Shown: in pieces, positions 1-64,000 of the stretch | How the letters are laid out: every line of letters starts with the position of its first letter | How positions within the stretch are numbered: position 1 is the first letter of the stretch | From: Actinomycetota bacterium | Lineage (GTDB): Bacteria > Actinomycetota > Coriobacteriia > Anaerosomatales > D1FN1-002 | Direction of reading: 5' to 3' | Assembly (NCBI GenBank): GCA_037445995.1 | Contig: JBBIJK010000004.1 | Coordinates: forward strand, 30,451-94,450 | DNA length: 64,000 bases | Made by a program: the position numbers and the translations under genes | The notes under the pieces: generated by a model | Database searches by the model: none | Seen by the model: the letters and a program-made list of their open reading frames with translations, nothing else | Told to the model about the DNA's origin: nothing

Positions 1-1
1 C

Positions 2-448
2 CTGAAGCTCGAGCGGAACCCCGAGGACTCCGACGCGAGGCTGGAGCTGGCGAACATCTACTTCGACGTGCGGGACAGGACAGGCAGCCTGGACGCGGGT
101 CTGAAGGCCATCAAGCACTACGAACGCTACCTGTCCCGCCAGCCCGACGCGGTGAACGCCCGAGCCGACTACGCTGCCGTCCTGTTCTACACGGGCCAGA
201 CCGACGTGGCCATCCAGCAGATCAGCAAGGTCCTCGAGGCGGAGCCTCGGCACGTCAAGGCCAACTTCAACCTCGGCATCTTCTACTGGAAGGGCCGGGG
301 TGACCTCCGCGCGGCTCACGCGCAGTTCAAGAAGGTCGAAGAGGCCACGAAGGTGGGCGACCAGGTCACCCTCGGGATCAACGCCGAGGCGAAGACCAAC
401 GCCGCCGAGATAGAGAAGGAAGCCAAGGCGGCGGGGATCACGCTATGA
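2..448 (+). CDS. TPR-repeat protein, C-terminal part (5' end lies outside the window)
   Basis: Frame 2 is open from the first base (LKLERNPEDSDARLELANIYFDV...) into ORF 68..448. It has TPR-like helical repeats (NFNLGIFYWKGRGDLRAAHAQFKKV). The stop overlaps the trxB start (ATGA). Confidence 0.6.
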   Translation: MKLERNPEDSDARLELANIYFDVRDRTGSLDAGLKAIKHYERYLSRQPDAVNARADYAAVLFYTGQTDVAIQQISKVLEAEPRHVKANFNLGIFYWKGRGDLRAAHAQFKKVEEATKVGDQVTLGINAEAKTNAAEIEKEAKAAGITL

Positions 449-1425
449 GCGAAGCGGCTGCCGGAAGAGACGTCATCGACATCGCCATCATCGGCGCCGG
501 GCCTGCGGGCCTGACGGCGGCGCTGTACGCTTCACGTGCCCGCGCCAAGACCGTGGTGTTCGAGAAGGGCATACCCGGAGGCCAGATCGTCACCACGGAC
601 CACGTCGAGAACTACCCTGGGTTCCCCGGCGGGCTTTCGGGCGCGGAGCTCGGCGCGCTCATGACAAGGCAAGCCGAGGAGTTCGGCGCCGTCATCCGCA
701 CCTTCACCGACGTGTCGTCGGTCGAGCCCGCGGGGCTCGATTTCCTGCTGCGCACGGTCGACGGCGAGGAGTTCTTGGCCAGGGCGGTCATCCTGGCCAC
801 CGGCGCTGTGCCTCGCAAAATCGGCGTCCCCGGGGAGGCCGAGTACACCGGGCGAGGTGTCTCCTGGTGCGCGACGTGCGACGGCGCGCTCTTCCGCGAC
901 AAGGTGGTGGCGGTGATCGGAGGCGGCGACGCGGCCGTGGAGGAGGCTCTGTTCCTCACCAAGTTCGCCTCGCGGGTCCACATCGTCCACCGGCGGGACG
1001 AGCTTCGCGCGACCAAGTGCATCCAGGAGCGGTGCTTCGACAACCCGAAAGTGTCGTTAGAGTGGAGCAGGGTGGTAGCCTCCATCGAGGGGGACGGTGA
1101 GCGCGTCACGGGACTCGTGCTGGCCTCCACCAAGGGTGAGCCGGAGGTCGTCCTCCCGGTCGACGGGGTGTTCATCTTCGTGGGCGTCCATCCCGTGAGC
1201 GAGCTGGTGCGCGAGCTCGTGGCGTGCGACGATGCCGGCTACGTGCGGATCGACCACGACGGACGGACGGAGCAGCCGGGTATGTACGCAGCGGGCGACG
1301 TGACCGACTCCGAGCTCAAGCAGGTGGTGACCGCCGCCGCCAAGGGTGCGTCGGCAGCTTTCGAGGCGCTCCGCTACATTGATTCGAAGACGTGTGGTGT
1401 CCGGATGGAGGGAGAGGGAACGTGA
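445..1425 (+). CDS. trxB: Thioredoxin-disulfide reductase (FAD/NAD(P)-binding)
   Basis: 326 aa. GxGxxG dinucleotide motifs (IIGAGPAG, VIGGGDAAVEEA), the redox-active CATCDG motif, and a thioredoxin gene immediately downstream. Confidence 0.93.
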   Translation: MSEAAAGRDVIDIAIIGAGPAGLTAALYASRARAKTVVFEKGIPGGQIVTTDHVENYPGFPGGLSGAELGALMTRQAEEFGAVIRTFTDVSSVEPAGLDFLLRTVDGEEFLARAVILATGAVPRKIGVPGEAEYTGRGVSWCATCDGALFRDKVVAVIGGGDAAVEEALFLTKFASRVHIVHRRDELRATKCIQERCFDNPKVSLEWSRVVASIEGDGERVTGLVLASTKGEPEVVLPVDGVFIFVGVHPVSELVRELVACDDAGYVRIDHDGRTEQPGMYAAGDVTDSELKQVVTAAAKGASAAFEALRYIDSKTCGVRMEGEGT

Positions 1426-1751
1426 GCGAGAACATCATCGACGTAACCGACGCCAGCTTCGAGGAGGATGTGGTCGGCTCCAGCCTCCCCGTCGTCCTCG
1501 ACTTCTGGGCCCCTTGGTGCGGCCCGTGCCGCATGATGGAGCCCGTCCTCGAGGAGGTCGCAGCCGAGTACGCCGGCAAGCTCGTCGTCGGCAAGCTGAA
1601 CGTCGACGAGAACCCGCAGGTAGCCACCAGGTACGACATCCTGTCCATCCCCTCTCTCCTCGTTTTCGCGGACGGTCAGGTCGCCAAGAAGCTGGTGGGC
1701 GCGATGCCCAAGAAGCGGCTGCTCGAGGAACTGTCCGGCTTGGTCGGCTGA
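1422..1751 (+). CDS. trxA: Thioredoxin
   Basis: WAPWCGPCR active site. I place the start at GTG 1422, preceded by GGAGGGAGAGGGAA and overlapping the trxB stop, rather than at the ORF-track start 1392. Confidence 0.92.
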   Translation: MSENIIDVTDASFEEDVVGSSLPVVLDFWAPWCGPCRMMEPVLEEVAAEYAGKLVVGKLNVDENPQVATRYDILSIPSLLVFADGQVAKKLVGAMPKKRLLEELSGLVG

Positions 1752-1763
1752 GGGAGACTCGCG

Positions 1764-2009
1764 ATGTGCCAGCAGGGGATCAACATCGACCAGCTGAAGC
1801 TGTCCGTCGCCCAGACCGGCGATGTCATCGGCGTCGCCCAGTCCTCCCTCGAGCAGCTGCATCACGTCGCGGACAGCGGCGGACGGGCTGAGGCGAGCGC
1901 CCGTATCGCGCAGGCATCGGTGCTGCTTGGCGAGGCGCGCGCGAAGCTGGAGGAGGCCATCAGGGACCTCGGTGGCGAATCCGGCGGCTTCACGGTCGAG
2001 CTCGTCTGA
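1764..2009 (+). CDS. Small hypothetical helical protein (81 aa)
   Basis: Strong G/C third-position bias in this frame and co-directional with trxBA. No motif recognised. The competing minus ORF 1374..2069 looks like a shadow ORF. Confidence 0.4.
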   Translation: MCQQGINIDQLKLSVAQTGDVIGVAQSSLEQLHHVADSGGRAEASARIAQASVLLGEARAKLEEAIRDLGGESGGFTVELV

Positions 2010-2062
2010 CCGAACAGGACCCGACACACAGCGGCGCTCGCGCGTCGATGGCGAGAAGCCGT

Positions 2063-2090
2063 TTGACACCCTTCAGGCGGGTGCTACACT
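2063..2090 (+). promoter_or_regulatory. Sigma-70-like promoter of the nikR operon
   Basis: TTGACA (2063-2068), a 16-nt spacer, then TGc-TACACT (2082-2090, extended -10). Located about 35 nt upstream of the nikR start. Confidence 0.45.
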
Positions 2091-2126
2091 TTCTCCACTC
2101 GTGCTACCCGACGCGTGGAGGTACCC

Positions 2127-2546
2127 GTGTCCGACTTGGTGCGGTTCGGTGTCGCGATGGAGCGCTCCCTGTTGGAGCGGTTCGACGAGCTGGTAAAGAG
2201 ACGCGGTACGGCCCGCAACCGCTCCGAGGCGGTGCGTGACCTGGTCAGAGACGCACTGGTCGACGCCGCGTGGGAGAGCTCGCACGAGGAGGCGGTAGGC
2301 ACCGTCACGATGGTGTTCGATCATCACGCCGCCGAACTTGCCGACAAGCTCGACTCGCTCCAGCACGCTCACCACGACCGGGTGGTCTCGACACTCCACG
2401 TCCACCTTGACGCCCACAACTGCCTCGAGGTGCTGGTCGTCCGGGGCCGGAGCAGCGAGATCCGAGCGATCGCCGACACGCTTCTAGGAACCAAGGGCGT
2501 CAAGCACGGGAAACTCGTGATGACCACGACGGGCCAAGGACTCTAG
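2127..2546 (+). CDS. nikR: Nickel-responsive transcriptional regulator NikR (ribbon-helix-helix + C-terminal metal-binding domain)
   Basis: N-terminal RHH ([19 protein letters not shown]...[12 protein letters not shown]) and a C-terminal His-rich ACT-like domain ([21 protein letters not shown]). GTG 2127 follows GGAGG (2117-2121). A Ni/Co ECF transporter lies immediately downstream. Confidence 0.85.
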
Positions 2547-2554
2547 GAGGAGAG

Positions 2555-3484
2555 ATGCACATCCCTGACGGCATGCTGTCCGTCCCCACAGTGGCGATCA
2601 GCGGCGCCGCTTCCGCTGGCTACGTCGCGTTGGCGCTGCGGCGCATCCGGGCTGGATTCGACCAGCGGCGCGTCGTCCTCGCCTCGGTGACCGCAGCCCT
2701 CGTCTTCGCGCTGCAGATGCTGAACTTCCCGGTAGCAGCGGGGACCTCCGGGCACTTCGCGGGCGGAGCGTTCGCGGCGATACTGCTCGGCCCGCTGACC
2801 GCGAGCGTGGTGATGACAGCGGTGCTGGCGGTGCAGGCGTTCGTCTTCCAGGACGGCGGCGTCCTGGCCTTGGGTGCCAACATCCTCAACCTCGGAGTGA
2901 TAGCGCCGCTGACGGGGTGGGCCGTGTGGAGGTTCGTCACCGGGGTCTGGGCCGCAGCGCGCCCGCTCGCCGCGTTCGCGGCGGCATGGTGCTCGGTGGT
3001 CGTCGCGGCGCTGGCCGCCGGCGCCGAGATCTGGCTGTCGGGCAACGCGCGGCTGGACCTCATCCTCGGGGCGATGGGCGCGTGGCATGCGGTGATCGGC
3101 GTCGGCGAGGGGCTCATCACCGCCGGGATTGTCGGCTACGTCTGGAAGGTGCGTCCCGACCTCCTTGAAGCCGGTCCCGCGACGACCCGTGCCGGAGTGG
3201 CGGGACCGGCCCTCACCTTCGCGGCACTCGCGGTGGCAGCAGCCGGGCTGTCCTTCCTCGCATCGAGCCACCCTGACGGCCTGGAGTACGTCTATTTCGA
3301 GCGTGGCGTGGGACGCGCCTTCGAAGAACGCTCGCTTTTCGAAAGCCCCATCCCCGACTACGTGTTCCCAGGAGTGGGCAGTGAGGCTCTGGCCGGCGTC
3401 CTGGCGGGCCTCGCGGGCGTGATCGTCACAGGCACCCTCATCTGGGCCGGGGTGTCCGGAGCGCGCTACAGGCGAAAAGACTGA
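2555..3484 (+). CDS. ECF-type Ni/Co transporter substrate-capture component CbiM/NikM with C-terminal PDGLE-domain extension
   Basis: The N-terminus MHIPDGML is the hallmark metal-ligating start of CbiM/NikM. The protein is polytopic, and its C-terminal ~90 aa contain SHPDGLEY (PDGLE motif). Confidence 0.85.
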   Translation: MHIPDGMLSVPTVAISGAASAGYVALALRRIRAGFDQRRVVLASVTAALVFALQMLNFPVAAGTSGHFAGGAFAAILLGPLTASVVMTAVLAVQAFVFQDGGVLALGANILNLGVIAPLTGWAVWRFVTGVWAAARPLAAFAAAWCSVVVAALAAGAEIWLSGNARLDLILGAMGAWHAVIGVGEGLITAGIVGYVWKVRPDLLEAGPATTRAGVAGPALTFAALAVAAAGLSFLASSHPDGLEYVYFERGVGRAFEERSLFESPIPDYVFPGVGSEALAGVLAGLAGVIVTGTLIWAGVSGARYRRKD

Positions 3485-3487
3485 GGC

Positions 3488-4354
3488 GTGGCTCTCGACC
3501 ACGACGCCGGCCGGCACCAGCTGCACGGTCACGAGCACGCCCACGCCGACGAGCCCGAGCACCGGCATCCCCACCACCACGACCCCTCCGGCACCCATGA
3601 TCATGCGCACGCCATGGGCTTCGAGCGCCACGCGTACCTCGTCTCGCCTGTGCACGATCTTGACCCTCGCTTCAAGGTCGTGATGGCCCTGACGCTCGCT
3701 GTCGCCGCCGCCGGCGGCCCCCCGCTGCGAGCGGCAGAGTTCCTGGCCCTCTGCGCACTGCTGGCGGCCGTCGCCGTGATCGCCAAGCTCCCGCTGGGCT
3801 GGGCGCTGACCCGGAGCCTGGCTGTTCTGCCGTTCGCGCTGGGCATCGCAGCCTTCGCTCCTCTCGCCCGCGCGGACGCCCTGGAGTGGCCCGCGATCGT
3901 GAGGGCCTACTCGGAGGGGCACCCGATCGTCTGGTCCATCGCATCCAAGGCTTGGGTGTCGGCGTCGGCGGCCCTACTGCTCGTCGCGACGACGCCACTA
4001 CCCCGGCTGTTCAAGGCGCTCGCGTCTCTGCGGGTTCCCGACACGCTCCTGACCATGCTGACGTTCCTCTACCGCTTCACGGACGTCTTCTCTAGGCAGG
4101 TGGTGTCGATGAGGCGGGCGATCGCGGCAAGAGCCCCCCGGATGAGGCCGATTGCCCTGGCCACCGTGTACGGCGGACTGGCCGGCAACCTTCTGGTACG
4201 CGCCTATGAACGCGGCGAGCGGGTTCACGCCGCCATGCTCTCGCGCGGGTACACCGGGACCCTGCCCTCCCCTGAGCCGTTCAGGGCGCGGTCGTCCGAC
4301 TGGGTGGCGCTGGCGACGATCGTGATGGCGTCAGCCGCCTCGATCCTGTACTGA
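3488..4354 (+). CDS. ECF transporter transmembrane (T) component CbiQ/NikQ with His-rich N-terminal extension
   Basis: The core begins ...HAYLVSPVHDLDPRFKVV, typical of a CbiQ N-terminus, and has the conserved Arg-rich coupling region (FRFTDVFSRQVVSMRRAIAARA). It is preceded in frame by 42 codons containing 14 His, with coding-like GC3. Confidence 0.8.
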   Translation: MALDHDAGRHQLHGHEHAHADEPEHRHPHHHDPSGTHDHAHAMGFERHAYLVSPVHDLDPRFKVVMALTLAVAAAGGPPLRAAEFLALCALLAAVAVIAKLPLGWALTRSLAVLPFALGIAAFAPLARADALEWPAIVRAYSEGHPIVWSIASKAWVSASAALLLVATTPLPRLFKALASLRVPDTLLTMLTFLYRFTDVFSRQVVSMRRAIAARAPRMRPIALATVYGGLAGNLLVRAYERGERVHAAMLSRGYTGTLPSPEPFRARSSDWVALATIVMASAASILY

Positions 4355-4369
4355 ACGGAGGCGACACAG

Positions 4370-5119
4370 ATGACGCATCTCCCTCCGGCCTTGGACGTGA
4401 GCGGACTGGAGCACAGGTATCCCGACGGGACCGAGGCCCTCGCGGGCGTGGACATGCGGGTCGACGCGGGCGAACGGGTCGCCCTGCTGGGCCCCAACGG
4501 CGCTGGCAAGTCCACCCTGATCCTGCACCTGAACGGGATCGTGTTGCCACAGGTCGGCTCGGTCACGGTGGAGGGCCGGCGGTTGTCCGCCGACACCGCC
4601 GGAGAGATCCGCGCTCGGGTGGGCCTGGTGTTCCAGGATCCCGACGACCAGCTCTTCATGACCACCGTGTACGACGATGTCGCGTTCGGACCGCTGAACA
4701 TGGGTCTTAGCCGTGAGGAAGTCGACGCGCGGGTACGCTTCGCCCTCGATGCCGTGGGGCTCACATCGGCGGCCAGCAAGCCAGGGGCGAACCTCTCGGT
4801 GGGGCAGCGAAGGAGAGCCGCCCTGGCCACGGTCATCGCGATGGGCCCGGCGATCCTAGTTCTCGACGAGCCGACCTCCAACCTCGACCCTCGGTCACGG
4901 CGCGAGATGGAGGCGCTGCTCGCTTCGCTGGAGGTGACCTTGATCGTGGCGACCCACGACATGGATGTCGCGTGGCGCCTGTGCGAACGCGCCGTGGTGC
5001 TGGACGCAGGCCGGGTGGTCGCCGACGGCGCCGTCCGGGACCTTCTCTCAGACGAGGCGCTGATGGTCGGACACGGGCTGGAGCTCCCGCCCGCAGTGGC
5101 GGCGCGGTCTTCGCTATGA
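4370..5119 (+). CDS. ECF transporter ATPase CbiO/NikO
   Basis: Walker A GPNGAGKST, signature LSVGQRRR, Walker B ILVLDEPTSNLD. Confidence 0.88.
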   Translation: MTHLPPALDVSGLEHRYPDGTEALAGVDMRVDAGERVALLGPNGAGKSTLILHLNGIVLPQVGSVTVEGRRLSADTAGEIRARVGLVFQDPDDQLFMTTVYDDVAFGPLNMGLSREEVDARVRFALDAVGLTSAASKPGANLSVGQRRRAALATVIAMGPAILVLDEPTSNLDPRSRREMEALLASLEVTLIVATHDMDVAWRLCERAVVLDAGRVVADGAVRDLLSDEALMVGHGLELPPAVAARSSL

Positions 5120-5126
5120 TCGCCAG

Positions 5127-5771
5127 ATGAAGCGCAACCAGCACAAGCATGTGGTCCATGACCCGGGTGCCCAAGGCGTGCCCGCGTACTTCGAATGCCC
5201 CGAGTGCGGCTTCCTCTCGGCCGACGAAGCGTTCGGACGCGGCGAGCGCGGATGCCCCGAGTGCGGCCGCAGCGGCTCCGCGCCTAGGGACTTCCCCACC
5301 GAGAGGCTCCGCCGGCTAGACGGCCGGATCCGCGGCTACTATGCCGAGGGCGAGTGGGAGGTCGTCGTCATCCTGGCCGAGACCTTCCTCGAAGCCATCC
5401 TCGAGGACATCATCGACCGCATCCTCGGGGCGCACGGCGCGGACGTCGCCGTGCGCTCGGTGGTGCTCGACGGGCAGCGCGCCATCGGGGCCCGGATCGG
5501 CAGGCTCTTCCCTCACCTCGTCGGCGAGGAGTTCGAGGAGGTCGCCCACGAGCTGGGGTACCGTGAGTTCCCGAGACGCTGGAGGCGACTGCGCGAGGCG
5601 CGCAACGCGTTCATCCACGACTCGCCCTTCCGCGGTCCGCAGGAGGCACTCGACGAGAGAACGGCCCGCGAGGCCATGGAGCTGCTCGATCAGGCGTACC
5701 GGCTGTTCGTCCTCATCAACAACCGCTTCGTGGCCGACGGGCGTCACCGCGCGCAGCAGGCGGGCGGATGA
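5127..5771 (+). CDS. Hypothetical protein: N-terminal Zn-ribbon (CPEC-X15-CPEC) + ~150-aa helical domain
   Basis: High GC3. The start is 8 nt after the nikO stop and the stop overlaps the hypF start (ATGA). The N-terminus is MKRNQHKHVVHD followed by two CPECG knuckles. Confidence 0.6.
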   Translation: MKRNQHKHVVHDPGAQGVPAYFECPECGFLSADEAFGRGERGCPECGRSGSAPRDFPTERLRRLDGRIRGYYAEGEWEVVVILAETFLEAILEDIIDRILGAHGADVAVRSVVLDGQRAIGARIGRLFPHLVGEEFEEVAHELGYREFPRRWRRLREARNAFIHDSPFRGPQEALDERTAREAMELLDQAYRLFVLINNRFVADGRHRAQQAGG

Positions 5772-8116
5772 GGGCGCTTCACGTCCATGTGACCGGCGTG
5801 GTCCAGGGCGTCGGATTCAGGCCCTTCGTCTACGACCTGGCGGTCAGGCTCGGCCTGCGCGGCTGGGTCCGCAACAGCTCGGAGGGCGTCTTCGCGGTCG
5901 TCGAGGGAGAGCCGGGCGCCCTCGAGGAGTTCGCTCGTCGCATACGCGACGACGCGCCCCCGATGGCCGTGGTGGACTCGGTGACCGCACGGGAGGTCGC
6001 GGTCCAGGGATTCGAAGCGTTCCGCATCGAGGAATCCGAGGTACTTGAGGGGGCGATGACCCTCGTCTCCCCCGACATCGCGACGTGCGATCCCTGCCTT
6101 CGGGAGATGCGGGACCCATCGGACCGACGCTACCGCTATCCCTTCGTGAACTGCACCAACTGCGGACCGCGGTTCACCATCATCGCCGACGTCCCGTACG
6201 ACCGTCCCTCCACCTCGATGAGGGATTTCCCGATGTGCGAGGAGTGCGGCCGCGAGTACGGCGACCCCTCGGACAGGCGCTTCCACGCGCAACCCGACGC
6301 CTGCTTCGTCTGCGGTCCTAGGCTGTACCTGAACCCCTCCAGCGCGGCTTCGGTCGCCATGGACGCCGATTGGGTCTGGAGCCCGGATAGGCAGACCGCT
6401 CCGCGGCTGCACCGGGACCTCCAGACCGAGCGGGCCCGCTCCGGCGGCATCATAGACCGGGCGGCGGAGCTCCTGGCGGACGGCGGGACGCTGGCCCTCA
6501 AAGGCCTGGGCGGCTTCCAGTTGGTCTGCGACGCCACCTCGGAGGCGGCCGTCGCACGCCTTCGCGGACGCAAGCGCCGCTGGGGCAAGCCGCTGGCCGT
6601 GATGGCCCAGGACCTCGAGGCGGCTCGTGCCCTGGCGCGAATCGACGACGCGGAGGCCGACCTGCTCGCCAGCACCGCGCGTCCTATCCTCCTCGCACGA
6701 CGCGGGGGGTCGGACGTCCTCGCGCCCTCGGTGGCGCCCGGGGTCGCGGAGATCGGGCTGATGCTCCCCTACACCCCGCTGCACCATCTGCTGCTCGAGG
6801 CGGTCGGGCGCCCCGTGGTCATGACCTCGGGCAACCTGTCCGACGAGCCCATCGCGACCGGCAACTCAGAAGCGCTCGAGCGTCTGGACCCCATCGCCGA
6901 CGCGTTCCTCCTTCACGACCGGGAGATCCTCTCCCGGTACGACGACTCGGTCACGCGGGTCGTGGGCGGGTCCTTCCAGTCCGTCCGGCGAGCGCGCGGG
7001 TACGCCCCGTTCCCGCTGCGCATGCCCGTCGGCAGCGACGTGGACATCCTCGCCGTCGGACCCGAACAGAAGAACACGTTCACTTTGGTCCGCGGTGACC
7101 TCGCTTTCGTCTCCCAGCACATCGGGGACATGGAGAACGCCCAGACCCTCGAAAGCTTCGAGGAGACCATTGCTCTGTACGAGAGGCTCTTCCGCGTCAC
7201 TCCGGGCCTGGTCGCGCACGATCTCCACCCCGAGTACCTCTCGACCAAGCACGCCATGCGCCTGGACCTGCCTCGCGTGGGCGTGCAGCACCATCACGCG
7301 CACATCGCGAGCGTCATGGCGGAGAACGACGTCCGAGAGCGTGTCGTGGGCGTCGCGTTCGACGGCACCGGCTACGGCGTCGACGGCACGATCTGGGGTG
7401 GAGAGGTCCTCCTCGCGGACACGGCGGGGTTCGAGCGCTTCGCGCACCTGCGGGCGGTCCCGATGCCCGGGGGTGTTGCCGCGATCCGCCGCCCCGCGCG
7501 CATGGCGGTCGGGACGCTGGCCTCGCTGGGGCTGCTGGAGCACCCCGGCGCGGCCACGCTCCGCGCGCGACTGGCCGAGGGCGAGGAGGAGATCGTGCTC
7601 CGGATGGTGGAGCGCGCCGTGAACACCCCGCTCACCTCGTCGATGGGGAGGCTGTTCGACGCTGTGTCCGCGCTCGCGGGGGTGCGCGACGACGCCCTGT
7701 ACGAAGGCCAGGCCGCGGTGGAGCTCGAGGCGATCGCCGACCTCGCGTCCGACGGCGCCTACCGGTTCGCGATGGACGGCGCTGGGCCCTTGGTGATCGA
7801 CCCCGCGCCGGTGCTGGAAGCCGCGTTGGACGACCTGGCACGCGGGGTGCAGCCGTCCATGGTGTCCGCCCGCTTCCACCGGGCGGTGGTGGATGCCGTG
7901 GTCCGGGTCGCGGCCTTGGCCGCGGACGCTGCGCACACCGCCGACGTGGCGCTCGCCGGAGGGGTGTTCATGAACCGGATCCTGCTCGAGGGTTCGATGG
8001 TCGCCCTTGGCGAGGCCGGGCTCACGCCCCTCGTCCATCGGGACCTGCCCTCCAACGACGCGGCCGTGTCCCATGGGCAGGCGTTCGTTGCGTGCTCGAA
8101 GCTTCTTGCGATATAA
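5768..8116 (+). CDS. hypF: [NiFe]-hydrogenase maturation carbamoyltransferase HypF
   Basis: 782 aa. Acylphosphatase-like N-terminus (VTGVVQGVGFRPFV), two Zn-finger pairs (CDPCLREM...NCTNCGPRFTI; CEECGREY...CFVCGPR), and YrdC-like and Kae1-like C-terminal domains. Confidence 0.95.
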   Translation: MRALHVHVTGVVQGVGFRPFVYDLAVRLGLRGWVRNSSEGVFAVVEGEPGALEEFARRIRDDAPPMAVVDSVTAREVAVQGFEAFRIEESEVLEGAMTLVSPDIATCDPCLREMRDPSDRRYRYPFVNCTNCGPRFTIIADVPYDRPSTSMRDFPMCEECGREYGDPSDRRFHAQPDACFVCGPRLYLNPSSAASVAMDADWVWSPDRQTAPRLHRDLQTERARSGGIIDRAAELLADGGTLALKGLGGFQLVCDATSEAAVARLRGRKRRWGKPLAVMAQDLEAARALARIDDAEADLLASTARPILLARRGGSDVLAPSVAPGVAEIGLMLPYTPLHHLLLEAVGRPVVMTSGNLSDEPIATGNSEALERLDPIADAFLLHDREILSRYDDSVTRVVGGSFQSVRRARGYAPFPLRMPVGSDVDILAVGPEQKNTFTLVRGDLAFVSQHIGDMENAQTLESFEETIALYERLFRVTPGLVAHDLHPEYLSTKHAMRLDLPRVGVQHHHAHIASVMAENDVRERVVGVAFDGTGYGVDGTIWGGEVLLADTAGFERFAHLRAVPMPGGVAAIRRPARMAVGTLASLGLLEHPGAATLRARLAEGEEEIVLRMVERAVNTPLTSSMGRLFDAVSALAGVRDDALYEGQAAVELEAIADLASDGAYRFAMDGAGPLVIDPAPVLEAALDDLARGVQPSMVSARFHRAVVDAVVRVAALAADAAHTADVALAGGVFMNRILLEGSMVALGEAGLTPLVHRDLPSNDAAVSHGQAFVACSKLLAI

Positions 8117-8149
8117 GCATCTGGCACCCTCACGGAGGAGGTCCCGACG

Positions 8150-8410
8150 ATGTGTCTAGCGATCCCGGCCAAGATAGTGTCCATCGGAGAGCTGAACATG
8201 GCCGAAGTGGACATCTTGGGCGTGTCACGCCACGTGAGCCTCGACATGACACCTGAAGCGAAAGTCGGCGAGTTCGTGCTGGTACACGCCGGCTTCTCCA
8301 TCCAGGTCGTGGACGAGGCCTACGCCCAGGAGACCCTTGAGACCCTCAAGCAGCTCGACATCGTCGGGGACGAGATCGGGCCCCCTGACGCCGCCGAGAG
8401 CGACGCGTGA
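8150..8410 (+). CDS. hypC: Hydrogenase assembly chaperone HypC/HupF
   Basis: MCLAIPAKIV N-terminus (essential Cys2), 86 aa, RBS GGAGGAGG upstream. Confidence 0.9.
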   Translation: MCLAIPAKIVSIGELNMAEVDILGVSRHVSLDMTPEAKVGEFVLVHAGFSIQVVDEAYAQETLETLKQLDIVGDEIGPPDAAESDA

Positions 8411-8414
8411 CGCG

Positions 8415-9509
8415 ATGGACCTCAACACCGGCTTCCGCGACCCCGAGGTAGCCAAGCGCCTCATCGACTCGATCGCCGCGACCTCCAGGACGCCCGTGAA
8501 GATCATGGAGGTGTGCGGGACCCACACCGTCGCCATCGCCAAGAACGGGCTGCGCGAGGTGATGCCCGATAGCATCACGCTGCTGTCCGGGCCCGGTTGC
8601 CCCGTCTGCGTCACCGCCAACCGTGACATCGACACCGCCATCGAGTTCGGTCGCGTGCCCGGAGTGGTGCTCGCGACCTTCGGCGACATGATGAAGGTCC
8701 CGGGGTCCTACAGCTCACTCGCGCGCGAGAAGGCCGACGGCAGGGACATCCGCGTCGTCTACTCCCCCCTCGACGCGCTGCGGATCGCGGCCGACGAGCC
8801 TGACAAGCAGGTGGTGTTCCTAGGCGTGGGCTTCGAGACCACCGCGCCGACGATCGCCTCGGTCATCCGCCAGGCCAAGCTCCAGGAAGTCGGCAACTTC
8901 TCCGTCCATTCCGTCCACAAGACCGTCCCGGAGGCTCTTCGCGCGCTGGTCAACGATCCCGAGGTCAAGGTCAACGCTTTCATCCTCCCCGGTCACGTCT
9001 CCGTGATCATCGGCCTTGAGCCCTATCGATTCCTCGCAAGCGAGTTCGGCGTCCCTTCTGTCATCACCGGGTTCGAGCCGGTGGACATCCTCCAGGGCAT
9101 CCACATGATCGTGCAGCAGTTCGAGTCAGGGCGCGCGGAGGTGGAGATCGCCTACAAGCGGAGCGTCGCCCCCGAGGGCAACCCTGCGGCGCTGGCCATC
9201 CTCGAGCAGGTCTTCGAACCGGCCGACGCCGACTGGCGCGGCATCGGCGTCATACCCGGCACCGGGCTGGCGATCCGCGAGGAGTACGCGGACCTCGACG
9301 CCGCCAAGCGCTTCCAGATCGATCCTCCGGAGGTCAAGGAGATCGCCGGCTGCCAGTGCGGCGACGTGCTCCGGGGAGTGGTCCTTCCCTTCGAGTGCAG
9401 GCTGTTCGCCAAATCGTGCACGCCAGAGCACCCGATCGGGCCGTGCATGGTCTCCTCGGAGGGGTCCTGCGCAGCCTACTACCGCTTCACCGACTACGGG
9501 CGATCCTGA
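8415..9509 (+). CDS. hypD: Hydrogenase maturation factor HypD
   Basis: CGTHT and GPGCPVCV motifs and a C-terminal Cys cluster. ATG 8415 is chosen because the ORF-track start 8337 would overlap hypC. Confidence 0.93.
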   Translation: MDLNTGFRDPEVAKRLIDSIAATSRTPVKIMEVCGTHTVAIAKNGLREVMPDSITLLSGPGCPVCVTANRDIDTAIEFGRVPGVVLATFGDMMKVPGSYSSLAREKADGRDIRVVYSPLDALRIAADEPDKQVVFLGVGFETTAPTIASVIRQAKLQEVGNFSVHSVHKTVPEALRALVNDPEVKVNAFILPGHVSVIIGLEPYRFLASEFGVPSVITGFEPVDILQGIHMIVQQFESGRAEVEIAYKRSVAPEGNPAALAILEQVFEPADADWRGIGVIPGTGLAIREEYADLDAAKRFQIDPPEVKEIAGCQCGDVLRGVVLPFECRLFAKSCTPEHPIGPCMVSSEGSCAAYYRFTDYGRS

Positions 9510-9550
9510 CGGCCCCGACCAGTCCCGCCGGCTTGGGAAAAGGAGTCAAC

Positions 9551-10558
9551 GTGCAGGACCGCATCCTTCTTGCTCACGGAAGCGGCGGGACGATGATGCG
9601 CGAGCTCATCGAGGAGCTGTTCGTCGCCGAGTTCGGCGACGAGGCCCTGCGCCGCATGGACGACGCTGCGTCATTCGAGCTCCCCGCTGGAAGGGCCGCG
9701 ATGTCCACCGACACGTACGTCGTCAGCCCGCTTTTCTTCCCTGGCGCCGACATCGGCAGGCTGGCCGTCTGCGGGACGGTGAACGACATCGCCACCTCCG
9801 GCGCCACGCCGATGTTCCTCTCGGTCGGATTCGTACTTGAAGAGGGGCTGCCCGTCGAGGACCTGCGGCGGATCGTGGTGTCGATGCGCGAGGCGGCCAG
9901 CGAAGCGGGGGTCCGAATCGTCACGGGCGACACCAAGGTCGTCGACAAGGGCCACGGCGACGGCGTGTACATCAACACAGCCGGCTTGGGAGTGATCCCC
10001 GACGGCATCGATCTCTCAGGCTCATACGCCAAGCCCGGCGACAAGATCTTGCTCTCGGGTACCCTTGGCGACCACGGCATCGCGGTCGTCTCCACCCGCG
10101 AGGGGCTGTCCTTCTCCACCGACATCCTCTCCGACGCGGCCCCACTCTCGGCGATGGTGGCGGCCGTGCTCGACGCCGCCCCCGACGCACGCTGCTTCCG
10201 GGACCCCACCAGGGGCGGGCTGTCGTCGGCCCTGAACGAGATCGCGTCGGCGTCCGGCGTTTGCGTCGTGGTCGACGAGGCATCCGTCCCCGTCCGGGAC
10301 CAGGTCAGGGGCGCGTGCGAGATGCTAGGGTACGACGTGTTCCACGTGGCCAACGAAGGCAAGATGCTCGCGGTCGTACCCGCGGACGGAGCCGACGCGG
10401 CCCTTGGGGCGATGCGCGGAGCACCCTACGGCGAAGACGCCCAGATCATCGGCGAGGTCATCGAGGGGACGGGCGGCAGGGTCTATGTCGACACCGTCTT
10501 CGGCGCCCGACGGATCATGGACATGCTCGTCGGAGAGCAGCTGCCGCGCATCTGCTGA
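9551..10558 (+). CDS. hypE: Hydrogenase maturation carbamoyl dehydratase HypE
   Basis: PurM/AIR-synthase-like fold sequence and a C-terminal ...PRIC. GTG 9551 follows AAAGGAG; the ORF-track start 9356 lies inside hypD. Confidence 0.93.
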   Translation: MQDRILLAHGSGGTMMRELIEELFVAEFGDEALRRMDDAASFELPAGRAAMSTDTYVVSPLFFPGADIGRLAVCGTVNDIATSGATPMFLSVGFVLEEGLPVEDLRRIVVSMREAASEAGVRIVTGDTKVVDKGHGDGVYINTAGLGVIPDGIDLSGSYAKPGDKILLSGTLGDHGIAVVSTREGLSFSTDILSDAAPLSAMVAAVLDAAPDARCFRDPTRGGLSSALNEIASASGVCVVVDEASVPVRDQVRGACEMLGYDVFHVANEGKMLAVVPADGADAALGAMRGAPYGEDAQIIGEVIEGTGGRVYVDTVFGARRIMDMLVGEQLPRIC

Positions 10559-10600
10559 CGCGCGCCGCCCCGGGGGCCCACGCTGGGCTACACTCCGGGG

Positions 10601-11536
10601 ATGCCGGACCAGCCTGATACCGCGCGGATATCGACTCGCTCCGGCTTGGTGCGGATCGCCGCGGCGGCCACCGTATGGGGCTCGATACCGCTGTTCGTGC
10701 GCTGGGTGGACGCCTCCCCGCTGGTCATCGTGTTCTGGCGGCTGGTGTTCGAATGCGGCGCGCTGGCTGTCGTCATGGCCCTGAGGGGCACATCGCGCGA
10801 GTTCCTGACCCTCCCGGCTCGGACGCGGGCGGTGCTTGCCGGGATGGGGGCCCTGCTGGCCCTGAACTGGGTGCTGTTCTTCATCGGCCTGAAGCTCACC
10901 GACGTCGCCGTCGCGGTGCTGCTCGCCTACACCGGCCCCATCCTGGTCGCCGTCCTCGGACCGCTGATCCTGCGAGAGCCGCGAGACAGGCGGCTGGCGG
11001 CACCGCTCGCCCTGGCCGCGCTCGGGACCGCGCTGGTCGTCTCCCCCGGCGGACTGTCGCTCGATGCGCGGCACATCGCCGGTGCGGCGGCCGCCCTGGC
11101 GTCGGCGTTCACCTACGCGGCCCTCGTCCTGAACGCCAAACGCCTCATCCGCGGGATTTCCACCGACGTGTACATGCTGGCCGAGAGCCTCGCCGCCGCG
11201 CTGCTGCTCCTCCCGGCCGCACTGCTCCTTCCCAGCCCCGACTCCGCGCGCGAATGGGTCGGCCTGGCCACGCTCGGCATCGTGCACACCGCGCTGACGG
11301 GCATGCTGTTCCTGTCGGGACTGCGCGCGGTGAGGGCCGATCACGCCGCCGCGCTGACCTACGCCGAGCCGGCGGCGGCCGTGCTGTTCGCTGCGGCCTT
11401 CCTTGGCGAGCCGATCACGGTCACGTCGGCCGCCGGAGGGGTCGCCATCGTGTGCGCGGGCGTCGCGGTCGCCAGGCTGAGGCCCGTGGCAGCACCGGAG
11501 CAGATGCCGGCCGCAGGCCCCCCCTCCACCGCCTAA
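10601..11536 (+). CDS. EamA/DMT-family transporter
   Basis: 311 aa, about 10 TM helices in two EamA-like halves (WGSIPLFVR..., LFLSGLR...). Confidence 0.78.
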   Translation: MPDQPDTARISTRSGLVRIAAAATVWGSIPLFVRWVDASPLVIVFWRLVFECGALAVVMALRGTSREFLTLPARTRAVLAGMGALLALNWVLFFIGLKLTDVAVAVLLAYTGPILVAVLGPLILREPRDRRLAAPLALAALGTALVVSPGGLSLDARHIAGAAAALASAFTYAALVLNAKRLIRGISTDVYMLAESLAAALLLLPAALLLPSPDSAREWVGLATLGIVHTALTGMLFLSGLRAVRADHAAALTYAEPAAAVLFAAAFLGEPITVTSAAGGVAIVCAGVAVARLRPVAAPEQMPAAGPPSTA

Positions 11537-11631
11537 CTCCACCGCGACCAGACCCCTGCTCCAAGGGAAGGTCCCGCGCTGGCTGCCCGCGTCCGTTACT
11601 ATCGGGTGGAACTCACGACGGCGGAGGCTTG

Positions 11632-13275
11632 ATGGACTCTCTCGATCGCCTCATCGAAGCGGGAGCTGTCGAGCGCCTGCGGCAGCGGGACGCCTCACTG
11701 TTCGCCACGGACTACGACCGCCGCAAGAGGGTCATGCAGCGGCTCGGCTGGACGGACCTCGCCCACAAGGCCCCTTCGCGTTTCACGCTGCTGGACAACC
11801 TCGCGTCCCAGGTCGCCGCCGAGGGCTGCACGGACGTCGTCCTGGTCGGGATGGGCGGGTCGTCACTGGCGCCCATGGTCTTAGGGGAGGCCCTCGGGGG
11901 CCGGACGCCCGGCGCCCCGAGACTCCGCGTGCTGGACACAACCTGTCCCCGGACCGTCTTCGCGCTGCAGGAGGAGCTCGAGCGAGACACCACCTTCCTG
12001 GTCGTCTCGTCAAAGTCCGGGACCACAATCGAGCCGCTGTCCCTCTACGCCATACTGCGCGCCTGGCTGGAGGAGGGTATGGAGCGCCCCGACGCCGGCC
12101 GCCGCTGCATGGTCGTCACCGATCCCGGCAGCCCGTTGGAGGCCCTGCGGCTCCGGGAGGTGATGCGCCTCACTTTGCACGGGGTGCCCAGCGTGGGCGG
12201 CCGCTTCTCGGCACTGTCGATGTTCGGGCTGGCTCCCGCCGCGCTGGCCGGGGTCGACATCAGGGGCCTGGTAGAGAGAGCCCAGCGGATGGAGGTCGCG
12301 TGCGGCAGTCCGGCGGAGGCCAACCCGTCTGCGCTTCTCGCCGCCTGGCTTTCCGACCGATTCGATGAAGGTCGCGACAAGCTCACGCTGGTGTGTTCCG
12401 AGAGCCTCCGCTCGTTCGGGCTCTGGATCGAGCAGCTCATCGCCGAATCGACCGGCAAAGGGGGGGTGGGCGTCGTCCCGGTCCCCGAACTGCACACCGA
12501 GGACGCCCCGTCATACGGAGACGACCGCGCAGTCGCCATCGTCAGACTGGCAGCGGACACGCGACTGGCCGATTGGGCGGTTGTCACGGGGAAGCGGCAT
12601 CCAGTCTTCGAGATCGTCCTGGACGACCCGCTGGACATCGGCGGCGAGTTCGTCCGGTGGATGCACGCAACAGCCCTCCTCGGACACCTGCTTGGGATCG
12701 ACCCCTTCGACGAGCCCGACGTGGCCGCGGCGAAAGAGGCTACCGGGAGGATACTGTCGGGGTCCGCATCCGCGCCGCAGGCCAGCGACGACCTCGGCGG
12801 GGTATGGGCAACGTTCGCGGGCGGCCTGGAGCGCCCGGCTCAGGTGGACTCTCTCGAAACCGCGCTTGAGAGCCTGATCGGCTCGATGGCGCCGCGGGAC
12901 TACCTCGCGCTGCTCGCCTACCTGCCGGAGGACGAGTGGCTGTGCGGCCCGCTTCGAGCCGGACTCCACAGCGTCGGCTCCGCGACCAAGCGCGCAACCT
13001 GCCTCGAGATGGGTCCCCGCTACCTGCACTCCACCGGGCAGCTTCACAAGGGCGGCCCCAACACCGGAGCGTTCCTGATGGTGACCGCGCGGGACCGCAT
13101 CGATTCACTGGTCCCAGGGAGCCGCTACACACTGGGCGGCCTGTTCAGGGCGCAAGCCGAAGGCGACCTGCTGACGTTGGCCGCTGCGGGCCGCCGCGTG
13201 CTGAGACTGGACCTGCCAGAACCCACACTCGGCGCCGTCGACCGGTTGGCTGGCGCCCTTCACAACGCGCGCTGA
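11632..13275 (+). CDS. pgi: Glucose-6-phosphate isomerase
   Basis: SIS-domain signature VVSSKSGTTIEP plus conserved ...GPRYLHSTGQLHKGGP. ATG 11632 is preceded by GGAGG. The 866-aa ORF-track entry is an artefactual upstream extension overlapping the EamA gene. Confidence 0.8.
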   Translation: MDSLDRLIEAGAVERLRQRDASLFATDYDRRKRVMQRLGWTDLAHKAPSRFTLLDNLASQVAAEGCTDVVLVGMGGSSLAPMVLGEALGGRTPGAPRLRVLDTTCPRTVFALQEELERDTTFLVVSSKSGTTIEPLSLYAILRAWLEEGMERPDAGRRCMVVTDPGSPLEALRLREVMRLTLHGVPSVGGRFSALSMFGLAPAALAGVDIRGLVERAQRMEVACGSPAEANPSALLAAWLSDRFDEGRDKLTLVCSESLRSFGLWIEQLIAESTGKGGVGVVPVPELHTEDAPSYGDDRAVAIVRLAADTRLADWAVVTGKRHPVFEIVLDDPLDIGGEFVRWMHATALLGHLLGIDPFDEPDVAAAKEATGRILSGSASAPQASDDLGGVWATFAGGLERPAQVDSLETALESLIGSMAPRDYLALLAYLPEDEWLCGPLRAGLHSVGSATKRATCLEMGPRYLHSTGQLHKGGPNTGAFLMVTARDRIDSLVPGSRYTLGGLFRAQAEGDLLTLAAAGRRVLRLDLPEPTLGAVDRLAGALHNAR

Positions 13276-13292
13276 GCCTCAGCGGAAAGCAG

Positions 13293-13324
13293 AGGCGCCA
13301 GCCCGCGTATGCGGACCGGCGCCT
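13293..13324. terminator. Bidirectional hairpin between convergent pgi and the symporter gene
   Basis: AGGCGCC-agc-CCGC-gtat-GCGG-acc-GGCGCCT, i.e. 7 bp + 4 bp stems. There is no clear U-tract. Confidence 0.4.
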
Positions 13325-13344
13325 CACAGCGAACGCGGATCGTG

Positions 13345-15192
13345 CTACTTGCTCTTGAGCAGCCCGCCGACCTTGTCCAGACCGTGATCGCGCTCGTACC
13401 GCTCGTGGGCGGTGCCGTGGATGCGCATCCAGATCTCGTCGACGTTCTTGGGAAGCTGACCGTCGAGCTTGCTCACGACGATGATGGTGAGAAGCCCGAG
13501 CGGGAAGGTGAACAGCACGGGGAAGGTCAGAGACCCGAGGAAGCCGACGAGGCCTTCCTTGCCGACATGCCCGAGCTGCTGGAGGATGTTGAGCACGATG
13601 ACGCTGATGGAGCTCGTCAGGCCGACGACCATGCCTGCGATGGCGCCGCGCTCCGTCGCACCCTTCCACCAGATGCCCGCGAGCAGCATCGGCACGAAGG
13701 CCGACGCGCTGACGGAGAACGCCCACGTGACCATCATCGCGATCAGCGCCGGGTAGGCCTGGTCCAAACCGAGGTATGGGATGCCCAAGCCGATGAGGAG
13801 CGAGATCAGCGAGATGATGATGACAGACGTCTTGCCCACGAAGACCTTCTTGGCCTCGGAGGCGCCGGGGTTGATGTACTTCTCGTACACATCGTGTCCG
13901 ATGGACGCGGAGGCCGCGATGAGCAGTCCGCCGATGGTCGAGAACATGGCCGCGAAGGCGCCGGCAGCCACGACTCCCATCAGGAACTCGCCGCCAAGGA
14001 GCCTGCCCAAGGTGGGCATGACCGCGTCAGGCCTTATGAGCAGGCCGTTGACGTAGTCAGCCGTCGCGGGGGCGTTGCCCGCGGCCACAGCCGCCTTGAT
14101 GGCGTGGAGCCCGGCGATACCCGCGATCGGGGTCATGATGTAGAACGTGCCGATGAATACGAGGACCCAGAAGGTCGAGCGGCGAGCCGCCGACCCCGAG
14201 GGGTTCGTGTAGTACCTGTTGAGGATGTGCGGGAGTCCCGCCGTGCCAAGAACCAGCGCGAGGACCATGGAGAACTGGTCGAACGCGTTGTAGCGGTGAC
14301 CCGGCTCGTTGAGGAGCATCTCCCGAGTCTCGTGAAGCTTGTTCTTCGACGGCAGGGCGACGTTCACCTTGGCGGCAGGATCGCCGGCCGCTATGGCCGC
14401 CTCGACCTTCGCGAGATCCGCCGGGTCAGAATGCTCGGCCATGATCTTCCTGGCGCTGTCGATAGGCGCCTTACCGGTGGCGGGGTTGACCTTCGTCAGC
14501 TCGCCCACCGTCATCTTCTTGGTGTTGATGATGGGAGAGCCGCTGGCGCGCTTGAGGGCGTCCTGATAGTTGAAGCCGCCTCCGAACGCGAACGCCACGA
14601 CGAGGAACATCGCGAACCACAGCCACCAGAACTGGAATATCTGGTTGAGGGTGGTCCCCTTCATGCCGCCCATGGCGACGTAGAACATCATGACCACGGT
14701 GACGACGACGACACCCGAGTTGTAGGGGTCCATCCCGAAGATGCCTTGGCCCACCAGCACCCTCCAGGTGGTGCCAGATCCGAACATCTGCGGCGCCATG
14801 TAGAAGAAGCATGTGATCAGGACGCACAACACCGCCACGAGCCTGATGCGGTGGCTGCCGAACCGCCCGAACGCGAAGTCCGGGATGGTGTACTCACCGA
14901 AGCGGCGGAGCGCCGAGGCGATGAAGATGATGACGACCATGAAGCCGCCGGCGAATCCGGCGGCGAACCACACGCCGTCCAGCCCCGAGGCGTAGATCGC
15001 TCCGGCGACGCCGAGGAATGACGCCGCGGACAGGTAGTCGCCCGAAATCGCGGAGGCGTTGGCGAAGGAGCCGACCTTGCGGCCCGCCAGGTAGAAGTCC
15101 GCCGTGGTGCGGGTGAAGCGCCGCGAGAAGATCGAGAGCCCGATCGTGAAGGCCACGAGCACGACGACCAGGACGATGGCTAGAACGTTCAT
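13345..15192 (-). CDS. Sodium:solute symporter family transporter (ActP-like cation/monocarboxylate symporter)
   Basis: 615 aa, polytopic. N-terminus ...ADFYLAGRKVGSFANASAISGDYLSAASFLGVAG is typical of the SSS family. The start overlaps the stop of a DUF485-like gene. Confidence 0.87.
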   Translation of the reverse strand: MNVLAIVLVVVLVAFTIGLSIFSRRFTRTTADFYLAGRKVGSFANASAISGDYLSAASFLGVAGAIYASGLDGVWFAAGFAGGFMVVIIFIASALRRFGEYTIPDFAFGRFGSHRIRLVAVLCVLITCFFYMAPQMFGSGTTWRVLVGQGIFGMDPYNSGVVVVTVVMMFYVAMGGMKGTTLNQIFQFWWLWFAMFLVVAFAFGGGFNYQDALKRASGSPIINTKKMTVGELTKVNPATGKAPIDSARKIMAEHSDPADLAKVEAAIAAGDPAAKVNVALPSKNKLHETREMLLNEPGHRYNAFDQFSMVLALVLGTAGLPHILNRYYTNPSGSAARRSTFWVLVFIGTFYIMTPIAGIAGLHAIKAAVAAGNAPATADYVNGLLIRPDAVMPTLGRLLGGEFLMGVVAAGAFAAMFSTIGGLLIAASASIGHDVYEKYINPGASEAKKVFVGKTSVIIISLISLLIGLGIPYLGLDQAYPALIAMMVTWAFSVSASAFVPMLLAGIWWKGATERGAIAGMVVGLTSSISVIVLNILQQLGHVGKEGLVGFLGSLTFPVLFTFPLGLLTIIVVSKLDGQLPKNVDEIWMRIHGTAHERYERDHGLDKVGGLLKSK

Positions 15193-15572
15193 GCCTGCGC
15201 CCCCTCTCGCGCCGTGAGATCGGCCTCGGCCTTGTCGGCCATCTTGTTCAGGCGCTCGTCAAGACTGTCGGCCTGCTTGGAGTACATCCATGCCATGACC
15301 CACAGGAACACGTAGTACAGCAGGGAAACGACCATCCAGTTCGGGGTGAACCCCTTGCCCGTGCCCGCGTACCACCACTCGGATGTCACGGTGAGCGCGG
15401 GTATCGCGAGCGTCACGGCGAAGAACACGAAGCCGTACGCGAAGCTGAGCTTGCGCTGCTCGTGGAAGACCGCGTCGACCGTCTCGACCGTGTCGATGTG
15501 GTCGCCGTACTTGACGTACTTGACGCCGTTGATCGTGCCGCTCTCGTAATCCTGGCTCGTCATCCTGTGCAC
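15189..15572 (-). CDS. Small two-TM membrane protein, DUF485/YjcH-like partner of the symporter
   Basis: 127 aa with two hydrophobic helices and a C-terminal ...MYSKQADSLDERL resembling the DUF485 tail. 4-nt overlap with the symporter start; RBS AAGAGGAGGTG. Confidence 0.6.
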   Translation of the reverse strand: MHRMTSQDYESGTINGVKYVKYGDHIDTVETVDAVFHEQRKLSFAYGFVFFAVTLAIPALTVTSEWWYAGTGKGFTPNWMVVSLLYYVFLWVMAWMYSKQADSLDERLNKMADKAEADLTAREGAQA

Positions 15573-15660
15573 CTCCTCTTGCTGTGCCGGGGGCCGCCTG
15601 CCGGCCCGGTGTCTGTATCTTTCTTGTCGCTGCGTCTTTCAGTGTCCGGTCAGGCGGCCG

Positions 15661-16155
15661 CTAGTCGGCCTTGACGACCAGGACCGGGATGGGCGAGGCC
15701 TTCACGACGGCCTCGGCAACGCTGCCCAGCGCGATGCGCTTGAGGCCGGTGCGGCCGGTGTCGCCCATGACTATCATGTCGGCGCCCCACTCCTGCGCGG
15801 TGCCGACGATACGCTTTGCGACGCCGCCGAGGACGACCTCCGCCTCGCAATCGACGCCGTTGCGCTCGGCCATGGTCTTGGCGAGCACCAGGCCCTTGAT
15901 CGAGGGGTGGACGCCCTGGTAAAGGTCGTCGTCCATTACCTCCTCGGGAAGCTCCAGCTTCTCGAGTCCGGTGTCCACGAAGATGGCCTTGAGCTTGGCA
16001 CCGAACGTCTTCGCCATGATGACCGCGTGCTCGGTGGCGACGACGGACGGTTCCGACCCGTCGGTGGGCACGAGGATCTTCTCGACCTCGACGCACACCT
16101 CCTGGATGTCGCCGAGCCTCACCTCGTCGGCTGCACCCGTGATGCAGACCTTCAT
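15661..16155 (-). CDS. Universal stress protein (UspA family)
   Basis: ...ILVPTDGSE..., ...ADMIVMGDTGRTGLKRIALGSVAEAVV (ATP-binding G-2x-G-9x-G-S/T). ATG 16155 is preceded by GGGAGGTG. Confidence 0.8.
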   Translation of the reverse strand: MKVCITGAADEVRLGDIQEVCVEVEKILVPTDGSEPSVVATEHAVIMAKTFGAKLKAIFVDTGLEKLELPEEVMDDDLYQGVHPSIKGLVLAKTMAERNGVDCEAEVVLGGVAKRIVGTAQEWGADMIVMGDTGRTGLKRIALGSVAEAVVKASPIPVLVVKAD

Positions 16156-16330
16156 GCGATTCACCTCCCTGTCCGGTGTGGCGGGGCGGTGCACACGCCC
16201 CACGGAGTGCACGGTCTGCGCGCTTCTCCAAGAAGAATCCTCCGGCAGGGACCGGCCCGTGGGAACGCGGCCGCCGCGTACGGGGGCGCAACCTCGGTGA
16301 GAGGCGGCGGCGAGGGGGCGAACGGCGGGG

Positions 16331-16783
16331 CTAGAGGCGGTGGATACGGGCCCTGACCGTTCCGTCGGGCCCTATGTCCACCATCGCCACAGAGGGCGAT
16401 TCGCCGCGAGGGGCGACGGGCGAGCCGGGGTTCACGTAGAGAACGGCTCCGAGACGCACGACGCAGGCCTGGTGGGTATGTCCCGCGATGACGACAGCGT
16501 CGCTCATGGCGGCCAGGTTGTCGCCGCCGGGGGGAGAATGCGTGACGCTGAGCGAGACGCCGCCCGCGTCGACACGCCTGGAGTCAGGCAGGAAGGCCGT
16601 CTCTCCCTGATCGGTGTTGCCTCGCACCGCGACGACCGGTGCGATGGCCCCCACCTCTGTCAGGACATCCAAGCTGCCGACGTCGCCGGCGTGCACGATC
16701 AGGTCGACGCCGTCGAAGAGGCGCATCACCTCAGCCGGCAGCGGGTGCCCGTGCGTGTCCGATATGACGCCGATCCGGAACAC
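16331..16783 (-). CDS. YfcE/MJ0936-type metallophosphoesterase
   Basis: MFRIGVISDTHG..., ...HAGD..., ...GNTD..., ...GHTH... metal-ligand motifs. Confidence 0.8.
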   Translation of the reverse strand: MFRIGVISDTHGHPLPAEVMRLFDGVDLIVHAGDVGSLDVLTEVGAIAPVVAVRGNTDQGETAFLPDSRRVDAGGVSLSVTHSPPGGDNLAAMSDAVVIAGHTHQACVVRLGAVLYVNPGSPVAPRGESPSVAMVDIGPDGTVRARIHRL

Positions 16784-16795
16784 CGCCGCTCCGGC

Positions 16796-17503
16796 TCAGA
16801 TGCCCAGCGCGCGCTTGAGCGACGGAACGCGCCGGCGCGAGACCGGCACCTGGCTGGCGTCCTTGTCCTTGAGCGTGAGAAGGAGCGTGCCCCCGTACAT
16901 CGGCACCACCTCGCTGACGTGCGAGAGGTTGACAAGGAAGCGCCTGTGCACCCTGAAGAAGCCACGAGAGCCCAGACGCGTCTCCAGCTGAGCCAGGGAG
17001 GTGGTGGACAGATATCTCTCACCGTCCGTGTACAGGTAGGAGTAGTCGTCCTTTGCCATCACGTAGAAGATGTCCCCCACTTCAAGGAGCAGCTTCTTAC
17101 CCGCCTTCTCAACCGGTATCCGCTCGAAGCGCGCCGCGGGCTCGGAGGGGCCGACCCGCTCGATGGCCTGTCTGAGGCGGGGGATCTCGACGGGCTTGAC
17201 CAGGTAGTCCACCGCCGCGACCTCGAAGGCCTTCACGGCGTGCTCGCTGTGCGCGGTCACGAAGACCACGGAGGGCGGGTGCTCCATGTTCGCGATCAGT
17301 TCGGCGAACTGGACCCCGGACAGGCCGGGCATGTCGATATCTAGGAACACTACGTCGTAGGGGACCACCTTGATCAGCTGCAGGGCCTCCAGCGCGTCGG
17401 AAGCCTCACCCAGCACCTCCACGCCGCCGGCCTCGCCCAACAGGTACCGCAGCTCGGAACGCGCGGGCGCCTCGTCATCCACGATCAGTGCCTTCATCGG
17501 CAT
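16796..17503 (-). CDS. LytR/AlgR-family response regulator (REC + LytTR DNA-binding domain)
   Basis: REC domain (ALIVDDE...DVVFLDIDMPGLSG) and a C-terminal LytTR-like region (...FFRVHRRFLVNLSHV...). Confidence 0.9.
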   Translation of the reverse strand: MPMKALIVDDEAPARSELRYLLGEAGGVEVLGEASDALEALQLIKVVPYDVVFLDIDMPGLSGVQFAELIANMEHPPSVVFVTAHSEHAVKAFEVAAVDYLVKPVEIPRLRQAIERVGPSEPAARFERIPVEKAGKKLLLEVGDIFYVMAKDDYSYLYTDGERYLSTTSLAQLETRLGSRGFFRVHRRFLVNLSHVSEVVPMYGGTLLLTLKDKDASQVPVSRRRVPSLKRALGI

Positions 17504-18822
17504 GGCGTTCCCGCCTCGCCCGCCCGGTCCGCGGAGAAGATGTCCATCGTGATCTCCGTGCCCTCCCCTTCTACGCTGGCCACCGACAGACCTGAGCCCT
17601 TTCCGAAGTGACCACGCAGTCTATCGTCCACGTTCTTGAGCGCGATGCCTAGCCCCTTGCCGAAACCAGGCTCCAGCACCCGCGGCAGAACGGCGGCGGG
17701 AATCCCGACACCGTCGTCGGTCACCGAGACCCGCAAGCCGTTCTCGCACCGCGTCGCGGCGATCGTGATGGTCAGCCTTCGCCCTGTGGGCAACGCATGC
17801 TGGACGCAGTTCTCCACGACCGGCTGAAGAAGGAAGGAGGGGACGACGGCGTCGAGCGCGGCTGACTCCACGGACTCGATAACCTGGAGCCGGGGACCGA
17901 AGCGTGCGTGCTCGAAGCGAAGGTAGCTTCTGGTGAACTCCAGCTCCCGCTCGAGGGTGACCAGGGGGCCCGAACTCTCCAGCGTCCTGCGATAGAAGGA
18001 AGCGAACTCGCGCAGGAGCACGCGCGCCTCGGTGGGGTCGGTGCGGATGAGGCTGGCTATCGTGTTTATGGTGTTGAACAGGAAGTGCGGGTGTATCTGC
18101 GCCTGGAGCGCCTGGAGTTCCATGCGCGTGGCCAGCGCTGTCTGGCGGTCCAGCTCGGACAGTTCAAGCTGCGTCGACAGCAGCGTGGCGAGGCCCTGCG
18201 CGGTCGTCACCTGCGTCTCGTTGAGAAGGCGGGGGGTCGTGTAGTAGAACTTGAGCGTCCCCGCCGGGACGCCCCGAACCACCAGTGGGACGACTATCGC
18301 CGCCTTGAGCAGGCACCGCTCCAGCGGGCACCCGATCTCTTGCTTGCTGACCAGGATGCGATGCTCCACGGACTCCAGGGCCTCGCGTGTCGCCCTCGTG
18401 ATGATGGGCCGCCCGGGCAGGTGGTGCTCCTGGCCCAGCCCGGCGAACCCGAGGACACGGGTCGTGTCGGTGATCGCCACCGCCGCCGCCTCCATCTCCC
18501 TGAGCGCGATGTCGCACACCGCCTGGGCGGTATCGGCATCGAGGCCGCGCCTCATGTGCGCGAGGCTGCGATTGGCGATCTCGAGGATCCTGTGGGACTG
18601 CTCGGCCTGGATATGGTCAGGGCGCGTCAGGAAGCGGGCCGCCAGTGAACCGACCGAGATGATGGTCAGGCCCCCGAGCGCGGCAGTGACGACGTACTCG
18701 GGGACGGGCATCACAAGTGCAACCACGGCGGTAAGCGCGATGGCGGTGACGGTCACCGCTATCAAGGCGTCGATCACGACCGCCTGCACCGTGAAGAACC
18801 TCTGTCCCGACCGCTCCCTCAC
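17494..18822 (-). CDS. LytS/YehU-type sensor histidine kinase (2 TM + GAF + His_kinase + HATPase)
   Basis: The IHPHFLFNTINTI H-box is typical of the LytS family, with a GAF-like segment upstream and a C-terminal GxGxG ATPase (DDGVGI...GKGLGIAL). It overlaps the RR gene by 10 nt. GTG start follows GGAGGGA. Confidence 0.85.
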   Translation of the reverse strand: MRERSGQRFFTVQAVVIDALIAVTVTAIALTAVVALVMPVPEYVVTAALGGLTIISVGSLAARFLTRPDHIQAEQSHRILEIANRSLAHMRRGLDADTAQAVCDIALREMEAAAVAITDTTRVLGFAGLGQEHHLPGRPIITRATREALESVEHRILVSKQEIGCPLERCLLKAAIVVPLVVRGVPAGTLKFYYTTPRLLNETQVTTAQGLATLLSTQLELSELDRQTALATRMELQALQAQIHPHFLFNTINTIASLIRTDPTEARVLLREFASFYRRTLESSGPLVTLERELEFTRSYLRFEHARFGPRLQVIESVESAALDAVVPSFLLQPVVENCVQHALPTGRRLTITIAATRCENGLRVSVTDDGVGIPAAVLPRVLEPGFGKGLGIALKNVDDRLRGHFGKGSGLSVASVEGEGTEITMDIFSADRAGEAGTPCR

Positions 18823-18943
18823 GAGACCGTCCCTCCGACCCGCCCTCCGTCACCGAGTATCCCCGGCGACGGTCGGACGAGTATATTGCATCGGCGAGAC
18901 GCGCCGTGCTCGGCCGTGGAGCACCGACGGCTCCCGGTGCCGT

Positions 18944-19690
18944 TCAGCCAGCCAGGCGGCTGACCAGCAACCACGCGCCGACCGCCGCGAACAAGCCCGC
19001 GAGCAGGCCGCGGATGAGGCGCTCGTCGACACGGTGGGCGATGGCGGCCCCCGCCAACGCGCCCGGGAGCGTCCCGGCGGCAAGCGGTCCGGCTAACGCC
19101 CAGGAGATCTCGCCGACCCATGCGTGCATCAACGCCGACGGCGCCGCGAGGAACGGGATCGCCGCGAGACTGGTGCCCACCGCGCGGCCGGTTGGCATCC
19201 CGAGGAAGCGTCTGAAGACCGGGACCATCAGGAAGCCGCCACCCACCCCGACCAGTCCCGCGATCAGGCCGGCCGCCGCGCCGGCCGCGGCTGGCGCGGC
19301 GAGCTTGAGGGGCCCCTTGGACGCCGCGGACGGCGGGCGTTCCAGGGCCGTCATCGAGACCGCCGACCAGAGCAGGACGACCCCCAGAGCGAGGGCAACA
19401 ACGTCGTCACCCAATCGGTCCCCGAGCAACGAACCGACGGCGCCGGTACCCGACCCCGACAACCCGGCGATACACGCCACCCGGACGTCTACCTTCCCGG
19501 CGCGATGATGGGCCAGCGCGCCGGCCAACGCGGCTGGCAGCACGGCCGCGAGCGAGGTGCCCACCGCCGCAAGCGCACCGAGTCCGATACCGAGATAAAG
19601 GGCCGGGGTGAGGACGATCCCGCCGCCAATCCCCAGCATCCCCGACAGCACGCCGGCCAAGACGCCGAGGGCGACGACGCCGACCGCCAT
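18944..19690 (-). CDS. TauE/SafE (TSUP) family anion permease
   Basis: 248 aa with repeated GxGGG motifs (GMLGIGGGIV, GLVGVGGGFL), 7-8 TM. Confidence 0.8.
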   Translation of the reverse strand: MAVGVVALGVLAGVLSGMLGIGGGIVLTPALYLGIGLGALAAVGTSLAAVLPAALAGALAHHRAGKVDVRVACIAGLSGSGTGAVGSLLGDRLGDDVVALALGVVLLWSAVSMTALERPPSAASKGPLKLAAPAAAGAAAGLIAGLVGVGGGFLMVPVFRRFLGMPTGRAVGTSLAAIPFLAAPSALMHAWVGEISWALAGPLAAGTLPGALAGAAIAHRVDERLIRGLLAGLFAAVGAWLLVSRLAG

Positions 19691-19694
19691 CGCC

Positions 19695-20936
19695 TCAGCC
19701 GGAGCCGACGGGCGGGAACCGGCCGGTGATCGCCGACCGGTCCACGCTGCGCTCTCCGGTGAACAGCGTCTTGAGGGGCACGTCGTCCCAGACGCGCTCC
19801 ATCATGATCGGCCACCGCCGCTGGAACTCGAAGTAGTTGTCGCAGTTGCGCGTCGCGTACCTGGGCGCGTCTTTGCGGACCGCCTTGGCCACCTTGCGGT
19901 AGGTCTGGCGCTCAGCGCCCGCCGACAGGCTCCTGAGCATCGCGGTGACCCAGGCGCGCCACCCGACGGAGCCGCCTATGAACTCGCCCGGGAAGGGCGC
20001 CACGGACTCAGGGGAGACGGGACGGAGGTCCACCTGGGACTTCGCGAACTCCAGCTTCCGGTGCTCGTAGATGAACCTGTAGGCGTCCTGGCGAAGGCGT
20101 ATGGCCTCGCTGGGGCCGATCGGCGGCCTGTGGACCACCCTCCAGTCTCCGTCCATGAACACGTCGCCGCCGTGCATTCGCACGTTGATGACGTAGTCGA
20201 TGTCCTCGCCCCTCGTGACCCAAGGGTCGAACGACACGCTGCGGTACATGTCTTTGTGGATCACGAGGCAGCCGCCGAAGGCCACGTTGCTCGGCTTGAT
20301 CCTCGGGGGGGCGTCGACCACGGCGAGCGCCTGGTTGTACGCGTCGGCGGTGTGCCAGAAGGTGTTGGACCAGTGCGGGTCCTGGTGGACCTGGTACCGG
20401 CCATCCTCGTTGACGTAGTAGCCGGTCTTGGCCAGGATCCGGCCGTCCCCGTGCCGCTCCCCGACGCCGGCCATCGCTCTTTCAAGGAAGTCCGGGTCGG
20501 CGATCACCTGGTCGTCGTCCACGAACAGGACCGACTCCGACCCCAGCACCGCGGCGGTGAGAAGGCCGACGTTGCGGACCGCGCCGTAGCCGTGGAGCGA
20601 GACACCCGGGATCATGTCCGCGAACTCCAGTTGCTCGAGGCGACGGTGAAGCGACCCGATCTCCGCGGCCCCGAAGACAAGGGCGTCTATCTGCGGGAAG
20701 TCGGCTACCATCTCGCGGACGCGATCCTCCGCCTGGTGCTCGATGGAGGGCTCGGTGGCCGCGGTGAGGACCACGACCCGCTCGAGCCCGGGCAGCCCCG
20801 CGAGAGACCGCAGGCAATCAGGCAGGGTGCTCTCGCCGTCGATCGGCGTCGGATGGTCGTAGACGTCCAGCAGACGCCTGCCCAGCCGCGCCCGCCGCCT
20901 GGTCCAGAATGTAGAGATCACCACGCAGGGCGCCAA
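19695..20936 (-). CDS. GT-A fold (family-2-like) glycosyltransferase with C-terminal extension
   Basis: ...YGAVRNVGLL..., FVDDDQV (DxD), ...GGCLVIHKDMY..., ...GEDIDYVINV.... TTG start 20936 after GAGGAG. 4-nt gap to the TauE gene. Confidence 0.55.
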   Translation of the reverse strand: MAPCVVISTFWTRRRARLGRRLLDVYDHPTPIDGESTLPDCLRSLAGLPGLERVVVLTAATEPSIEHQAEDRVREMVADFPQIDALVFGAAEIGSLHRRLEQLEFADMIPGVSLHGYGAVRNVGLLTAAVLGSESVLFVDDDQVIADPDFLERAMAGVGERHGDGRILAKTGYYVNEDGRYQVHQDPHWSNTFWHTADAYNQALAVVDAPPRIKPSNVAFGGCLVIHKDMYRSVSFDPWVTRGEDIDYVINVRMHGGDVFMDGDWRVVHRPPIGPSEAIRLRQDAYRFIYEHRKLEFAKSQVDLRPVSPESVAPFPGEFIGGSVGWRAWVTAMLRSLSAGAERQTYRKVAKAVRKDAPRYATRNCDNYFEFQRRWPIMMERVWDDVPLKTLFTGERSVDRSAITGRFPPVGSG

Positions 20937-21014
20937 TTGGACTCCTCACAAGTGCCATCCGGTCAGGGCCGCGCCCGCGCGCGGGCCGGACCCACGACAT
21001 TCTATCGCTTCAAC

Positions 21015-21032
21015 GCGGCTGGCAGCAGCCGC
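21015..21032 (-). terminator. Hairpin terminating the queT-to-dsbA-like unit
   Basis: GCGGCUG-cugc-CAGCCGC, a 7-bp perfect stem starting 8 nt after the stop at 21040. No strong U-tract. Confidence 0.45.
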
Positions 21033-21039
21033 TCCCGTC

Positions 21040-21726
21040 TCACTGCTTCGGTCCGTCAGACGCCGCGCCGCGACCCGTGTCGCCCGGGGCGGCGACGCAG
21101 CGGTCCACGGCCGCCTGCATCACCTCGTAGGGACGGGCGCCGATGAGGAGCTCGTTGCAGATGACGGCCGCGGGCGTGGCGTCGATCCCCATGTGTTCCG
21201 CCACGTGGCGAAACACTTCGAGCCGCTCCTCGTGAAGACCGCCGACCCACGCCGCCTCGACCGCTGCGGCGTCCAGGCCTTCCAGGCCCTTCGCCAGCCC
21301 GAGGAGGACCTCACGGTCCCCGATGTCCGCCCCGTCGGCGTAGTAGGCGCTGAAGATCGCCATGTGGGTCGCCCAGTGGAGTGCCGACCCGCCATCCCTC
21401 GCGACCTCGCCCATGAGAAGCGCCAGGTGCGTGTTGGGGATGTGATCGGGGAGCGTCATCTTCACCCCCTCGTCCGCAGCCACACGGACCAGGTGCCCCT
21501 CGACCCTGTCGGAGTGCCCGAGGCCGTGCTCGACGGCGGAGAAGCCCTCGGCTGGCATACCAGGCCTGAGCTCGAACGGCACGAGCAGGAGCTCGAGGTC
21601 GTTCGCTGCCCGCAACCTGTCGAACCGGAACTGGTCGACGTAGCAGAAGGGTCAAGCGTAGTCGAAGAAGAGCAGCACCCTGGGCCGGTCGATCGACGCG
21701 CCGCTCGGACTCGCGTGAAGATCCAT
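21040..21726 (-). CDS. DsbA/FrnE-family thiol-disulfide oxidoreductase, candidate selenoprotein (in-frame TGA 21652..21654 read as Sec; U-P-F-C redox motif)
   Basis: ATG 21726 (AGGGAG 7 nt upstream) reads MDLHASPSGASIDRPRVLLFFDYA-TGA-PFCYVDQFRFDRLRAAN... It continues in frame into ORF-track ORF 21040..21615. The TGA replaces the first Cys of the DsbA CxxC motif, and a SECIS-like hairpin follows. Confidence 0.7.
21619..21639 (-). promoter_or_regulatory. Putative bacterial SECIS element
   Basis: Hairpin GUCGACC-AGUUCC-GGUUCGAC starting 12 nt after the UGA: 7 bp with one bulged U on the 3' arm and a 6-nt apical loop with G at position 2. Confidence 0.55.
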
Positions 21727-21730
21727 GTCC

Positions 21731-22741
21731 CTACTCCCTGATCCCGAGATCCGCGCCGCAGGCCGAGCAGATCCCGCCCGAGGTCCGCTTCGCAACCACC
21801 GAGTACCCGCGCCGCGTCACGGCCGTGGCCCCGCACGATGGACAAACCGTGTCCTCGAACCCACCGTCCGCCACATTCCCAAGGTACACGAAGCGCAACC
21901 CCTCACCTGTGGCGAGCTCCCGCGCCCGCCATAGGGTCTCGAACGGGGTCGCGGGTACGTGCGCCATGTCCAGGCACGGAAAGAACCTGGTGACGTGCCA
22001 CGGGGTGTCCTCCCCCAAAGCGTCCCTTATCCAGCCGGCGATGCCGCGGATCTCCGCTTCGCCATCGTTGATGCCAGGGACGACATTGGTGACGACCTCC
22101 ACGTGCATACCCCAGTGGTGCTTCGCGCGGACCGCCGCATCCAGCACCGGCCGCGCCGACGGCACCTTGCACAGCTCGTGGTAGCCTCGGTCGTCGAAAG
22201 CCTTGACGTCGACGCGCCAGACGTCCACCAGGGGACCGAGCAGGTCCAGAGCCTCGGGCGTGACGTATCCGTTCGTTACCATGACGGTGAAGAGGCCCTC
22301 ACCGCGGCAGATGGTGGCGACATCCAGCACGTACTCGAGCCAGATCACAGGCTCGTTGTAGGTGAAAGCCACGCCCGGGCATCGGTGCGCCCTCGCCAAG
22401 CGGACGGCGCCGTCGGGGTCCATGTGCCCGGCGTCCGGCACGTCTCCGGGGGCCGCTCGGCTGATCGACCAGTTCTGACAGTGACCGCACCTCATCGAGC
22501 AGCCCACGCTGCCTAGCGACAGCACCCGTGCTCCTGGGTGGTAGTGGAATACCGGCTTCTTCTCTATCGGGTCCGCCGCCACCGACGTGACGAGGCCGTA
22601 GGACAGGGGCTCCAGGACCCCGCCGGAGTTGCGCCTGACCCCACATCGGCCGACGTGCCCGTCAGCGATCAGGCAGCGGTGCGGGCAGACGGCGCATCTG
22701 ACCTTGCCAGCCTCGCCGGACCACAGCAGCGCCTCACGCAC
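21731..22741 (-). CDS. Radical SAM enzyme, AmmeMemoRadiSam/PflA-like activase type
   Basis: N-terminal Cys cluster (RCAVCPHRCLIADGHVGRCGVRRN), DPIEKKP, the CSMRCGHCQNW CxxxCxxC SAM cluster motif, and a C-terminal Zn-ribbon (CPSCG...CSACG). Confidence 0.85.
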   Translation of the reverse strand: MREALLWSGEAGKVRCAVCPHRCLIADGHVGRCGVRRNSGGVLEPLSYGLVTSVAADPIEKKPVFHYHPGARVLSLGSVGCSMRCGHCQNWSISRAAPGDVPDAGHMDPDGAVRLARAHRCPGVAFTYNEPVIWLEYVLDVATICRGEGLFTVMVTNGYVTPEALDLLGPLVDVWRVDVKAFDDRGYHELCKVPSARPVLDAAVRAKHHWGMHVEVVTNVVPGINDGEAEIRGIAGWIRDALGEDTPWHVTRFFPCLDMAHVPATPFETLWRARELATGEGLRFVYLGNVADGGFEDTVCPSCGATAVTRRGYSVVAKRTSGGICSACGADLGIRE

Positions 22742-22749
22742 ACGTCCCC

Positions 22750-24582
22750 CTAATCCGGCGCGATCTCCACCCTGTCTCGCCCGTTCTCCTTCGCGCGATA
22801 AAGGGCCCTGTCAGCGGCCTCCAGCAGGCGGTCCGGCTCGACCCCGGCACCAGAGATGGCGGAGACGCCGACGGAGAGGGTGACCCGCGACACTCCGTCC
22901 GCCCCGCTGCCCCCGACACTGATCGCCCGAACCGCGCTCCTCAGCTTCTCGGCCACCGCGAACGCGGCCGTCTTGCCTATCCCGGGAAGGAGCACCCCGA
23001 ACTCATCCCCCCCATACCTTGAGGGGAGGTCGGTCCCTCTGAGCACCTTGGGGATGATCGCTCCGATGGACCGCAACACCGAGTCGCCGACCCGGTGGCC
23101 ATACGTGTCGTTGATCCCCTTGAACGCGTCCACGTCGACCATGAGCAGCGAGAGCTCTCCACCGTAGCGGTTGACCCGCTCGACCTCCTCCCTGAGCCGC
23201 GCCTCGAACTCACGGCGGTTCGGCAGCCCTGTCAGCGGGTCGGTGGTGGCGGCCTCCGCGAGCGCCGCGAGGCTAGCCTCCAGGCGCTCGGCTTGGCGAG
23301 GCCAGCACATGTCCCACGTCGACCTGCCCTGCGCGATCGCGACAGCGTGATCGGCGCAGGTTCTCTGGCCGCACGCGCCGCAGTCCAAGGCCTCATCCCG
23401 GGACGCCACGCCGCCCTCCGCGAGGATACGGTCGACCTCCTCAGGCGAAGGAACGACCGTCATCACCGGCGAAGCCGTGAACGAGCGGCGAAGGTCCGGC
23501 CGGGGGAGATAGGCCAAGAGGCGTCGGCATCCCACCGACGCCGCGGACCTCGACGCCTCGCCGTGGGCGACCGCGATGGTGCGCTTGGCGTGCACCGATA
23601 GCTGTGGGGCCACAGTGGGGCCGTCGATACACCCGTCGCAGTGCAACGTGTCGACCAGCGACGGGGCAGCCTCGCCGTCTGCGATGGCGTCCAAGAGGCG
23701 GTCGAGTGGCTCCAGACCGCGCACCACGGCCGTGTCCACCCGCGAGTCCCCCCCGCACTCCACGAACGAGCGCGGAAACCCGTCCGTCAGCGACACCTCC
23801 TTGAGCGGCGCGGGCCGGCGAGCGCCAGGCGGCTCGACGCCGGGCGCGAGCGGCGGCGCGTCCGCCAGGAGTTCCTCGAGCTCAGCGAAGTCGATCGCGG
23901 CGTCGACCGCGCCCCCGTACTGCGGATCGGAGCAGTCGTCCTTGCGGGCGAAGCACGGACTCACGTACACGACGACCGTGCCTTCGGGATAGAGCGACTT
24001 CACGAGCTTGGCTTGCGCGATGTAAGGGGGGACCAGGGGCACGAGGGCGCCGGTCAGCTTGGGGTGGAAGCGAAGGACCCACGACACGACCACCGGGCAT
24101 GTCGACCTGATGGCGGGCATGTGCTCCCGGCCCACCACCAGACGCTCGAACTCGGATGCGACCATCTCCTCGCCGAGCAAGGTGGTCTCGACGGCGTGGA
24201 AGCCCATCGCCTCGAGCGCGCACTCTAAGTCGCGTGTCGTCTTGGGATGCAGAGCTGCGACCGCCTCCGTCGCGAGGACGGCGACCACCGGTCCGCCGCC
24301 GTGGAGCAGCGCCCGGACCGCGGCGGTGTCATCCCTGACCACATGGCCGCGAAAGCCGCACTCCTTGACGCACGCCCCGCAGGAAACGCATCTCTCGTGG
24401 ATCACGAGCGTCCCGGCCTCGGAGACGCCGATCGCGCCGGCGGGGCAAACCCGGACGCAGCCACGGCATCGACGGCAGTCGTCCTCCTGGTGCTGTATCA
24501 GCCGGCGGCCGACATGCCTGCGCGTCGACCCGGACCGGGACACCGGCTCCGAATCACCCCAAGGCAGCGGCTCGCTGCTCAC
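22750..24582 (-). CDS. Fusion protein: 2x[4Fe-4S] ferredoxin + [FeFe]-hydrogenase-like (H-cluster/Nar1-type) domain + CxxCGxxxC Fe-S domain + GGDEF diguanylate cyclase
   Basis: CRRCRGCVRVCP / CVSCGACVKEC ferredoxin motifs. H-domain motif equivalents are RSTCPVVVSW (L1), VSPCFARKDD (L2) and LHCDGCIDGP (L3), followed by DCGACGQRTCADHA. The C-terminal GGDEF has RYGGDEFGVLL. GTG start overlaps the queT-like stop (GTGA). Confidence 0.8.
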   Translation of the reverse strand: MSSEPLPWGDSEPVSRSGSTRRHVGRRLIQHQEDDCRRCRGCVRVCPAGAIGVSEAGTLVIHERCVSCGACVKECGFRGHVVRDDTAAVRALLHGGGPVVAVLATEAVAALHPKTTRDLECALEAMGFHAVETTLLGEEMVASEFERLVVGREHMPAIRSTCPVVVSWVLRFHPKLTGALVPLVPPYIAQAKLVKSLYPEGTVVVYVSPCFARKDDCSDPQYGGAVDAAIDFAELEELLADAPPLAPGVEPPGARRPAPLKEVSLTDGFPRSFVECGGDSRVDTAVVRGLEPLDRLLDAIADGEAAPSLVDTLHCDGCIDGPTVAPQLSVHAKRTIAVAHGEASRSAASVGCRRLLAYLPRPDLRRSFTASPVMTVVPSPEEVDRILAEGGVASRDEALDCGACGQRTCADHAVAIAQGRSTWDMCWPRQAERLEASLAALAEAATTDPLTGLPNRREFEARLREEVERVNRYGGELSLLMVDVDAFKGINDTYGHRVGDSVLRSIGAIIPKVLRGTDLPSRYGGDEFGVLLPGIGKTAAFAVAEKLRSAVRAISVGGSGADGVSRVTLSVGVSAISGAGVEPDRLLEAADRALYRAKENGRDRVEIAPD

Positions 24583-25145
24583 CCGTCCCTCGACATCCCC
24601 TCGAACACCCCGGCCAAGCCGGTGCGACGCATCGCCGCGAGCAGCGGCCAGCCCAATCCGTAGACGACGAGAACCTGACCCGCGCCTACAGCGGCCATGC
24701 CGAGAAGGTACATCGCGAACCAGGAGTCCTCAAGCCTCCAGCCAAGCGCCGGTATGTCGTAAAAGCCGCTGCCAGCCAGGATAAGGGGCAGGTACGCTGG
24801 CACTATCAGGGCGTTGGCCACGACCGGCCCGGCGAGCGCCACGCCCGTGCGGCCTCGCATCCGCCAGCTCCAGGCGGCGCCCGCCAGCGACCCGAGCGGG
24901 CCGAAGACCATGTCCAGCCAGCCCATGGGCTGCGAGAGGTTCCACGCGTTGGCTATCAGCGCCCCGAGCCACAGCCCGGGGATCGCGGCGGGCGTCACGC
25001 ACCCCAGCACTGTGAGCGCCTCGCTGATCCGAAGCTGGACGGGCCCCCAGGCCAGGGCCTGGAACGTGGAGAGCGTGAGAAGCGTGGCGGCGGCGTAGAG
25101 GGCCGCGATCACTCCGGCCTGTGCGACGAGACGTGAGGCGCGCAA
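24579..25145 (-). CDS. QueT-family (ECF S-component-like) membrane transporter
   Basis: 188 aa, about 5-6 TM. AALYAAATLL...GPVQLRISEALTVL...IPGLWLGALIAN matches QueT-family hallmarks as I remember them. TTG start after GGAGA. Confidence 0.7.
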   Translation of the reverse strand: MRASRLVAQAGVIAALYAAATLLTLSTFQALAWGPVQLRISEALTVLGCVTPAAIPGLWLGALIANAWNLSQPMGWLDMVFGPLGSLAGAAWSWRMRGRTGVALAGPVVANALIVPAYLPLILAGSGFYDIPALGWRLEDSWFAMYLLGMAAVGAGQVLVVYGLGWPLLAAMRRTGLAGVFEGMSRDG

Positions 25146-25181
25146 GGTCTGTCTCCGGGGAACGGCTGGGCGGGCGGGCGC

Positions 25182-25193
25182 ATTCTAGCACAC
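25182..25193 (-). promoter_or_regulatory. Extended -10 promoter element (GTG-c-TAGAAT) upstream of the queT-like gene
   Basis: Minus strand reads TGTGTGCTAGAATG about 37 nt upstream of the TTG start. The perfect palindrome GGCTCCGGAGCC (25195-25206) lies just upstream in the spacer/-35 region. Confidence 0.4.
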
Positions 25194-25210
25194 AGGCTCC
25201 GGAGCCCCGC

Positions 25211-27334
25211 TCACATCGGGAGCCGCCGCTCCTCTCGCCGGTCCACCGCGAGCAACCCTGTCATGCCCGCTGCCACCTGGGCGTCGAGGATCCTCGACAT
25301 CGCCGCCACCACAGCCGGGTCGAACTGGCTGCCGGCGCCCCGCTCGAGCTCGGCGCGGGCGGCCATGGGAGGCAGCGCGGCCCTGTAAGCGGAATCGCTG
25401 GTCATGGAGTCGTAGGCGTCGGCGACCGCCAGGATCCTCGCGGCCAGCGGGATGTCCTCGCCCGTAAGTCTCATCGGGTACCCTTCGCCGTCCCATCGCT
25501 CGTGGTGGTGCAGGACGATCGGTGCGACGGCATTCAGGAACTCGACCTGCTCAAGGAGGCTGGCGCCGATCTGGCTGTGCATCATCACCCGGTCCATCTC
25601 ACCCTCGGAGAGCTTCGAGGGCTTGAGGAGGATCTCCTCGGAGACGCCCACCTTGCCGATGTCGTGGAGCAGCCCGGCGAAACGCAACGCCTCGACCTCC
25701 TCGAAGACAAGGCCAATCTCCTCCCCCAGCGCGACAGCGTAGTCCATGACCCGCTTGGAGTGACCGGCCTCGCGGCGCTCGCTGGCGTCCAAGGCCGTCG
25801 AGAGGGCGGCCAGCGCCCGGGTGTAGTCGTCACGCAGTCGCCCGAACAGCGCCGCCCGATCGAGCGCCGGCCCCACCTGAGCCGACATCTGCCACAGCAG
25901 CCGCTCGACCGACGCGTCGAAATCTCCGGGCCGGTCCGACGCGACGAACAGTGCGCCGATGCCGACGTCGCGTACGGTCAGCGGCACCGAGAGCACGGTC
26001 CACTCCTCGCACACACGCTCGTCGCCCAGGAGAAGGTCGCCCTCCCGGACGACGACGCGGGCAGTGGGCGCCGACGGCACGATCGCGACCCCTGAGGCCT
26101 CCTCTGTGACGGCCGCAATGTCGTGAGCGCCGACGTCGCCGCGCGCGAACAGGGACGCGCACTCCTGCGCGTGACCCGAGAGGACGATCCCGCCGATACG
26201 CAGGTCCACGCTCTTCTCCAGGACCTCGCCCACCAGCCTCACCACGTCCTCAGCGGCGACGTCCCCCTGCAGCAGGCGGGCCAGCTCGACCAGGCTGGCG
26301 GTCCTTGCGAACTCCCGTTCGCCAGCCGCCATCGCAGCGCCAAACCGCAACCCTGGGCCGACGAGCTTGGCGAACTCCTCGATCGCGTCGACGACCCGGC
26401 CTTGGACCGGACCGACTTCCCGGGGGAACGACAGCTCGAAGACCCCCGTGAGCGAATCGCCGTCGAACACAGGCGAGCACAACGAAGCGCCCTCGCTCGG
26501 GTCCATGCCGGAAGCCACCACGACCGAACGCCCGGTCGCGGCCGCGTGACCGGCCGGCCCCTCGCCGACGCGGGAGAGCGAGCCGACGGTACCGGAGGGC
26601 CTGCCGCCCGACGCGGCGACCACCTCCAGCAGGTCCGAGCCCGGCCTGCGAACCCTCAGGGTCCCGCCTTCCGCTCCGACCAGAGCGATCGCGAGGGCTA
26701 AGGCGCCAAGGCCGGCCTGCTCCCCGGCCAGCTCCCCATCGACGAGCGCGCGGAAGGCCGACGACGTCGCGGCGACGGCTCTGCCGGCGGCGAGAGCCGC
26801 CTCGCGGTCCCGCGCAGCCGCGATCGTGGCCGCGGCATGCGTCGCCACCATGAAGGCGATCGAAGCCGCCCGCTTGTGGCTGATGACAGGCACCGAAACC
26901 AGCGCCTGTCGGGCCTGCGCTTCGCTGGCTCCGCGAGCCAGCAGCTGCTCGAAGAGCCGACGCCGCTCGCGAGTGGATGTGACGAAGCCCGCGATGACGA
27001 CGTGAAGTTCCGGATCGGCGCCCTCGACCCGCTGGAAGTAACACGCGAAGCCCGATCGGCAGAAGCTCCTCCAGGAGTCGCCAGCCGCCCAAGGCGGGGC
27101 GTCGAAGCACTCCGAGACGACCTCGGGCCTGGAGTCGCCGGGGTGCAGGGTGTGGCAGTACGGCCCGCGCGGTCCCGAGTGCACGAACATCCCCGCAGCC
27201 AGATCCGCGACCGCCACGCTGACACCCATGGTGTCGAAGAGCGTCTCCGTCCAGACACGCCAGTCATCCGACCGGAACATCGAGATGTGCTGGCGCTCTT
27301 CGGGCGGCAACGTTCCTCCTCGCAGGGCGGGCAT
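25211..27334 (-). CDS. Cys-rich (PocR-like?) sensor + 2x GAF + HD-GYP c-di-GMP phosphodiesterase
   Basis: HD-GYP motifs LLHDIGKVGV and HHHERWDGEGYP. Two GAF-like segments. The N-terminal ~170 aa have conserved Cys (YCHTLH, SFCRSGFACYF). Confidence 0.83.
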   Translation of the reverse strand: MPALRGGTLPPEERQHISMFRSDDWRVWTETLFDTMGVSVAVADLAAGMFVHSGPRGPYCHTLHPGDSRPEVVSECFDAPPWAAGDSWRSFCRSGFACYFQRVEGADPELHVVIAGFVTSTRERRRLFEQLLARGASEAQARQALVSVPVISHKRAASIAFMVATHAAATIAAARDREAALAAGRAVAATSSAFRALVDGELAGEQAGLGALALAIALVGAEGGTLRVRRPGSDLLEVVAASGGRPSGTVGSLSRVGEGPAGHAAATGRSVVVASGMDPSEGASLCSPVFDGDSLTGVFELSFPREVGPVQGRVVDAIEEFAKLVGPGLRFGAAMAAGEREFARTASLVELARLLQGDVAAEDVVRLVGEVLEKSVDLRIGGIVLSGHAQECASLFARGDVGAHDIAAVTEEASGVAIVPSAPTARVVVREGDLLLGDERVCEEWTVLSVPLTVRDVGIGALFVASDRPGDFDASVERLLWQMSAQVGPALDRAALFGRLRDDYTRALAALSTALDASERREAGHSKRVMDYAVALGEEIGLVFEEVEALRFAGLLHDIGKVGVSEEILLKPSKLSEGEMDRVMMHSQIGASLLEQVEFLNAVAPIVLHHHERWDGEGYPMRLTGEDIPLAARILAVADAYDSMTSDSAYRAALPPMAARAELERGAGSQFDPAVVAAMSRILDAQVAAGMTGLLAVDRREERRLPM

Positions 27335-27388
27335 AGTGACAGTGCTGGTATCGGCTGCCGCTCCGCGCCGCTTGAGGGATGAAACGGA

Positions 27389-28870
27389 TCAGGGACGACC
27401 TCGTGGAAGGCGCACGGTGAATGTGCTGCCGGAGCCTAGGGTGCTTCGCACCTCGATCTCGCCTCCGGCAGCCTCGATGATGCGCTTGGCGATGGCGAGC
27501 CCCAGGCCGAACCCGCCGGTCTCAGCCGAACGCGACGCGTCAGACCGATAGAACCTGTCGAAGATGTGGGGCAGGTCCTCGTCCGGGATCCCGGCGCCCG
27601 TGTCGCTCACCTCGACGAGCACGTGATCTCGCCTGCGGCGCGTCGTCACGCTCACCTGTCCGCCAGCCTGCGAGTACTTCGCGGCGTTGTCCACCAGAAT
27701 CGAGATCGCCTCCTCGACCCGGTCCGGGTCGCCCACCATCGCCAACTGACCTTCGCCCGGACCGATGAACTCGAGTTGTCTTCCCAGGTTGCGCGTCGCG
27801 GCGTCAGCCAGCACCTCGCGGCATCGGGCGTTGACGTCGAAGCGCACGCTGCGGAACTCCGTCTCCCGATCGCCGCGAACGAGAGACAGCAGCTCCGCGC
27901 AGAGCCTGGCCATCCGCCTGGACTCCCTGTCGATGGCTCCTACCGCCTCGTCACGCAGAGCGGGGTCCTCAGCCCCCCAGACCCTGAGTATGTTGACGTA
28001 GCCACGGATGCCCGCGACCGGGGTGGCCAGCTCGTGCGAGGCATCCGCCACGAACCGCGCCTGCGCCTCCGCCCGCCGGTCGAGCTTGCGGATCACCTCG
28101 TTGATCGAGCGGGCCAGGTCACCGACCTCGTTGTCACCGACCTCGGGGAGGCGCACCTCCGGCTCCCCCGCCTGGATCGAATCCGCCGCCTTGCGGAGTA
28201 CTTCCACCAGGCCCAGCACCCACGCCGCCCCGCTCTGCATGATGAACAGCGACAACATCGCCGCGATCACGGCGAGCAGGGTCATGGGCGCTCGCACGGA
28301 GTCGATAACCGCCTCCTCGCGGTGTGGCGAGTAGACGACGTCGAGCACCGCGGCTCCGGAAAAGGGCAGCTCGACCGGGATGTGCATCGCCAGGTCGCCC
28401 ATGTCCGCGGACCCGAGGAGTCCGGACAGGGGTCTGGCTCCGTACTGGGTCACGTCGCCCGACGCTCCCGCCGCAAGCACCCGTGCCCGTGCCGGGCCCG
28501 CTGGAAGCACATGGCCGTCCGTGGTGGACCACAGCAGCTCGCCGCTCGCGTCGTGCAAGGCGTAACCGGCCGCGCCGAGGGCCCCGGTAGAGTCAAGTTC
28601 GTCCAGCCCGTCCAGCAGGGCCTTCTCCACGGCGGCGGACGACGCCCCCGCGCCGGACGGGTCCGCAGCGACGCTCTCGCGCGCCATCTCGGTCCGCCGG
28701 TCGAAGGCGACCTTAGCCGGCACGGCGAGCTGGGCCACGCCGGCCTCCGCGGTGTCCCGCATCGCCTTGGTGACGACCAGGTAGGTGACCAACAGGATGG
28801 CCCCTACGAGCGCCGCGGAGAACGCCACGGACAGCCCGAGCAGGCGAATCTTCAGGGAGGTACGGTGCAT
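27389..28870 (-). CDS. Sensor histidine kinase (2 TM, periplasmic domain, HAMP, HisKA, HATPase_c)
   Basis: H-box FVADASHELATPVAGIRGY, N/G boxes (LVDNAAKYS, DTGAGI, GGFGLGLAIAK). Adjacent to an OmpR-type RR. Confidence 0.88.
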   Translation of the reverse strand: MHRTSLKIRLLGLSVAFSAALVGAILLVTYLVVTKAMRDTAEAGVAQLAVPAKVAFDRRTEMARESVAADPSGAGASSAAVEKALLDGLDELDSTGALGAAGYALHDASGELLWSTTDGHVLPAGPARARVLAAGASGDVTQYGARPLSGLLGSADMGDLAMHIPVELPFSGAAVLDVVYSPHREEAVIDSVRAPMTLLAVIAAMLSLFIMQSGAAWVLGLVEVLRKAADSIQAGEPEVRLPEVGDNEVGDLARSINEVIRKLDRRAEAQARFVADASHELATPVAGIRGYVNILRVWGAEDPALRDEAVGAIDRESRRMARLCAELLSLVRGDRETEFRSVRFDVNARCREVLADAATRNLGRQLEFIGPGEGQLAMVGDPDRVEEAISILVDNAAKYSQAGGQVSVTTRRRRDHVLVEVSDTGAGIPDEDLPHIFDRFYRSDASRSAETGGFGLGLAIAKRIIEAAGGEIEVRSTLGSGSTFTVRLPRGRP

Positions 28871-29551
28871 CTAGCCCCCCGCGAAGAAGTACCCGACCCC
28901 CCGGATCGTCTGGATCGTGCTGTTCTCGTGATCCCCTATCTTGCCGCGGAGGTGGCAGACGAACACCTCGATGACGTTGCTGTCGGTGGAGTGCTGACCT
29001 CCCCAGACAGCCGAGAGGATCTCGTCGCGAGAGATAACGCGACCGGCGTTGGCCACGAGGAAGAAGAGCAGGTCGAACTCCTTGGCCGTCAGGTCGAGCT
29101 GCTGCTCTCCCAAGGTCGCGCGTCGGTTGACCAGGTCCACGGTCACGCCGGAGGCGGAGTACTCCGTACGCTCCCTGCCCTTCTCCGTTCGTCGCAGGAG
29201 GGCCGCCACTCGAGAGAGCAGCTCGGGCATCTCGAAGGGCTTGCGCAGGTAGTCGTCGGCACCGGCGTCGAACCCGCTGACGAGGTCCTCGAGCTGCGCG
29301 CGAGCCGTCAACATCAGTATCGGCACCTCGGGGTCGGCCTCGGTCATGTTACGGGCGACCTCCAGGCCGTCCATCCCGGGCAGCATAAGGTCGAGTATCA
29401 CGACGTCCGGCCTGCTCTGATTGAAAGCCTCCAGCCCGGCTGGGCCGTCTCCGGCGTGCGTCACGTCGTAGCCCGCGTGTCTGAGCTCGAGTTCGACGAA
29501 CCGAGCGATCGTGCTGTCGTCCTCGACGACCAGTATCTGCGCCTCAGGCAC
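28871..29551 (-). CDS. OmpR/PhoB-family response regulator
   Basis: REC (ILVVEDDSTIA...VVILDLMLPGMDG) + winged-helix (LTAKEFDLLFFLV...IQTIRGVGYFF). GTG 29551 is chosen; the 363-aa ORF-track version carries an Arg/Gly-rich upstream extension that is implausible for an OmpR-family regulator. Confidence 0.88.
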   Translation of the reverse strand: MPEAQILVVEDDSTIARFVELELRHAGYDVTHAGDGPAGLEAFNQSRPDVVILDLMLPGMDGLEVARNMTEADPEVPILMLTARAQLEDLVSGFDAGADDYLRKPFEMPELLSRVAALLRRTEKGRERTEYSASGVTVDLVNRRATLGEQQLDLTAKEFDLLFFLVANAGRVISRDEILSAVWGGQHSTDSNVIEVFVCHLRGKIGDHENSTIQTIRGVGYFFAGG

Positions 29552-29589
29552 CAGAGAATCCCTTCGCCTTGGCCCCGCCCCTGCCGATT

Positions 29590-30615
29590 CTACCGCGCGA
29601 GCAGTGCCTCGGCTATCTGGACGGCGTTGAGCGCGGCCCCCTTGCGGAGCTGGTCGGCGACGCACCAGAACTGCACGCCGCTCGCGACGGTGCCGTCGGC
29701 CCGCAGCCTCCCGACGTACACGTCGTCGGTCCCGGCCAGCGCCGCGGGCATCGGGTACGTGCCCGACGCCGGGTCGTCCAGCAGGGTCACGCCGGGGGCG
29801 GCCGCCAGAGCGGAGCGGGCGGCCTCCAGGGACACCGGCCCGTCGAACTCCACGAAGACCGCCTCGGAGTGGCAGCGAAGCACTGGCACCCGCACGCACG
29901 TCGCGGTGATATCCATCCCGGGCGCGTGCATGATCTTGCGGGTCTCGACCACCATCTTCCACTCCTCCTTAGTGGACAGGTCGTCGAGGAAGACGTCTAT
30001 CTGCGGGATGCAGTTGAAGGCGATGCGGTGAGCGAACTGCTCTGGCCGGACCTCACGCCCGGCGAGGAGGTCGCCGGTCTGCTCGCAAAGCTCGCGCATC
30101 GCGGCCGCTCCGGCACCCGACGCCGCCTGATACGTGGCCACGACCACGCGCCTGACCGGTACCAGGTCGTGCAGAGGCTTGAGCGCGACGACCATCTGGA
30201 TCGTCGAGCAGTTCGGGTTCGCGATCACGCCCTGGTGCCACTCGAGATCCTCGGGGTTCACCTCGGGCACCACCAGCGGCACCTCGTCCTCCATCCGGAA
30301 GGCGGAGGAGTTGTCGATCATCACGCAGCCAGCGTCCACCACGGAGTCGCGGAACTCACGGGACACTCCGGCGCCAGCTGAGAACAACGCGACGTCGACG
30401 TCCGCGAAGGCGTCCTCGGTAAGCTCGCGCACCGTCAGCTCGCCCTGTGCGAACGGGACCCGACGGCCCGCCGACCGCGAGGAGGCGAGGGCGCGCACCT
30501 CCCCGGCGGGGAATCCCCGCTCGGCAAGGACAGCCAGCATCTCCTCGCCGACAGCGCCGGTGGCGCCGACGACCGCCACCACGGGGCGAGCGGGGATCGG
30601 ACAGCTCCGGCTCAT
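29590..30615 (-). CDS. asd: Aspartate-semialdehyde dehydrogenase
   Basis: VAVVGATGAVG NAD(P) motif, active-site region ...IANPNCSTI..., 341 aa. The start overlaps the ask stop. Confidence 0.93.
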   Translation of the reverse strand: MSRSCPIPARPVVAVVGATGAVGEEMLAVLAERGFPAGEVRALASSRSAGRRVPFAQGELTVRELTEDAFADVDVALFSAGAGVSREFRDSVVDAGCVMIDNSSAFRMEDEVPLVVPEVNPEDLEWHQGVIANPNCSTIQMVVALKPLHDLVPVRRVVVATYQAASGAGAAAMRELCEQTGDLLAGREVRPEQFAHRIAFNCIPQIDVFLDDLSTKEEWKMVVETRKIMHAPGMDITATCVRVPVLRCHSEAVFVEFDGPVSLEAARSALAAAPGVTLLDDPASGTYPMPAALAGTDDVYVGRLRADGTVASGVQFWCVADQLRKGAALNAVQIAEALLAR

Positions 30616-31871
30616 CGGGACGCGCCCCCCTCGCCAGCGCCTATCTCGATGGTGACGTCGTCGGCGTCCAACCCAAAGGCGGTGTGGAGCGCTGCGACTG
30701 CCCTCTCGATCTGGCCGGTGGCCACCACCGCTGTGATGCGGATGGTGGAAGTAGAGATCATCCCGATGTTCACGCCGGCGTCCGCGAGCGCTCGGAACAT
30801 GCGGGCCGCCACGCCCGGATGCGTCTTCATGCCCGCGCCCACCAGGGAGATCTTCGCGATCTCGTCGTCGACGGTCCAGTCGCGCGCACCCAGGTCCGCG
30901 ACCAGCCCTTCGGCCACGAGGCGGGTGCGCGGGATGTCGGTCTTCGGGACCGTGAAGGAGATATCGGTCGTCCCCTGCTCCGAGACGTTCTGGATGATCA
31001 TGTCCACATTGACGTTGGCGTCGGCCATCCGCTCAAAGACGTCCGCGGCGGCTCCGGGACGGTCCGGCACATCGCGGATCGTGACCTTGGCCTCGGAGGT
31101 GTCGTGCGCGACCCCTGAGATGACCGCTTGCTCCATGCTTTCGTCAGCCTCCTTCACCATGGTCCCTGGCAGCTCGTTGAAGCTCGACCGGCAGTGGATG
31201 GCGACCCCGTGGTTGCGGGCGAACTCGACCGATCTGAGGTTGAGGACGCCGGCGCCACCCGCCGCGAGTTCCAGCATCTCCTCGTAGCTGATCGCCTCTA
31301 TGCGCCTGGCCGAGGGCACCACACGCGGGTCGGCGGTGTAGACACCGTCCACGTCGGTCAGTATCTCGCACACGTCGGCGCCCGCGCCGACTGCCACCGC
31401 GACGGCCGTGGTGTCCGAACCGCCCCGGCCCAAGGTGGTGATCTGCCCGTCCTCGGTGACCCCTTGGAAGCCGGCCACGATGACTATCGCGCCTGAGGCG
31501 AGGGCCTCGCGAAGGCGCTCCGCCCTGACCTCCCTGATCCGGGCCTTCGTGTGCCCGGTGTCGGTGATGATGCCGACCTGAGGGCCGGTCAAGGAGATCG
31601 CCCCATGACCCAGAGCGTGGATCGCCATCGCGAGCAGCGCGATCGAGACCTGCTCCCCTGTGGCCAGGAGCATGTCCATCTCGCGATCTGGGGGATCAGA
31701 CGTGATCTGCGAGGCGAGCTCGGTGAGTTCATCGGTGACGTCGCCCATGGCGGAGACGACAGCCACGACCGAGTCGCCCGACTCCTTGCGCGCGATGAGT
31801 CGATGCGCGACCGTCATCAGCCGGTCCACCGAACCGACGGACGTGCCTCCGAACTTCATCACGGCGAGCAT
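30612..31871 (-). CDS. ask: Aspartate kinase (with tandem ACT domains)
   Basis: MLAVMKFGGTSVGS N-terminus and C-terminal ACT repeats. ATG 31871 follows GGAGG; the ORF-track upstream extension is discarded. Confidence 0.93.
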   Translation of the reverse strand: MLAVMKFGGTSVGSVDRLMTVAHRLIARKESGDSVVAVVSAMGDVTDELTELASQITSDPPDREMDMLLATGEQVSIALLAMAIHALGHGAISLTGPQVGIITDTGHTKARIREVRAERLREALASGAIVIVAGFQGVTEDGQITTLGRGGSDTTAVAVAVGAGADVCEILTDVDGVYTADPRVVPSARRIEAISYEEMLELAAGGAGVLNLRSVEFARNHGVAIHCRSSFNELPGTMVKEADESMEQAVISGVAHDTSEAKVTIRDVPDRPGAAADVFERMADANVNVDMIIQNVSEQGTTDISFTVPKTDIPRTRLVAEGLVADLGARDWTVDDEIAKISLVGAGMKTHPGVAARMFRALADAGVNIGMISTSTIRITAVVATGQIERAVAALHTAFGLDADDVTIEIGAGEGGASR

Positions 31872-31956
31872 CGGGCCTCCAGGTATCCACCTCGCCTCAG
31901 GGACGGGCTGGCGGGTCGGACAAGTGTACACCCCGTGTATGGAAGCACGTCCGGGC

Positions 31957-34500
31957 TCAGCGGCCTCGGCGCAAGCGCATCCGCTGCGCGGTGGCGCGCA
32001 TCCGCTCAGACATGCGATCGAGCGCCTCGGCGTAGAAGTGGTCGACCAGTGTCGCGCCCGAGGTCCGCTCGATGAGGGCGCAGAGGAGCGTGAGCGCCTC
32101 CCGCATCGCCTCGACCTCGGTCTCCAGGTCGCGCCCCTCACCCCCGGACACGCTCATACGGCCGCCCGCAAGCTTGAACGGCAGGCGCCCGGCTTCGATA
32201 GCCTCGGTGAGCCTCTCCTCGAGGTTCACCGCCAGTTTCGGGCCGCCCAGCCGACGGTAGCTGGTGAACATGCCGTCGCAGAGAGCCACGAACACCGCGC
32301 GGGCTTCGTCCCGCTCATACCCCGCGCCGTGACCCGCCGATTCCGCCACGGGCCCGGAGTGCGCCCGGAGCGCCTTGACGAAAGCGTCGACGACCCTGGC
32401 ATCGAACTGAGTGCCCGCGCACCTCTCAAGCTCGCCGATGGCCTCGTCGGCATCGCGCCCTGCGCGGTAGGGCCGGTCAGAGATCATGGCCTCATATGCG
32501 TCTGCGACAGACAGTATCCTCGCAAGCAGAGGTATCTCCTCGCCTTTGAGCCCCGCGGGATAACCCCGACCATCCCAGTGCTCGTGATGGTGCCGAACCA
32601 CGGGGGTGATGGGCCAGGGGAACGCGACCGGGCGCAGGATGTTGGCGCCTATAAGCGGATGATGCCGCATCTGATCCATCTCGTCCTCGGTCAGGCGACC
32701 CGGCTTGAGCAGGATGCCCTCCTTGACGCCGATCTTGCCGATGTCGTGAAGGTACGCCGCCATCTCCAGCGCGATCCTCTGCTCCGAGGACAGGCCCATA
32801 GCCTCGCCGATGGTCTTGGCGTACTCAGCCACGCCGTCCGAGTGGCCGCGGGTATAGGTGTCCTTTGCGTCGACCGCGGCCGCCAGCGACCTGACGGTGG
32901 CCAGGTAGGCGTCTTGCAGCGAGGTGAACAGCTCGATGTTGCCGATGGCGATGGCAACGTGGTTGGCGACCGTCAGAAGCAGCCTCACATCCTCAGACCC
33001 GAACCTGAAGGCCGGGTCGTGAGTGCCCACCGTTATCGCGCCGATCGCGCCCTCCGGGCCCATCAGCGGCGCTGACACAGCGGCGGCGGACCCGGTGACG
33101 GCGTCGACCTGCTGGTCCTTCCCGCCCGTCGAGGGGTTGAATATCAGCGGCCGCCCCTCCCTGACGACCCACTCGGCCATGGACCCGGTGAGGGCGTGGG
33201 CGTCCGCACGCTGCTCGCGCGGGCCGCGGATGGCGCGGGTCACGAGCTCGCCGGTCTCCCTGTCACGGAGGCTGACGTAGCCGCTCTCCACGTCGAATAT
33301 CCGCAACGACGACTCGAGCACTGAGCCCACGAGTTCGTCGAGGTCGAACGTCGATCCCAGTGACCTGCTCATCTCGTACAAAGTCGCAAGCTCCAGGACC
33401 TTCTTCGTCAGATGCTCGGTCCTCTCGCGAAGGGACTGCGTCATCTGGTTGAAGCTCTCGCCCAGAGCGCGTATCTCAGTCGCACCGGCGAGCGCCACCT
33501 TCGTGGCGAAATCGCCCTCCGCGACCCGCCGCGCGCCGACGGCGAGCCCGCCGAGCGGACCCGACACGCTCTGGGCGATCCAGACGCCTAGACCCGTCAG
33601 AAGCACGACGGCGAACACCGACCACATGGTGATCAAACGGATGGTCGTGGACGTCGCCCTGTCGGTGACCTCGGTGCTCATCAGCGCCACGAGGCGTCTC
33701 TCCGCCGCGCTCGGATCCCCGGGCAGCGTCACGACCGTGGACACGAGGTGGTAACTTCCAGAACCGGTCTTGACCGTATCGGACGCGCGCGGCCCTTCGG
33801 GGATCCGCGCGGACAGAAGACCGCCCTTGTGACTCGCGTCGCCGAACACCTCACGCGAGACGGGGTCCGACACCGACGGGGACCGCGCGGCGAGGCGGCC
33901 TCGATCGTCGTACAGCCCGAACAGGCCGTCGGCCCCGGAGGTCACCCGTTTGAGCAGCCGGTCGTCCAGCACGTCGGCCACGACCAGCACTTCCCCCCCG
34001 GCCCCCAGCGGCCTGACGGCCGCGACCGTGTCGACATCGTTCACACGGGCGAAGGTCAGGTACGATCCCGCGCCGCCTGACCCGATGTCGCGCCCGAGAG
34101 GCCTGTCACCGGGGTCGACCCCGGTGACCCAGCTCACTCCCGCCACGACCCGGCCCTGCCGGTCGAGAACCAGGATCATGTCGGCGTCGACGGCCCTGTT
34201 GACGGACGCGAGCACCGCGCGCAGCGACCCGGGGTCCCGGCGCGCAAGCGCGTCCGTCACCCGCTCGTCCCTCGTCACCAGGGCACCGACATCGGCGAGC
34301 CGCTCACCCGCCTCCGCGATGCGCCCGGCGGTGGCTAGCGCCAGGGAGTCGGAGCTCCTGTCGACCCACCCGTCTGTGAGCTCAGTGAGGAGGAGGACCG
34401 CCACGATCGTCGCCACGATGCCCACCGTGACGGCGACGAGGACGAGCGGTAGCACTATCTGATAGTGGAGCCGTCCGAAGGCGCTCCCGAACCTGCTCAT
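31957..34500 (-). CDS. Membrane sensor (extracytoplasmic domain) + HAMP + GAF + HD-GYP phosphodiesterase + ~170-aa unassigned C-terminal domain
   Basis: LHDIGKIGV and HHHEHWDGRGYP. There is a HAMP after the second TM and a GAF between. Start moved to ATG 34500 (GGAAGGG RBS) because 34501-34560 has poor GC3 and contains a promoter-like GTGCTAGAAT. Confidence 0.83.
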   Translation of the reverse strand: MSRFGSAFGRLHYQIVLPLVLVAVTVGIVATIVAVLLLTELTDGWVDRSSDSLALATAGRIAEAGERLADVGALVTRDERVTDALARRDPGSLRAVLASVNRAVDADMILVLDRQGRVVAGVSWVTGVDPGDRPLGRDIGSGGAGSYLTFARVNDVDTVAAVRPLGAGGEVLVVADVLDDRLLKRVTSGADGLFGLYDDRGRLAARSPSVSDPVSREVFGDASHKGGLLSARIPEGPRASDTVKTGSGSYHLVSTVVTLPGDPSAAERRLVALMSTEVTDRATSTTIRLITMWSVFAVVLLTGLGVWIAQSVSGPLGGLAVGARRVAEGDFATKVALAGATEIRALGESFNQMTQSLRERTEHLTKKVLELATLYEMSRSLGSTFDLDELVGSVLESSLRIFDVESGYVSLRDRETGELVTRAIRGPREQRADAHALTGSMAEWVVREGRPLIFNPSTGGKDQQVDAVTGSAAAVSAPLMGPEGAIGAITVGTHDPAFRFGSEDVRLLLTVANHVAIAIGNIELFTSLQDAYLATVRSLAAAVDAKDTYTRGHSDGVAEYAKTIGEAMGLSSEQRIALEMAAYLHDIGKIGVKEGILLKPGRLTEDEMDQMRHHPLIGANILRPVAFPWPITPVVRHHHEHWDGRGYPAGLKGEEIPLLARILSVADAYEAMISDRPYRAGRDADEAIGELERCAGTQFDARVVDAFVKALRAHSGPVAESAGHGAGYERDEARAVFVALCDGMFTSYRRLGGPKLAVNLEERLTEAIEAGRLPFKLAGGRMSVSGGEGRDLETEVEAMREALTLLCALIERTSGATLVDHFYAEALDRMSERMRATAQRMRLRRGR

Positions 34501-34550
34501 CAGGCCCTTCCGTCGACTGCGGGGTTGTGTCAGAGGACCGTCCGCGCCCG

Positions 34551-34560
34551 ATTCTAGCAC
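34551..34560 (-). promoter_or_regulatory. Extended -10 element GTGCTAGAAT upstream of the HAMP-GAF-HD-GYP gene
   Basis: The same 10-mer as at 25182-25191. It sits about 50 nt upstream of ATG 34500. Confidence 0.4.
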
Positions 34561-34714
34561 CGGAGGGGGCGCGAAGCCGCAGCCACGGGGCCCTCTAAGC
34601 GACAGCGTACCGGTCCTGCCCTAGCCGTCAGCGGCACCGGTAGAGGCGTGGCGAGAGGACATCTGCGCAATGTGGCCCAGGAGGCAGACCCTCTCAGTCC
34701 GAGCTTACCAAGAC

Positions 34715-35314
34715 TCAGATCTCGCGCCGGGCCTCGAGAGCGCGCCCCAGAGTGACCTCATCCGCGTACTCGAGATCCCCCCCGACCGGGAGCCCGCTGG
34801 CGATCCGGGTCACCCTCATACCCAGTGGTTTGAGCAGGCGCGCCAGGTACAGCGCAGTGGTCTCTCCCTCGACGTTCGGGTTCGTCGCTACGACGACCTC
34901 TATCAGCGCTCCCTCCGAGACCCTGTCCAGGAGCTCGCGGATGCGCAGCTGCTCGGGACCCACCCCGTCGATCGGGGAGATCGCTCCCTGCAGGACGTGG
35001 TAGAGCCCTGAGTACTCGCCGGTCCTCTCGATGGCGACGACGTCGCGCGGCTCCTCGACCACGCAGACCTGCGTTAGGTCACGGGCCGGGTCCGCGCACA
35101 CGGCGCAAAGCTCACCCTCGGACAGGTTGAAGCATCGCGAGCAGAACCGGATGGTCCGCTTGACCTCCAGCACGGCCTCTGAGAGCCGTCGCGCCGAGTC
35201 CTCGTCGGCTCGCAGGATGTGGTAGGCGATCCGCTGCGCCGACTTGGGGCCCACGCCCGGGAGCCGCTCCAGCTCGGCCAGCAGACGCGCTATGGAGGGA
35301 GCCCACAGACCCAT
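34715..35314 (-). CDS. recR: Recombination protein RecR
   Basis: HhH N-terminus ([13 protein letters not shown]), C4 Zn finger ([16 protein letters not shown]), Toprim domain. Confidence 0.95.
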
Positions 35315-35317
35315 GGG

Positions 35318-35641
35318 TCACATCAGGCCCGGGAGGCCCATGCCACCCATCCCGCCGGTGACCGACGCCATCTTCTCGGCGGCGAGCTCCTGGGCGGCGC
35401 GCATTCCCTCGTTCACAGCGGCGACCAACAGGTCCTGCAGCATTTCGACATCGTCTGGGTCCACCACCGCGGGGTCGAGAGCGACCGACAGAAGGCGCAT
35501 GTCCCCTGACACCGCGACCTTGACAGCTCCGCCGCCGGCCGAGGCCTCTACGCGCTCGTCCTTGAGCTCCTCCTGGACGCGCGCCATCTGCGCCTGCATC
35601 CTCTGGACCTGCTTCATCATCTTCCCGAGATCGGGGCTCAT
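35318..35641 (-). CDS. ybaB: Nucleoid-associated protein YbaB/EbfC
   Basis: 107 aa, MMKQVQRMQAQMARVQEEL..., located between dnaX and recR. Confidence 0.9.
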   Translation of the reverse strand: MSPDLGKMMKQVQRMQAQMARVQEELKDERVEASAGGGAVKVAVSGDMRLLSVALDPAVVDPDDVEMLQDLLVAAVNEGMRAAQELAAEKMASVTGGMGGMGLPGLM

Positions 35642-37368
35642 GCGCTCTCCTCTCCTGCCGCGACATGGGTCGCCGGCCCCGCCGGCGTCTCCGATATGAC
35701 CTCAGCTCCGAGCTCGTCGATCACCGAACCCCGCGACCCGTCGGCGTCCGCATGCCAGTTCGCGCTCTCCGTGGGCGCCGCGACCCCCCGCCCCACCTGG
35801 AAGCGGAAGGGTGGCACCGCGCCCACGACGACGGTGAGGGCCTGGCGCAGCAGCTCCAGAGTCGCGGGCTGCTCGGCGATGTCGCGGCTCGCCTCCTGCT
35901 CGGCCGGGAACTCGATGCGAAGGGTCCCGTCCTCGTCCAGGTCCACCTCGACCCCGGCGAAGAGACTGGCTCTCGACTGCCGCACCTTCTTGATCTCGGC
36001 GACGACGGCCGGCCACAGCCGCTTGACCCGCGAGCGATCTAGCGCTGTCGTCTGGGAGGGCGCCGAGGCGGAAACAGCGTCAGGGGGGGCCTCCGCCACG
36101 ACGGGCTCGCCGGGCGCGGCGGGCTCGGGAACCTCGGGGCGCGCCGCAGGGGGCGCCTTGTCCGGCCGGGATGGCGAGGTGCTCTCCGGGGGCGGAGAGA
36201 CGAGCGGCTCAGGGAAGGCCAGGGCGCCGCGCTCCAAGGCGTCGAGCCGCTCGGCGAGCGAAGCGAGCGTGACCTCGCCCGCGGGACGGGCGAGCCGGGT
36301 CAGCGCGACCTCCAGCGCCAGCCTGGGGTCGGAGCTCCAACGGAGTCCGGCGCTGACCTCGCCAAGGACGTCGAGCGCTCTTGCCAACCTGTCAGCCCCG
36401 TATTCACGCGCCTGCGATGCGAGGCGGACCGCCTCGTCGCCCGTGGCGTCCACGACCCCGGCAGGCTCACCGATGAGCGCCGCCACGTACAGGTCGCGGT
36501 AGTGGCCGAGCAGCTCGCGGACGAACTCGGAGAAATCCACACCGGTCTCCGCGAGCTGCGCGACGAACCGGAAGGAGCCGCCCACGTCGCGCCTGGCGAT
36601 CAGGCCCGAGAGGTCGAACAGCAGCTGGCGGTCGACCTCGCCCAGCAGCCCCGCGACGTCCTCGATGTCGACCTTGGGCCCGGTGAAGGACACGACCTGC
36701 TCGAAGGTGGTGAGCGCGTCCCGCATGCCGCCGCCGGCGTGTCGCGCCACGAGGACCAGTGCCGAGTCGTCGACCGAGACGGACTCCGCCTTGGCGATGA
36801 CGGACAGCTTGGCGACGATGTCGTCGACCCCTATGCGATGGAAGTCGAAGCGCTGACAGCGCGAGTGGATCGTCTCGGGGATCTTGTTGGGGTGTGTCGT
36901 GCAAAGGACGAAGACCGTGTGAGCTGGGGGCTCCTCGAGCGTCTTGAGCAGAGCGTTGAACGAGTGCGTGGAGAGCATGTGCACCTCGTCGATGATGTAG
37001 ACCTTCCAGGTGCCGCGGGTCGGCGCGTACGCGAGCCGCCCGATGATCTCCTCGCGGACGTTCTCGACTTGTGTCCGGGAGGCGGCGTCCAGCTCGTGCA
37101 CGTCGGGATGGCGCCCCTCGGCGATGTCCCGGCACTGCTCGCAGGTGTCGTCGGGCTCGGGCGTGGGGCCCTGCGCGCAGTTGAGCGCCTTGGCGAGTAT
37201 CCGGGCGGTGGTCGTCTTCCCGGTGCCGCGGGGGCCCGTGAACAGGTACGCGTGCGCCACCCGGCCCTCCCTGACGGCGTTTCGCAGGGTGCGGGTGATG
37301 TGCTGCTGGCCCACGACGTCGTCGAACGTCTGGGGACGGTACTTCCGGTAAAGCGAGAGATGGCTCAA
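35638..37368 (-). CDS. dnaX: DNA polymerase III subunit gamma/tau
   Basis: YRPQTFDDVVGQ, Walker A GPRGTGKTT, Zn module CxxC (CAQGPTPEPDDTCEQC), SRC motif (IHSRCQRF). TTG start after GTGGAGG. Confidence 0.93.
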   Translation of the reverse strand: MSHLSLYRKYRPQTFDDVVGQQHITRTLRNAVREGRVAHAYLFTGPRGTGKTTTARILAKALNCAQGPTPEPDDTCEQCRDIAEGRHPDVHELDAASRTQVENVREEIIGRLAYAPTRGTWKVYIIDEVHMLSTHSFNALLKTLEEPPAHTVFVLCTTHPNKIPETIHSRCQRFDFHRIGVDDIVAKLSVIAKAESVSVDDSALVLVARHAGGGMRDALTTFEQVVSFTGPKVDIEDVAGLLGEVDRQLLFDLSGLIARRDVGGSFRFVAQLAETGVDFSEFVRELLGHYRDLYVAALIGEPAGVVDATGDEAVRLASQAREYGADRLARALDVLGEVSAGLRWSSDPRLALEVALTRLARPAGEVTLASLAERLDALERGALAFPEPLVSPPPESTSPSRPDKAPPAARPEVPEPAAPGEPVVAEAPPDAVSASAPSQTTALDRSRVKRLWPAVVAEIKKVRQSRASLFAGVEVDLDEDGTLRIEFPAEQEASRDIAEQPATLELLRQALTVVVGAVPPFRFQVGRGVAAPTESANWHADADGSRGSVIDELGAEVISETPAGPATHVAAGEESA

Positions 37369-37392
37369 GGGGCCTCCACGGGGGACTCGCCG

Positions 37393-37402
37393 AGAAGTAT
37401 AC
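37393..37402 (-). promoter_or_regulatory. -10-like element (GTATACTTCT) upstream of dnaX
   Basis: TATACT hexamer about 28 nt upstream of the dnaX start. The same 10-mer recurs at 37566-37575. Confidence 0.35.
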
Positions 37403-37430
37403 AGGCCCTACCCACATCGGGCCGGGCCAC

Positions 37431-37560
37431 CGCTCGCGGTCGGCAGGCGCCCCCGGACGAGCCCCGAGCACCCGGCAGAGGACGCTTATGGCTGCTTCCT
37501 CCCGGATCTGACCAGGTTCACGACTTACCGCCGCCCGGGGCCCGACCGGGAGCGCCTCGC
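37431..37560 (-). ncRNA. ffs: Signal recognition particle RNA (4.5S/SRP RNA); boundaries approximate
   Basis: Minus strand contains CCUGGUCAGAUCCGGGAGGAAGCAGCC (cf. E. coli 4.5S ACCAGGUCAGGUCCGGAAGGAAGCAGCC) with a GNRA tetraloop GGGA. Closing helices are GCCCCGGGC/GCUCGGGGC and CGCUCCCGGUCGG/CCGACCGCGAGCG. It occupies the classic position upstream of dnaX. Confidence 0.8.
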
Positions 37561-37565
37561 ATCGC

Positions 37566-37575
37566 AGAAGTATAC
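37566..37575 (-). promoter_or_regulatory. -10-like element (GTATACTTCT) upstream of ffs
   Basis: TATACT lies about 8-14 nt upstream of the predicted SRP RNA 5' helix. Confidence 0.35.
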
Positions 37576-37716
37576 CCTCGCGAAGGACGCGATTCGGGGA
37601 TAATCAAGCCATGACACGCTGCGGAGACCACGTGATCGCGCTCACCGCCGCAGCCGCCGTGTCGATTCGCGCCGGCACCTCCGAGAGGTGGCCGGACGGC
37701 AAGGGGGGTGCGCTCC

Positions 37717-38865
37717 ATGGATCTCCTCACCGTCGAAGCGCTGCGCGAACTGGTGCGAGGCTGCGGGGGCGAACACGTGTCCCTGTTCATGCCCACTCAC
37801 GGCGCAGCGCCGGACAACCGCAAGGACCCGCTGCAGTTCCGCGCGCTCCTGCGCCAGGCGGAGGGCGCCCTGATCGCCCGGGGGAAACGTCTGGCTGAAG
37901 CGGGCAGGCTGCTGTCTCCGGCGCACGAGCTTGCCGAGGACGGCATAATCTGGCGCCCGCACCCAGGCGGGCTTGCCGCGTTCGTCTGCGATGACGGCAT
38001 GCGGGTGTACAGGTCCCCGGTCCGCCTCGAACCCGCAGTCAGGGTGGGCGACCGGTTCTCCATCCGTCCGGCGCTGGCCGCGGCGGATCGCGGCGAACGC
38101 TTCTTCGTGCTCGCGCTCTCACAGAACTCGGTGAGGCTGTTCAGGGGCACGCGCGACGGGCTCACCGAGCTCGACCTTGGTGATCTGCCGCAAGACATCC
38201 TCGACGCCTTGCGGATCGATGGCTTCGAGCAGCAGCTCCAGTCCCACAGCAGCTCGAGCGGACCGGCCCCCGGGAAAGGCCGCGGGGCGGTGGTCTTCCA
38301 CGGGTCCGGGGCGGACACCGGGGTGACGACCCGCTACCTGACCGAGTTCGTCAAGCGCATCGCGGCTGGCCTGTTCGACCTCGTGCACGACCGCGAGGCG
38401 CCCTTCGTGGTCGCGGCGGTGGCGGAGCTCGCGGCGATGTACCGCGAGGCCGACCGCACGCACAACGTGACCGAGGCCTTTGTCGCGGGCAACCCGGAGG
38501 CCACCTCGCAGACGGACCTGCACGCGGCCGCGTGGAACGCGGCCCGCCGAGCGTTCGAAGCGGAGCTGGCCGCGATCGAGGAGCGCTTCGGCGAGTCGCT
38601 GGGGACCTCGCACGCCTCGTCAGACCCGGCGGAGATAGTCGCGGCGGCCGCATTCGGCCGCGTGGAGACACTGCTCGTGTCGTCTGGCGCGACTCTCCGG
38701 GGCCGGTTCGATGAGGACTCCGGCCGCGTCGAGATCCTGGACGATCCGGAGCAGGGCGGCGAGGACCTCGTGGAGTTGGCGATCGCGCACACCATCGCGC
38801 GCTCCGGTGACGTCCATCTCAGCGAGCGCGGGCCGCATGGCCTGGGCGCCCTGCTGCGCTACTAG
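37717..38865 (+). CDS. Hypothetical protein, possibly eRF1/Pelota-like (baeRF-type) fold
   Basis: 382 aa. The N-terminus ...HVSLFMPTHGAAPDNRKDPLQFRALLRQAEG... and central ...GRGAVVFHGSGAD... resemble bacterial eRF1-like families as I recall them. The assignment is from memory only. ATG 37717 follows AAGGGGGG. Confidence 0.45.
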   Translation: MDLLTVEALRELVRGCGGEHVSLFMPTHGAAPDNRKDPLQFRALLRQAEGALIARGKRLAEAGRLLSPAHELAEDGIIWRPHPGGLAAFVCDDGMRVYRSPVRLEPAVRVGDRFSIRPALAAADRGERFFVLALSQNSVRLFRGTRDGLTELDLGDLPQDILDALRIDGFEQQLQSHSSSSGPAPGKGRGAVVFHGSGADTGVTTRYLTEFVKRIAAGLFDLVHDREAPFVVAAVAELAAMYREADRTHNVTEAFVAGNPEATSQTDLHAAAWNAARRAFEAELAAIEERFGESLGTSHASSDPAEIVAAAAFGRVETLLVSSGATLRGRFDEDSGRVEILDDPEQGGEDLVELAIAHTIARSGDVHLSERGPHGLGALLRY

Positions 38866-38873
38866 GAGGCGAC

Positions 38874-39353
38874 ATGCGGCTCTACCTGATCAGGCACGCA
38901 GTCGCGGAGCCCCGCGAGACCTGGACGTCCGACGACTCGTCCCGGCCCCTGACCCGCAAGGGGGTCCGCTCGGCGCAGCGCGTCGCGTCGGCGCTGGGAC
39001 GCATGGGGCTGGACCCGGGGGTCGTGATAACGAGCCCGTACGTCCGGTGCGCTCAGACCGCGGACATCCTGGCCGAAGCGCTCGGATCACCGGGGCTGGT
39101 CGATCACGACGATCGGCTCGAGCCGGGATTCGGCCCGAGAGCGCTCGCCGACGTACTGTCCGGACGCCAAGGCCAGGACGAGGTCGTCCTGGTCGGGCAC
39201 GAGCCGGACATGAGTGACGTCGTGGCGGCCCTGACCGGAGGATCGCGCGTGGACTTCAAGAAGGGGGCCGTCGCGAGGATCGACCTCTACGCGCTCGATC
39301 CGCCCGCCGGCCTGCTGGCCTGGCTCGCTCCCCCGTCAGTGCTGGCGCCCTGA
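38874..39353 (+). CDS. sixA: SixA-type phosphohistidine phosphatase (histidine phosphatase superfamily)
   Basis: MRLYLIRHAVAE (RHx motif), ...LVGHEPDMS..., 159 aa. Confidence 0.78.
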   Translation: MRLYLIRHAVAEPRETWTSDDSSRPLTRKGVRSAQRVASALGRMGLDPGVVITSPYVRCAQTADILAEALGSPGLVDHDDRLEPGFGPRALADVLSGRQGQDEVVLVGHEPDMSDVVAALTGGSRVDFKKGAVARIDLYALDPPAGLLAWLAPPSVLAP

Positions 39354-39363
39354 GCCGGTTTCC

Positions 39364-41472
39364 CTAGCGGCTGCGCCTGCGGACAGGCTTGCGGGCCAGG
39401 AGCCGCTCCTGCGCGTCCACGCCCCGGCCCGTCGCCCGGCGCTCGTACCTGCCATCAGGAAGAAGCGCAAGGGCGCGCTGATCGTCGAGCATGTAGGTGT
39501 GGAGCACCTCGTCGCGAAGGCGACGGACAACCTCCGGGTCGAGCACCGGAGCCAGCACCTCGACGCGCCTGTCGAGGTTGCGCGTCATAAGGTCCGCCGA
39601 GCCGATCAGGCACGCGGGGTCCCCCGCGTTCTCGAAGTACAGGACCCGGGTGTGCTCGAGAAAGCGGCTGACGATGCTGGTGACGCGTATGTTCTCGCTC
39701 ATCCCTGGCACCCCGGGCCTGAGCGTGCACACCCCGCGGACCAGCAAGTCGATCTCCACTCCGGCCGAGGAAGCCTCGTACAGCAGCTCGATCACCTTGG
39801 AGTCGACGACCGCGTTCAGCTTGAGGATCATCTGACCGCCGCGTCCCGCCCGGGCGTGTTCCATCTCCCGGCGGACGAGCGTCTCGAACCCGGGCCTGAT
39901 GCCGTGGGGAGCGACCAGGAAGCGCCTGAACGACGACTCCTCGGCGTACCCCGTGAGGTAGTTGAAGAGCCGGGAAGCGTCGGCGCCCATGTCGTCGCGG
40001 CACGTCAACAGGTCGAAGTCGGTGTACTGCGTCGCCGTCACGACGTTGTAGTTGCCGGTGCCCACATGCAGGTACCGGCGGATGCCGCGACCTTCCCGGC
40101 GTACCACCAGCAGCAGCTTGCTGTGGGTCTTCAGCCCCAGGAGGCCGTATACCACGTGCACGCCCTCGCGCTCGAGCGCTCTGGCCCACTCGATGTTCGA
40201 CTCCTCGTCGAAGCGCGCCTTGAGCTCGACGAGGGCCGTGACCTCCTTGCCTGCCGACGCGGCGGCCATGAGCGCCTCGACGACCGGGGAGTTCCGACCG
40301 ACCCTGTACAGCGTGCACTTGATGGCCAGCACGTCGGGGTCGTGGGCGGCCTGCCAGAGCATCCTGACGACAGGCTCGAACGACTCATACGGACGGTGGA
40401 TCATCATGTCGCGCTCGCGGACGAGGGCGAACATGTCGACCGAGCGGATGTCGTCGGTGCCGTCGGGCAGAGCCGGGACGAACGGCGCGGACTTCAGGTC
40501 GGGCCGGTCGATCGCCATCAGTTCGAACAGGTCGCTCGCCCGGAGGGGCGGTTCGAGAATGACCACGTCCTCTGGATCGACCTGCAGGTTGTGCATGAGG
40601 ATGTCCCTGAGGTACGCAGGCATGTCCGGCTCGAGCTGCACGCGCACGACCGACCCGAAGCGTCGGCGGCGCACCCCTTCCTCGATGGTCTCGAGAAGGT
40701 CGTCGGCCTCCATCTCCTGGATGGTGAACTCGGCGTCACGGGTGACCGCGAAGCAGTGGGCCTCGACCACCTCATGACCGGGGAACAGGGTCCCTAGGTG
40801 AGCGCGGACGATGTCCTCGAGCCATACGAAGTGGTGACCACGGCCGTCGCTCGAGACGCCGCCCGACGGCGCGCACACCTCGACGAGGCGCGGCAGGGAC
40901 TGTGGGATCTTCACGCGCGCGAAGCGGTCCTCGCCGCCGGGTGTCCTGACCAGGACGGCGAGGTTCAGCGAGAGGTTGGAGATATGCGGAAACGGCCTCC
41001 CGGGATCGAAGGCCAGCGGGGTCAGCACAGGAAACGCGGTCCTCTCGAAGTACCCGCCCGCCATCGACCGCTGCGCCTCGTCCAGATCGGAATGGCGGTG
41101 CAGGTGCACTCCCGCGGCGGCGAGCTCGGCGCGCAGCGACCGAAATACCTCACGCGCCTGGCACTGCAGTTCGCGTGCCCCCTCCAGGGACGTCGTCAGC
41201 TGCTCGGAGGGCGTGAGTCCGTCCGGGGACAGGTCGTCCACGCCCGCGCGGACCTGCTGCTTCAGGCCCGCGATACGGACCATGTAGAACTCCGAGAGGT
41301 TCGATGACAGGATGGCGAGGAACTTGATCCGCTCCAGCAGCGGCGTTCGCTCGTCGGTCGCCTGAGCCAAGACGCGCTCCTGGAACCGCAGCAGCGACAA
41401 CTCGCGGTTGAAGTAGCGCGGGCCTCCGTCGGGCCCGCATGCGGATTGGCCCGGAGCCTCCCTGCCGCCCAT
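39364..41472 (-). CDS. ppk: Polyphosphate kinase 1
   Basis: RYFNRELSLLRFQERVL N-terminus and two PLD-like HKD-type C-domains (..KTHSKLLLVVRRE..). ATG 41472 follows GGGAGAGGTGA; the ORF-track upstream extension is discarded. Confidence 0.92.
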   Translation of the reverse strand: MGGREAPGQSACGPDGGPRYFNRELSLLRFQERVLAQATDERTPLLERIKFLAILSSNLSEFYMVRIAGLKQQVRAGVDDLSPDGLTPSEQLTTSLEGARELQCQAREVFRSLRAELAAAGVHLHRHSDLDEAQRSMAGGYFERTAFPVLTPLAFDPGRPFPHISNLSLNLAVLVRTPGGEDRFARVKIPQSLPRLVEVCAPSGGVSSDGRGHHFVWLEDIVRAHLGTLFPGHEVVEAHCFAVTRDAEFTIQEMEADDLLETIEEGVRRRRFGSVVRVQLEPDMPAYLRDILMHNLQVDPEDVVILEPPLRASDLFELMAIDRPDLKSAPFVPALPDGTDDIRSVDMFALVRERDMMIHRPYESFEPVVRMLWQAAHDPDVLAIKCTLYRVGRNSPVVEALMAAASAGKEVTALVELKARFDEESNIEWARALEREGVHVVYGLLGLKTHSKLLLVVRREGRGIRRYLHVGTGNYNVVTATQYTDFDLLTCRDDMGADASRLFNYLTGYAEESSFRRFLVAPHGIRPGFETLVRREMEHARAGRGGQMILKLNAVVDSKVIELLYEASSAGVEIDLLVRGVCTLRPGVPGMSENIRVTSIVSRFLEHTRVLYFENAGDPACLIGSADLMTRNLDRRVEVLAPVLDPEVVRRLRDEVLHTYMLDDQRALALLPDGRYERRATGRGVDAQERLLARKPVRRRSR

Positions 41473-41648
41473 GTCACCTCTCCCTCGGGACTCACGACGT
41501 CCGGCCTCACATCGGAAGCAGATGGTACCGCTTCTCGCCGCTCCGCGTGCGCGAGGGCGGGCACGACCCGGCTGCCAACGAACCCCGCCCGTCCGTTTGG
41601 AAAACACTGAACGTTGGGAACAATCACTCGGGTGACGGGAGGGTCGAC

Positions 41649-42122
41649 GTGGAGACCGTAGACGAGGCGGACCTGACCCGTGTCGCCGACGCCTTCGCGG
41701 CGAGGCTAGCCCAGAGCGGGCTTCCCCGCACCACGGGCCGACTCCTCGGGTGGCTGCTGGTGTGCGACCCGCCTTCGCAGTCCACCACCGACCTGGTGGA
41801 GGGCTTACGGATCAGCAAAGCCTCTATCACCACCGGCATGCAGTTCCTCGTCGGCACGGGGCTGGTCGAGCGCGTCCACCTCCGCGGCTCGCGGCAGGCC
41901 CACTACCGGGCCGACACGAAGAGGTGGGCCGACCTCATGGCGTCCAAGCTCGACGCGATCCGCGCGATGCGGACGTTGGCCGATGAGGGCCTGGCCGCGA
42001 TGGGGGCCGATTCGGCCAGGGGTACCCGCCTCCGGGATGTGCGTGACCTCTACGGCTACTTCGAGCAGGGCTACGCGGACCTCGTCCGCGGATGGACCGA
42101 GATGAAGGAGGAGCGACGATGA
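41649..42122 (+). CDS. GbsR/MarR-family transcriptional regulator
   Basis: ...SGLPRTTGRLLGWLLVCDPPSQSTTDLVEGLRISKASITTGMQFLVGTGLVERV winged-HTH pattern. GTG 41649 follows GGGAGGG. The stop overlaps the ABC ATPase start. Confidence 0.7.
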   Translation: METVDEADLTRVADAFAARLAQSGLPRTTGRLLGWLLVCDPPSQSTTDLVEGLRISKASITTGMQFLVGTGLVERVHLRGSRQAHYRADTKRWADLMASKLDAIRAMRTLADEGLAAMGADSARGTRLRDVRDLYGYFEQGYADLVRGWTEMKEERR

Positions 42123-42982
42123 CCGCACCGGCTATCCAGGCGGAGGGCATCCGGTTCAGCTACGGGAACATCGAGGCGGTCAGGGGTATCGACTTCGAGG
42201 TCGCGCCCGGCGAGGTGCTGGGGTTCCTCGGCCCCAACGGCGCCGGGAAGTCCACGACGATCAAGATGCTGACCGGGCAGCTGACGCCCGACGCGGGCAC
42301 TGCTCGCATCCTCGGTGTGGACGCGCGAGGGGACGTCCCTGAAGTCCAGGCCAGGATCGGCGTCTGCTTCGAGGAGAAGAACCTGTACCTCAACATGTCT
42401 GCCAAGGAGAACCTCGACTTCTTCGCGAGCCTGTTCGGGATCAAAGACCCCGACACCGAGGGCGCGCTCCGGCGAGTCGGGCTCCACGACCGGATGAGGG
42501 ACCGGGTTAGCACCTACTCGAAGGGGATGCGACAGCGGCTGATGGTCGCACGCTCCTTCATCAACTCCCCCGCCGTGCTCTTCCTCGACGAGCCGACCGA
42601 CGGGCTCGACCCCGTCTCATCCGCGGCCATACGCAGAACGATCAGGGAGGAGGCCCGACGCGGCGCGGCCGTTCTCCTCACCACGCACGACATGTTCGAG
42701 GCCGACGAGCTGTCTGACAGGGTGGCGTTCATCAACGACGGCGAGATAGTGGCTATGGACACCGCGGAGAACCTCAAGCTCAAGTACGGGAAGCGCGCCG
42801 TGAAGGTGCGCCTCCGTGAGGGCGCGGGGGTCCGCGAGGTCGTCCTGGAGCTGGACGGAGGAGGGTCATCGGCACGACTCGCCGAGCTGGCCTCCTCGCC
42901 GGACCTCCTGACGATCCACACCGAGGAGGCGACGCTGGAGGACATCTTCATTCAGCTCACCGGGAGGGGGCTCGAGGGATGA
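42119..42982 (+). CDS. ABC transporter ATP-binding protein (ABC-2 exporter type)
   Basis: Walker A GPNGAGKST, signature YSKGMRQRL, Walker B LFLDEPTDGLD. Confidence 0.9.
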   Translation: MTAPAIQAEGIRFSYGNIEAVRGIDFEVAPGEVLGFLGPNGAGKSTTIKMLTGQLTPDAGTARILGVDARGDVPEVQARIGVCFEEKNLYLNMSAKENLDFFASLFGIKDPDTEGALRRVGLHDRMRDRVSTYSKGMRQRLMVARSFINSPAVLFLDEPTDGLDPVSSAAIRRTIREEARRGAAVLLTTHDMFEADELSDRVAFINDGEIVAMDTAENLKLKYGKRAVKVRLREGAGVREVVLELDGGGSSARLAELASSPDLLTIHTEEATLEDIFIQLTGRGLEG

Positions 42983-44220
42983 GCGCCCCGGTCTCGCGCG
43001 CGGCCGTGGTCGCGGCGCTCCTTCGCAAGGAGCTCAAGGCCTACTCGCGCGACAAGCTATATGTCTTCCTGACGCTGCTGACGCTCATCGCCGTCGTCGT
43101 CATGTTCCGCTTCCTCCCCGACTCGGTGGACGAGACGCTGACCTTGGCCGTGTCGCCGCCGCTGGCCACGGTGATCGAAGACGCGAGGGGCGCACTAAGC
43201 GCCATGGGAGTCACCCCCGAGCAGCTGGCCGAGTTGGACGAGGCGGACCTCGCGACGGAAGAGGGCCTGGAGCTGGTCGAGTTCGAGGACCCGTCACAGA
43301 TGTCCGCGGTCATCGAGGGGCGGCTCGAGGCGTGGCGTGGTGCCGACGGAGAGCTGATGCTCAGGGACCTCGACTCCGGCGACCCCAAGCCCGACGGCGC
43401 GGACAGGGTCGACGTCTCCGTCGGCATCGCCTTCCCCGAGCGGTTCGTGGCCGACCTCACTGCCAGCCGGAAGGTCTCGGTCAAGATCTACTCCGACGCG
43501 GGGGTTCCTGGCGAGATCCGGGACGCGGTGAGGGGCATCGTGCGGGAGGTCGGCTACGGGCTTGCCGGGCGTGGACTCCCCGTGACCGTCCCGGACGAGG
43601 AGACCGTGATCCTGGGCGAGGACCGCTCGGGCGACCAGATGACCCTGCGTCAGAAGTTCAGGCCGATGATCATCTTCATGGTGCTGCTGATGGAGACCTT
43701 CTCTCTGGTATCGCTGGTTTCGATCGAGGTACTTCAGCGAACCGTCACCGCGGTGCTCGTGACGCCCGCGCGGATCTCGGACTTCCTGGCGGCCAAAGCC
43801 ATCTTCGGGACTCTCATGGCGTTCGGCCAGGGCCTGCTGGTGGCCCTGCTCGTAGGAGGCTTCAACGCCGACAACTGGTCGCTGATGCTCACCGTCCTGC
43901 TGCTGGGCGCGATGATGTTCACCGGCGCGGCGCTCATGATAGGTGCGGCGGGCAAGGACTTCCTCGGCCAGCTGTTCTACGCGATGGGGTTCACGGTGCC
44001 GATGATCGTCCCGACCTTCGCGGTGCTCTTCCCGGGCACGGCCGCTCCGTGGGTCAAAGCGATCCCCACCTACCCGATCATAGAGCTGATGGTCAGGACC
44101 ATGGACTACGGAGCGACCTGGGGAGACTCCTGGTCGTTGCTGTCCTACGCGGCGGCGTGGCTGGCGGTGTTGTTCGCGGGCGGCCTGCTCGTCCTCAGGC
44201 GAAAGGTGGCCACCCTATGA
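42979..44220 (+). CDS. ABC-2 type transporter permease
   Basis: 413 aa. An N-terminal TM, a large extracytoplasmic loop, then 5 C-terminal TM. Overlapping start/stop codons with both neighbours. Confidence 0.75.
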   Translation: MSAPVSRAAVVAALLRKELKAYSRDKLYVFLTLLTLIAVVVMFRFLPDSVDETLTLAVSPPLATVIEDARGALSAMGVTPEQLAELDEADLATEEGLELVEFEDPSQMSAVIEGRLEAWRGADGELMLRDLDSGDPKPDGADRVDVSVGIAFPERFVADLTASRKVSVKIYSDAGVPGEIRDAVRGIVREVGYGLAGRGLPVTVPDEETVILGEDRSGDQMTLRQKFRPMIIFMVLLMETFSLVSLVSIEVLQRTVTAVLVTPARISDFLAAKAIFGTLMAFGQGLLVALLVGGFNADNWSLMLTVLLLGAMMFTGAALMIGAAGKDFLGQLFYAMGFTVPMIVPTFAVLFPGTAAPWVKAIPTYPIIELMVRTMDYGATWGDSWSLLSYAAAWLAVLFAGGLLVLRRKVATL

Positions 44221-45281
44221 GCCCCTATCGCATCCTCAAGGTGCTCCGAAAGGATCTGTCGCTGGGGCCGAGGTCTCCGTTCTTCCTCTACGCCATCGTC
44301 CTGCCCTTCGTGCTCACGCTGATCCTTCAGTTCGCGTTCGGCTCGCTGTTCGACCCGCATCCGCGGCTGGGTGTCGTAGACCTCGGCGATTCTCAGATCA
44401 CCGCCGCGGTCGAGGAGATGGAGTGGATCACGCTCTCCAAGCCCGACTCGGCCGAGCGGCTCAAGGAGATGGTCGAGGCCAACGACCTCGACGCCGGGCT
44501 CATCCTGCCTGCGGGCTTCGACGACGCTGTCAGGGCGGGCGACAGGCCCGAGCTGCAGCTGTTCATCGGCGGGGAGAGTTACGCCTCCAACCGCCTCATC
44601 CTCAGCGTCACGGCCATCGACCTGATCCGCGAGGTGGAGGGCGGCGAGTCTCCCGTCACCGTGGAGGTCGTCTCCTTCGGCGAAGCGGGACTCCCCATCT
44701 CGACAAGGTTGGTGCCGGTCATCGTGTTCTACGCGCTGACGATGGCTGGCATCTTCGTGCCCGGCTCCAGTCTCGTCGAGGAGAAGGAGCGCGGGACGCT
44801 CATGGCCATGCTGGTGACCCCTGTGCGCATCGGCGAGGTGCTGACTGCGAAGTGGGTGCTGGGCACCGTGTTCGCGGCCGTGATGTCGGCGGTGACGCTG
44901 GCGCTCAACCAAGCGCTCGGCGCCAACTGGCTCGACGTGCTCGTGGTCGTGGCGGTGGCCGGCGCGCTCTCGGCGATGATCGGACTGCTGATAGGCGTCT
45001 TCTCGAAGGACTCGGCGGTGTTGTTCGGAGTAGTCAAGGGGCTGGGCATCTTCCTGTTCGCCCCGGCGCTGTTCTACATCTTCCCTGACTGGCCCCAGTG
45101 GATCGCTCGCCTGTTCCCGCTCTACTGGATCATCGAGCCGATCTGGCGGGTGTCGGTGATGGGCGGCGCGCTGTCCGAGGTCTGGACCGAGCTCGCGGTG
45201 GCGCTCGCCATCACCGTCGGGCTCGTGCCGGTGGTGGCGCTTCTCGCAAGAAGAACACGGGCGCAGATGGCCGCCGCCTGA
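44217..45281 (+). CDS. ABC-2 type transporter permease (second subunit)
   Basis: Same topology as the preceding gene. ATG 44217 overlaps the upstream stop (ATGA); the ORF-track 649-aa version is an artefactual extension. Confidence 0.75.
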   Translation: MSPYRILKVLRKDLSLGPRSPFFLYAIVLPFVLTLILQFAFGSLFDPHPRLGVVDLGDSQITAAVEEMEWITLSKPDSAERLKEMVEANDLDAGLILPAGFDDAVRAGDRPELQLFIGGESYASNRLILSVTAIDLIREVEGGESPVTVEVVSFGEAGLPISTRLVPVIVFYALTMAGIFVPGSSLVEEKERGTLMAMLVTPVRIGEVLTAKWVLGTVFAAVMSAVTLALNQALGANWLDVLVVVAVAGALSAMIGLLIGVFSKDSAVLFGVVKGLGIFLFAPALFYIFPDWPQWIARLFPLYWIIEPIWRVSVMGGALSEVWTELAVALAITVGLVPVVALLARRTRAQMAAA

Positions 45282-45324
45282 CCGCAGATCCGCAGGGGTG
45301 GCCGAGCGGGCCGGCGACCGGCCC

Positions 45325-45714
45325 TCAGCCGCCCGCGGCGGAGATCCCCAGAGCCATGCCGCCGAAGTAGGGCACCAGCCAGACGGCCCAGACGGCGAGG
45401 CTGTAGCGGTGGAATGTGCTTCGCGACCTATCGCTGCCCCTCCGCACCACCCATGTCGCCCACACGGTGTGCGCCAGCATCAGCCAGATTGCGAGCTGTC
45501 CGGTGATGGTGTGGGGGTCGCTCCAGTCAAGGGGGCCGGGCGACAGCAGGCTCATCGCATAGGTGCCGGAGGCGTCGAAGACCATCCCCGACCAGAACAG
45601 CGCCAGGTGCCAACCGTGCAACATGCGCTGGGCTCGCTCAGCGAACACCGCGACCGTGTAGAGAAGAAGCGCGAGCGTGATCAGCGCCGATGAGGCGACC
45701 TGCTCGAACGACAC
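45325..45714 (-). CDS. Small integral membrane protein (HsmA-like, 4 TM)
   Basis: GTG 45714: VSFEQVASSALITLALLLYTVAVFAER...HGWHLALFWSGMVFDASGT.... Only the last ~129 codons of the 267-aa ORF look protein-like. Confidence 0.5.
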   Translation of the reverse strand: MSFEQVASSALITLALLLYTVAVFAERAQRMLHGWHLALFWSGMVFDASGTYAMSLLSPGPLDWSDPHTITGQLAIWLMLAHTVWATWVVRRGSDRSRSTFHRYSLAVWAVWLVPYFGGMALGISAAGG

Positions 45715-45886
45715 CGCGGGCCCTCCGTCCGTCGAGGCACCGAGTGACGCGCTCACGCCGTCGGCGCCGCTCCCTCTCGGCGATGATAGCGCTCCACGCT
45801 GGCGCCGGTGGCGCCGCTGGTCATGCGATACGATGGACGCGAGGAGCCGGCTGGCGCCCCAGAGCGCGCGGACCGAGGAGGGGCCC

Positions 45887-46684
45887 ATGACCCTTGGACG
45901 GACGGTCGAGGTCGCAGGGATGCCCGCTTGCCGGATCCTCCCCGGCTCGGGTCCCGTGGTCGCCGCGGCGGTCCACGCCGGCAGTGCTGTCCGCGAAGAC
46001 CTGAGGGGGGAGATGATGCTCCCGGCACAGGACCGGTTGCGCGAGGAGGACCCCCACACCTGGCGCTTCGTGCCTGACGGAATCGCGGCCGTCGTCGGGG
46101 AACGCAGCCGGTTCGAGGTCGACCTCAACCGTCCGCGCGAGCGTGCCGTGTACCTGAGTCCCGAGGACGCATGGGGACTCGATGTCTGGGCGCGACCTCC
46201 CGGCGAGGATGTGGTCAGGGGGTCGCTCGAGGTCTACGACGCCTTCTACGCCGAACTCCGGGCGCTGCTGGACGAGAGGGCCGCACACGGCCCCTTCGTG
46301 CTGCTGGACCTCCACAGCTACAACCACCGCCGGTCGGGGGCACTCGCGCCGCCTGACGACCCGGCGGCCAATCCCGAGGTGAACCTGGGGACCGGCACGC
46401 TGGACGCGGTGCGCTGGCGCAGGGTCGCCGAGGCGTTCGTGTCCGCGATGGCCGAGCGAGGCCACGACGTTCGCGAGAACGTGCGGTTCCGCGGGGGTGC
46501 CGTCTCCGCATGGGTCAACGCCGAGTACGCGGGACGCGGGTGCGCTCTGGCGGTGGAGTTCAAGAAGACCTTCATGGACGAGTGGACCGGCGCCGTAGAC
46601 GACGGGGCGGTCGAAGCGATACGCGAGTCGCTGGGGTCGACCGTGCCACGCCTCGTGGCCGCGCTCGCCAGGATCCGGCCATGA
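45887..46684 (+). CDS. N-formylglutamate amidohydrolase-family hydrolase
   Basis: ...SRFEVDLNRP..., ...FVLLDLHSYNHRR..., ...EFKKTFMDEW.... ATG 45887 follows GAGGAGGGG. Confidence 0.72.
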   Translation: MTLGRTVEVAGMPACRILPGSGPVVAAAVHAGSAVREDLRGEMMLPAQDRLREEDPHTWRFVPDGIAAVVGERSRFEVDLNRPRERAVYLSPEDAWGLDVWARPPGEDVVRGSLEVYDAFYAELRALLDERAAHGPFVLLDLHSYNHRRSGALAPPDDPAANPEVNLGTGTLDAVRWRRVAEAFVSAMAERGHDVRENVRFRGGAVSAWVNAEYAGRGCALAVEFKKTFMDEWTGAVDDGAVEAIRESLGSTVPRLVAALARIRP

Positions 46685-47079
46685 GCAGGCCCTCGCGCCT
46701 GACCGAGGTGATGACCGAGAAGATCGGCGGCCGCCTGCGTGAAGAGACATACCGGGCCCTCGTCGATCGCGGGTTCCCCAGCCGCGCCGCCTTCACGATC
46801 ACTGTGCGGGTGCATCGCGGAGGGGGGCTGGCCAAGGACGCCATGCAACTGCGAGGATTGTCTAGACTGCTCGAGTACCTCTCAGGCGGCGGCGCCTTCG
46901 ACAGGCTGTTCGTAGGGAAGTACGCTTTCGTGCATGCACCGGTCGTCGAAGAGCTGCTCCTGCGCGGCGTGCTTCGCGAACCGGATGTTCTGCCGCTGTA
47001 CCTTTCGCGACCGGATGTCGAGAGAAGGCTCTCGGCGTTGCAGGCCGGGATGGGACCGATGGACCTCGTGAGGGGATGA
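46681..47079 (+). CDS. Short ORF matching only the C-terminal region of DUF1704 (QEGLA-motif / Tyr-Phe carboxypeptidase-like) proteins
   Basis: 132 aa. ...VHRGGGLAKDAMQLRGLSRLLEYLSGGG...LFVGKYAFVHAPVVEEL... resembles the DUF1704 C-terminus from memory. The start overlaps the FGase stop (ATGA). Confidence 0.45.
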   Translation: MSRPSRLTEVMTEKIGGRLREETYRALVDRGFPSRAAFTITVRVHRGGGLAKDAMQLRGLSRLLEYLSGGGAFDRLFVGKYAFVHAPVVEELLLRGVLREPDVLPLYLSRPDVERRLSALQAGMGPMDLVRG

Positions 47080-47086
47080 CACGCGG

Positions 47087-48130
47087 ATGAAGATTGGCTT
47101 CTTGGTCAACAGCGTCGAAGGCGAGCTGCCTGGGTACACCACCACCCGGCTGGCGATGACCGCCATCAACCGGGGGCACGAGGCATGGGTGATCGATCCC
47201 GGGTCGTTCGCCTACGATCCCGACGAGAAGATCCGGGCGCGCGCGACCCACGCCCCCAAGGCCAACTACAAGAACGGTGCGACGTACCTCACGGGCCTGA
47301 GGAGCGCCAAGGCCAGGACACGGCGGATCACCGTCGACGACCTTGACGTCCTGATGCTGCGAAACGATCCGGCGCAGGACGCCGACAGGGCTTGGGCACA
47401 GCATGCGGGCATCGATTTCGGCCGCGTGGCCATGCGCAACGGCGTCATCGTCCTGAACGATCCCAACGGCCTCGCGCGCGCGATGAACAAGATGTACCTT
47501 CAGATGTTCCCCGAGGAAGTGCGCCCCCGGACCTTGGTGACCAGAGACCGCGACGAGATCCGCGAGTTCGTCAAGGAGGAGGGCGGCCGTGCCGTCATCA
47601 AACCCCTCCAAGGTTCGGGAGGCAAGGGCGTCTTCCTGGTAGATCATGCCTCCAGCAGGAACCTCAACCAGATGGTCGACGCGCTCACGCGGGACGGCTA
47701 TGTGATCGTGCAGGAGTACCTGGAGAAGGCCGAGCAGGGCGACGTGCGCCTGTTCGTGATGAACGGCCAGCCCCTTCGCTACAAGGGGAGGTACGCGGCG
47801 TTCAAACGGATCGGGGCGGCGGGCGATATCCGCAGCAACGTCCATGCTGGCGGCACCATCGCGCAGGCGAACATCAGCGATGAGCACCTGCACGTGGCGG
47901 AGTTCGTGCGCCCGAAGCTGGTCGCGGACGGCATGTTCTTCGTCGGGCTGGACATAGTCGGCGGCAAACTCATGGAGGTCAACGTCTTCTCCCCCGGGGG
48001 CCTGGGGAGCGCCCAGAAGTTCGAGAAGGTCAACTTCTCACACGCGGTGGTCGACGCGCTGGAGCGCAAGGTGGACTACGTGACCTTCTACCGCAGGCAC
48101 TTCAGCAACGTCCAGATGGCCACGTTGTAG
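47087..48130 (+). CDS. ATP-grasp ligase, glutathione-synthase (GshB)-like
   Basis: The N-terminal pre-ATP-grasp region (MKIGFLVNSV...RGHEAWVIDPGSF) has GshB-like organisation. ATP-grasp motifs are present (AVIKPLQGSGGKGVF, ...IVQEYL..., ...GGKLMEVNVFSPGG). Confidence 0.75.
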   Translation: MKIGFLVNSVEGELPGYTTTRLAMTAINRGHEAWVIDPGSFAYDPDEKIRARATHAPKANYKNGATYLTGLRSAKARTRRITVDDLDVLMLRNDPAQDADRAWAQHAGIDFGRVAMRNGVIVLNDPNGLARAMNKMYLQMFPEEVRPRTLVTRDRDEIREFVKEEGGRAVIKPLQGSGGKGVFLVDHASSRNLNQMVDALTRDGYVIVQEYLEKAEQGDVRLFVMNGQPLRYKGRYAAFKRIGAAGDIRSNVHAGGTIAQANISDEHLHVAEFVRPKLVADGMFFVGLDIVGGKLMEVNVFSPGGLGSAQKFEKVNFSHAVVDALERKVDYVTFYRRHFSNVQMATL

Positions 48131-48172
48131 CGCCGGCCGGGCCGGTCGCACTCCCTCGCGGCGGCCCTGAAG

Positions 48173-48880
48173 TCAGGGCTTGGGGGGTGCGGGGTACGGG
48201 TAGCCGCCGGGAGGCCCGACCGACACCCATACGTCGACTGAGGTCCCCAGCGGTTCGTAACTCTCGGGCGCCGGCTCCTGATGATAGATCAGACCGGCCG
48301 CGACGTCGGTGGTCGAGGGCCCGTAGCTGGCAGAGCCGAGCGCGTAGCCTGCGGCGCTGAGCAGGGAGCGTGCCTCCTCCAGCGTCATCCCGAAGACCTG
48401 CGGCACCCTCGGGCCGGGGGACGCCGTCCGCGGCGCCCACGCGGTCCCGCGCGGGCCCCCGGAAGAACCGCGGCCCCAGGGGATGTCCTCGTCGGCCAGG
48501 GTTCGCACGCCATCCGAAGAACTGTCGGCCTCTGCCCCGGGCACGGCCCCGACCTGGATGTCGACGCCCGAGCCCAGCAGCTTGCGGACCCCGCCGAACG
48601 GATCCTGGTCGACGACCGTCCCCGCCTCCTGGGGGGTCGCTGTCACGGTAGTGACATCACCCACGACAAAACCGGCCTTCACAATGGTGGCCTTCGCCCT
48701 GTCGCGCGACAGCCCGACGACGTCCGGGACGATGGCCGTGCGGTTCAGGTACCACCACACGACGACGAGCAGCAGGAGCACAAGGAGGGTGGCCGCCAGC
48801 AGTCCCCTGCGACGGTCGATCCCCCGCTCCCCGCCGGACCCTGCGACGAGCTCGTGTGCGGTGTCGTCCACGCCGAGCAT
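48173..48880 (-). CDS. Membrane-anchored protein with two PASTA domains (no kinase or transpeptidase domain)
   Basis: ATG 48880, one TM (LLAATLLVLLLLVVVWWYL), then IVPDVVGLSRDRAKATIVKAGF... and VPQVFGMTLEEARSLLSAAGY... PASTA repeats. Confidence 0.7.
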   Translation of the reverse strand: MLGVDDTAHELVAGSGGERGIDRRRGLLAATLLVLLLLVVVWWYLNRTAIVPDVVGLSRDRAKATIVKAGFVVGDVTTVTATPQEAGTVVDQDPFGGVRKLLGSGVDIQVGAVPGAEADSSSDGVRTLADEDIPWGRGSSGGPRGTAWAPRTASPGPRVPQVFGMTLEEARSLLSAAGYALGSASYGPSTTDVAAGLIYHQEPAPESYEPLGTSVDVWVSVGPPGGYPYPAPPKP

Positions 48881-48948
48881 CCTTTCGTCCCATGAAGCAA
48901 GGTACCAGACCGCGGACCTCGCCGACAGCGCCTGCTCCCCTCCCGCGC

Positions 48949-49806
48949 TCAGTACCTCGCCGGCACGAAGGTCTGCGAGTCGATCGGCGGCCTGATATAG
49001 CCCTTGCTCGCCGGCTTCCGCGCCGGAAGGGGGTAGGGATCGCGGTGGATTGGCTCGAAGGGCACGACCGAAAGAAGGTGTGCGATGCAGTTCAGGCGCG
49101 CCTTCTCCTTGTCGTCCCCGTCCACGACCCACCAGGGGGAGTCCTTGGTGTCGGTGTACCTGAGCATCTCGTCCTTCGCCCGGGAGTACTCCTCCCACCG
49201 GTCACGGCCCTCCAGGTCCATCTCGGAGATCTTCCAGTACTTGGTCGGATCGTCCACGCGAGCCTGGAACCTGCGATCCTGCTCCTCGTCAGAAACGGAG
49301 AACCAGTACTTCACCAGCACGATCCCCGAGCGGATGAGCATCCGCTCGAACTCCGGGCAGTCGCGGTAGAACTCCTGGACCTGCTCAGGGGTGCAGAACC
49401 CCATGACCCGGTCGACCCCGGCGCGGTTGTACCAGGAGCGGTCGAACACCACGATCTCACCGGCTGCGGGAAGATGCGCCACGTAGCGCTGGAAGAACCA
49501 CTGTGTGGCCTCGCGCTCGGTGGGCGCGGGGAGAGCGACGACTCGGGCCACACGCGGATTGAGCGGCTCGGTGATCCTCTTGATGACACCGCCCTTGCCG
49601 GCGGCGTCCCTGCCCTCGAACAGCACCACGACCTTGTGGCCTTTGGCGCGCACCCACTCCTGGAGGCGCACCAGCTCCGTCTGGAGCCTCTTGAGCTCCG
49701 CCTCGTAAAACGACTTCCTCAGCCGCCCGTCGGGCCTGTACCGCTCGCCGGGCGGCACCTCGTGTTCGGGCTCGCCGGGCCTCTTCATTCGCTTCCCCAT
49801 CGCCAT
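48949..49806 (-). CDS. ppk2: Polyphosphate kinase 2
   Basis: VVLFEGRDAAGKGG P-loop, ...FDRSWYNRAGV..., 285 aa. Confidence 0.9.
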   Translation of the reverse strand: MAMGKRMKRPGEPEHEVPPGERYRPDGRLRKSFYEAELKRLQTELVRLQEWVRAKGHKVVVLFEGRDAAGKGGVIKRITEPLNPRVARVVALPAPTEREATQWFFQRYVAHLPAAGEIVVFDRSWYNRAGVDRVMGFCTPEQVQEFYRDCPEFERMLIRSGIVLVKYWFSVSDEEQDRRFQARVDDPTKYWKISEMDLEGRDRWEEYSRAKDEMLRYTDTKDSPWWVVDGDDKEKARLNCIAHLLSVVPFEPIHRDPYPLPARKPASKGYIRPPIDSQTFVPARY

Positions 49807-49881
49807 CGCTCCTCGGCGCCTCGGACAGGACCCTCCTGCGGATATCCTAGCCGACGGCGAGGGGGTGCGGTCGCGGGCTGA

Positions 49882-50298
49882 TCACGCCTCACCCGACGGG
49901 TCACCCGGCCCGGCGGTCGGCCTTGTCAGTATGTAGATCGTGACCCCGCCTGCCACGAGCGCGAGGAACGCCGGGGCACCGATCCTCACTGTCGCGCTCC
50001 GGGCGCCAAGTGCGCTCAGTAGCGACGACACCGCGATCGCCGCCCAGAGCGCTGCCACAGACCGCCTCTTCGCGCTGGCGGAGATCCCGCCGCCGTAGAC
50101 GAAGCCCTCCATGTAGGGCCCTAGGCGCGGGTGTCTCACGAGCCAGCCGTGCAGCCGGCCCGACGATCGCGCGAAGCAGGCGGCGGCCAGCAGCAGGAAG
50201 GGCGTCGTAGGCAGCACCGGGAGCAGCGCGCCGGCGACTCCGAGCGCGAGCGAGAGGCAGCCCAGACTCACCAGAGCGATGCGGAGGACCTTCGACAT
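49882..50298 (-). CDS. YbaN/DUF454-family inner membrane protein
   Basis: ...GALLPVLPTTPFLLLAAACFARSS..., 138 aa, about 4 TM. Confidence 0.75.
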   Translation of the reverse strand: MSKVLRIALVSLGCLSLALGVAGALLPVLPTTPFLLLAAACFARSSGRLHGWLVRHPRLGPYMEGFVYGGGISASAKRRSVAALWAAIAVSSLLSALGARSATVRIGAPAFLALVAGGVTIYILTRPTAGPGDPSGEA

Positions 50299-50383
50299 AT
50301 GTTCGCGCCCTTCGCCGGCCCCTTGCAGGATGACCCGCCCTCACTTCCGCTCACACTCGCACGCCCTTCCCCGTAGCGGTACG

Positions 50384-52465
50384 ATGCCACCGATGGACCG
50401 AAGGACCCCCACAGTGGCGCGCGCCTCAGCTCTGCGTCTCATTGTGACGCTCGGGGCGGCCTTGGCGTTGGCGCTCTCGGCCGCAAGCACCGCAGCGGCG
50501 CAGTCCCATCCCCTGCGCATCGGCGTCTACGACAACCCCCCTCTGTCCAAAGTCGAGAACGGCCAGGTGGCCGGGGGCCTGTTCGTCGAGCTGTTCGAGC
50601 AGGTGGCGGAGGCCGAAGGGTGGGAGTACGAGTGGGTCACGCTCGACTTTGGCGAGGGGATGGCGCTGGTCGAGAAGGGGGACCTGGACGCGCTCCTCGT
50701 GGTGGCCGTGACCGAGGAGCGGCGCGAGCAGTTCGACTTCACCAAGTCCTCCATCTGGGCCAACTGGGGGGTCGTCGCCGTCCGCGACGGTTCGCCGATC
50801 CGCAGTCTGGCGCAGCTGAAGGGGAAGAAGATCGCGGTTCTGGAGGAGGACACCTACTACTCGGGGTCCCAGGGGGTGCGCGATCTGCTGGAGGGCCTCG
50901 GCATCGAGGCGAACTACCTCTTCCTCCCCGATTACGAAGCGGCCCTTGACGCCCTCGACGACCGCGCCGTGGACGCCGCGGTCGTCAGCCGGGTGGCCCA
51001 CAGGATGCACCGCGGTGAATCCGGTCTGACGCAGCTGGCGGTGGTCAAGCCGGTGCAGCTGGGCATCGCCTTCCCGCGATCCGCTCACTCGCTCAGGCTG
51101 GCCTCCGCGATCGACGCGCACATCCCGGGGCTGATCGCCGACCCCGCGGGCGCGTACAACCGGACGCTGCGCGAGCTGTTCGAGGCGCCTGAGCCGGCGG
51201 TCCAGCAGCGCATCCCCACCTGGGCGCTCTGGGCGCTGGCGGCGCTGGCGGCAGGGGTCGGGGGTCTCGCGGCCGTGGCTTGGGGGCTGCGGCGGGTGGT
51301 GCGCCTGCGGACGCAGGACCTGCGCCGAGCCCTCGACAGGATGGAGACCCTGTTCGCCGCGAACCCCGACATGCAGTTCGTCCTGGACGCCGAGGGCCGC
51401 ATGCTGCGGTTCGAGCCGTCGCCCGAGCTCGCGCCGTACGTGCCGCCCGAGGAGTTCCTCGGCAAGACGGTCTCCGAGGTGCTCCCTCCCGAGGCGTCGT
51501 CGATCATCGTGCCCGCGCTCGCTCGAGCGCTCGACTACGCAGGCACGCCGGTACGCTGCAGTTACGCCCTGCCCGGCGCGGACGGGGCTCCTCGTCACTA
51601 CGACTGCCACATGGCGGCCACAACCCGCGGCGAGATCCTCGCGATCGTGCACGACTCCACCGAAGTGCACGAGCTTCTGGCGGAGCTTCAGCGGGAGCGC
51701 GACAACCTGGAGGCGGAGGTGGAGGCCAGGACGGTCGAGCTGCGCTCCGCCGCGACGGAGCTGCGGCACGCGTCCGCCGCCAAGTCCCGGTTCCTTTCGC
51801 ACGTGAGCCACGAGCTGAGGACCCCCCTCAACTCCATAGTGGGATTCACCGAAACGCTGCTGGCTGGCATGGCCGGCCCGCTCAACGAGGAGCAAACCCG
51901 GCAGCTTGAGATGGTCCGGCGCTCCGGCTCTCACCTGGTCGACCTGGTCAATGAGATCCTCGACCTGTCCCGCATCGAATCGGGACGCACCCATGTGGAT
52001 CCGTCGGAGTTCACGACATCGGACGTGCTGGCGGATGTGACCGCGGCGATGGGAAGCGCCGCTTCGAGCAGGGGGCTGGAGTTCAGGCTGGACGACTGCG
52101 ACACCGTCACCCTGCACACCGACAGGCGCATGCTCCGGCAGATACTGCTCAACCTCACGGTCAACGCGGTCAAGTTCACCAGCGAGGGCGGTGTCTCGGT
52201 GGAGTGTAGGGAGGACCGGGACCGCGTGCGCTTCCACGTCCTTGACACCGGTCCGGGCATCCCCGAATCCGCGCGTGCCTCTATCTTCGACCCCTTCACC
52301 CGCGTGGGCACAGACGAGGAGGCCGTGCCGGGCGGGTTCGGTCTCGGGTTGTCGATCAGCGCCGGGCTGGCTGAGACTCTGGGCGGGAGGCTGGAGCTGG
52401 TCTCCAGCTCCGGGAGGGGGAGCGAGTTCGTTCTCGAGATACCGAAGAGGTTCCCAGAGTCCTGA
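50384..52465 (+). CDS. Sensor histidine kinase with periplasmic solute-binding (SBP_bac_3/VFT) domain, PAS, HisKA, HATPase_c
   Basis: Signal/TM, then LRIGVYDNPPLS...LDALLVVAVTEERREQFDFT (type 3 SBP pattern), a TM, a PAS, the H-box FLSHVSHELRTPLNSI and the ATPase G-boxes. Confidence 0.85.
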   Translation: MPPMDRRTPTVARASALRLIVTLGAALALALSAASTAAAQSHPLRIGVYDNPPLSKVENGQVAGGLFVELFEQVAEAEGWEYEWVTLDFGEGMALVEKGDLDALLVVAVTEERREQFDFTKSSIWANWGVVAVRDGSPIRSLAQLKGKKIAVLEEDTYYSGSQGVRDLLEGLGIEANYLFLPDYEAALDALDDRAVDAAVVSRVAHRMHRGESGLTQLAVVKPVQLGIAFPRSAHSLRLASAIDAHIPGLIADPAGAYNRTLRELFEAPEPAVQQRIPTWALWALAALAAGVGGLAAVAWGLRRVVRLRTQDLRRALDRMETLFAANPDMQFVLDAEGRMLRFEPSPELAPYVPPEEFLGKTVSEVLPPEASSIIVPALARALDYAGTPVRCSYALPGADGAPRHYDCHMAATTRGEILAIVHDSTEVHELLAELQRERDNLEAEVEARTVELRSAATELRHASAAKSRFLSHVSHELRTPLNSIVGFTETLLAGMAGPLNEEQTRQLEMVRRSGSHLVDLVNEILDLSRIESGRTHVDPSEFTTSDVLADVTAAMGSAASSRGLEFRLDDCDTVTLHTDRRMLRQILLNLTVNAVKFTSEGGVSVECREDRDRVRFHVLDTGPGIPESARASIFDPFTRVGTDEEAVPGGFGLGLSISAGLAETLGGRLELVSSSGRGSEFVLEIPKRFPES

Positions 52466-52570
52466 CGGAGGCTGTCCTGAGGAAGCTTCGCACACCGCCC
52501 GCACTTGTGGCATGCTACGCGCTCAAACCCCCGACCACGGGCCGCGCGCTCCCGACGGAAGGACCAACCG

Positions 52571-53227
52571 ATGCCTCGCATGCACCCGAGAGTCGTGATC
52601 CTGTCGGTGATCGCGGCGGTGATCGTCCTGGTAGTCATCCCGGTCCTGCTCGAGGACCAGCCCGGGGCGGTCCGCAGCGAAGCAGGCTCCGTGACCAAGA
52701 CGTTCTCCGCCACCGAGGCCGACAGCGAGGCGGTCTATCCCGTCTTGCTGACGGAGGGCTCCGACGCGGCGCAGGAGGCGACCCGCATCTTCGACGCGCT
52801 GTCGGGCGTGCAGGGCGTGGTCAGCGCATCGATCGACGTGTCCACCCTGGACCTCACCGTGAAGTACGCGTCCCAGCAGGCGGACAACGCCGTCATCCGG
52901 GCCAGCCTTCTCGCCTCGGGCTACCTGAAGCCCACGGCGGAAGACGCCGAACCGGCGGTGCTGGACGCCAGCGGCAAGGTCCAGCGGATCGCGGTGAAGG
53001 ACGAGCACGGCTTCTCGCCCTCCTATATCCGCGCGAAGGCCGGCGTGCCCCTCGAGATCGAGTACGGGCCCGGGACAGCGTGCCGCGTGGGAGTCAAGTT
53101 CCCCGAGTTGGGCGTCGAAGCCGACATCTCCAAGGGCGGGCTCGTCAAGCTCCCTGCGATGAAGCCCGGCACCTACACCATCCTGTGCAGCGGGGACGCG
53201 ACCGAGGGGGCCGTCTTCGTCGAGTGA
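52571..53227 (+). CDS. Membrane-anchored protein: HMA-like ferredoxin-fold domain + cupredoxin-like (PF13473-type) domain, both apparently lacking canonical metal ligands
   Basis: ATG 52571 and one TM. ...FDALSGVQGVVSASIDVSTLDLTVKY... has an HMA-like fold but no CxxC. ...IRAKAGVPLEIEY...KPGTYTILCSGDATEG... is cupredoxin-like but has no His/Met after the Cys. Confidence 0.5.
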   Translation: MPRMHPRVVILSVIAAVIVLVVIPVLLEDQPGAVRSEAGSVTKTFSATEADSEAVYPVLLTEGSDAAQEATRIFDALSGVQGVVSASIDVSTLDLTVKYASQQADNAVIRASLLASGYLKPTAEDAEPAVLDASGKVQRIAVKDEHGFSPSYIRAKAGVPLEIEYGPGTACRVGVKFPELGVEADISKGGLVKLPAMKPGTYTILCSGDATEGAVFVE

Positions 53228-53235
53228 CCCCCGCC

Positions 53236-53271
53236 GCGGGCGGACCCGCCCGCCTTCGCCGGGCGGGTTCT
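53236..53271 (+). terminator. GC-rich terminator with two overlapping alternative hairpins
   Basis: GCGGGCG-gacc-CGCCCGC (53236-53253) and CCCGCCCG-ccttcgc-CGGGCGGG (53245-53267), followed by TTCT. Confidence 0.5.
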
Positions 53272-53329
53272 GGCGACGCACCCCGCCGAATCGCTATGAT
53301 GTCCGCGGGCTGACGCCGGGCGGATCGGA

Positions 53330-55570
53330 GTGACAGTGGCCGGGTTCGACGCGCTCCAGCTGGCAGCGGCGGCGCTGCTTGCGGCGAGGCTCGCGGGGCT
53401 GCTCGCATTCATTGCCATGACGGTCAGCCCGGGGGGGCGCCGTCATGTCCCGCTGCTCTTGGGCTGGGGCGTCTACACCGCGTCGCCGGTCGCCGCGCTG
53501 ACCTTAGGGGCGACGAATCCGTGGTTTCCCGCGCTGGCCGCGGCGGGCACGATCGGTGTCGCTATCGCGGCGCTCTCCGCCTTCGACCTGCTGACGACGG
53601 GCCGAGCGGCCGGCCTGATCGGGCTGACCCTCACCGTGAGCGGCGCCGTCGCGATCGCGGCGCCCGGGGCCCTCGGGGCGCTCACGGTGGCGACCCAGGC
53701 AGCGGCGGTCCTTTCCCTCGCCGTGGCGGCCGTGGCATTCGGCTCAAGGCTCCGGGCGCGAACGCCCCGAGGGTATCGGATGCTCGTCCTGCTGGCGCTG
53801 CTCCACGGCGCCTTCCTGTTCGCGCTGCTGCTCGCGCGTCAGCCGCCGAACGCCCTCTCGCTGGTCGGGACGGTCGGCCTGAACGTACTGGCCATCGCGT
53901 TCTTCCTGCGCCTGGAGGAGGACTTCGCGTTGGCGGCCATGCGGCGGGCGGAAGGCCTGGCCGGGGCGATCATCGAGAGCGTCCCGCAGCGCCTCTTCTT
54001 CAAGGACCTGGACGGCGCCTACGGTATCGCCAACCAGCTGTTCGCAAGGGACCTCGGAGTCACCCCGGACTCCCTTGTCGGCAAGAAGTACCCGGCGCTT
54101 GCCCTGCGCGGCCTCGCGAGCTCACTGGAGGACTTCGACGCGCGGGACTGCGGCGCGGAGGGCACGTTGCGCTACGACGTCACCGTCACTGAGGCCGACG
54201 AGCACCAGGTGGTGCAGGTGACGAAGTCGCGGGTCAGGGCGGACGGCGAGGTAATCGGGTTCGTCGGCATGTACGAGGACGTCACCTACGACAGAATGGC
54301 AGAAGGCCTCCTGCGAGAGAGCGAGTCCCGCTTCCGCACGACGTTCGAGACCGCCGGAGCGGGCATCTCGCATGTCTCGCTCGACGGGACCGTCCTGCGA
54401 GCGAACCGCAAGCTCGCCGCGATGCTCGGATACGAGGTCTCCGAGCTGGTGGGGGGACCGGTGTCGAAGTACGTCCACCCCCGGCACGCGAGGGAGGACC
54501 TGGGCCTGACTGGTCGACTGCTCTCCGGCGAACTCAGGGACTTCAGTGGCGAGCGACTCTTCATCCGGAAGGACGGCTCCTCCCTGTGGGTTCTTCTGTG
54601 CGTGGCCCTGGCCCGCGACGTCGCCGGAGCGCCCGCCTACTTCGTCAGGGTGACGGAGGACGTCACGGAGCTCAAGGCGGCCCGCGACGACCTCGCCAGG
54701 AGCAAGGATCTCCTGGAGGTGAGGGTCGAGCAGCGGACGAGGGAGCTTCAGGACGCCGTCGAGGAGGCCCAGTCGCTGTCGGAGGAGCTGGCCGCCACCA
54801 ACGAGGAGCTGACCTCCGCCAACGAGAATCTGACGGTGGCGAACCAGCAGCTGGAAGAGGCGACACGGGTGAAGAGCGCCTTCATGGCCTCGGTCAGTCA
54901 CGAGCTGAGAACCCCGCTGAACTCCATCATCGGGTTCTCCAAGATCCTCCTGGACGGATTGGCGGGGCCACTCAACGACGAGCAATCCAAGCAGATGTCC
55001 ATGGTGCAAAACGCGGCGGTCAGGCAGCTGGAGCTTGTGGACACGCTGCTCGACCTCGAGAAGATCGAGGCGGGCGCCCTTCGGCCTGAGCCGGTCGAGT
55101 TCGACCTTGCTGAGACGGTGCGCGAGGTTGGCGACCTCCTCGCCGGGCAGGCCGCCGACAAGGGGCTGACCTTGACCGTGGAGACCGGGGCCGGGCCCCG
55201 CATGGTATGCACGGACCGCCGCTTCGTCTGGGAGATCGTGCTGAACCTCGCAGCCAACGCAGTGAAGTACACCGACGCGGGTCGCGTCGACATCGCGCTG
55301 CCGTCGCCGAGCGTGCCGGGATGGTTCGCGGTGCGCGTCAGGGACACCGGATGCGGCCTGGACAGTGACGAGATCGCCCGCATCTTCGACCCCTTCTTCC
55401 AGGCGGGCGAGGGCGGCAGGAGGCGGTTGCGGGACAGCATCGGCCTGGGACTCGCCATCGCCTCAGGGCTCGCGGAGGTGATCGGCGGGCGAATCGAGGT
55501 CCACAGCGAGCCGAAAGCGGGAGCCACCTTCACGCTGTTCGCCCCGGCTGAGTGCCCGTCCGCCGACTAG
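53330..55570 (+). CDS. Sensor histidine kinase: ~7-TM N-terminal domain + 2x PAS + coiled coil + HisKA + HATPase_c
   Basis: Polytopic N-terminus, PAS segments, a heptad coiled coil (SEELAATNEELTSANENLTVANQQLEEA), the H-box FMASVSHELRTPLNSI and G-boxes. A TATGAT -10 lies at about 53294-53299. Confidence 0.85.
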   Translation: MTVAGFDALQLAAAALLAARLAGLLAFIAMTVSPGGRRHVPLLLGWGVYTASPVAALTLGATNPWFPALAAAGTIGVAIAALSAFDLLTTGRAAGLIGLTLTVSGAVAIAAPGALGALTVATQAAAVLSLAVAAVAFGSRLRARTPRGYRMLVLLALLHGAFLFALLLARQPPNALSLVGTVGLNVLAIAFFLRLEEDFALAAMRRAEGLAGAIIESVPQRLFFKDLDGAYGIANQLFARDLGVTPDSLVGKKYPALALRGLASSLEDFDARDCGAEGTLRYDVTVTEADEHQVVQVTKSRVRADGEVIGFVGMYEDVTYDRMAEGLLRESESRFRTTFETAGAGISHVSLDGTVLRANRKLAAMLGYEVSELVGGPVSKYVHPRHAREDLGLTGRLLSGELRDFSGERLFIRKDGSSLWVLLCVALARDVAGAPAYFVRVTEDVTELKAARDDLARSKDLLEVRVEQRTRELQDAVEEAQSLSEELAATNEELTSANENLTVANQQLEEATRVKSAFMASVSHELRTPLNSIIGFSKILLDGLAGPLNDEQSKQMSMVQNAAVRQLELVDTLLDLEKIEAGALRPEPVEFDLAETVREVGDLLAGQAADKGLTLTVETGAGPRMVCTDRRFVWEIVLNLAANAVKYTDAGRVDIALPSPSVPGWFAVRVRDTGCGLDSDEIARIFDPFFQAGEGGRRRLRDSIGLGLAIASGLAEVIGGRIEVHSEPKAGATFTLFAPAECPSAD

Positions 55571-55583
55571 CCTCGCGGGTGGG

Positions 55584-56537
55584 CTACTCCTTTTCGTAGG
55601 GCTTGCCGATGGCGGAGGGCGCGATCGCGCGGCCCATCACGCCCGCGAGCACGACCACCGTCAGCACGTAGGGGACCATCGCGAAGATCTGCGGCGGGAT
55701 GTGGACGACCTCGCGCAGTATCTGCAGCTTGATCTGGAGCGCGTCGCCGAAGCCGAACAGGAGCGAGGCGAGGTAGCTGCCAACGGGCGTCCAGCGGCCG
55801 AAGATGTTGGCCGCAAGGGCGATGAAACCCCGTCCGCTGGTCATCCCCTCGGTGAACGACCCCACCTGCTCAAGCACGAGGTTCGCTCCCGCGAGGCCCG
55901 CGAGGGCGCCCGAGAGCATGACCGCGACGTACCTCCCGCGCGCGACGCTCACGCCCACGGTGTCCGCGGCCCTTGGGTGCTCGCCCAGCGCGCGCAGCCT
56001 CAACCCCCACCGGGTGCGGTACATGGCCCACTGCGCCGCCACCGCGGTGGCCACGGCGATGTACACCAGCGGGGTGTGGGACAGGAAGATCGTGTACACC
56101 CAGCGCCACACCTCGCCCAAGGCCCCTTGGGTGGGGCCGAAGAAGGGGAACACCGGCGCAAGCGTGCGCGCGGCGTCGGTGGTGCCCGGATGGCCGTAGA
56201 TAACCTCCATCAGGAAGCCGGTCAACCCCAGCGCCAGTATGTTGATCGCTGTCCCGACCACGACCTGGTCGGCACGAAGGTTTATGGAGGCGAACGCGTG
56301 GACCACCGAGAAGACGGTCCCGACGAGTACGGCCGCGAGCAGTCCGAGCCAGGGGCTCCCGGTCGCCAGCGCGGTCACGGCGCCGGCGAACGCCGCGGCG
56401 AGCATGAGGCCCTCGAGCGCGATGTTGACCACGCCGGATCGCTCGCAGATGGTCCCGCCGATGGCGGCCAGCGCCAGCGGGGTCGCCATCCTCAGGGTGG
56501 AGGCGAACAGGTCCGGGGTCAGGATGTCACCCAGCAC
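55584..56537 (-). CDS. ABC transporter permease (BMP/nucleoside-sugar uptake family)
   Basis: 317 aa, polytopic, in an operon with a BMP lipoprotein and a tandem ATPase. Confidence 0.83.
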   Translation of the reverse strand: MLGDILTPDLFASTLRMATPLALAAIGGTICERSGVVNIALEGLMLAAAFAGAVTALATGSPWLGLLAAVLVGTVFSVVHAFASINLRADQVVVGTAINILALGLTGFLMEVIYGHPGTTDAARTLAPVFPFFGPTQGALGEVWRWVYTIFLSHTPLVYIAVATAVAAQWAMYRTRWGLRLRALGEHPRAADTVGVSVARGRYVAVMLSGALAGLAGANLVLEQVGSFTEGMTSGRGFIALAANIFGRWTPVGSYLASLLFGFGDALQIKLQILREVVHIPPQIFAMVPYVLTVVVLAGVMGRAIAPSAIGKPYEKE

Positions 56538-57627
56538 CGGCCGTCACCTCCTTCTGCCGCCTCTTGACGAACCACGTGACCAGCGCCTCGGCGGCCACGA
56601 CGAAGATGACGATGGCCTGGATGATGAAGATGACCTTATGCGGGACGTCGGCCTCGAGCTGCATCGTGCCCGCGCCGGCCGACAGGGCCCCGAACAGTAT
56701 CGCGGCAGCGATGACACCCAAGGGGTGGTTCTTCGCAAGAAGGGCTACCGCGATCCCGGTGAAGCCGTAGCCGGTGGAGAACTGGTCGAACAGGCGATGA
56801 TGCACGCCGATGACCTCGGACACACCCGCCAGCGCCGCGAAGGCGCCGGCGATGCACAGCGCGCGCACCGTCGTCCAGGGCACCGATATCCCGGCGTTCT
56901 CGGACGCAGAGGGGTTGAACCCCACCGCGCGGACCTCGTATCCCAGCGTCGTGTACTTGAGCGCCCACCACGCGACGATGGCGAGCGCGACCGCGAGCGC
57001 GAAACCGAAGTGCGCGCGGCTTGGCGGCAGGAACGTCAGCACCTCGTGGAAGCGCGGCAGCATCGACTCGGGCGGGATGGCGTCGGTCTGCGGTATCTGG
57101 CCAGGCGCCTTGAGCGGGCCCGCTATCAGGGCGGAGACGAAGAAGCGGCCGATGTAGGTGAACATCATCGTGGTGATGACCTCGTGGGCGCCCACCTTGG
57201 CCTTGAGTATGGCAGGGACGAACGCCCAGGCCGCTCCTGCGAACGCGCCGGCGACGAGGATGGCCGGGAGGTTCACGTACCAGGGGAGACCGGCCAGCGC
57301 GACCCCCACCCATGCCGCGGCCAGCCCGCCGAGGAACAGCTGCCCCTCGGCGCCGATGTTGAACAGGCCCGCCCGGAACGCCCACGCAACCGACAGGCCG
57401 GCGAAGAGCAGCGGGGTGGCTCGCAGAAGGGTCTCGCCGATCTGGCGTGGACCTCCGAACGCCCCCTTGAACAGCGCGGCGAACGCCGCCACCGGGTCGT
57501 AGCCGCTCGCCGCGATGATCACCGACCCGATCGCCACCGCGACCAGCACTGACGCGACGGGGACGCCTCCAGTGCGTGCGGCGGTCATCCACCACTTGGC
57601 CTGAGTAGCCGCGCCGGGCCCGCTCAT
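56527..57627 (-). CDS. ABC transporter permease (BMP/nucleoside-sugar uptake family)
   Basis: 366 aa, polytopic. Overlaps both neighbours. Confidence 0.83.
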   Translation of the reverse strand: MSGPGAATQAKWWMTAARTGGVPVASVLVAVAIGSVIIAASGYDPVAAFAALFKGAFGGPRQIGETLLRATPLLFAGLSVAWAFRAGLFNIGAEGQLFLGGLAAAWVGVALAGLPWYVNLPAILVAGAFAGAAWAFVPAILKAKVGAHEVITTMMFTYIGRFFVSALIAGPLKAPGQIPQTDAIPPESMLPRFHEVLTFLPPSRAHFGFALAVALAIVAWWALKYTTLGYEVRAVGFNPSASENAGISVPWTTVRALCIAGAFAALAGVSEVIGVHHRLFDQFSTGYGFTGIAVALLAKNHPLGVIAAAILFGALSAGAGTMQLEADVPHKVIFIIQAIVIFVVAAEALVTWFVKRRQKEVTAGAG

Positions 57628-59246
57628 CGCGAACCGCCGCCGCTCGTCGGCGCCGCGCCGCCGGCGTCTCCCCCGGCGCCGGTCATGTACAGCCCGAGGG
57701 TCTGCTCGTCGGCCTCCCCGGCGGCGAACTCCTTGACGACCCTGCCCTCATACAGCACCAGGATCCGGTCGCCGAGCGCGAGCACCTCCTCGAGCTCGAA
57801 ACTCACCAGGAGGACCGCCTTGCCAGCATCCCGCTCGGCGATGACGCGGCGATGCACGAATTCGATGGCGCCCACGTCCAGCCCTCGTGTCGGCTGGGCC
57901 GCGACGAGGAGCTCAGGATCCCGGCCGAGCTCCCTGGCGAGCACCAGCTTCTGCTGGTTGCCACCCGAGAGGTTGCCCGCCGCGATACGCTCGGACGGTG
58001 TCCGGACGTCGTACTCCTTGATGCGCTCGCGGGCCACCCTGCCGATGGCCTCGGTATCGAGCACGCCCAACCTCGCGTAAGGTGGGCCGGTGTGGTCGCC
58101 CAGCACCACGTTCTCCGCGAGGTCGAACTCGAGGACGAGCCCGCGGCGGTGCCGGTCCTCGGGGACGTGGCTGACGCCAGCGGCGATGGAATCGCGTGGC
58201 GGAGCGTTGGTCATGTCCCGCCCTCCGATCATGACGCGCCCGGAGGACGGCCGCCTGAGCCCGACGATGGCCTCGACCAGCTCGCGCTGGCCGTTGCCGT
58301 CCACGCCCGCGACGGCCACGACCTCGCCCCCGCGGACCTCCATAGACAGACCCCTGACCGCCTCGAGTCCGCGATCGCCGCGCACCCGCAACTCCTCCAC
58401 TCGCAGCACGACGTCCGCCGGGGAGGCCTTGGCCTTCTCGACGGTGAGCGAGACGTCGCGGCCCACCATCATCTTGGCGAGTCCCAGGCGGTCCACCTCG
58501 GACGGAGTGGTCTGGCCGACAAGGTGGCCGTCCCGCATGACCGCGATGCGGTCCGCGACGGCGAGCACCTCCTCGAGTTTGTGCGTGATGAACACCACCG
58601 CCAGACCCTCGGCGACCAGGGAGCGCACCACCCCGAAGAGCTCGCGCACCTCCTGCGGGGTGAGGACGGCTGTGGGTTCGTCCAGGATCAGGATGCGGGC
58701 GCCCTGATAAAGCGCCTTGAGGATCTCGACCCGCTGCTGCATCCCGACCGAAAGGTCCTCGATGCGAGCGTCCGGGTCGATCCTCAGGCGGTAACGCTCC
58801 GAGATAGCCTGGACCGCGGCCCTCGCACCGGCCAGGTCGATCACACCGCCCCTGCCGGGCTCGCGACCCAGGATGATGTTCTCGGTGACGGTCAAAGGCT
58901 CCACCAGCATGAAGTGCTGGTGGACCATCCCGATCCCAAGGTCGATGGCGTGTCGCGGAGCCCTGATGCGCGCACGAGCGCCGTCCACGAGCACCTCGCC
59001 GGCGTCGGCCGAGAGGAGACCGTAGACCACGTTCATCAGCGTCGACTTGCCCGCTCCGTTCTCACCCAGGAGCGCGAGGATCTCTCCGGAGCGCAACTTG
59101 AGCGAGACGTCGTCGTTCGCAACCACCCCGGGGAAGACCTTGCGGATGCCTCGCAGCTCCAGCACGGGCGCCGCGAGGTCGCCGCCCGAAGCGAAGGGGC
59201 GGCCGTCGCCGACCGCCCCCCGCTCTTCGGATACCCTACGCGTCAC
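57624..59246 (-). CDS. ABC transporter ATP-binding protein with duplicated ATPase domains
   Basis: Walker A GENGAGKST, signature LSVGMQQRV, Walker B ILILDEPTAVL, and a second degenerate NBD (LSGGNQQKL...LLVAAQPTRGLD). GTG 59246 lies just after the lipoprotein gene stop. Confidence 0.87.
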   Translation of the reverse strand: MTRRVSEERGAVGDGRPFASGGDLAAPVLELRGIRKVFPGVVANDDVSLKLRSGEILALLGENGAGKSTLMNVVYGLLSADAGEVLVDGARARIRAPRHAIDLGIGMVHQHFMLVEPLTVTENIILGREPGRGGVIDLAGARAAVQAISERYRLRIDPDARIEDLSVGMQQRVEILKALYQGARILILDEPTAVLTPQEVRELFGVVRSLVAEGLAVVFITHKLEEVLAVADRIAVMRDGHLVGQTTPSEVDRLGLAKMMVGRDVSLTVEKAKASPADVVLRVEELRVRGDRGLEAVRGLSMEVRGGEVVAVAGVDGNGQRELVEAIVGLRRPSSGRVMIGGRDMTNAPPRDSIAAGVSHVPEDRHRRGLVLEFDLAENVVLGDHTGPPYARLGVLDTEAIGRVARERIKEYDVRTPSERIAAGNLSGGNQQKLVLARELGRDPELLVAAQPTRGLDVGAIEFVHRRVIAERDAGKAVLLVSFELEEVLALGDRILVLYEGRVVKEFAAGEADEQTLGLYMTGAGGDAGGAAPTSGGGSR

Positions 59247-59250
59247 GTCT

Positions 59251-60321
59251 CTACTTCGCGCGCGTCGCGGAAACCACGACCGTCCCCGCCTTGATGTCCG
59301 CCGTGGCCTTGGCCACCGCGTCCTTGATGGCCTGCGGCACCTTGCTCTCGAAGTCGTGCCACGGTGCGAGACCAACGCCGTCCTCGGCCAGACCGTAGGT
59401 CTTGAGCGTCCCGCCGGGGAAACTGCCCTCGACCGCGAGACGGACGATGTCGTAGACAGCGTTGTCCACGCGCTTGACGGCCGAGGTCAGCATGACGTCG
59501 CCGGAGCCCGGCACCGTCTCGTACTGGTCGGCGTCGACGCCGATGAACAGCGCGCCCTTCTCCTGGCACGCCTTGATCGAGCCCAGGCCGGTCTGGCCGG
59601 CGGCGGCGAAGACGACGTCCGCACCCTGGTCGATCATGGACAGGGCGAGTTCCTTGCCCTTGGCCTGGTCATCGAACTTGTTGGCGTACAGGATGATGAC
59701 CTTGGCGTCGGGGTTGACGGCCTTGACGCCCTCGACGAACCCGACCTCGAAGCGCTCCACCGGCGGGATGTCCATTCCGCCGACGAACCCGACCACGTTC
59801 TTGTCGTTGATGCGGGAGTCGAGCGTCTTGTCCTTGGTCGCCAGCCCCGCCACGACACCTGCGAGGTAAGCGGCCTCCTGCTCCTTGAACAGGATGCCCG
59901 CCACGTTCGCCGGCACCGGGTCGAAGAACTGGTCGATGCCGCCGAAGCCGACGTCAGCGTAGGTCGGCGCGACCTTGCCCACGACGTCCTGCATCAGGAA
60001 CCCGACGGCGAATATCGGGTTGAACCCGGCGTTGACCAGCTGGTCGATGTTGGACTCGTAGTCGGTCGGGTCCTTCGACTCGATGACCTCGATCTCGACG
60101 CCGAAGTCGGCCTTGGCCCTTTCGAGGCCGGCGTACGACAGGTCGTTGAACGACTTGTCGCCAAGGCCGCCGATGTCAGTGACCATCGCCGCCTTCACGT
60201 CGCTCTTCTTGGGCTCCTCTACGGGCTTCTCAGCCTCCTTGGGCGCGCAGCCGGCCCCGAAGGGCAGCGCCAGCGCGACCACGAGGAGCGCGACCAACAG
60301 TGCAGTCACCCTACGGTCCAC
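59251..60321 (-). CDS. BMP-family (PnrA/Med-like) ABC substrate-binding lipoprotein
   Basis: Signal peptide with lipobox ...LPFGAGC. ...VTDIGGLGDKSFND... is typical of the BMP family. GTG start after AGGAGG. Confidence 0.87.
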   Translation of the reverse strand: MDRRVTALLVALLVVALALPFGAGCAPKEAEKPVEEPKKSDVKAAMVTDIGGLGDKSFNDLSYAGLERAKADFGVEIEVIESKDPTDYESNIDQLVNAGFNPIFAVGFLMQDVVGKVAPTYADVGFGGIDQFFDPVPANVAGILFKEQEAAYLAGVVAGLATKDKTLDSRINDKNVVGFVGGMDIPPVERFEVGFVEGVKAVNPDAKVIILYANKFDDQAKGKELALSMIDQGADVVFAAAGQTGLGSIKACQEKGALFIGVDADQYETVPGSGDVMLTSAVKRVDNAVYDIVRLAVEGSFPGGTLKTYGLAEDGVGLAPWHDFESKVPQAIKDAVAKATADIKAGTVVVSATRAK

Positions 60322-60335
60322 GCGATCATCCTCCT

Positions 60336-60369
60336 ATTCATGGAAGAGCGTTTCCGATGCACCATGAAT
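60336..60369 (-). promoter_or_regulatory. Perfect 8-bp inverted repeat (ATTCATGG-N18-CCATGAAT) abutting the SD of the BMP transporter operon
   Basis: Read directly from the sequence. It lies in a locally AT-richer patch, and the proximal arm ends 1 nt before AGGAGG (60330-60335). Confidence 0.4.
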
Positions 60370-60419
60370 GTACCGCATCCGACGCCGCACTTCACCTGCC
60401 GTTTGCGGGTTGAGCGCGT

Positions 60420-60902
60420 TCAGGGACCCTGGCGCTCCAGAAGACGGGCGAGGGCCTCGCTGAACCGCTCGCGATCGTCCTCGTCGAAGACCCTGGGGCC
60501 CCCTGTTCTGCCCCCGGAGCGCCTGTGCTTCGCCTCGGCATGCCTGACTTCGAGCTCGATGTCGATGGTCTCCCTGGAGAAGACCCGGCCACGCACGCTC
60601 AGGGCGCTGGCCCCGCGACCCAACGCCATGGCCGCGAGCCCGATGTCCTGGGTCACCACGACGTCCTGCGGCTGCAGGCGCTCGACGATCGCGAAGTCCG
60701 CGGCGTCGCGACCGCTGGAGACGGCGACCGCCTCGACCCCGGACCTGCCGGTGAACCGCGCAAGGTTCTGCGTCGTGTTGCCTACCAGGACCACGCCGGC
60801 GCCGCGCGAACGGGCCACCGAGATCGCCTCTCGCGTCACCGGGCATGCGTCGGCGTCGACAAAGACGGTGGTCCCGCGAAGGCTCCTGTCCGCAGCGCAC
60901 AT
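60420..60902 (-). CDS. YaiI/YqxD family protein (DUF188)
   Basis: ...VFVDADACPV... and ...VVVTQDIGLAA... motifs, 160 aa. Confidence 0.8.
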   Translation of the reverse strand: MCAADRSLRGTTVFVDADACPVTREAISVARSRGAGVVLVGNTTQNLARFTGRSGVEAVAVSSGRDAADFAIVERLQPQDVVVTQDIGLAAMALGRGASALSVRGRVFSRETIDIELEVRHAEAKHRRSGGRTGGPRVFDEDDRERFSEALARLLERQGP

Positions 60903-61049
60903 GCACCGAGTCTAGCATCGCGGCAGGAACTCCCATCTGCGCGCCAGTATGGATATACTCACTGCACGGGCGGGGACGACCCGTCATCCGCCTCGGCACT
61001 TGGGGAGGTCGTGGAGGAGCTCTCGGGCGACGGCGCCGAGGCGCTGACG

Positions 61050-63221
61050 ATGGGCCGCGTCAGGCGCTGGTCCTGGGTCGGGCTGCCCTTGCTGGGGCTT
61101 GTGTTCCTCTCCGCTGGCCGCAGCCCGCTCCCGTTTGACGCGAGCACCCTCATCGAGCGCTCCGCGTATGCGCTGCCCGTGGCGCTGACCGTGGTCCTCG
61201 GCCTGGTGGCCGCTTCCCGCTCGGGGGATGTCGAACGCAGGTTCTGGCGGTTCCTCGCGCTGGCCAACGCCGCACTCCTGGCCTGCGAGATCCTGCTTGT
61301 GTGGTGGCTACTGGCGCTGGATCCCAACGGGCCCCCTCGAATCTCCTGGCCGTTCCAGTCCCTGCACCTGGTCGCGGTCATCTCGCTCGCGGGGGTGCTG
61401 TGGTCCATGTCGCGGCTGACGATCGCTGCGGCCACGACCAGGGCGCGATACCTGCTGGACGTGGGCGCGCTCTCGCTGTTGGCGTACGCGGCCGCGCTCA
61501 CCCTGCACGTCAGGCCGCTCATGGAACCCGCCGGAGCGCCGATGTCGCACGTCTTGGCCGGGGCCGGCTACCCGGTGGCCGGGTCGCTGATGCTCGCTGG
61601 CGCCGTGGCGAACGTCGCGGGGCTCAAGCTCGCGAAGTGGCGCTCGTGGGAACGGCTGGTGGTCGTGTCGCTGACCGTCTACGTCGTCGGGATGCTCCTG
61701 TGGCCGTCATGGTACGCGGGAGCGCAGCAGACCTCTCGCACCGATGAACGCGGGCTGCTCGACCTCGTCCAGCTCACGGGGCACTACCTTCTGATGATGG
61801 CGGCCGTCTACCGAGTCACCGAGGGCAGAGGGCTGGTCCGCAGGCCACTGCCGCCGACCACCAAGGCACGCGGCCGACTCGCCGCGGCAGCGGTACCCCT
61901 GCTCGCCTTGAGCGCAGCCGCTGCCTTGACGGTGGTCGCCCTCAGCTCCGAGGGCCCCTGGGCCTGGGCGTACGGCGGAATCGCGGCCGCGCTGGCGGTC
62001 CTTCTGGGGGTCCGGGGCGTCCTGCAAAGCCTGGAGCACGGGGTCCTGTTCCATCGCTCGCTCACCGACCCCCTCACCGGACTGTATAATCACCGGTTCT
62101 TCCATGACCGGCTGGCCGAGGAGCTGGAAGCCGCGAGCGCGGCCGGAGAGCCTCTCTCGCTCCTGCTGCTCGACGTCGACGACTTCGCCGCCGTCAACGC
62201 GCGAGAGGGCCGCGCGGCTGGCGAGCGGACGCTCGCGGCACTGGCCGACCGCTTGCGGACCGGGGCGGGCGCCGACGCCATCATCGCCCGCCTGGGAGGA
62301 GACGAGTTCGCGATCGTGCTCCCCGCGACCGCCGCCCCCGAGGCGGAAGCCGAGGCGCAGCGGCTGGCGGACCGGGTAGCGGTCGCAAGTGCCAGCGATC
62401 CCAACCGCCTGACGCTGTCGGTGGGCGTGGCCGCGTTCCCCGAGCACGCTGGGGGGGCCGACGAGCTGTTCCTGCTGGCCGAGTGCGCGCTGACGTCGGC
62501 CAAGGAGCGCGGCAAGGACCGCGTAAGCACCTTCGACCCGGACCGGATGCCTGCCGTGACCGGTCGCGAGCGGGCTCGACAGCTCGAGAAGCAGGTGCGG
62601 CTCTCCTCGATCAGGGCGCTGGCCGCCGCGGTCGACGCCCGCGATCCCGAGACGCGGGACCACTCCCGCTCGGTGGCGCGGCTGGCCGAGCAGTTCGCGC
62701 CCATCGCGGGCCTCGACGAGGAGAGGGCCGGTCTGCTCGCCACGGCTGCCCTCCTTCACGACGTGGGCAAGATCGGTGTCCCCGACGAGCTTCTTCGCAA
62801 GAGCCGTCCCCTGACGGCAGAGGAGTTCCGCCGTGTAGCGCAGCATCCGGTGCTCGGGCAGCAGATCCTGTCCGCCGCCGACCTCGGGGAGATCCTGGCG
62901 TGGGTGCGCTCCCATCACGAGCGCTGGGACGGTTCGGGCTACCCCGACGGCCTTGCGGGCGAGGAGATACCGCCCGAATCGCGGATCCTCGCCCTGTGCG
63001 ACTCGTTCGACGCGATGACCTCCGACCGGCCCTACCGGCGCGCAATGTCCGATGAGGCGGCGCTCCTCGAGATCGATCACTGCATGGGCTCGCAGTTCGA
63101 CCCGCACTTGGGCGACCTGTTCATCCGGGCGGTGTGCGAGGGGCGCGTGACCGCCGTCGGCGAGACGCCGGTTCCGGCGGGCGGCCCGCAGACGCTCCCT
63201 CTCGAGCCCTCGAACGCCTAG
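61050..63221 (+). CDS. Multi-TM sensor + GGDEF diguanylate cyclase + HD-GYP phosphodiesterase (tandem c-di-GMP turnover domains)
   Basis: About 10 TM helices, GGDEF with intact RLGGDEFAIVL, HD-GYP with LLHDVGKIGV and HHERWDGSGYP. ATG 61050 is chosen; the ORF-track start 60525 lies antisense to the YaiI gene. Confidence 0.85.
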   Translation: MGRVRRWSWVGLPLLGLVFLSAGRSPLPFDASTLIERSAYALPVALTVVLGLVAASRSGDVERRFWRFLALANAALLACEILLVWWLLALDPNGPPRISWPFQSLHLVAVISLAGVLWSMSRLTIAAATTRARYLLDVGALSLLAYAAALTLHVRPLMEPAGAPMSHVLAGAGYPVAGSLMLAGAVANVAGLKLAKWRSWERLVVVSLTVYVVGMLLWPSWYAGAQQTSRTDERGLLDLVQLTGHYLLMMAAVYRVTEGRGLVRRPLPPTTKARGRLAAAAVPLLALSAAAALTVVALSSEGPWAWAYGGIAAALAVLLGVRGVLQSLEHGVLFHRSLTDPLTGLYNHRFFHDRLAEELEAASAAGEPLSLLLLDVDDFAAVNAREGRAAGERTLAALADRLRTGAGADAIIARLGGDEFAIVLPATAAPEAEAEAQRLADRVAVASASDPNRLTLSVGVAAFPEHAGGADELFLLAECALTSAKERGKDRVSTFDPDRMPAVTGRERARQLEKQVRLSSIRALAAAVDARDPETRDHSRSVARLAEQFAPIAGLDEERAGLLATAALLHDVGKIGVPDELLRKSRPLTAEEFRRVAQHPVLGQQILSAADLGEILAWVRSHHERWDGSGYPDGLAGEEIPPESRILALCDSFDAMTSDRPYRRAMSDEAALLEIDHCMGSQFDPHLGDLFIRAVCEGRVTAVGETPVPAGGPQTLPLEPSNA

Positions 63222-64000
63222 CCCCGCGAGTCCCCGGCCCCTGGAGGAGGCTCGAGGTCTGACGTGTCCCCCAACGGCGCCGGAGGGTGCCGCGGGAGGC
63301 CTAGGGTGAAGGTGGACCCGGTGCCGACCTTGCTCTGCACCGTCAGAGTGCCCCCCAGCACCTCCGCGAGGCCCTTGGACAGAGACAACCCCAGACCCGT
63401 GCCGCGCGTCTTGGCGGCATCCCCGTTGTGCTCGCGGCACTGCACGAACGCCGCGAAGACGGCCTCCAGGCAGCCCTCCGCGATCCCCGGCCCGGTGTCG
63501 CGCACCCACAGCCGCACGCCGCCGTCGGGCGAGTCCTCCGCACCGATGACCACATCGCCGACGTCGGTGAACTTGACGGCGTTGCCCGCGAGGTTGAGCA
63601 GGACCTGCCGGACCTTGCGGCGGTCGGTGACCAGCTCCGGCATCGCGTCGGGAACATCCACCCGCAGGACCAGCCCGCGCTCTTCCGCAAGGGGCGCCAT
63701 CATCTCGCCTACCTCCCGCACCAGCCCGGGCAAATCGACGCTCTCGAGCTCGAGGACCGACTCGCCGGCCTCGACCTTGACCAGGTCCAGTATGTCGTCG
63801 ATCAGCTGGTGAAGGTGACGGCCGGCCACGTCGATCATCGCCACCTGGCGCGCCTGCTCCTCGTTCAGCTCTCCGGCCAAGCCTCTGCCGAGAAGCCCGG
63901 AAAACCCCACGATGGAGTTCAGGGGGGTCCGGAGCTCGTGACTGACGTTAGCGAGGAAGGTCGTCTTCGCCCTGCCGGCGGCAGCCAGCTTCCTGTTGGT
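63218..64000 (-). CDS. Sensor histidine kinase, C-terminal part (5' end beyond the right window edge)
   Basis: The frame stays open to base 64000 (TNRKLAAAGRAKTTFLANVSHELRTPLNSIVGFSGLL...) and includes the H-box, followed by HATPase_c (LNLAGNAVKFT, DTGPGI, GTGLGLSLSK). Confidence 0.8.
   Translation of the reverse strand, partial: TNRKLAAAGRAKTTFLANVSHELRTPLNSIVGFSGLLGRGLAGELNEEQARQVAMIDVAGRHLHQLIDDILDLVKVEAGESVLELESVDLPGLVREVGEMMAPLAEERGLVLRVDVPDAMPELVTDRRKVRQVLLNLAGNAVKFTDVGDVVIGAEDSPDGGVRLWVRDTGPGIAEGCLEAVFAAFVQCREHNGDAAKTRGTGLGLSLSKGLAEVLGGTLTVQSKVGTGSTFTLGLPRHPPAPLGDTSDLEPPPGAGDSRG

Follow-up and report, generated by a model that had tools for sequence, protein, structure and literature searches.

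The window, the whole stretch of 64,000 nucleotides analysed here, carries at 22750..24582 an open reading frame with a GTG start that encodes a 610-aa fusion of a HydS-like Fe-S sensor to a GGDEF domain; this gene and every other feature for which coordinates are given below lie on the minus strand. From the N-terminus, the protein consists of two ferredoxin-type [4Fe-4S] motifs, an Fe_hyd_lg_C domain, a Cx2Cx4Cx16C motif, a helix and a GGDEF domain with an RxxD I-site. Its Pfam matches are far above chance and bear out the four-part architecture of the original prediction, and the motif strings quoted there (CRRCRGCVRVCP, CVSCGACVKEC, RSTCPVVVSW, VSPCFARKDD, DTLHCDGCIDGP, DCGACGQRTC and RYGGDEFGVLL) are all present in the translation. 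The N-terminal ferredoxin-type domain (C36/39/42/46 and C65/68/71/75; 24355..24495) is matched by Fer4_10, Fer4_7, Fer4_9 and Fer4 at residues 30-76. Across 121 family sequences, C46 and the four cysteines of the second motif are invariant, and the sole deviations at C36, C39 and C42 are four sequences truncated at the N-terminus and a single C39G. The C-terminal cluster motif, C401-x2-C404-x4-C409-x16-C426 (23299..23388), matches the Pfam FeS model PF04060 at residues 399-427 with 29.3 bits against a cut-off of 23; all four cysteines are invariant in the family, and the Cx2Cx4Cx16C motif is known from group C and group D HydS proteins (PMC8163306). The AF2 model of the 610-aa protein has a mean pLDDT of 85. 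A chance reading frame or a mis-annotation was considered and is ruled out by hundreds of conserved homologues; the identical protein itself was seen on one 7.8-kb contig only, and the same architecture recurs in over 120 clusters (90% identity).

The gene sits in a tight, co-directional string. Upstream lies a gene for a QueT-family membrane protein (24579..25145; PF06177, 112 bits), whose stop overlaps the start of the fusion gene in GTGA, and downstream, beginning 9 nt past the stop of the fusion gene, a gene for a radical SAM enzyme of the AmmeMemoRadiSam type (21731..22741; TIGR04337, 304.5 bits against a cut-off of 220). Both adjoin the fusion gene on the same strand in 82 of the 85 family loci. 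The radical SAM subfamily is also found downstream of two distant homologues, P0136 (locus L005, 342.7 bits) and P0142 (locus L092, 184.7 bits, a truncated fragment). Farther upstream, 65 nt from queT, a co-directional gene encodes a GAF-GAF-HD-GYP protein (25211..27334; HD_5, 121 bits, plus GAF domains), which by its sequence is probably a c-di-GMP phosphodiesterase and may be the antagonist of the fusion protein within one gene string; a homologue was found in 31 of the 85 loci. A nik plus hypF/D/E [NiFe] maturation cluster is also in the window, 13 kb from the fusion gene. A scan of 21.0-29.2 kb gave no promoter or terminator above shuffled expectation.

The GGDEF domain (residues 445-604; 22771..23250; PF00990, 151.8 bits; TIGR00254, 172.7 bits) has the intact motif (RYGGDEFGVLL) that had been read from the sequence, with the catalytic GGDEF at residues 524-528 (22999-23013). 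An RxxD I-site, R515-G-T-D518 (23029-23040), lies five residues upstream, its Arg and Asp kept throughout the family, and the metal- and guanine-binding residues D483, D485, N491 and D500 are present. The modelled fold agrees with the GGDEF domains of WspR, DgcB and DosC at TMt 0.88-0.92 and an rmsd of about 2 A. On its residues, the domain is catalytically intact and has a product-inhibition site, and it is predicted to produce c-di-GMP. c-di-GMP synthesis requires the pairing of GGDEF domains. Between the cluster motif and the cyclase, DSSP on the AF2 model gives a helix at residues 427-446 (23245..23304; pLDDT about 88-91), which may serve in signalling or as the stalk of a dimer. Among the fold matches are DgcB, which has a coiled coil of its own, WspR fused to a GCN4 zipper, and 5llw, a bacteriophytochrome cyclase in which a coiled coil joins sensor and cyclase. 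PadC, DgcB and WspR, diguanylate cyclases linked to their sensors by a helix or coiled coil, have in common with the fusion protein a GGDEF fold preceded by an N-terminal helix (TMt 0.79-0.92), and the fusion protein has the I-site; their sensors are phytochrome, receiver or other domains, whereas here the sensor is a four-cluster Fe-S module.

The central part of that module, residues 99-322 (23617..24288), has the [FeFe]-hydrogenase large-subunit fold. It scores 96.6 bits with Fe_hyd_lg_C (Pfam) against a cut-off of 22.1 (E 2e-27, profile positions 3-245 of 245), and the AF2 model matches the [FeFe] hydrogenases 8a6t_A, DdH and 7p8n with TMq 0.45-0.48 over ~440 columns. Profile and CpI alignment agree that the region is an H-domain with aligned ligand cysteines: as had been proposed, all four are kept, C162, C210, C315 and C318 aligning with CpI C300, C355, C499 and C503 in 121 of 121 family members. 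The alignment likewise places a Thr (T161) at the proton-relay position C299, as the original prediction had it. Curated NCBIfam hydrogenase models, by comparison, stay below their cut-offs (TIGR04105, 106.6 of 450; TIGR02512, 52 of 406; NF040763, 49 of 765). In these comparisons the CpI reference passed 19 of 19 literature numbering checks and equals the PDB segments printed by HMMER except for one residue in a variant entry; that of TamHydS was translated by hand from a supplementary table with OCR damage, and its numbering was confirmed at C20, E252 and C379.

All three motifs around these cysteines are altered. L1 (canonical TSCCP) is R159-S160-T161-C162-P163 (24094..24108), in which C162 is the cluster ligand, C299 has become Thr and T297 Arg; none of the 121 sequences departs from its R, S, T and C, and the GGDEF-only clade described below has RSTCP as its signature. 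L2 (canonical MPCxxKxxE) is S208-P-C210-F-A-R213-K214-D-D216 (23935..23961), with M353 replaced by Ser and K358 by Arg. The ligand Cys of the earlier L2 reading is correct; the Lys is not, since the residue noted is the equivalent of K359, while that of K358 is Arg213. The earlier comparison of L3 with ExMxCxxGCxxG was out of register: the segment, D311-T-L313-H-C315-D-G-C318-I-D-G-P322 (23617..23652), has Leu for M497 and is one residue shorter between the cysteines, with CxxC for CxxxC. This CxxC is found in 121 of 121 family members, and CpI, TamHydS and T. maritima HydA have CxxxC. The filter of Greening et al. 2024 demanded CxxxC in L3 as 'required to ligate the catalytic centre' (PMC11216029), and the fusion protein does not pass it.

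The changes extend to the pocket that holds the 2Fe subcluster in CpI. The loop A230-P231-S232, which contacts the proximal CN ligand, is replaced by A104-T105-E106 (24265..24273; alignment with CpI and TamHydS). At the S232 position Glu is found in 23 of 24 clade representatives, and as E106 in 121 of 121 core family members, while 86% of non-clade relatives have Ser. Among the comparison sites, chosen as at least 80% conserved in 110 relatives, A272 has further become Glu in the clade, T297 Arg, S323 Pro, Q/M325 Tyr, and P231 Thr or Ser. The four sites that hold the 2Fe ligands, P231, S232, Q325 (Met in sensory proteins) and K358, are occupied here by T105, E106, Y187 and R213; between 85% and 93% of the 110 relatives have P, S, M and K there. 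R213 is invariant in the core family; the wider clade has R, K, A, M, Q or H at this position, and the relatives are 91% Lys. In the AF2 model the altered sites fall right behind beta strands, where the loops of the H-cluster cleft lie. The divergence shows in the profile scores as well, with 83-145 Fe_hyd_lg_C bits in the GGDEF-only clade against 156-201 in relatives with a canonical pocket.

Over the sensor part the fusion protein is closest to the TmHydS-like PAS group C (hhalign probability 100%, E 3e-66, 353 collinear columns, 30% identity). The original prediction had expected a sensory (HydS-like) or Nar1-like protein rather than a catalytic one; the HydS-like part of this stands, with the catalytic models far under their cut-offs and HydS the nearest profile. 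Nar1 membership appears less likely, the nearest profile being the bacterial HydS group. Nar1/NARFL is a precedent for an H-domain with a [4Fe-4S] cluster and without a 2Fe subcluster; it retains CxxxC and is not known to have a signalling output. PDB sequence searches returned bacterial and algal hydrogenases only, and the PDB may hold no Nar1/NARFL chain; nor did they return a solved structure of the HydS or TamHydS type, the best matches being group A enzymes at 36-60 bits. With the TmHydS-like group the fusion protein shares the module order through the C-terminal cluster and the replacement of the proton-relay Cys, M353 and M497, and it has the marks of a group C (M2f) sensor (two N-terminal [4Fe-4S] motifs, no C299 relay, Cx2Cx4Cx16C). 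It differs in having CxxC instead of CxGGC, ATE for the APS loop, Arg for K358, PPY for the SPM loop, and a helix and GGDEF domain in place of PAS; no PAS match was found in it; a C-terminal PAS domain is expected of the group and occurs in CxxxC relatives. TamHydS, of group D (M2e), resembles the fusion protein in lacking PAS, in M353S (here S208) and M497L and in the C-terminal cluster motif, but has APS, SPM, PCAAK (K358) and CIGGC (CxxxC) and no fused output domain, so that CxxC, the APS and K358 changes and the fused GGDEF do not fit group D.

The CxxC form of L3 and the direct fusion of a transmitter without PAS are shared with 59 CxxC relatives, of which 34-35 carry HisKA/HATPase, 11 a sigma54 domain and 4 MCP. 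Unlike the fusion protein, they have APS, SPM and GPCxAKKxE intact and reach 156-200 bits with Fe_hyd_lg_C, and their output is phosphorylation, transcription or chemotaxis, against c-di-GMP as predicted here. In one case, genes for NuoE/NuoF-like hydrogenase subunits follow immediately downstream. We read these kinase-, sigma54- and MCP-fused relatives as HydDB [FeFe] groups C1 and C2. The [NiFe] group 2c hydrogenases are putatively linked to a diguanylate cyclase, which is presumably a separate protein. HydDB describes them only as cyclase-linked. The logic proposed for them, hydrogen-related sensing leading to c-di-GMP, is alike (HydDB Table 1), but the metal centre and the protein family are unrelated. 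HydDB lists only kinase-, MCP- and phosphatase-linked proteins in [FeFe] group C and a diguanylate cyclase link only for [NiFe] group 2c, and a full-text literature search turned up no description of an [FeFe]/HydS-GGDEF fusion, in keeping with the earlier view that GGDEF is not among the described outputs.

The fusion protein belongs to a monophyletic, GGDEF-only clade, and its core family has members in no fewer than 102 species-level genomes, every one of them labelled Coriobacteriia or Actinomycetota; the fusion is thus not rare. Carriers with complete genomes include OY968780.1, OY969691.1 and BDLO01000001.1. For EMTCatB1, which carries a family member (locus L071), a NiFe hydrogenase alone was reported (PMC7943316), cultured Anaerosomatales are reported to have [NiFe] 1i/3b hydrogenases and HypABCDEF only (PMC9686372), and GCA_900174565 (locus L087) is absent from the paper of Merino et al. 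on Wood-Ljungdahl Actinobacteria. The search for hydE, hydF and hydG that the original prediction had called for, run on the 64-kb window, found none, nor any [FeFe] structural genes there, and no HydF homologue was found in 1.61 Mb comprising the window and 91 family loci.

The distant homologue P0142 provides the contrast. It has the same architecture, with a GGDEF domain 51% and a downstream AmmeMemoRadiSam-type radical SAM enzyme 52% identical to those described here, but its pocket is canonical (APS, K358; Fe_hyd_lg_C 181 bits) and hydF adjoins it directly upstream (TIGR03918, 490 bits). It is likely the outgroup of the clade. A scan of 80 HydS-like loci on metagenome contigs gave none other than L092 with a fused GGDEF, an adjoining HydF or the radical SAM gene, so the hydF link depends on one 3.5-kb contig. 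Searched against 5.8 billion proteins, the L092 HydF has its best named matches in Negativicutes and other Bacillota; the named matches include two actinobacterial labels (one Solirubrobacterales, one Mycobacterium leprae) and none of Coriobacteriia, which is uninformative on the lineage of the window.

The explanation that we favour, tentatively and at a little under an even chance, is that the protein is an Fe-S redox sensor derived from HydS that drives the synthesis of c-di-GMP, its 2Fe site lost or changed. It draws on the architecture and the homology to HydS, the remodelled pocket, the divergent H-domain, the lack of maturation genes in the DNA searched and in papers on related or carrier organisms, and the contrast with P0142. 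A four-cluster Fe-S module taken from sensory [FeFe]-hydrogenase-like (HydS) proteins would set the activity of the diguanylate cyclase. The protein would act as a dimer, in which a redox or ligand change in the cluster chain may alter the H-domain and the C-terminal cluster domain, and this change may reposition the linker helices and so turn the condensation of GTP to c-di-GMP on or off, with the HD-GYP phosphodiesterases encoded nearby presumably degrading the product. With the 2Fe subcluster site presumably gone or thoroughly altered in the clade, the input would be cellular redox poise, from a low-potential electron pool or from oxidants attacking Fe-S clusters, and not H2 at an H-cluster. 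The ancestor of the clade would probably have been a genuine, hydF-linked, H2-sensing HydS-GGDEF of the P0142 type, and the protein may have been retained as a redox sensor in actinobacterial lineages relying on [NiFe] hydrogenases. Several observations count against a lost site. The four H-cluster cysteines and the equivalents of A230, P324, K359 and E361 are retained; the Arg at the K358 position is positively charged, as Lys is; the invariance of the remodelled residues is what a working site, not one in decay, would show; and CxxC by itself does not rule out an H-cluster, since the 59 CxxC relatives have otherwise canonical pockets. M353S and M497L are the exact substitutions of TamHydS, which binds a working H-cluster (PMC8163306), the absence of hydEFG rests on local DNA and otherwise on papers that do not mention them, and the hosts live on H2, for which an H2 sensor would be biologically sensible.

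These points lead to the rival that we regard as possible while leaning against it, a genuine H2 sensor with a complete H-cluster in a modified pocket and HydEFG encoded elsewhere in the genome, in which the splitting of H2 would reduce the cluster chain and switch the GGDEF dimer, coupling ambient H2 to c-di-GMP and through it to biofilm or motility decisions. It draws on a sensor homologous to group C HydS over its full length, on the four invariant ligand cysteines, on the two TamHydS substitutions and a C299 replaced as in most sensory enzymes, on CxxC-type relatives tied to hydrogenase operons, on the hydF-hydS(GGDEF)-rSAM operon of the probable outgroup and on hosts that oxidise H2, with the hyp/nik cluster 13 kb off; the invariant E106 and E138 could make an alternative proton path, comparable to the Glu-based one proposed for TamHydS (PMC8163306). 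Set against this are S232E, A272E, T297R and P231T/S, the loss of a strict K358 across the clade, an H-domain clearly more divergent than that of sensors with a canonical pocket, the lack of hydEFG in the window and of a HydF homologue in the 1.61 Mb of window and family loci, and papers on related or carrier organisms that mention [NiFe] enzymes alone. The H2 input implied by the original prediction did not take account of CxxC, K358R and the first three of these substitutions; with the pocket so changed and no hydE/F/G in 64 kb, a link from H2 to c-di-GMP is possible and not the most likely reading.

The invariance of the clade-specific cleft residues in 121 of 121 sequences would also be compatible with a cleft (E106, E138, R159, R213, Y187, CxxC) remodelled to bind another cofactor or ligand, which the protein would report, the radical SAM enzyme perhaps installing or modifying that ligand and the QueT-family transporter supplying it. 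The cassette of queT, fusion gene and radical SAM gene, present in 82 of the 85 loci with junctions that overlap or span 9 nt, and the same radical SAM subfamily behind P0136 and P0142 point in this direction. Yet several clade members lack both neighbours, the radical SAM enzyme belongs to the protein-activase-like TIGR04337 family, for which no link to cofactor synthesis was found, and gene adjacency is weak evidence since long-range synteny is general among these related genomes; we consider this explanation unlikely. An improbable extension would make the GGDEF-only clade (RSTCP, Glu232, CxxC) an unrecognised major branch of sensory hydrogenases, whose rebuilt cleft binds a di-iron or other non-canonical cofactor and reports H2 or a related reductant as c-di-GMP, with the adjacent radical SAM enzyme as a maturase or modifier replacing HydE/HydG. 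That the protein is a catalytic [FeFe] hydrogenase with a mere extra domain is hardly credible. The Fe_hyd_lg_C domain and the four Cys ligands are what it would have, but the proton-relay Cys is missing, proton-path residues are unconserved, and partner subunits and maturases are absent nearby; it was rejected on the altered L2 and L3 motifs and the NCBIfam cut-offs (TIGR04105, TIGR02512).

The models studied so far, TmHydS and TamHydS, lack an output that can be measured, and a 2026 study of TamHydS found its C-terminal cluster unresponsive to H2; a natural GGDEF fusion offers an enzymatic readout in the formation of c-di-GMP. Comparison of the canonical, hydF-linked P0142 type with the remodelled RSTCP clade would reveal which residues are needed for 2Fe binding and for signalling. 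Because the census filter demands CxxxC in L3, CxxC proteins would be dropped by it: the GGDEF clade and, among the best 150 cluster representatives, the kinase-, sigma54- and MCP-fused CxxC sensors. In Anaerosomatales-type Actinobacteria the fusion would couple redox or H2 status to behaviour controlled by c-di-GMP. Subsurface, sediment and biocathode communities are rich in Actinobacteria of this type.

The open reading frame lies exactly where the original prediction had placed it, at 22750..24582 on the minus strand, with a GTG start and a product of 610 aa, and every motif string quoted in that prediction is present in the translation. Pfam assigns residues 30-76 to ferredoxin-type 4Fe-4S families, 99-322 to Fe_hyd_lg_C (96.6 bits against a cut-off of 22.1, with the profile essentially complete), 399-427 to the PF04060 'Putative Fe-S cluster' domain and 445-604 to GGDEF (151.8 bits; 172.7 bits with NCBIfam TIGR00254), while the top NCBIfam hydrogenase model, TIGR04105, gives 106.6 bits, far under its cut-off of 450. 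The GTG start shares the bases GTGA with the stop codon of the gene upstream and follows a purine-rich stretch, and the close homologues have the same M-S-x-E-P N-terminus. The gene model is sound.

The fusion is real and it is conserved. With residues 1-440 as query, 521 proteins were returned, and in the best 120 clusters, which are 52-69% identical to the target over the sensor part, Fe_hyd_lg_C and GGDEF were found in all and FeS and Fer4 in most; the named sources are Coriobacteriia or Actinobacteria MAGs. A scan with one genome per GTDB species found a relative in at least 102 genomes. Nearly all of the 80 listed bear the label Coriobacteriia or Actinomycetota (uncultured), and a few that of Eubacteriales; Anaerosomatales MAGs are among the carriers, as is EMTCatB1, an organism from a biocathode. 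Across the 121 aligned sequences of this core family, the 16 cluster cysteines are conserved and 13 of them strictly invariant, the exceptions at C36, C39 and C42 being one C39G and four sequences truncated at the N terminus. Likewise invariant are E106, E138, R159, S160, T161, P185, P186 and R213, and the H-cluster motif L3 reads CxxC in all 121.

The sequence comparisons establish the sensory [FeFe] hydrogenase (HydS) ancestry of this module. Its C-terminal motif, C401-x2-C404-x4-C409-x16-C426, is the same Cx2Cx4Cx16C that defines groups C and D (PMC8163306; PMC13104023). A profile of the H-domain and cluster domain, searched against 1.84 billion representatives, returned 3103 relatives (441 below 1e-30), the best 150 of which were aligned to that profile and then grouped according to output domain and the spacing of L3. 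The architecture of TmHydS (M2f) accounts for 46 representatives, with L3 as CxGGC and about 165 C-terminal residues, in most cases with PAS; directly fused transmitters account for 59, with L3 as CxGC (HisKA/HATPase in 34-35, sigma54 activator in 11, MCP signalling in 4, PAS in 7); and GGDEF-fused proteins for 26, of which the 17 full-length proteins in the alignment have CxxC. In profile-profile comparison the target's family matches the PAS group with 100% probability (E 3e-66; 30% identity over 353 collinear columns), and the one notable indel is a residue absent from L3 of the target's family. Within the best 150, L3 spacing follows output, CxGGC going with a PAS-only C-terminus and CxGC with a fused kinase, sigma54 activator, MCP or GGDEF. 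P0154, a HydS-like sensor joined to a sigma54 enhancer-binding module, stands for a further unlisted output class with an obvious regulatory target. At its locus (L091, 5311-10128) the gene immediately precedes genes for NuoE-like and NuoF-like proteins, which usually serve bifurcating hydrogenases as the HydC/HydB partners and are typical of HydABC operons.

In a neighbor-joining tree rooted on the catalytic hydrogenase CpI, 14 GGDEF representatives and 10 core family members form a single clade with no other output inside it, and three further GGDEF fusions (P0142, P0144 and P0202) branch among kinase and MCP types. The clade was aligned to CpI and TamHydS as references, the former being a sequence whose numbering was right in 19 of 19 checks and which agrees with the PDB segments printed by HMMER except at one residue (a variant entry), and the latter translated from the supplement of PMC13104023, with C20, E252 and C379 in agreement. 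CpI A230, P231 and S232 correspond to A104, T105 and E106 of the target; A272 to E138; T297, C299 and C300 to R159, T161 and C162; S323, P324 and Q325 to P185, P186 and Y187; M353, C355, K358 and K359 to S208, C210, R213 and K214; and M497, C499 and C503 to L313, C315 and C318. A-P-S, S-P-M and G-P-C-x-A-K-K-x-E are retained at 84-97% in 110 sequences outside the clade; in the clade, Glu takes the place of S232 in 23 of 24 members and of A272 in 21 of 24, Arg replaces T297, and the K358 position is variable (14 Arg, two each of Ala, Met and Lys, plus Gln and His). Fe_hyd_lg_C scores are 83-145 bits in the clade (96.6 for the target) versus 156-201 in relatives with a canonical pocket. At the level of aligned residues, remodelling of the 2Fe cleft is clade-specific and strictly conserved. 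In the AF2 model of the target the remodelled sites directly follow beta strands, which in the CpI fold is the position of the loops that line the H-cluster cleft.

P0142 has the canonical pocket (Fe_hyd_lg_C 181.5 bits). On its contig a HydF gene (TIGR03918, 490.5 bits) precedes it by 5 nt and a radical SAM gene follows after 7 nt, of the same subfamily as that next to the target and 52% identical to it; its GGDEF domain is 51% identical to the target's, equal to outer clade members. This single 3.5-kb contig likely represents the ancestral state, a hydF-linked, H-cluster-bearing HydS-GGDEF protein, and a metagenome scan found no second locus of this type.

What the target senses can be read in more than one way. 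Our leading, if tentative, reading is that it would be an Fe-S redox sensor without the canonical 2Fe subcluster. No hydE, hydF or hydG was found in the 64-kb window, and the HydF of the P0142 contig had no homologue in the 1.61 Mb made up of the window and 91 family loci. The first cultured Anaerosomatales are reported to oxidize H2 and to have [NiFe] groups 1i and 3b and HypABCDEF, with no mention of [FeFe] hydrogenase or Hyd maturases (PMC9686372), and the study of EMTCatB1 names a NiFe hydrogenase only (PMC7943316). That the target is a genuine H2 sensor whose pocket has been modified is nevertheless a serious possibility, though one we hold with some reserve: M353S and M497L in the target are exactly the substitutions of TamHydS, which binds an active H-cluster (PMC8163306), loss of C299 is usual in sensory enzymes, and CxxC is common to kinase- and sigma54-type sensors that otherwise keep the canonical pocket, one of them being P0154 with its NuoE/NuoF-like neighbors.

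It is improbable that the input is another cofactor or ligand, one linked with the neighboring radical SAM gene (21731-22741, minus strand; TIGR04337, an AmmeMemoRadiSam subfamily, 304.5 bits). In 82 of the 85 family loci queT, the HydS-GGDEF gene and the radical SAM gene are direct neighbors in the same orientation, but long-range synteny is conserved generally among these loci, which tempers that adjacency. A TIGR04337 gene also follows the fusion at 9876-10919 of the P0136 locus and at 2958-3536 of the P0142 contig. No AMMECR1 or Memo gene was found near the linked radical SAM genes, and literature searches on them returned nothing informative. In the more distant clade members the radical SAM gene persists only beside P0136, while TauE and a LytS/LytTR pair lie nearby. 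Genes for a TauE-family permease and a LytS-type kinase/LytTR regulator occur within a few kb of the fusion in L005, L006, L087, L088 and L089 and at 16796-19690 of the window; this recurrence spans the whole clade (GC 37-70%) and may reflect functional association or deep synteny.

Whatever the input, the target's cyclase is intact as far as its motifs tell, with GGDEF at 524-528, metal and guanine residues D483, D485, N491 and D500, and RxxD at 515-518. In the AF2 model (mean pLDDT 85, pTM 0.73) the cluster domain and GGDEF are joined by a helix, residues 427-446. Foldseek matched the C-terminal part to the cyclases WspR, DgcB, DosC and PadC (TMt up to 0.92), and for the first 440 residues it gave [FeFe] hydrogenases (TMq 0.45-0.48). 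In cyclases with a helix or coiled coil as linker, it is generally the linker helices that are taken to carry the signal, and the target would similarly be a dimeric sensor whose linker helices pass on the state of the Fe-S module. In 27 of 121 core family members (~22%; P0024, P0057, P0060, P0062, P0100 and P0115 among them), the GGDEF motif is degenerate (e.g. VADQF, HGDQF, GRTEW), with RxxD, the 16 cluster cysteines and the cleft signature kept. c-di-GMP synthesis cannot be the output in those lineages, whose proteins are presumably non-catalytic and perhaps c-di-GMP-binding.

Full-text searches found no description of a HydS-GGDEF fusion. HydDB links [FeFe] group C to kinases, MCPs and phosphatases and has a cyclase link for [NiFe] 2c only, and outputs of the cyclase or GGDEF kind go unmentioned in the reviews and recent work on groups A-G (including PMC13104023, PMC8163306 and PMC11216029). 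One census kept candidates by CxxxC (PMC11216029), a filter by which this clade and every other CxxC sensor would be lost; among the best 150 representatives it would miss the whole CxGC half. The fusion offers a tractable enzymatic readout, and P0142 and the remodelled clade form a natural pair, canonical versus remodelled, for asking whether H2 is sensed by HydS modules and by what means.

No [NiFe] or [FeFe] structural hydrogenase genes occur in the 64-kb window. A [NiFe] maturation cluster lies at 2.1-10.6 kb (2115-10558, plus strand), 13 kb from the target, with NikR and a CbiM/NikM-CbiQ-ABC Ni/Co ECF importer, HypF (5768-8116), a probable small HypC (about 8116-8337), HypD (8337-9509, 507 bits) and a HypE-like AIRS protein (9356/9506-10558), all on the plus strand. 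Three HD-GYP proteins (GAF-GAF-HD-GYP at 25211-27334 and HAMP-GAF-HD-GYP at 31957-34560, both minus, and GGDEF-HD-GYP at 60525-63221, plus) make an unusually dense c-di-GMP turnover set around the target, and several histidine kinases are also encoded. In the ~1.8 kb at 11536-13345, no ORF shows the GC pattern over codon positions that the other genes have, and Rfam gives no match. Elsewhere the window carries a small SRP RNA (37452-37547, minus), a bacterial eRF1-like (baeRF) protein (37708-38865, plus) and the polyphosphate kinases PPK1 (39364-41607) and PPK2 (48949-49806), both on the minus strand.
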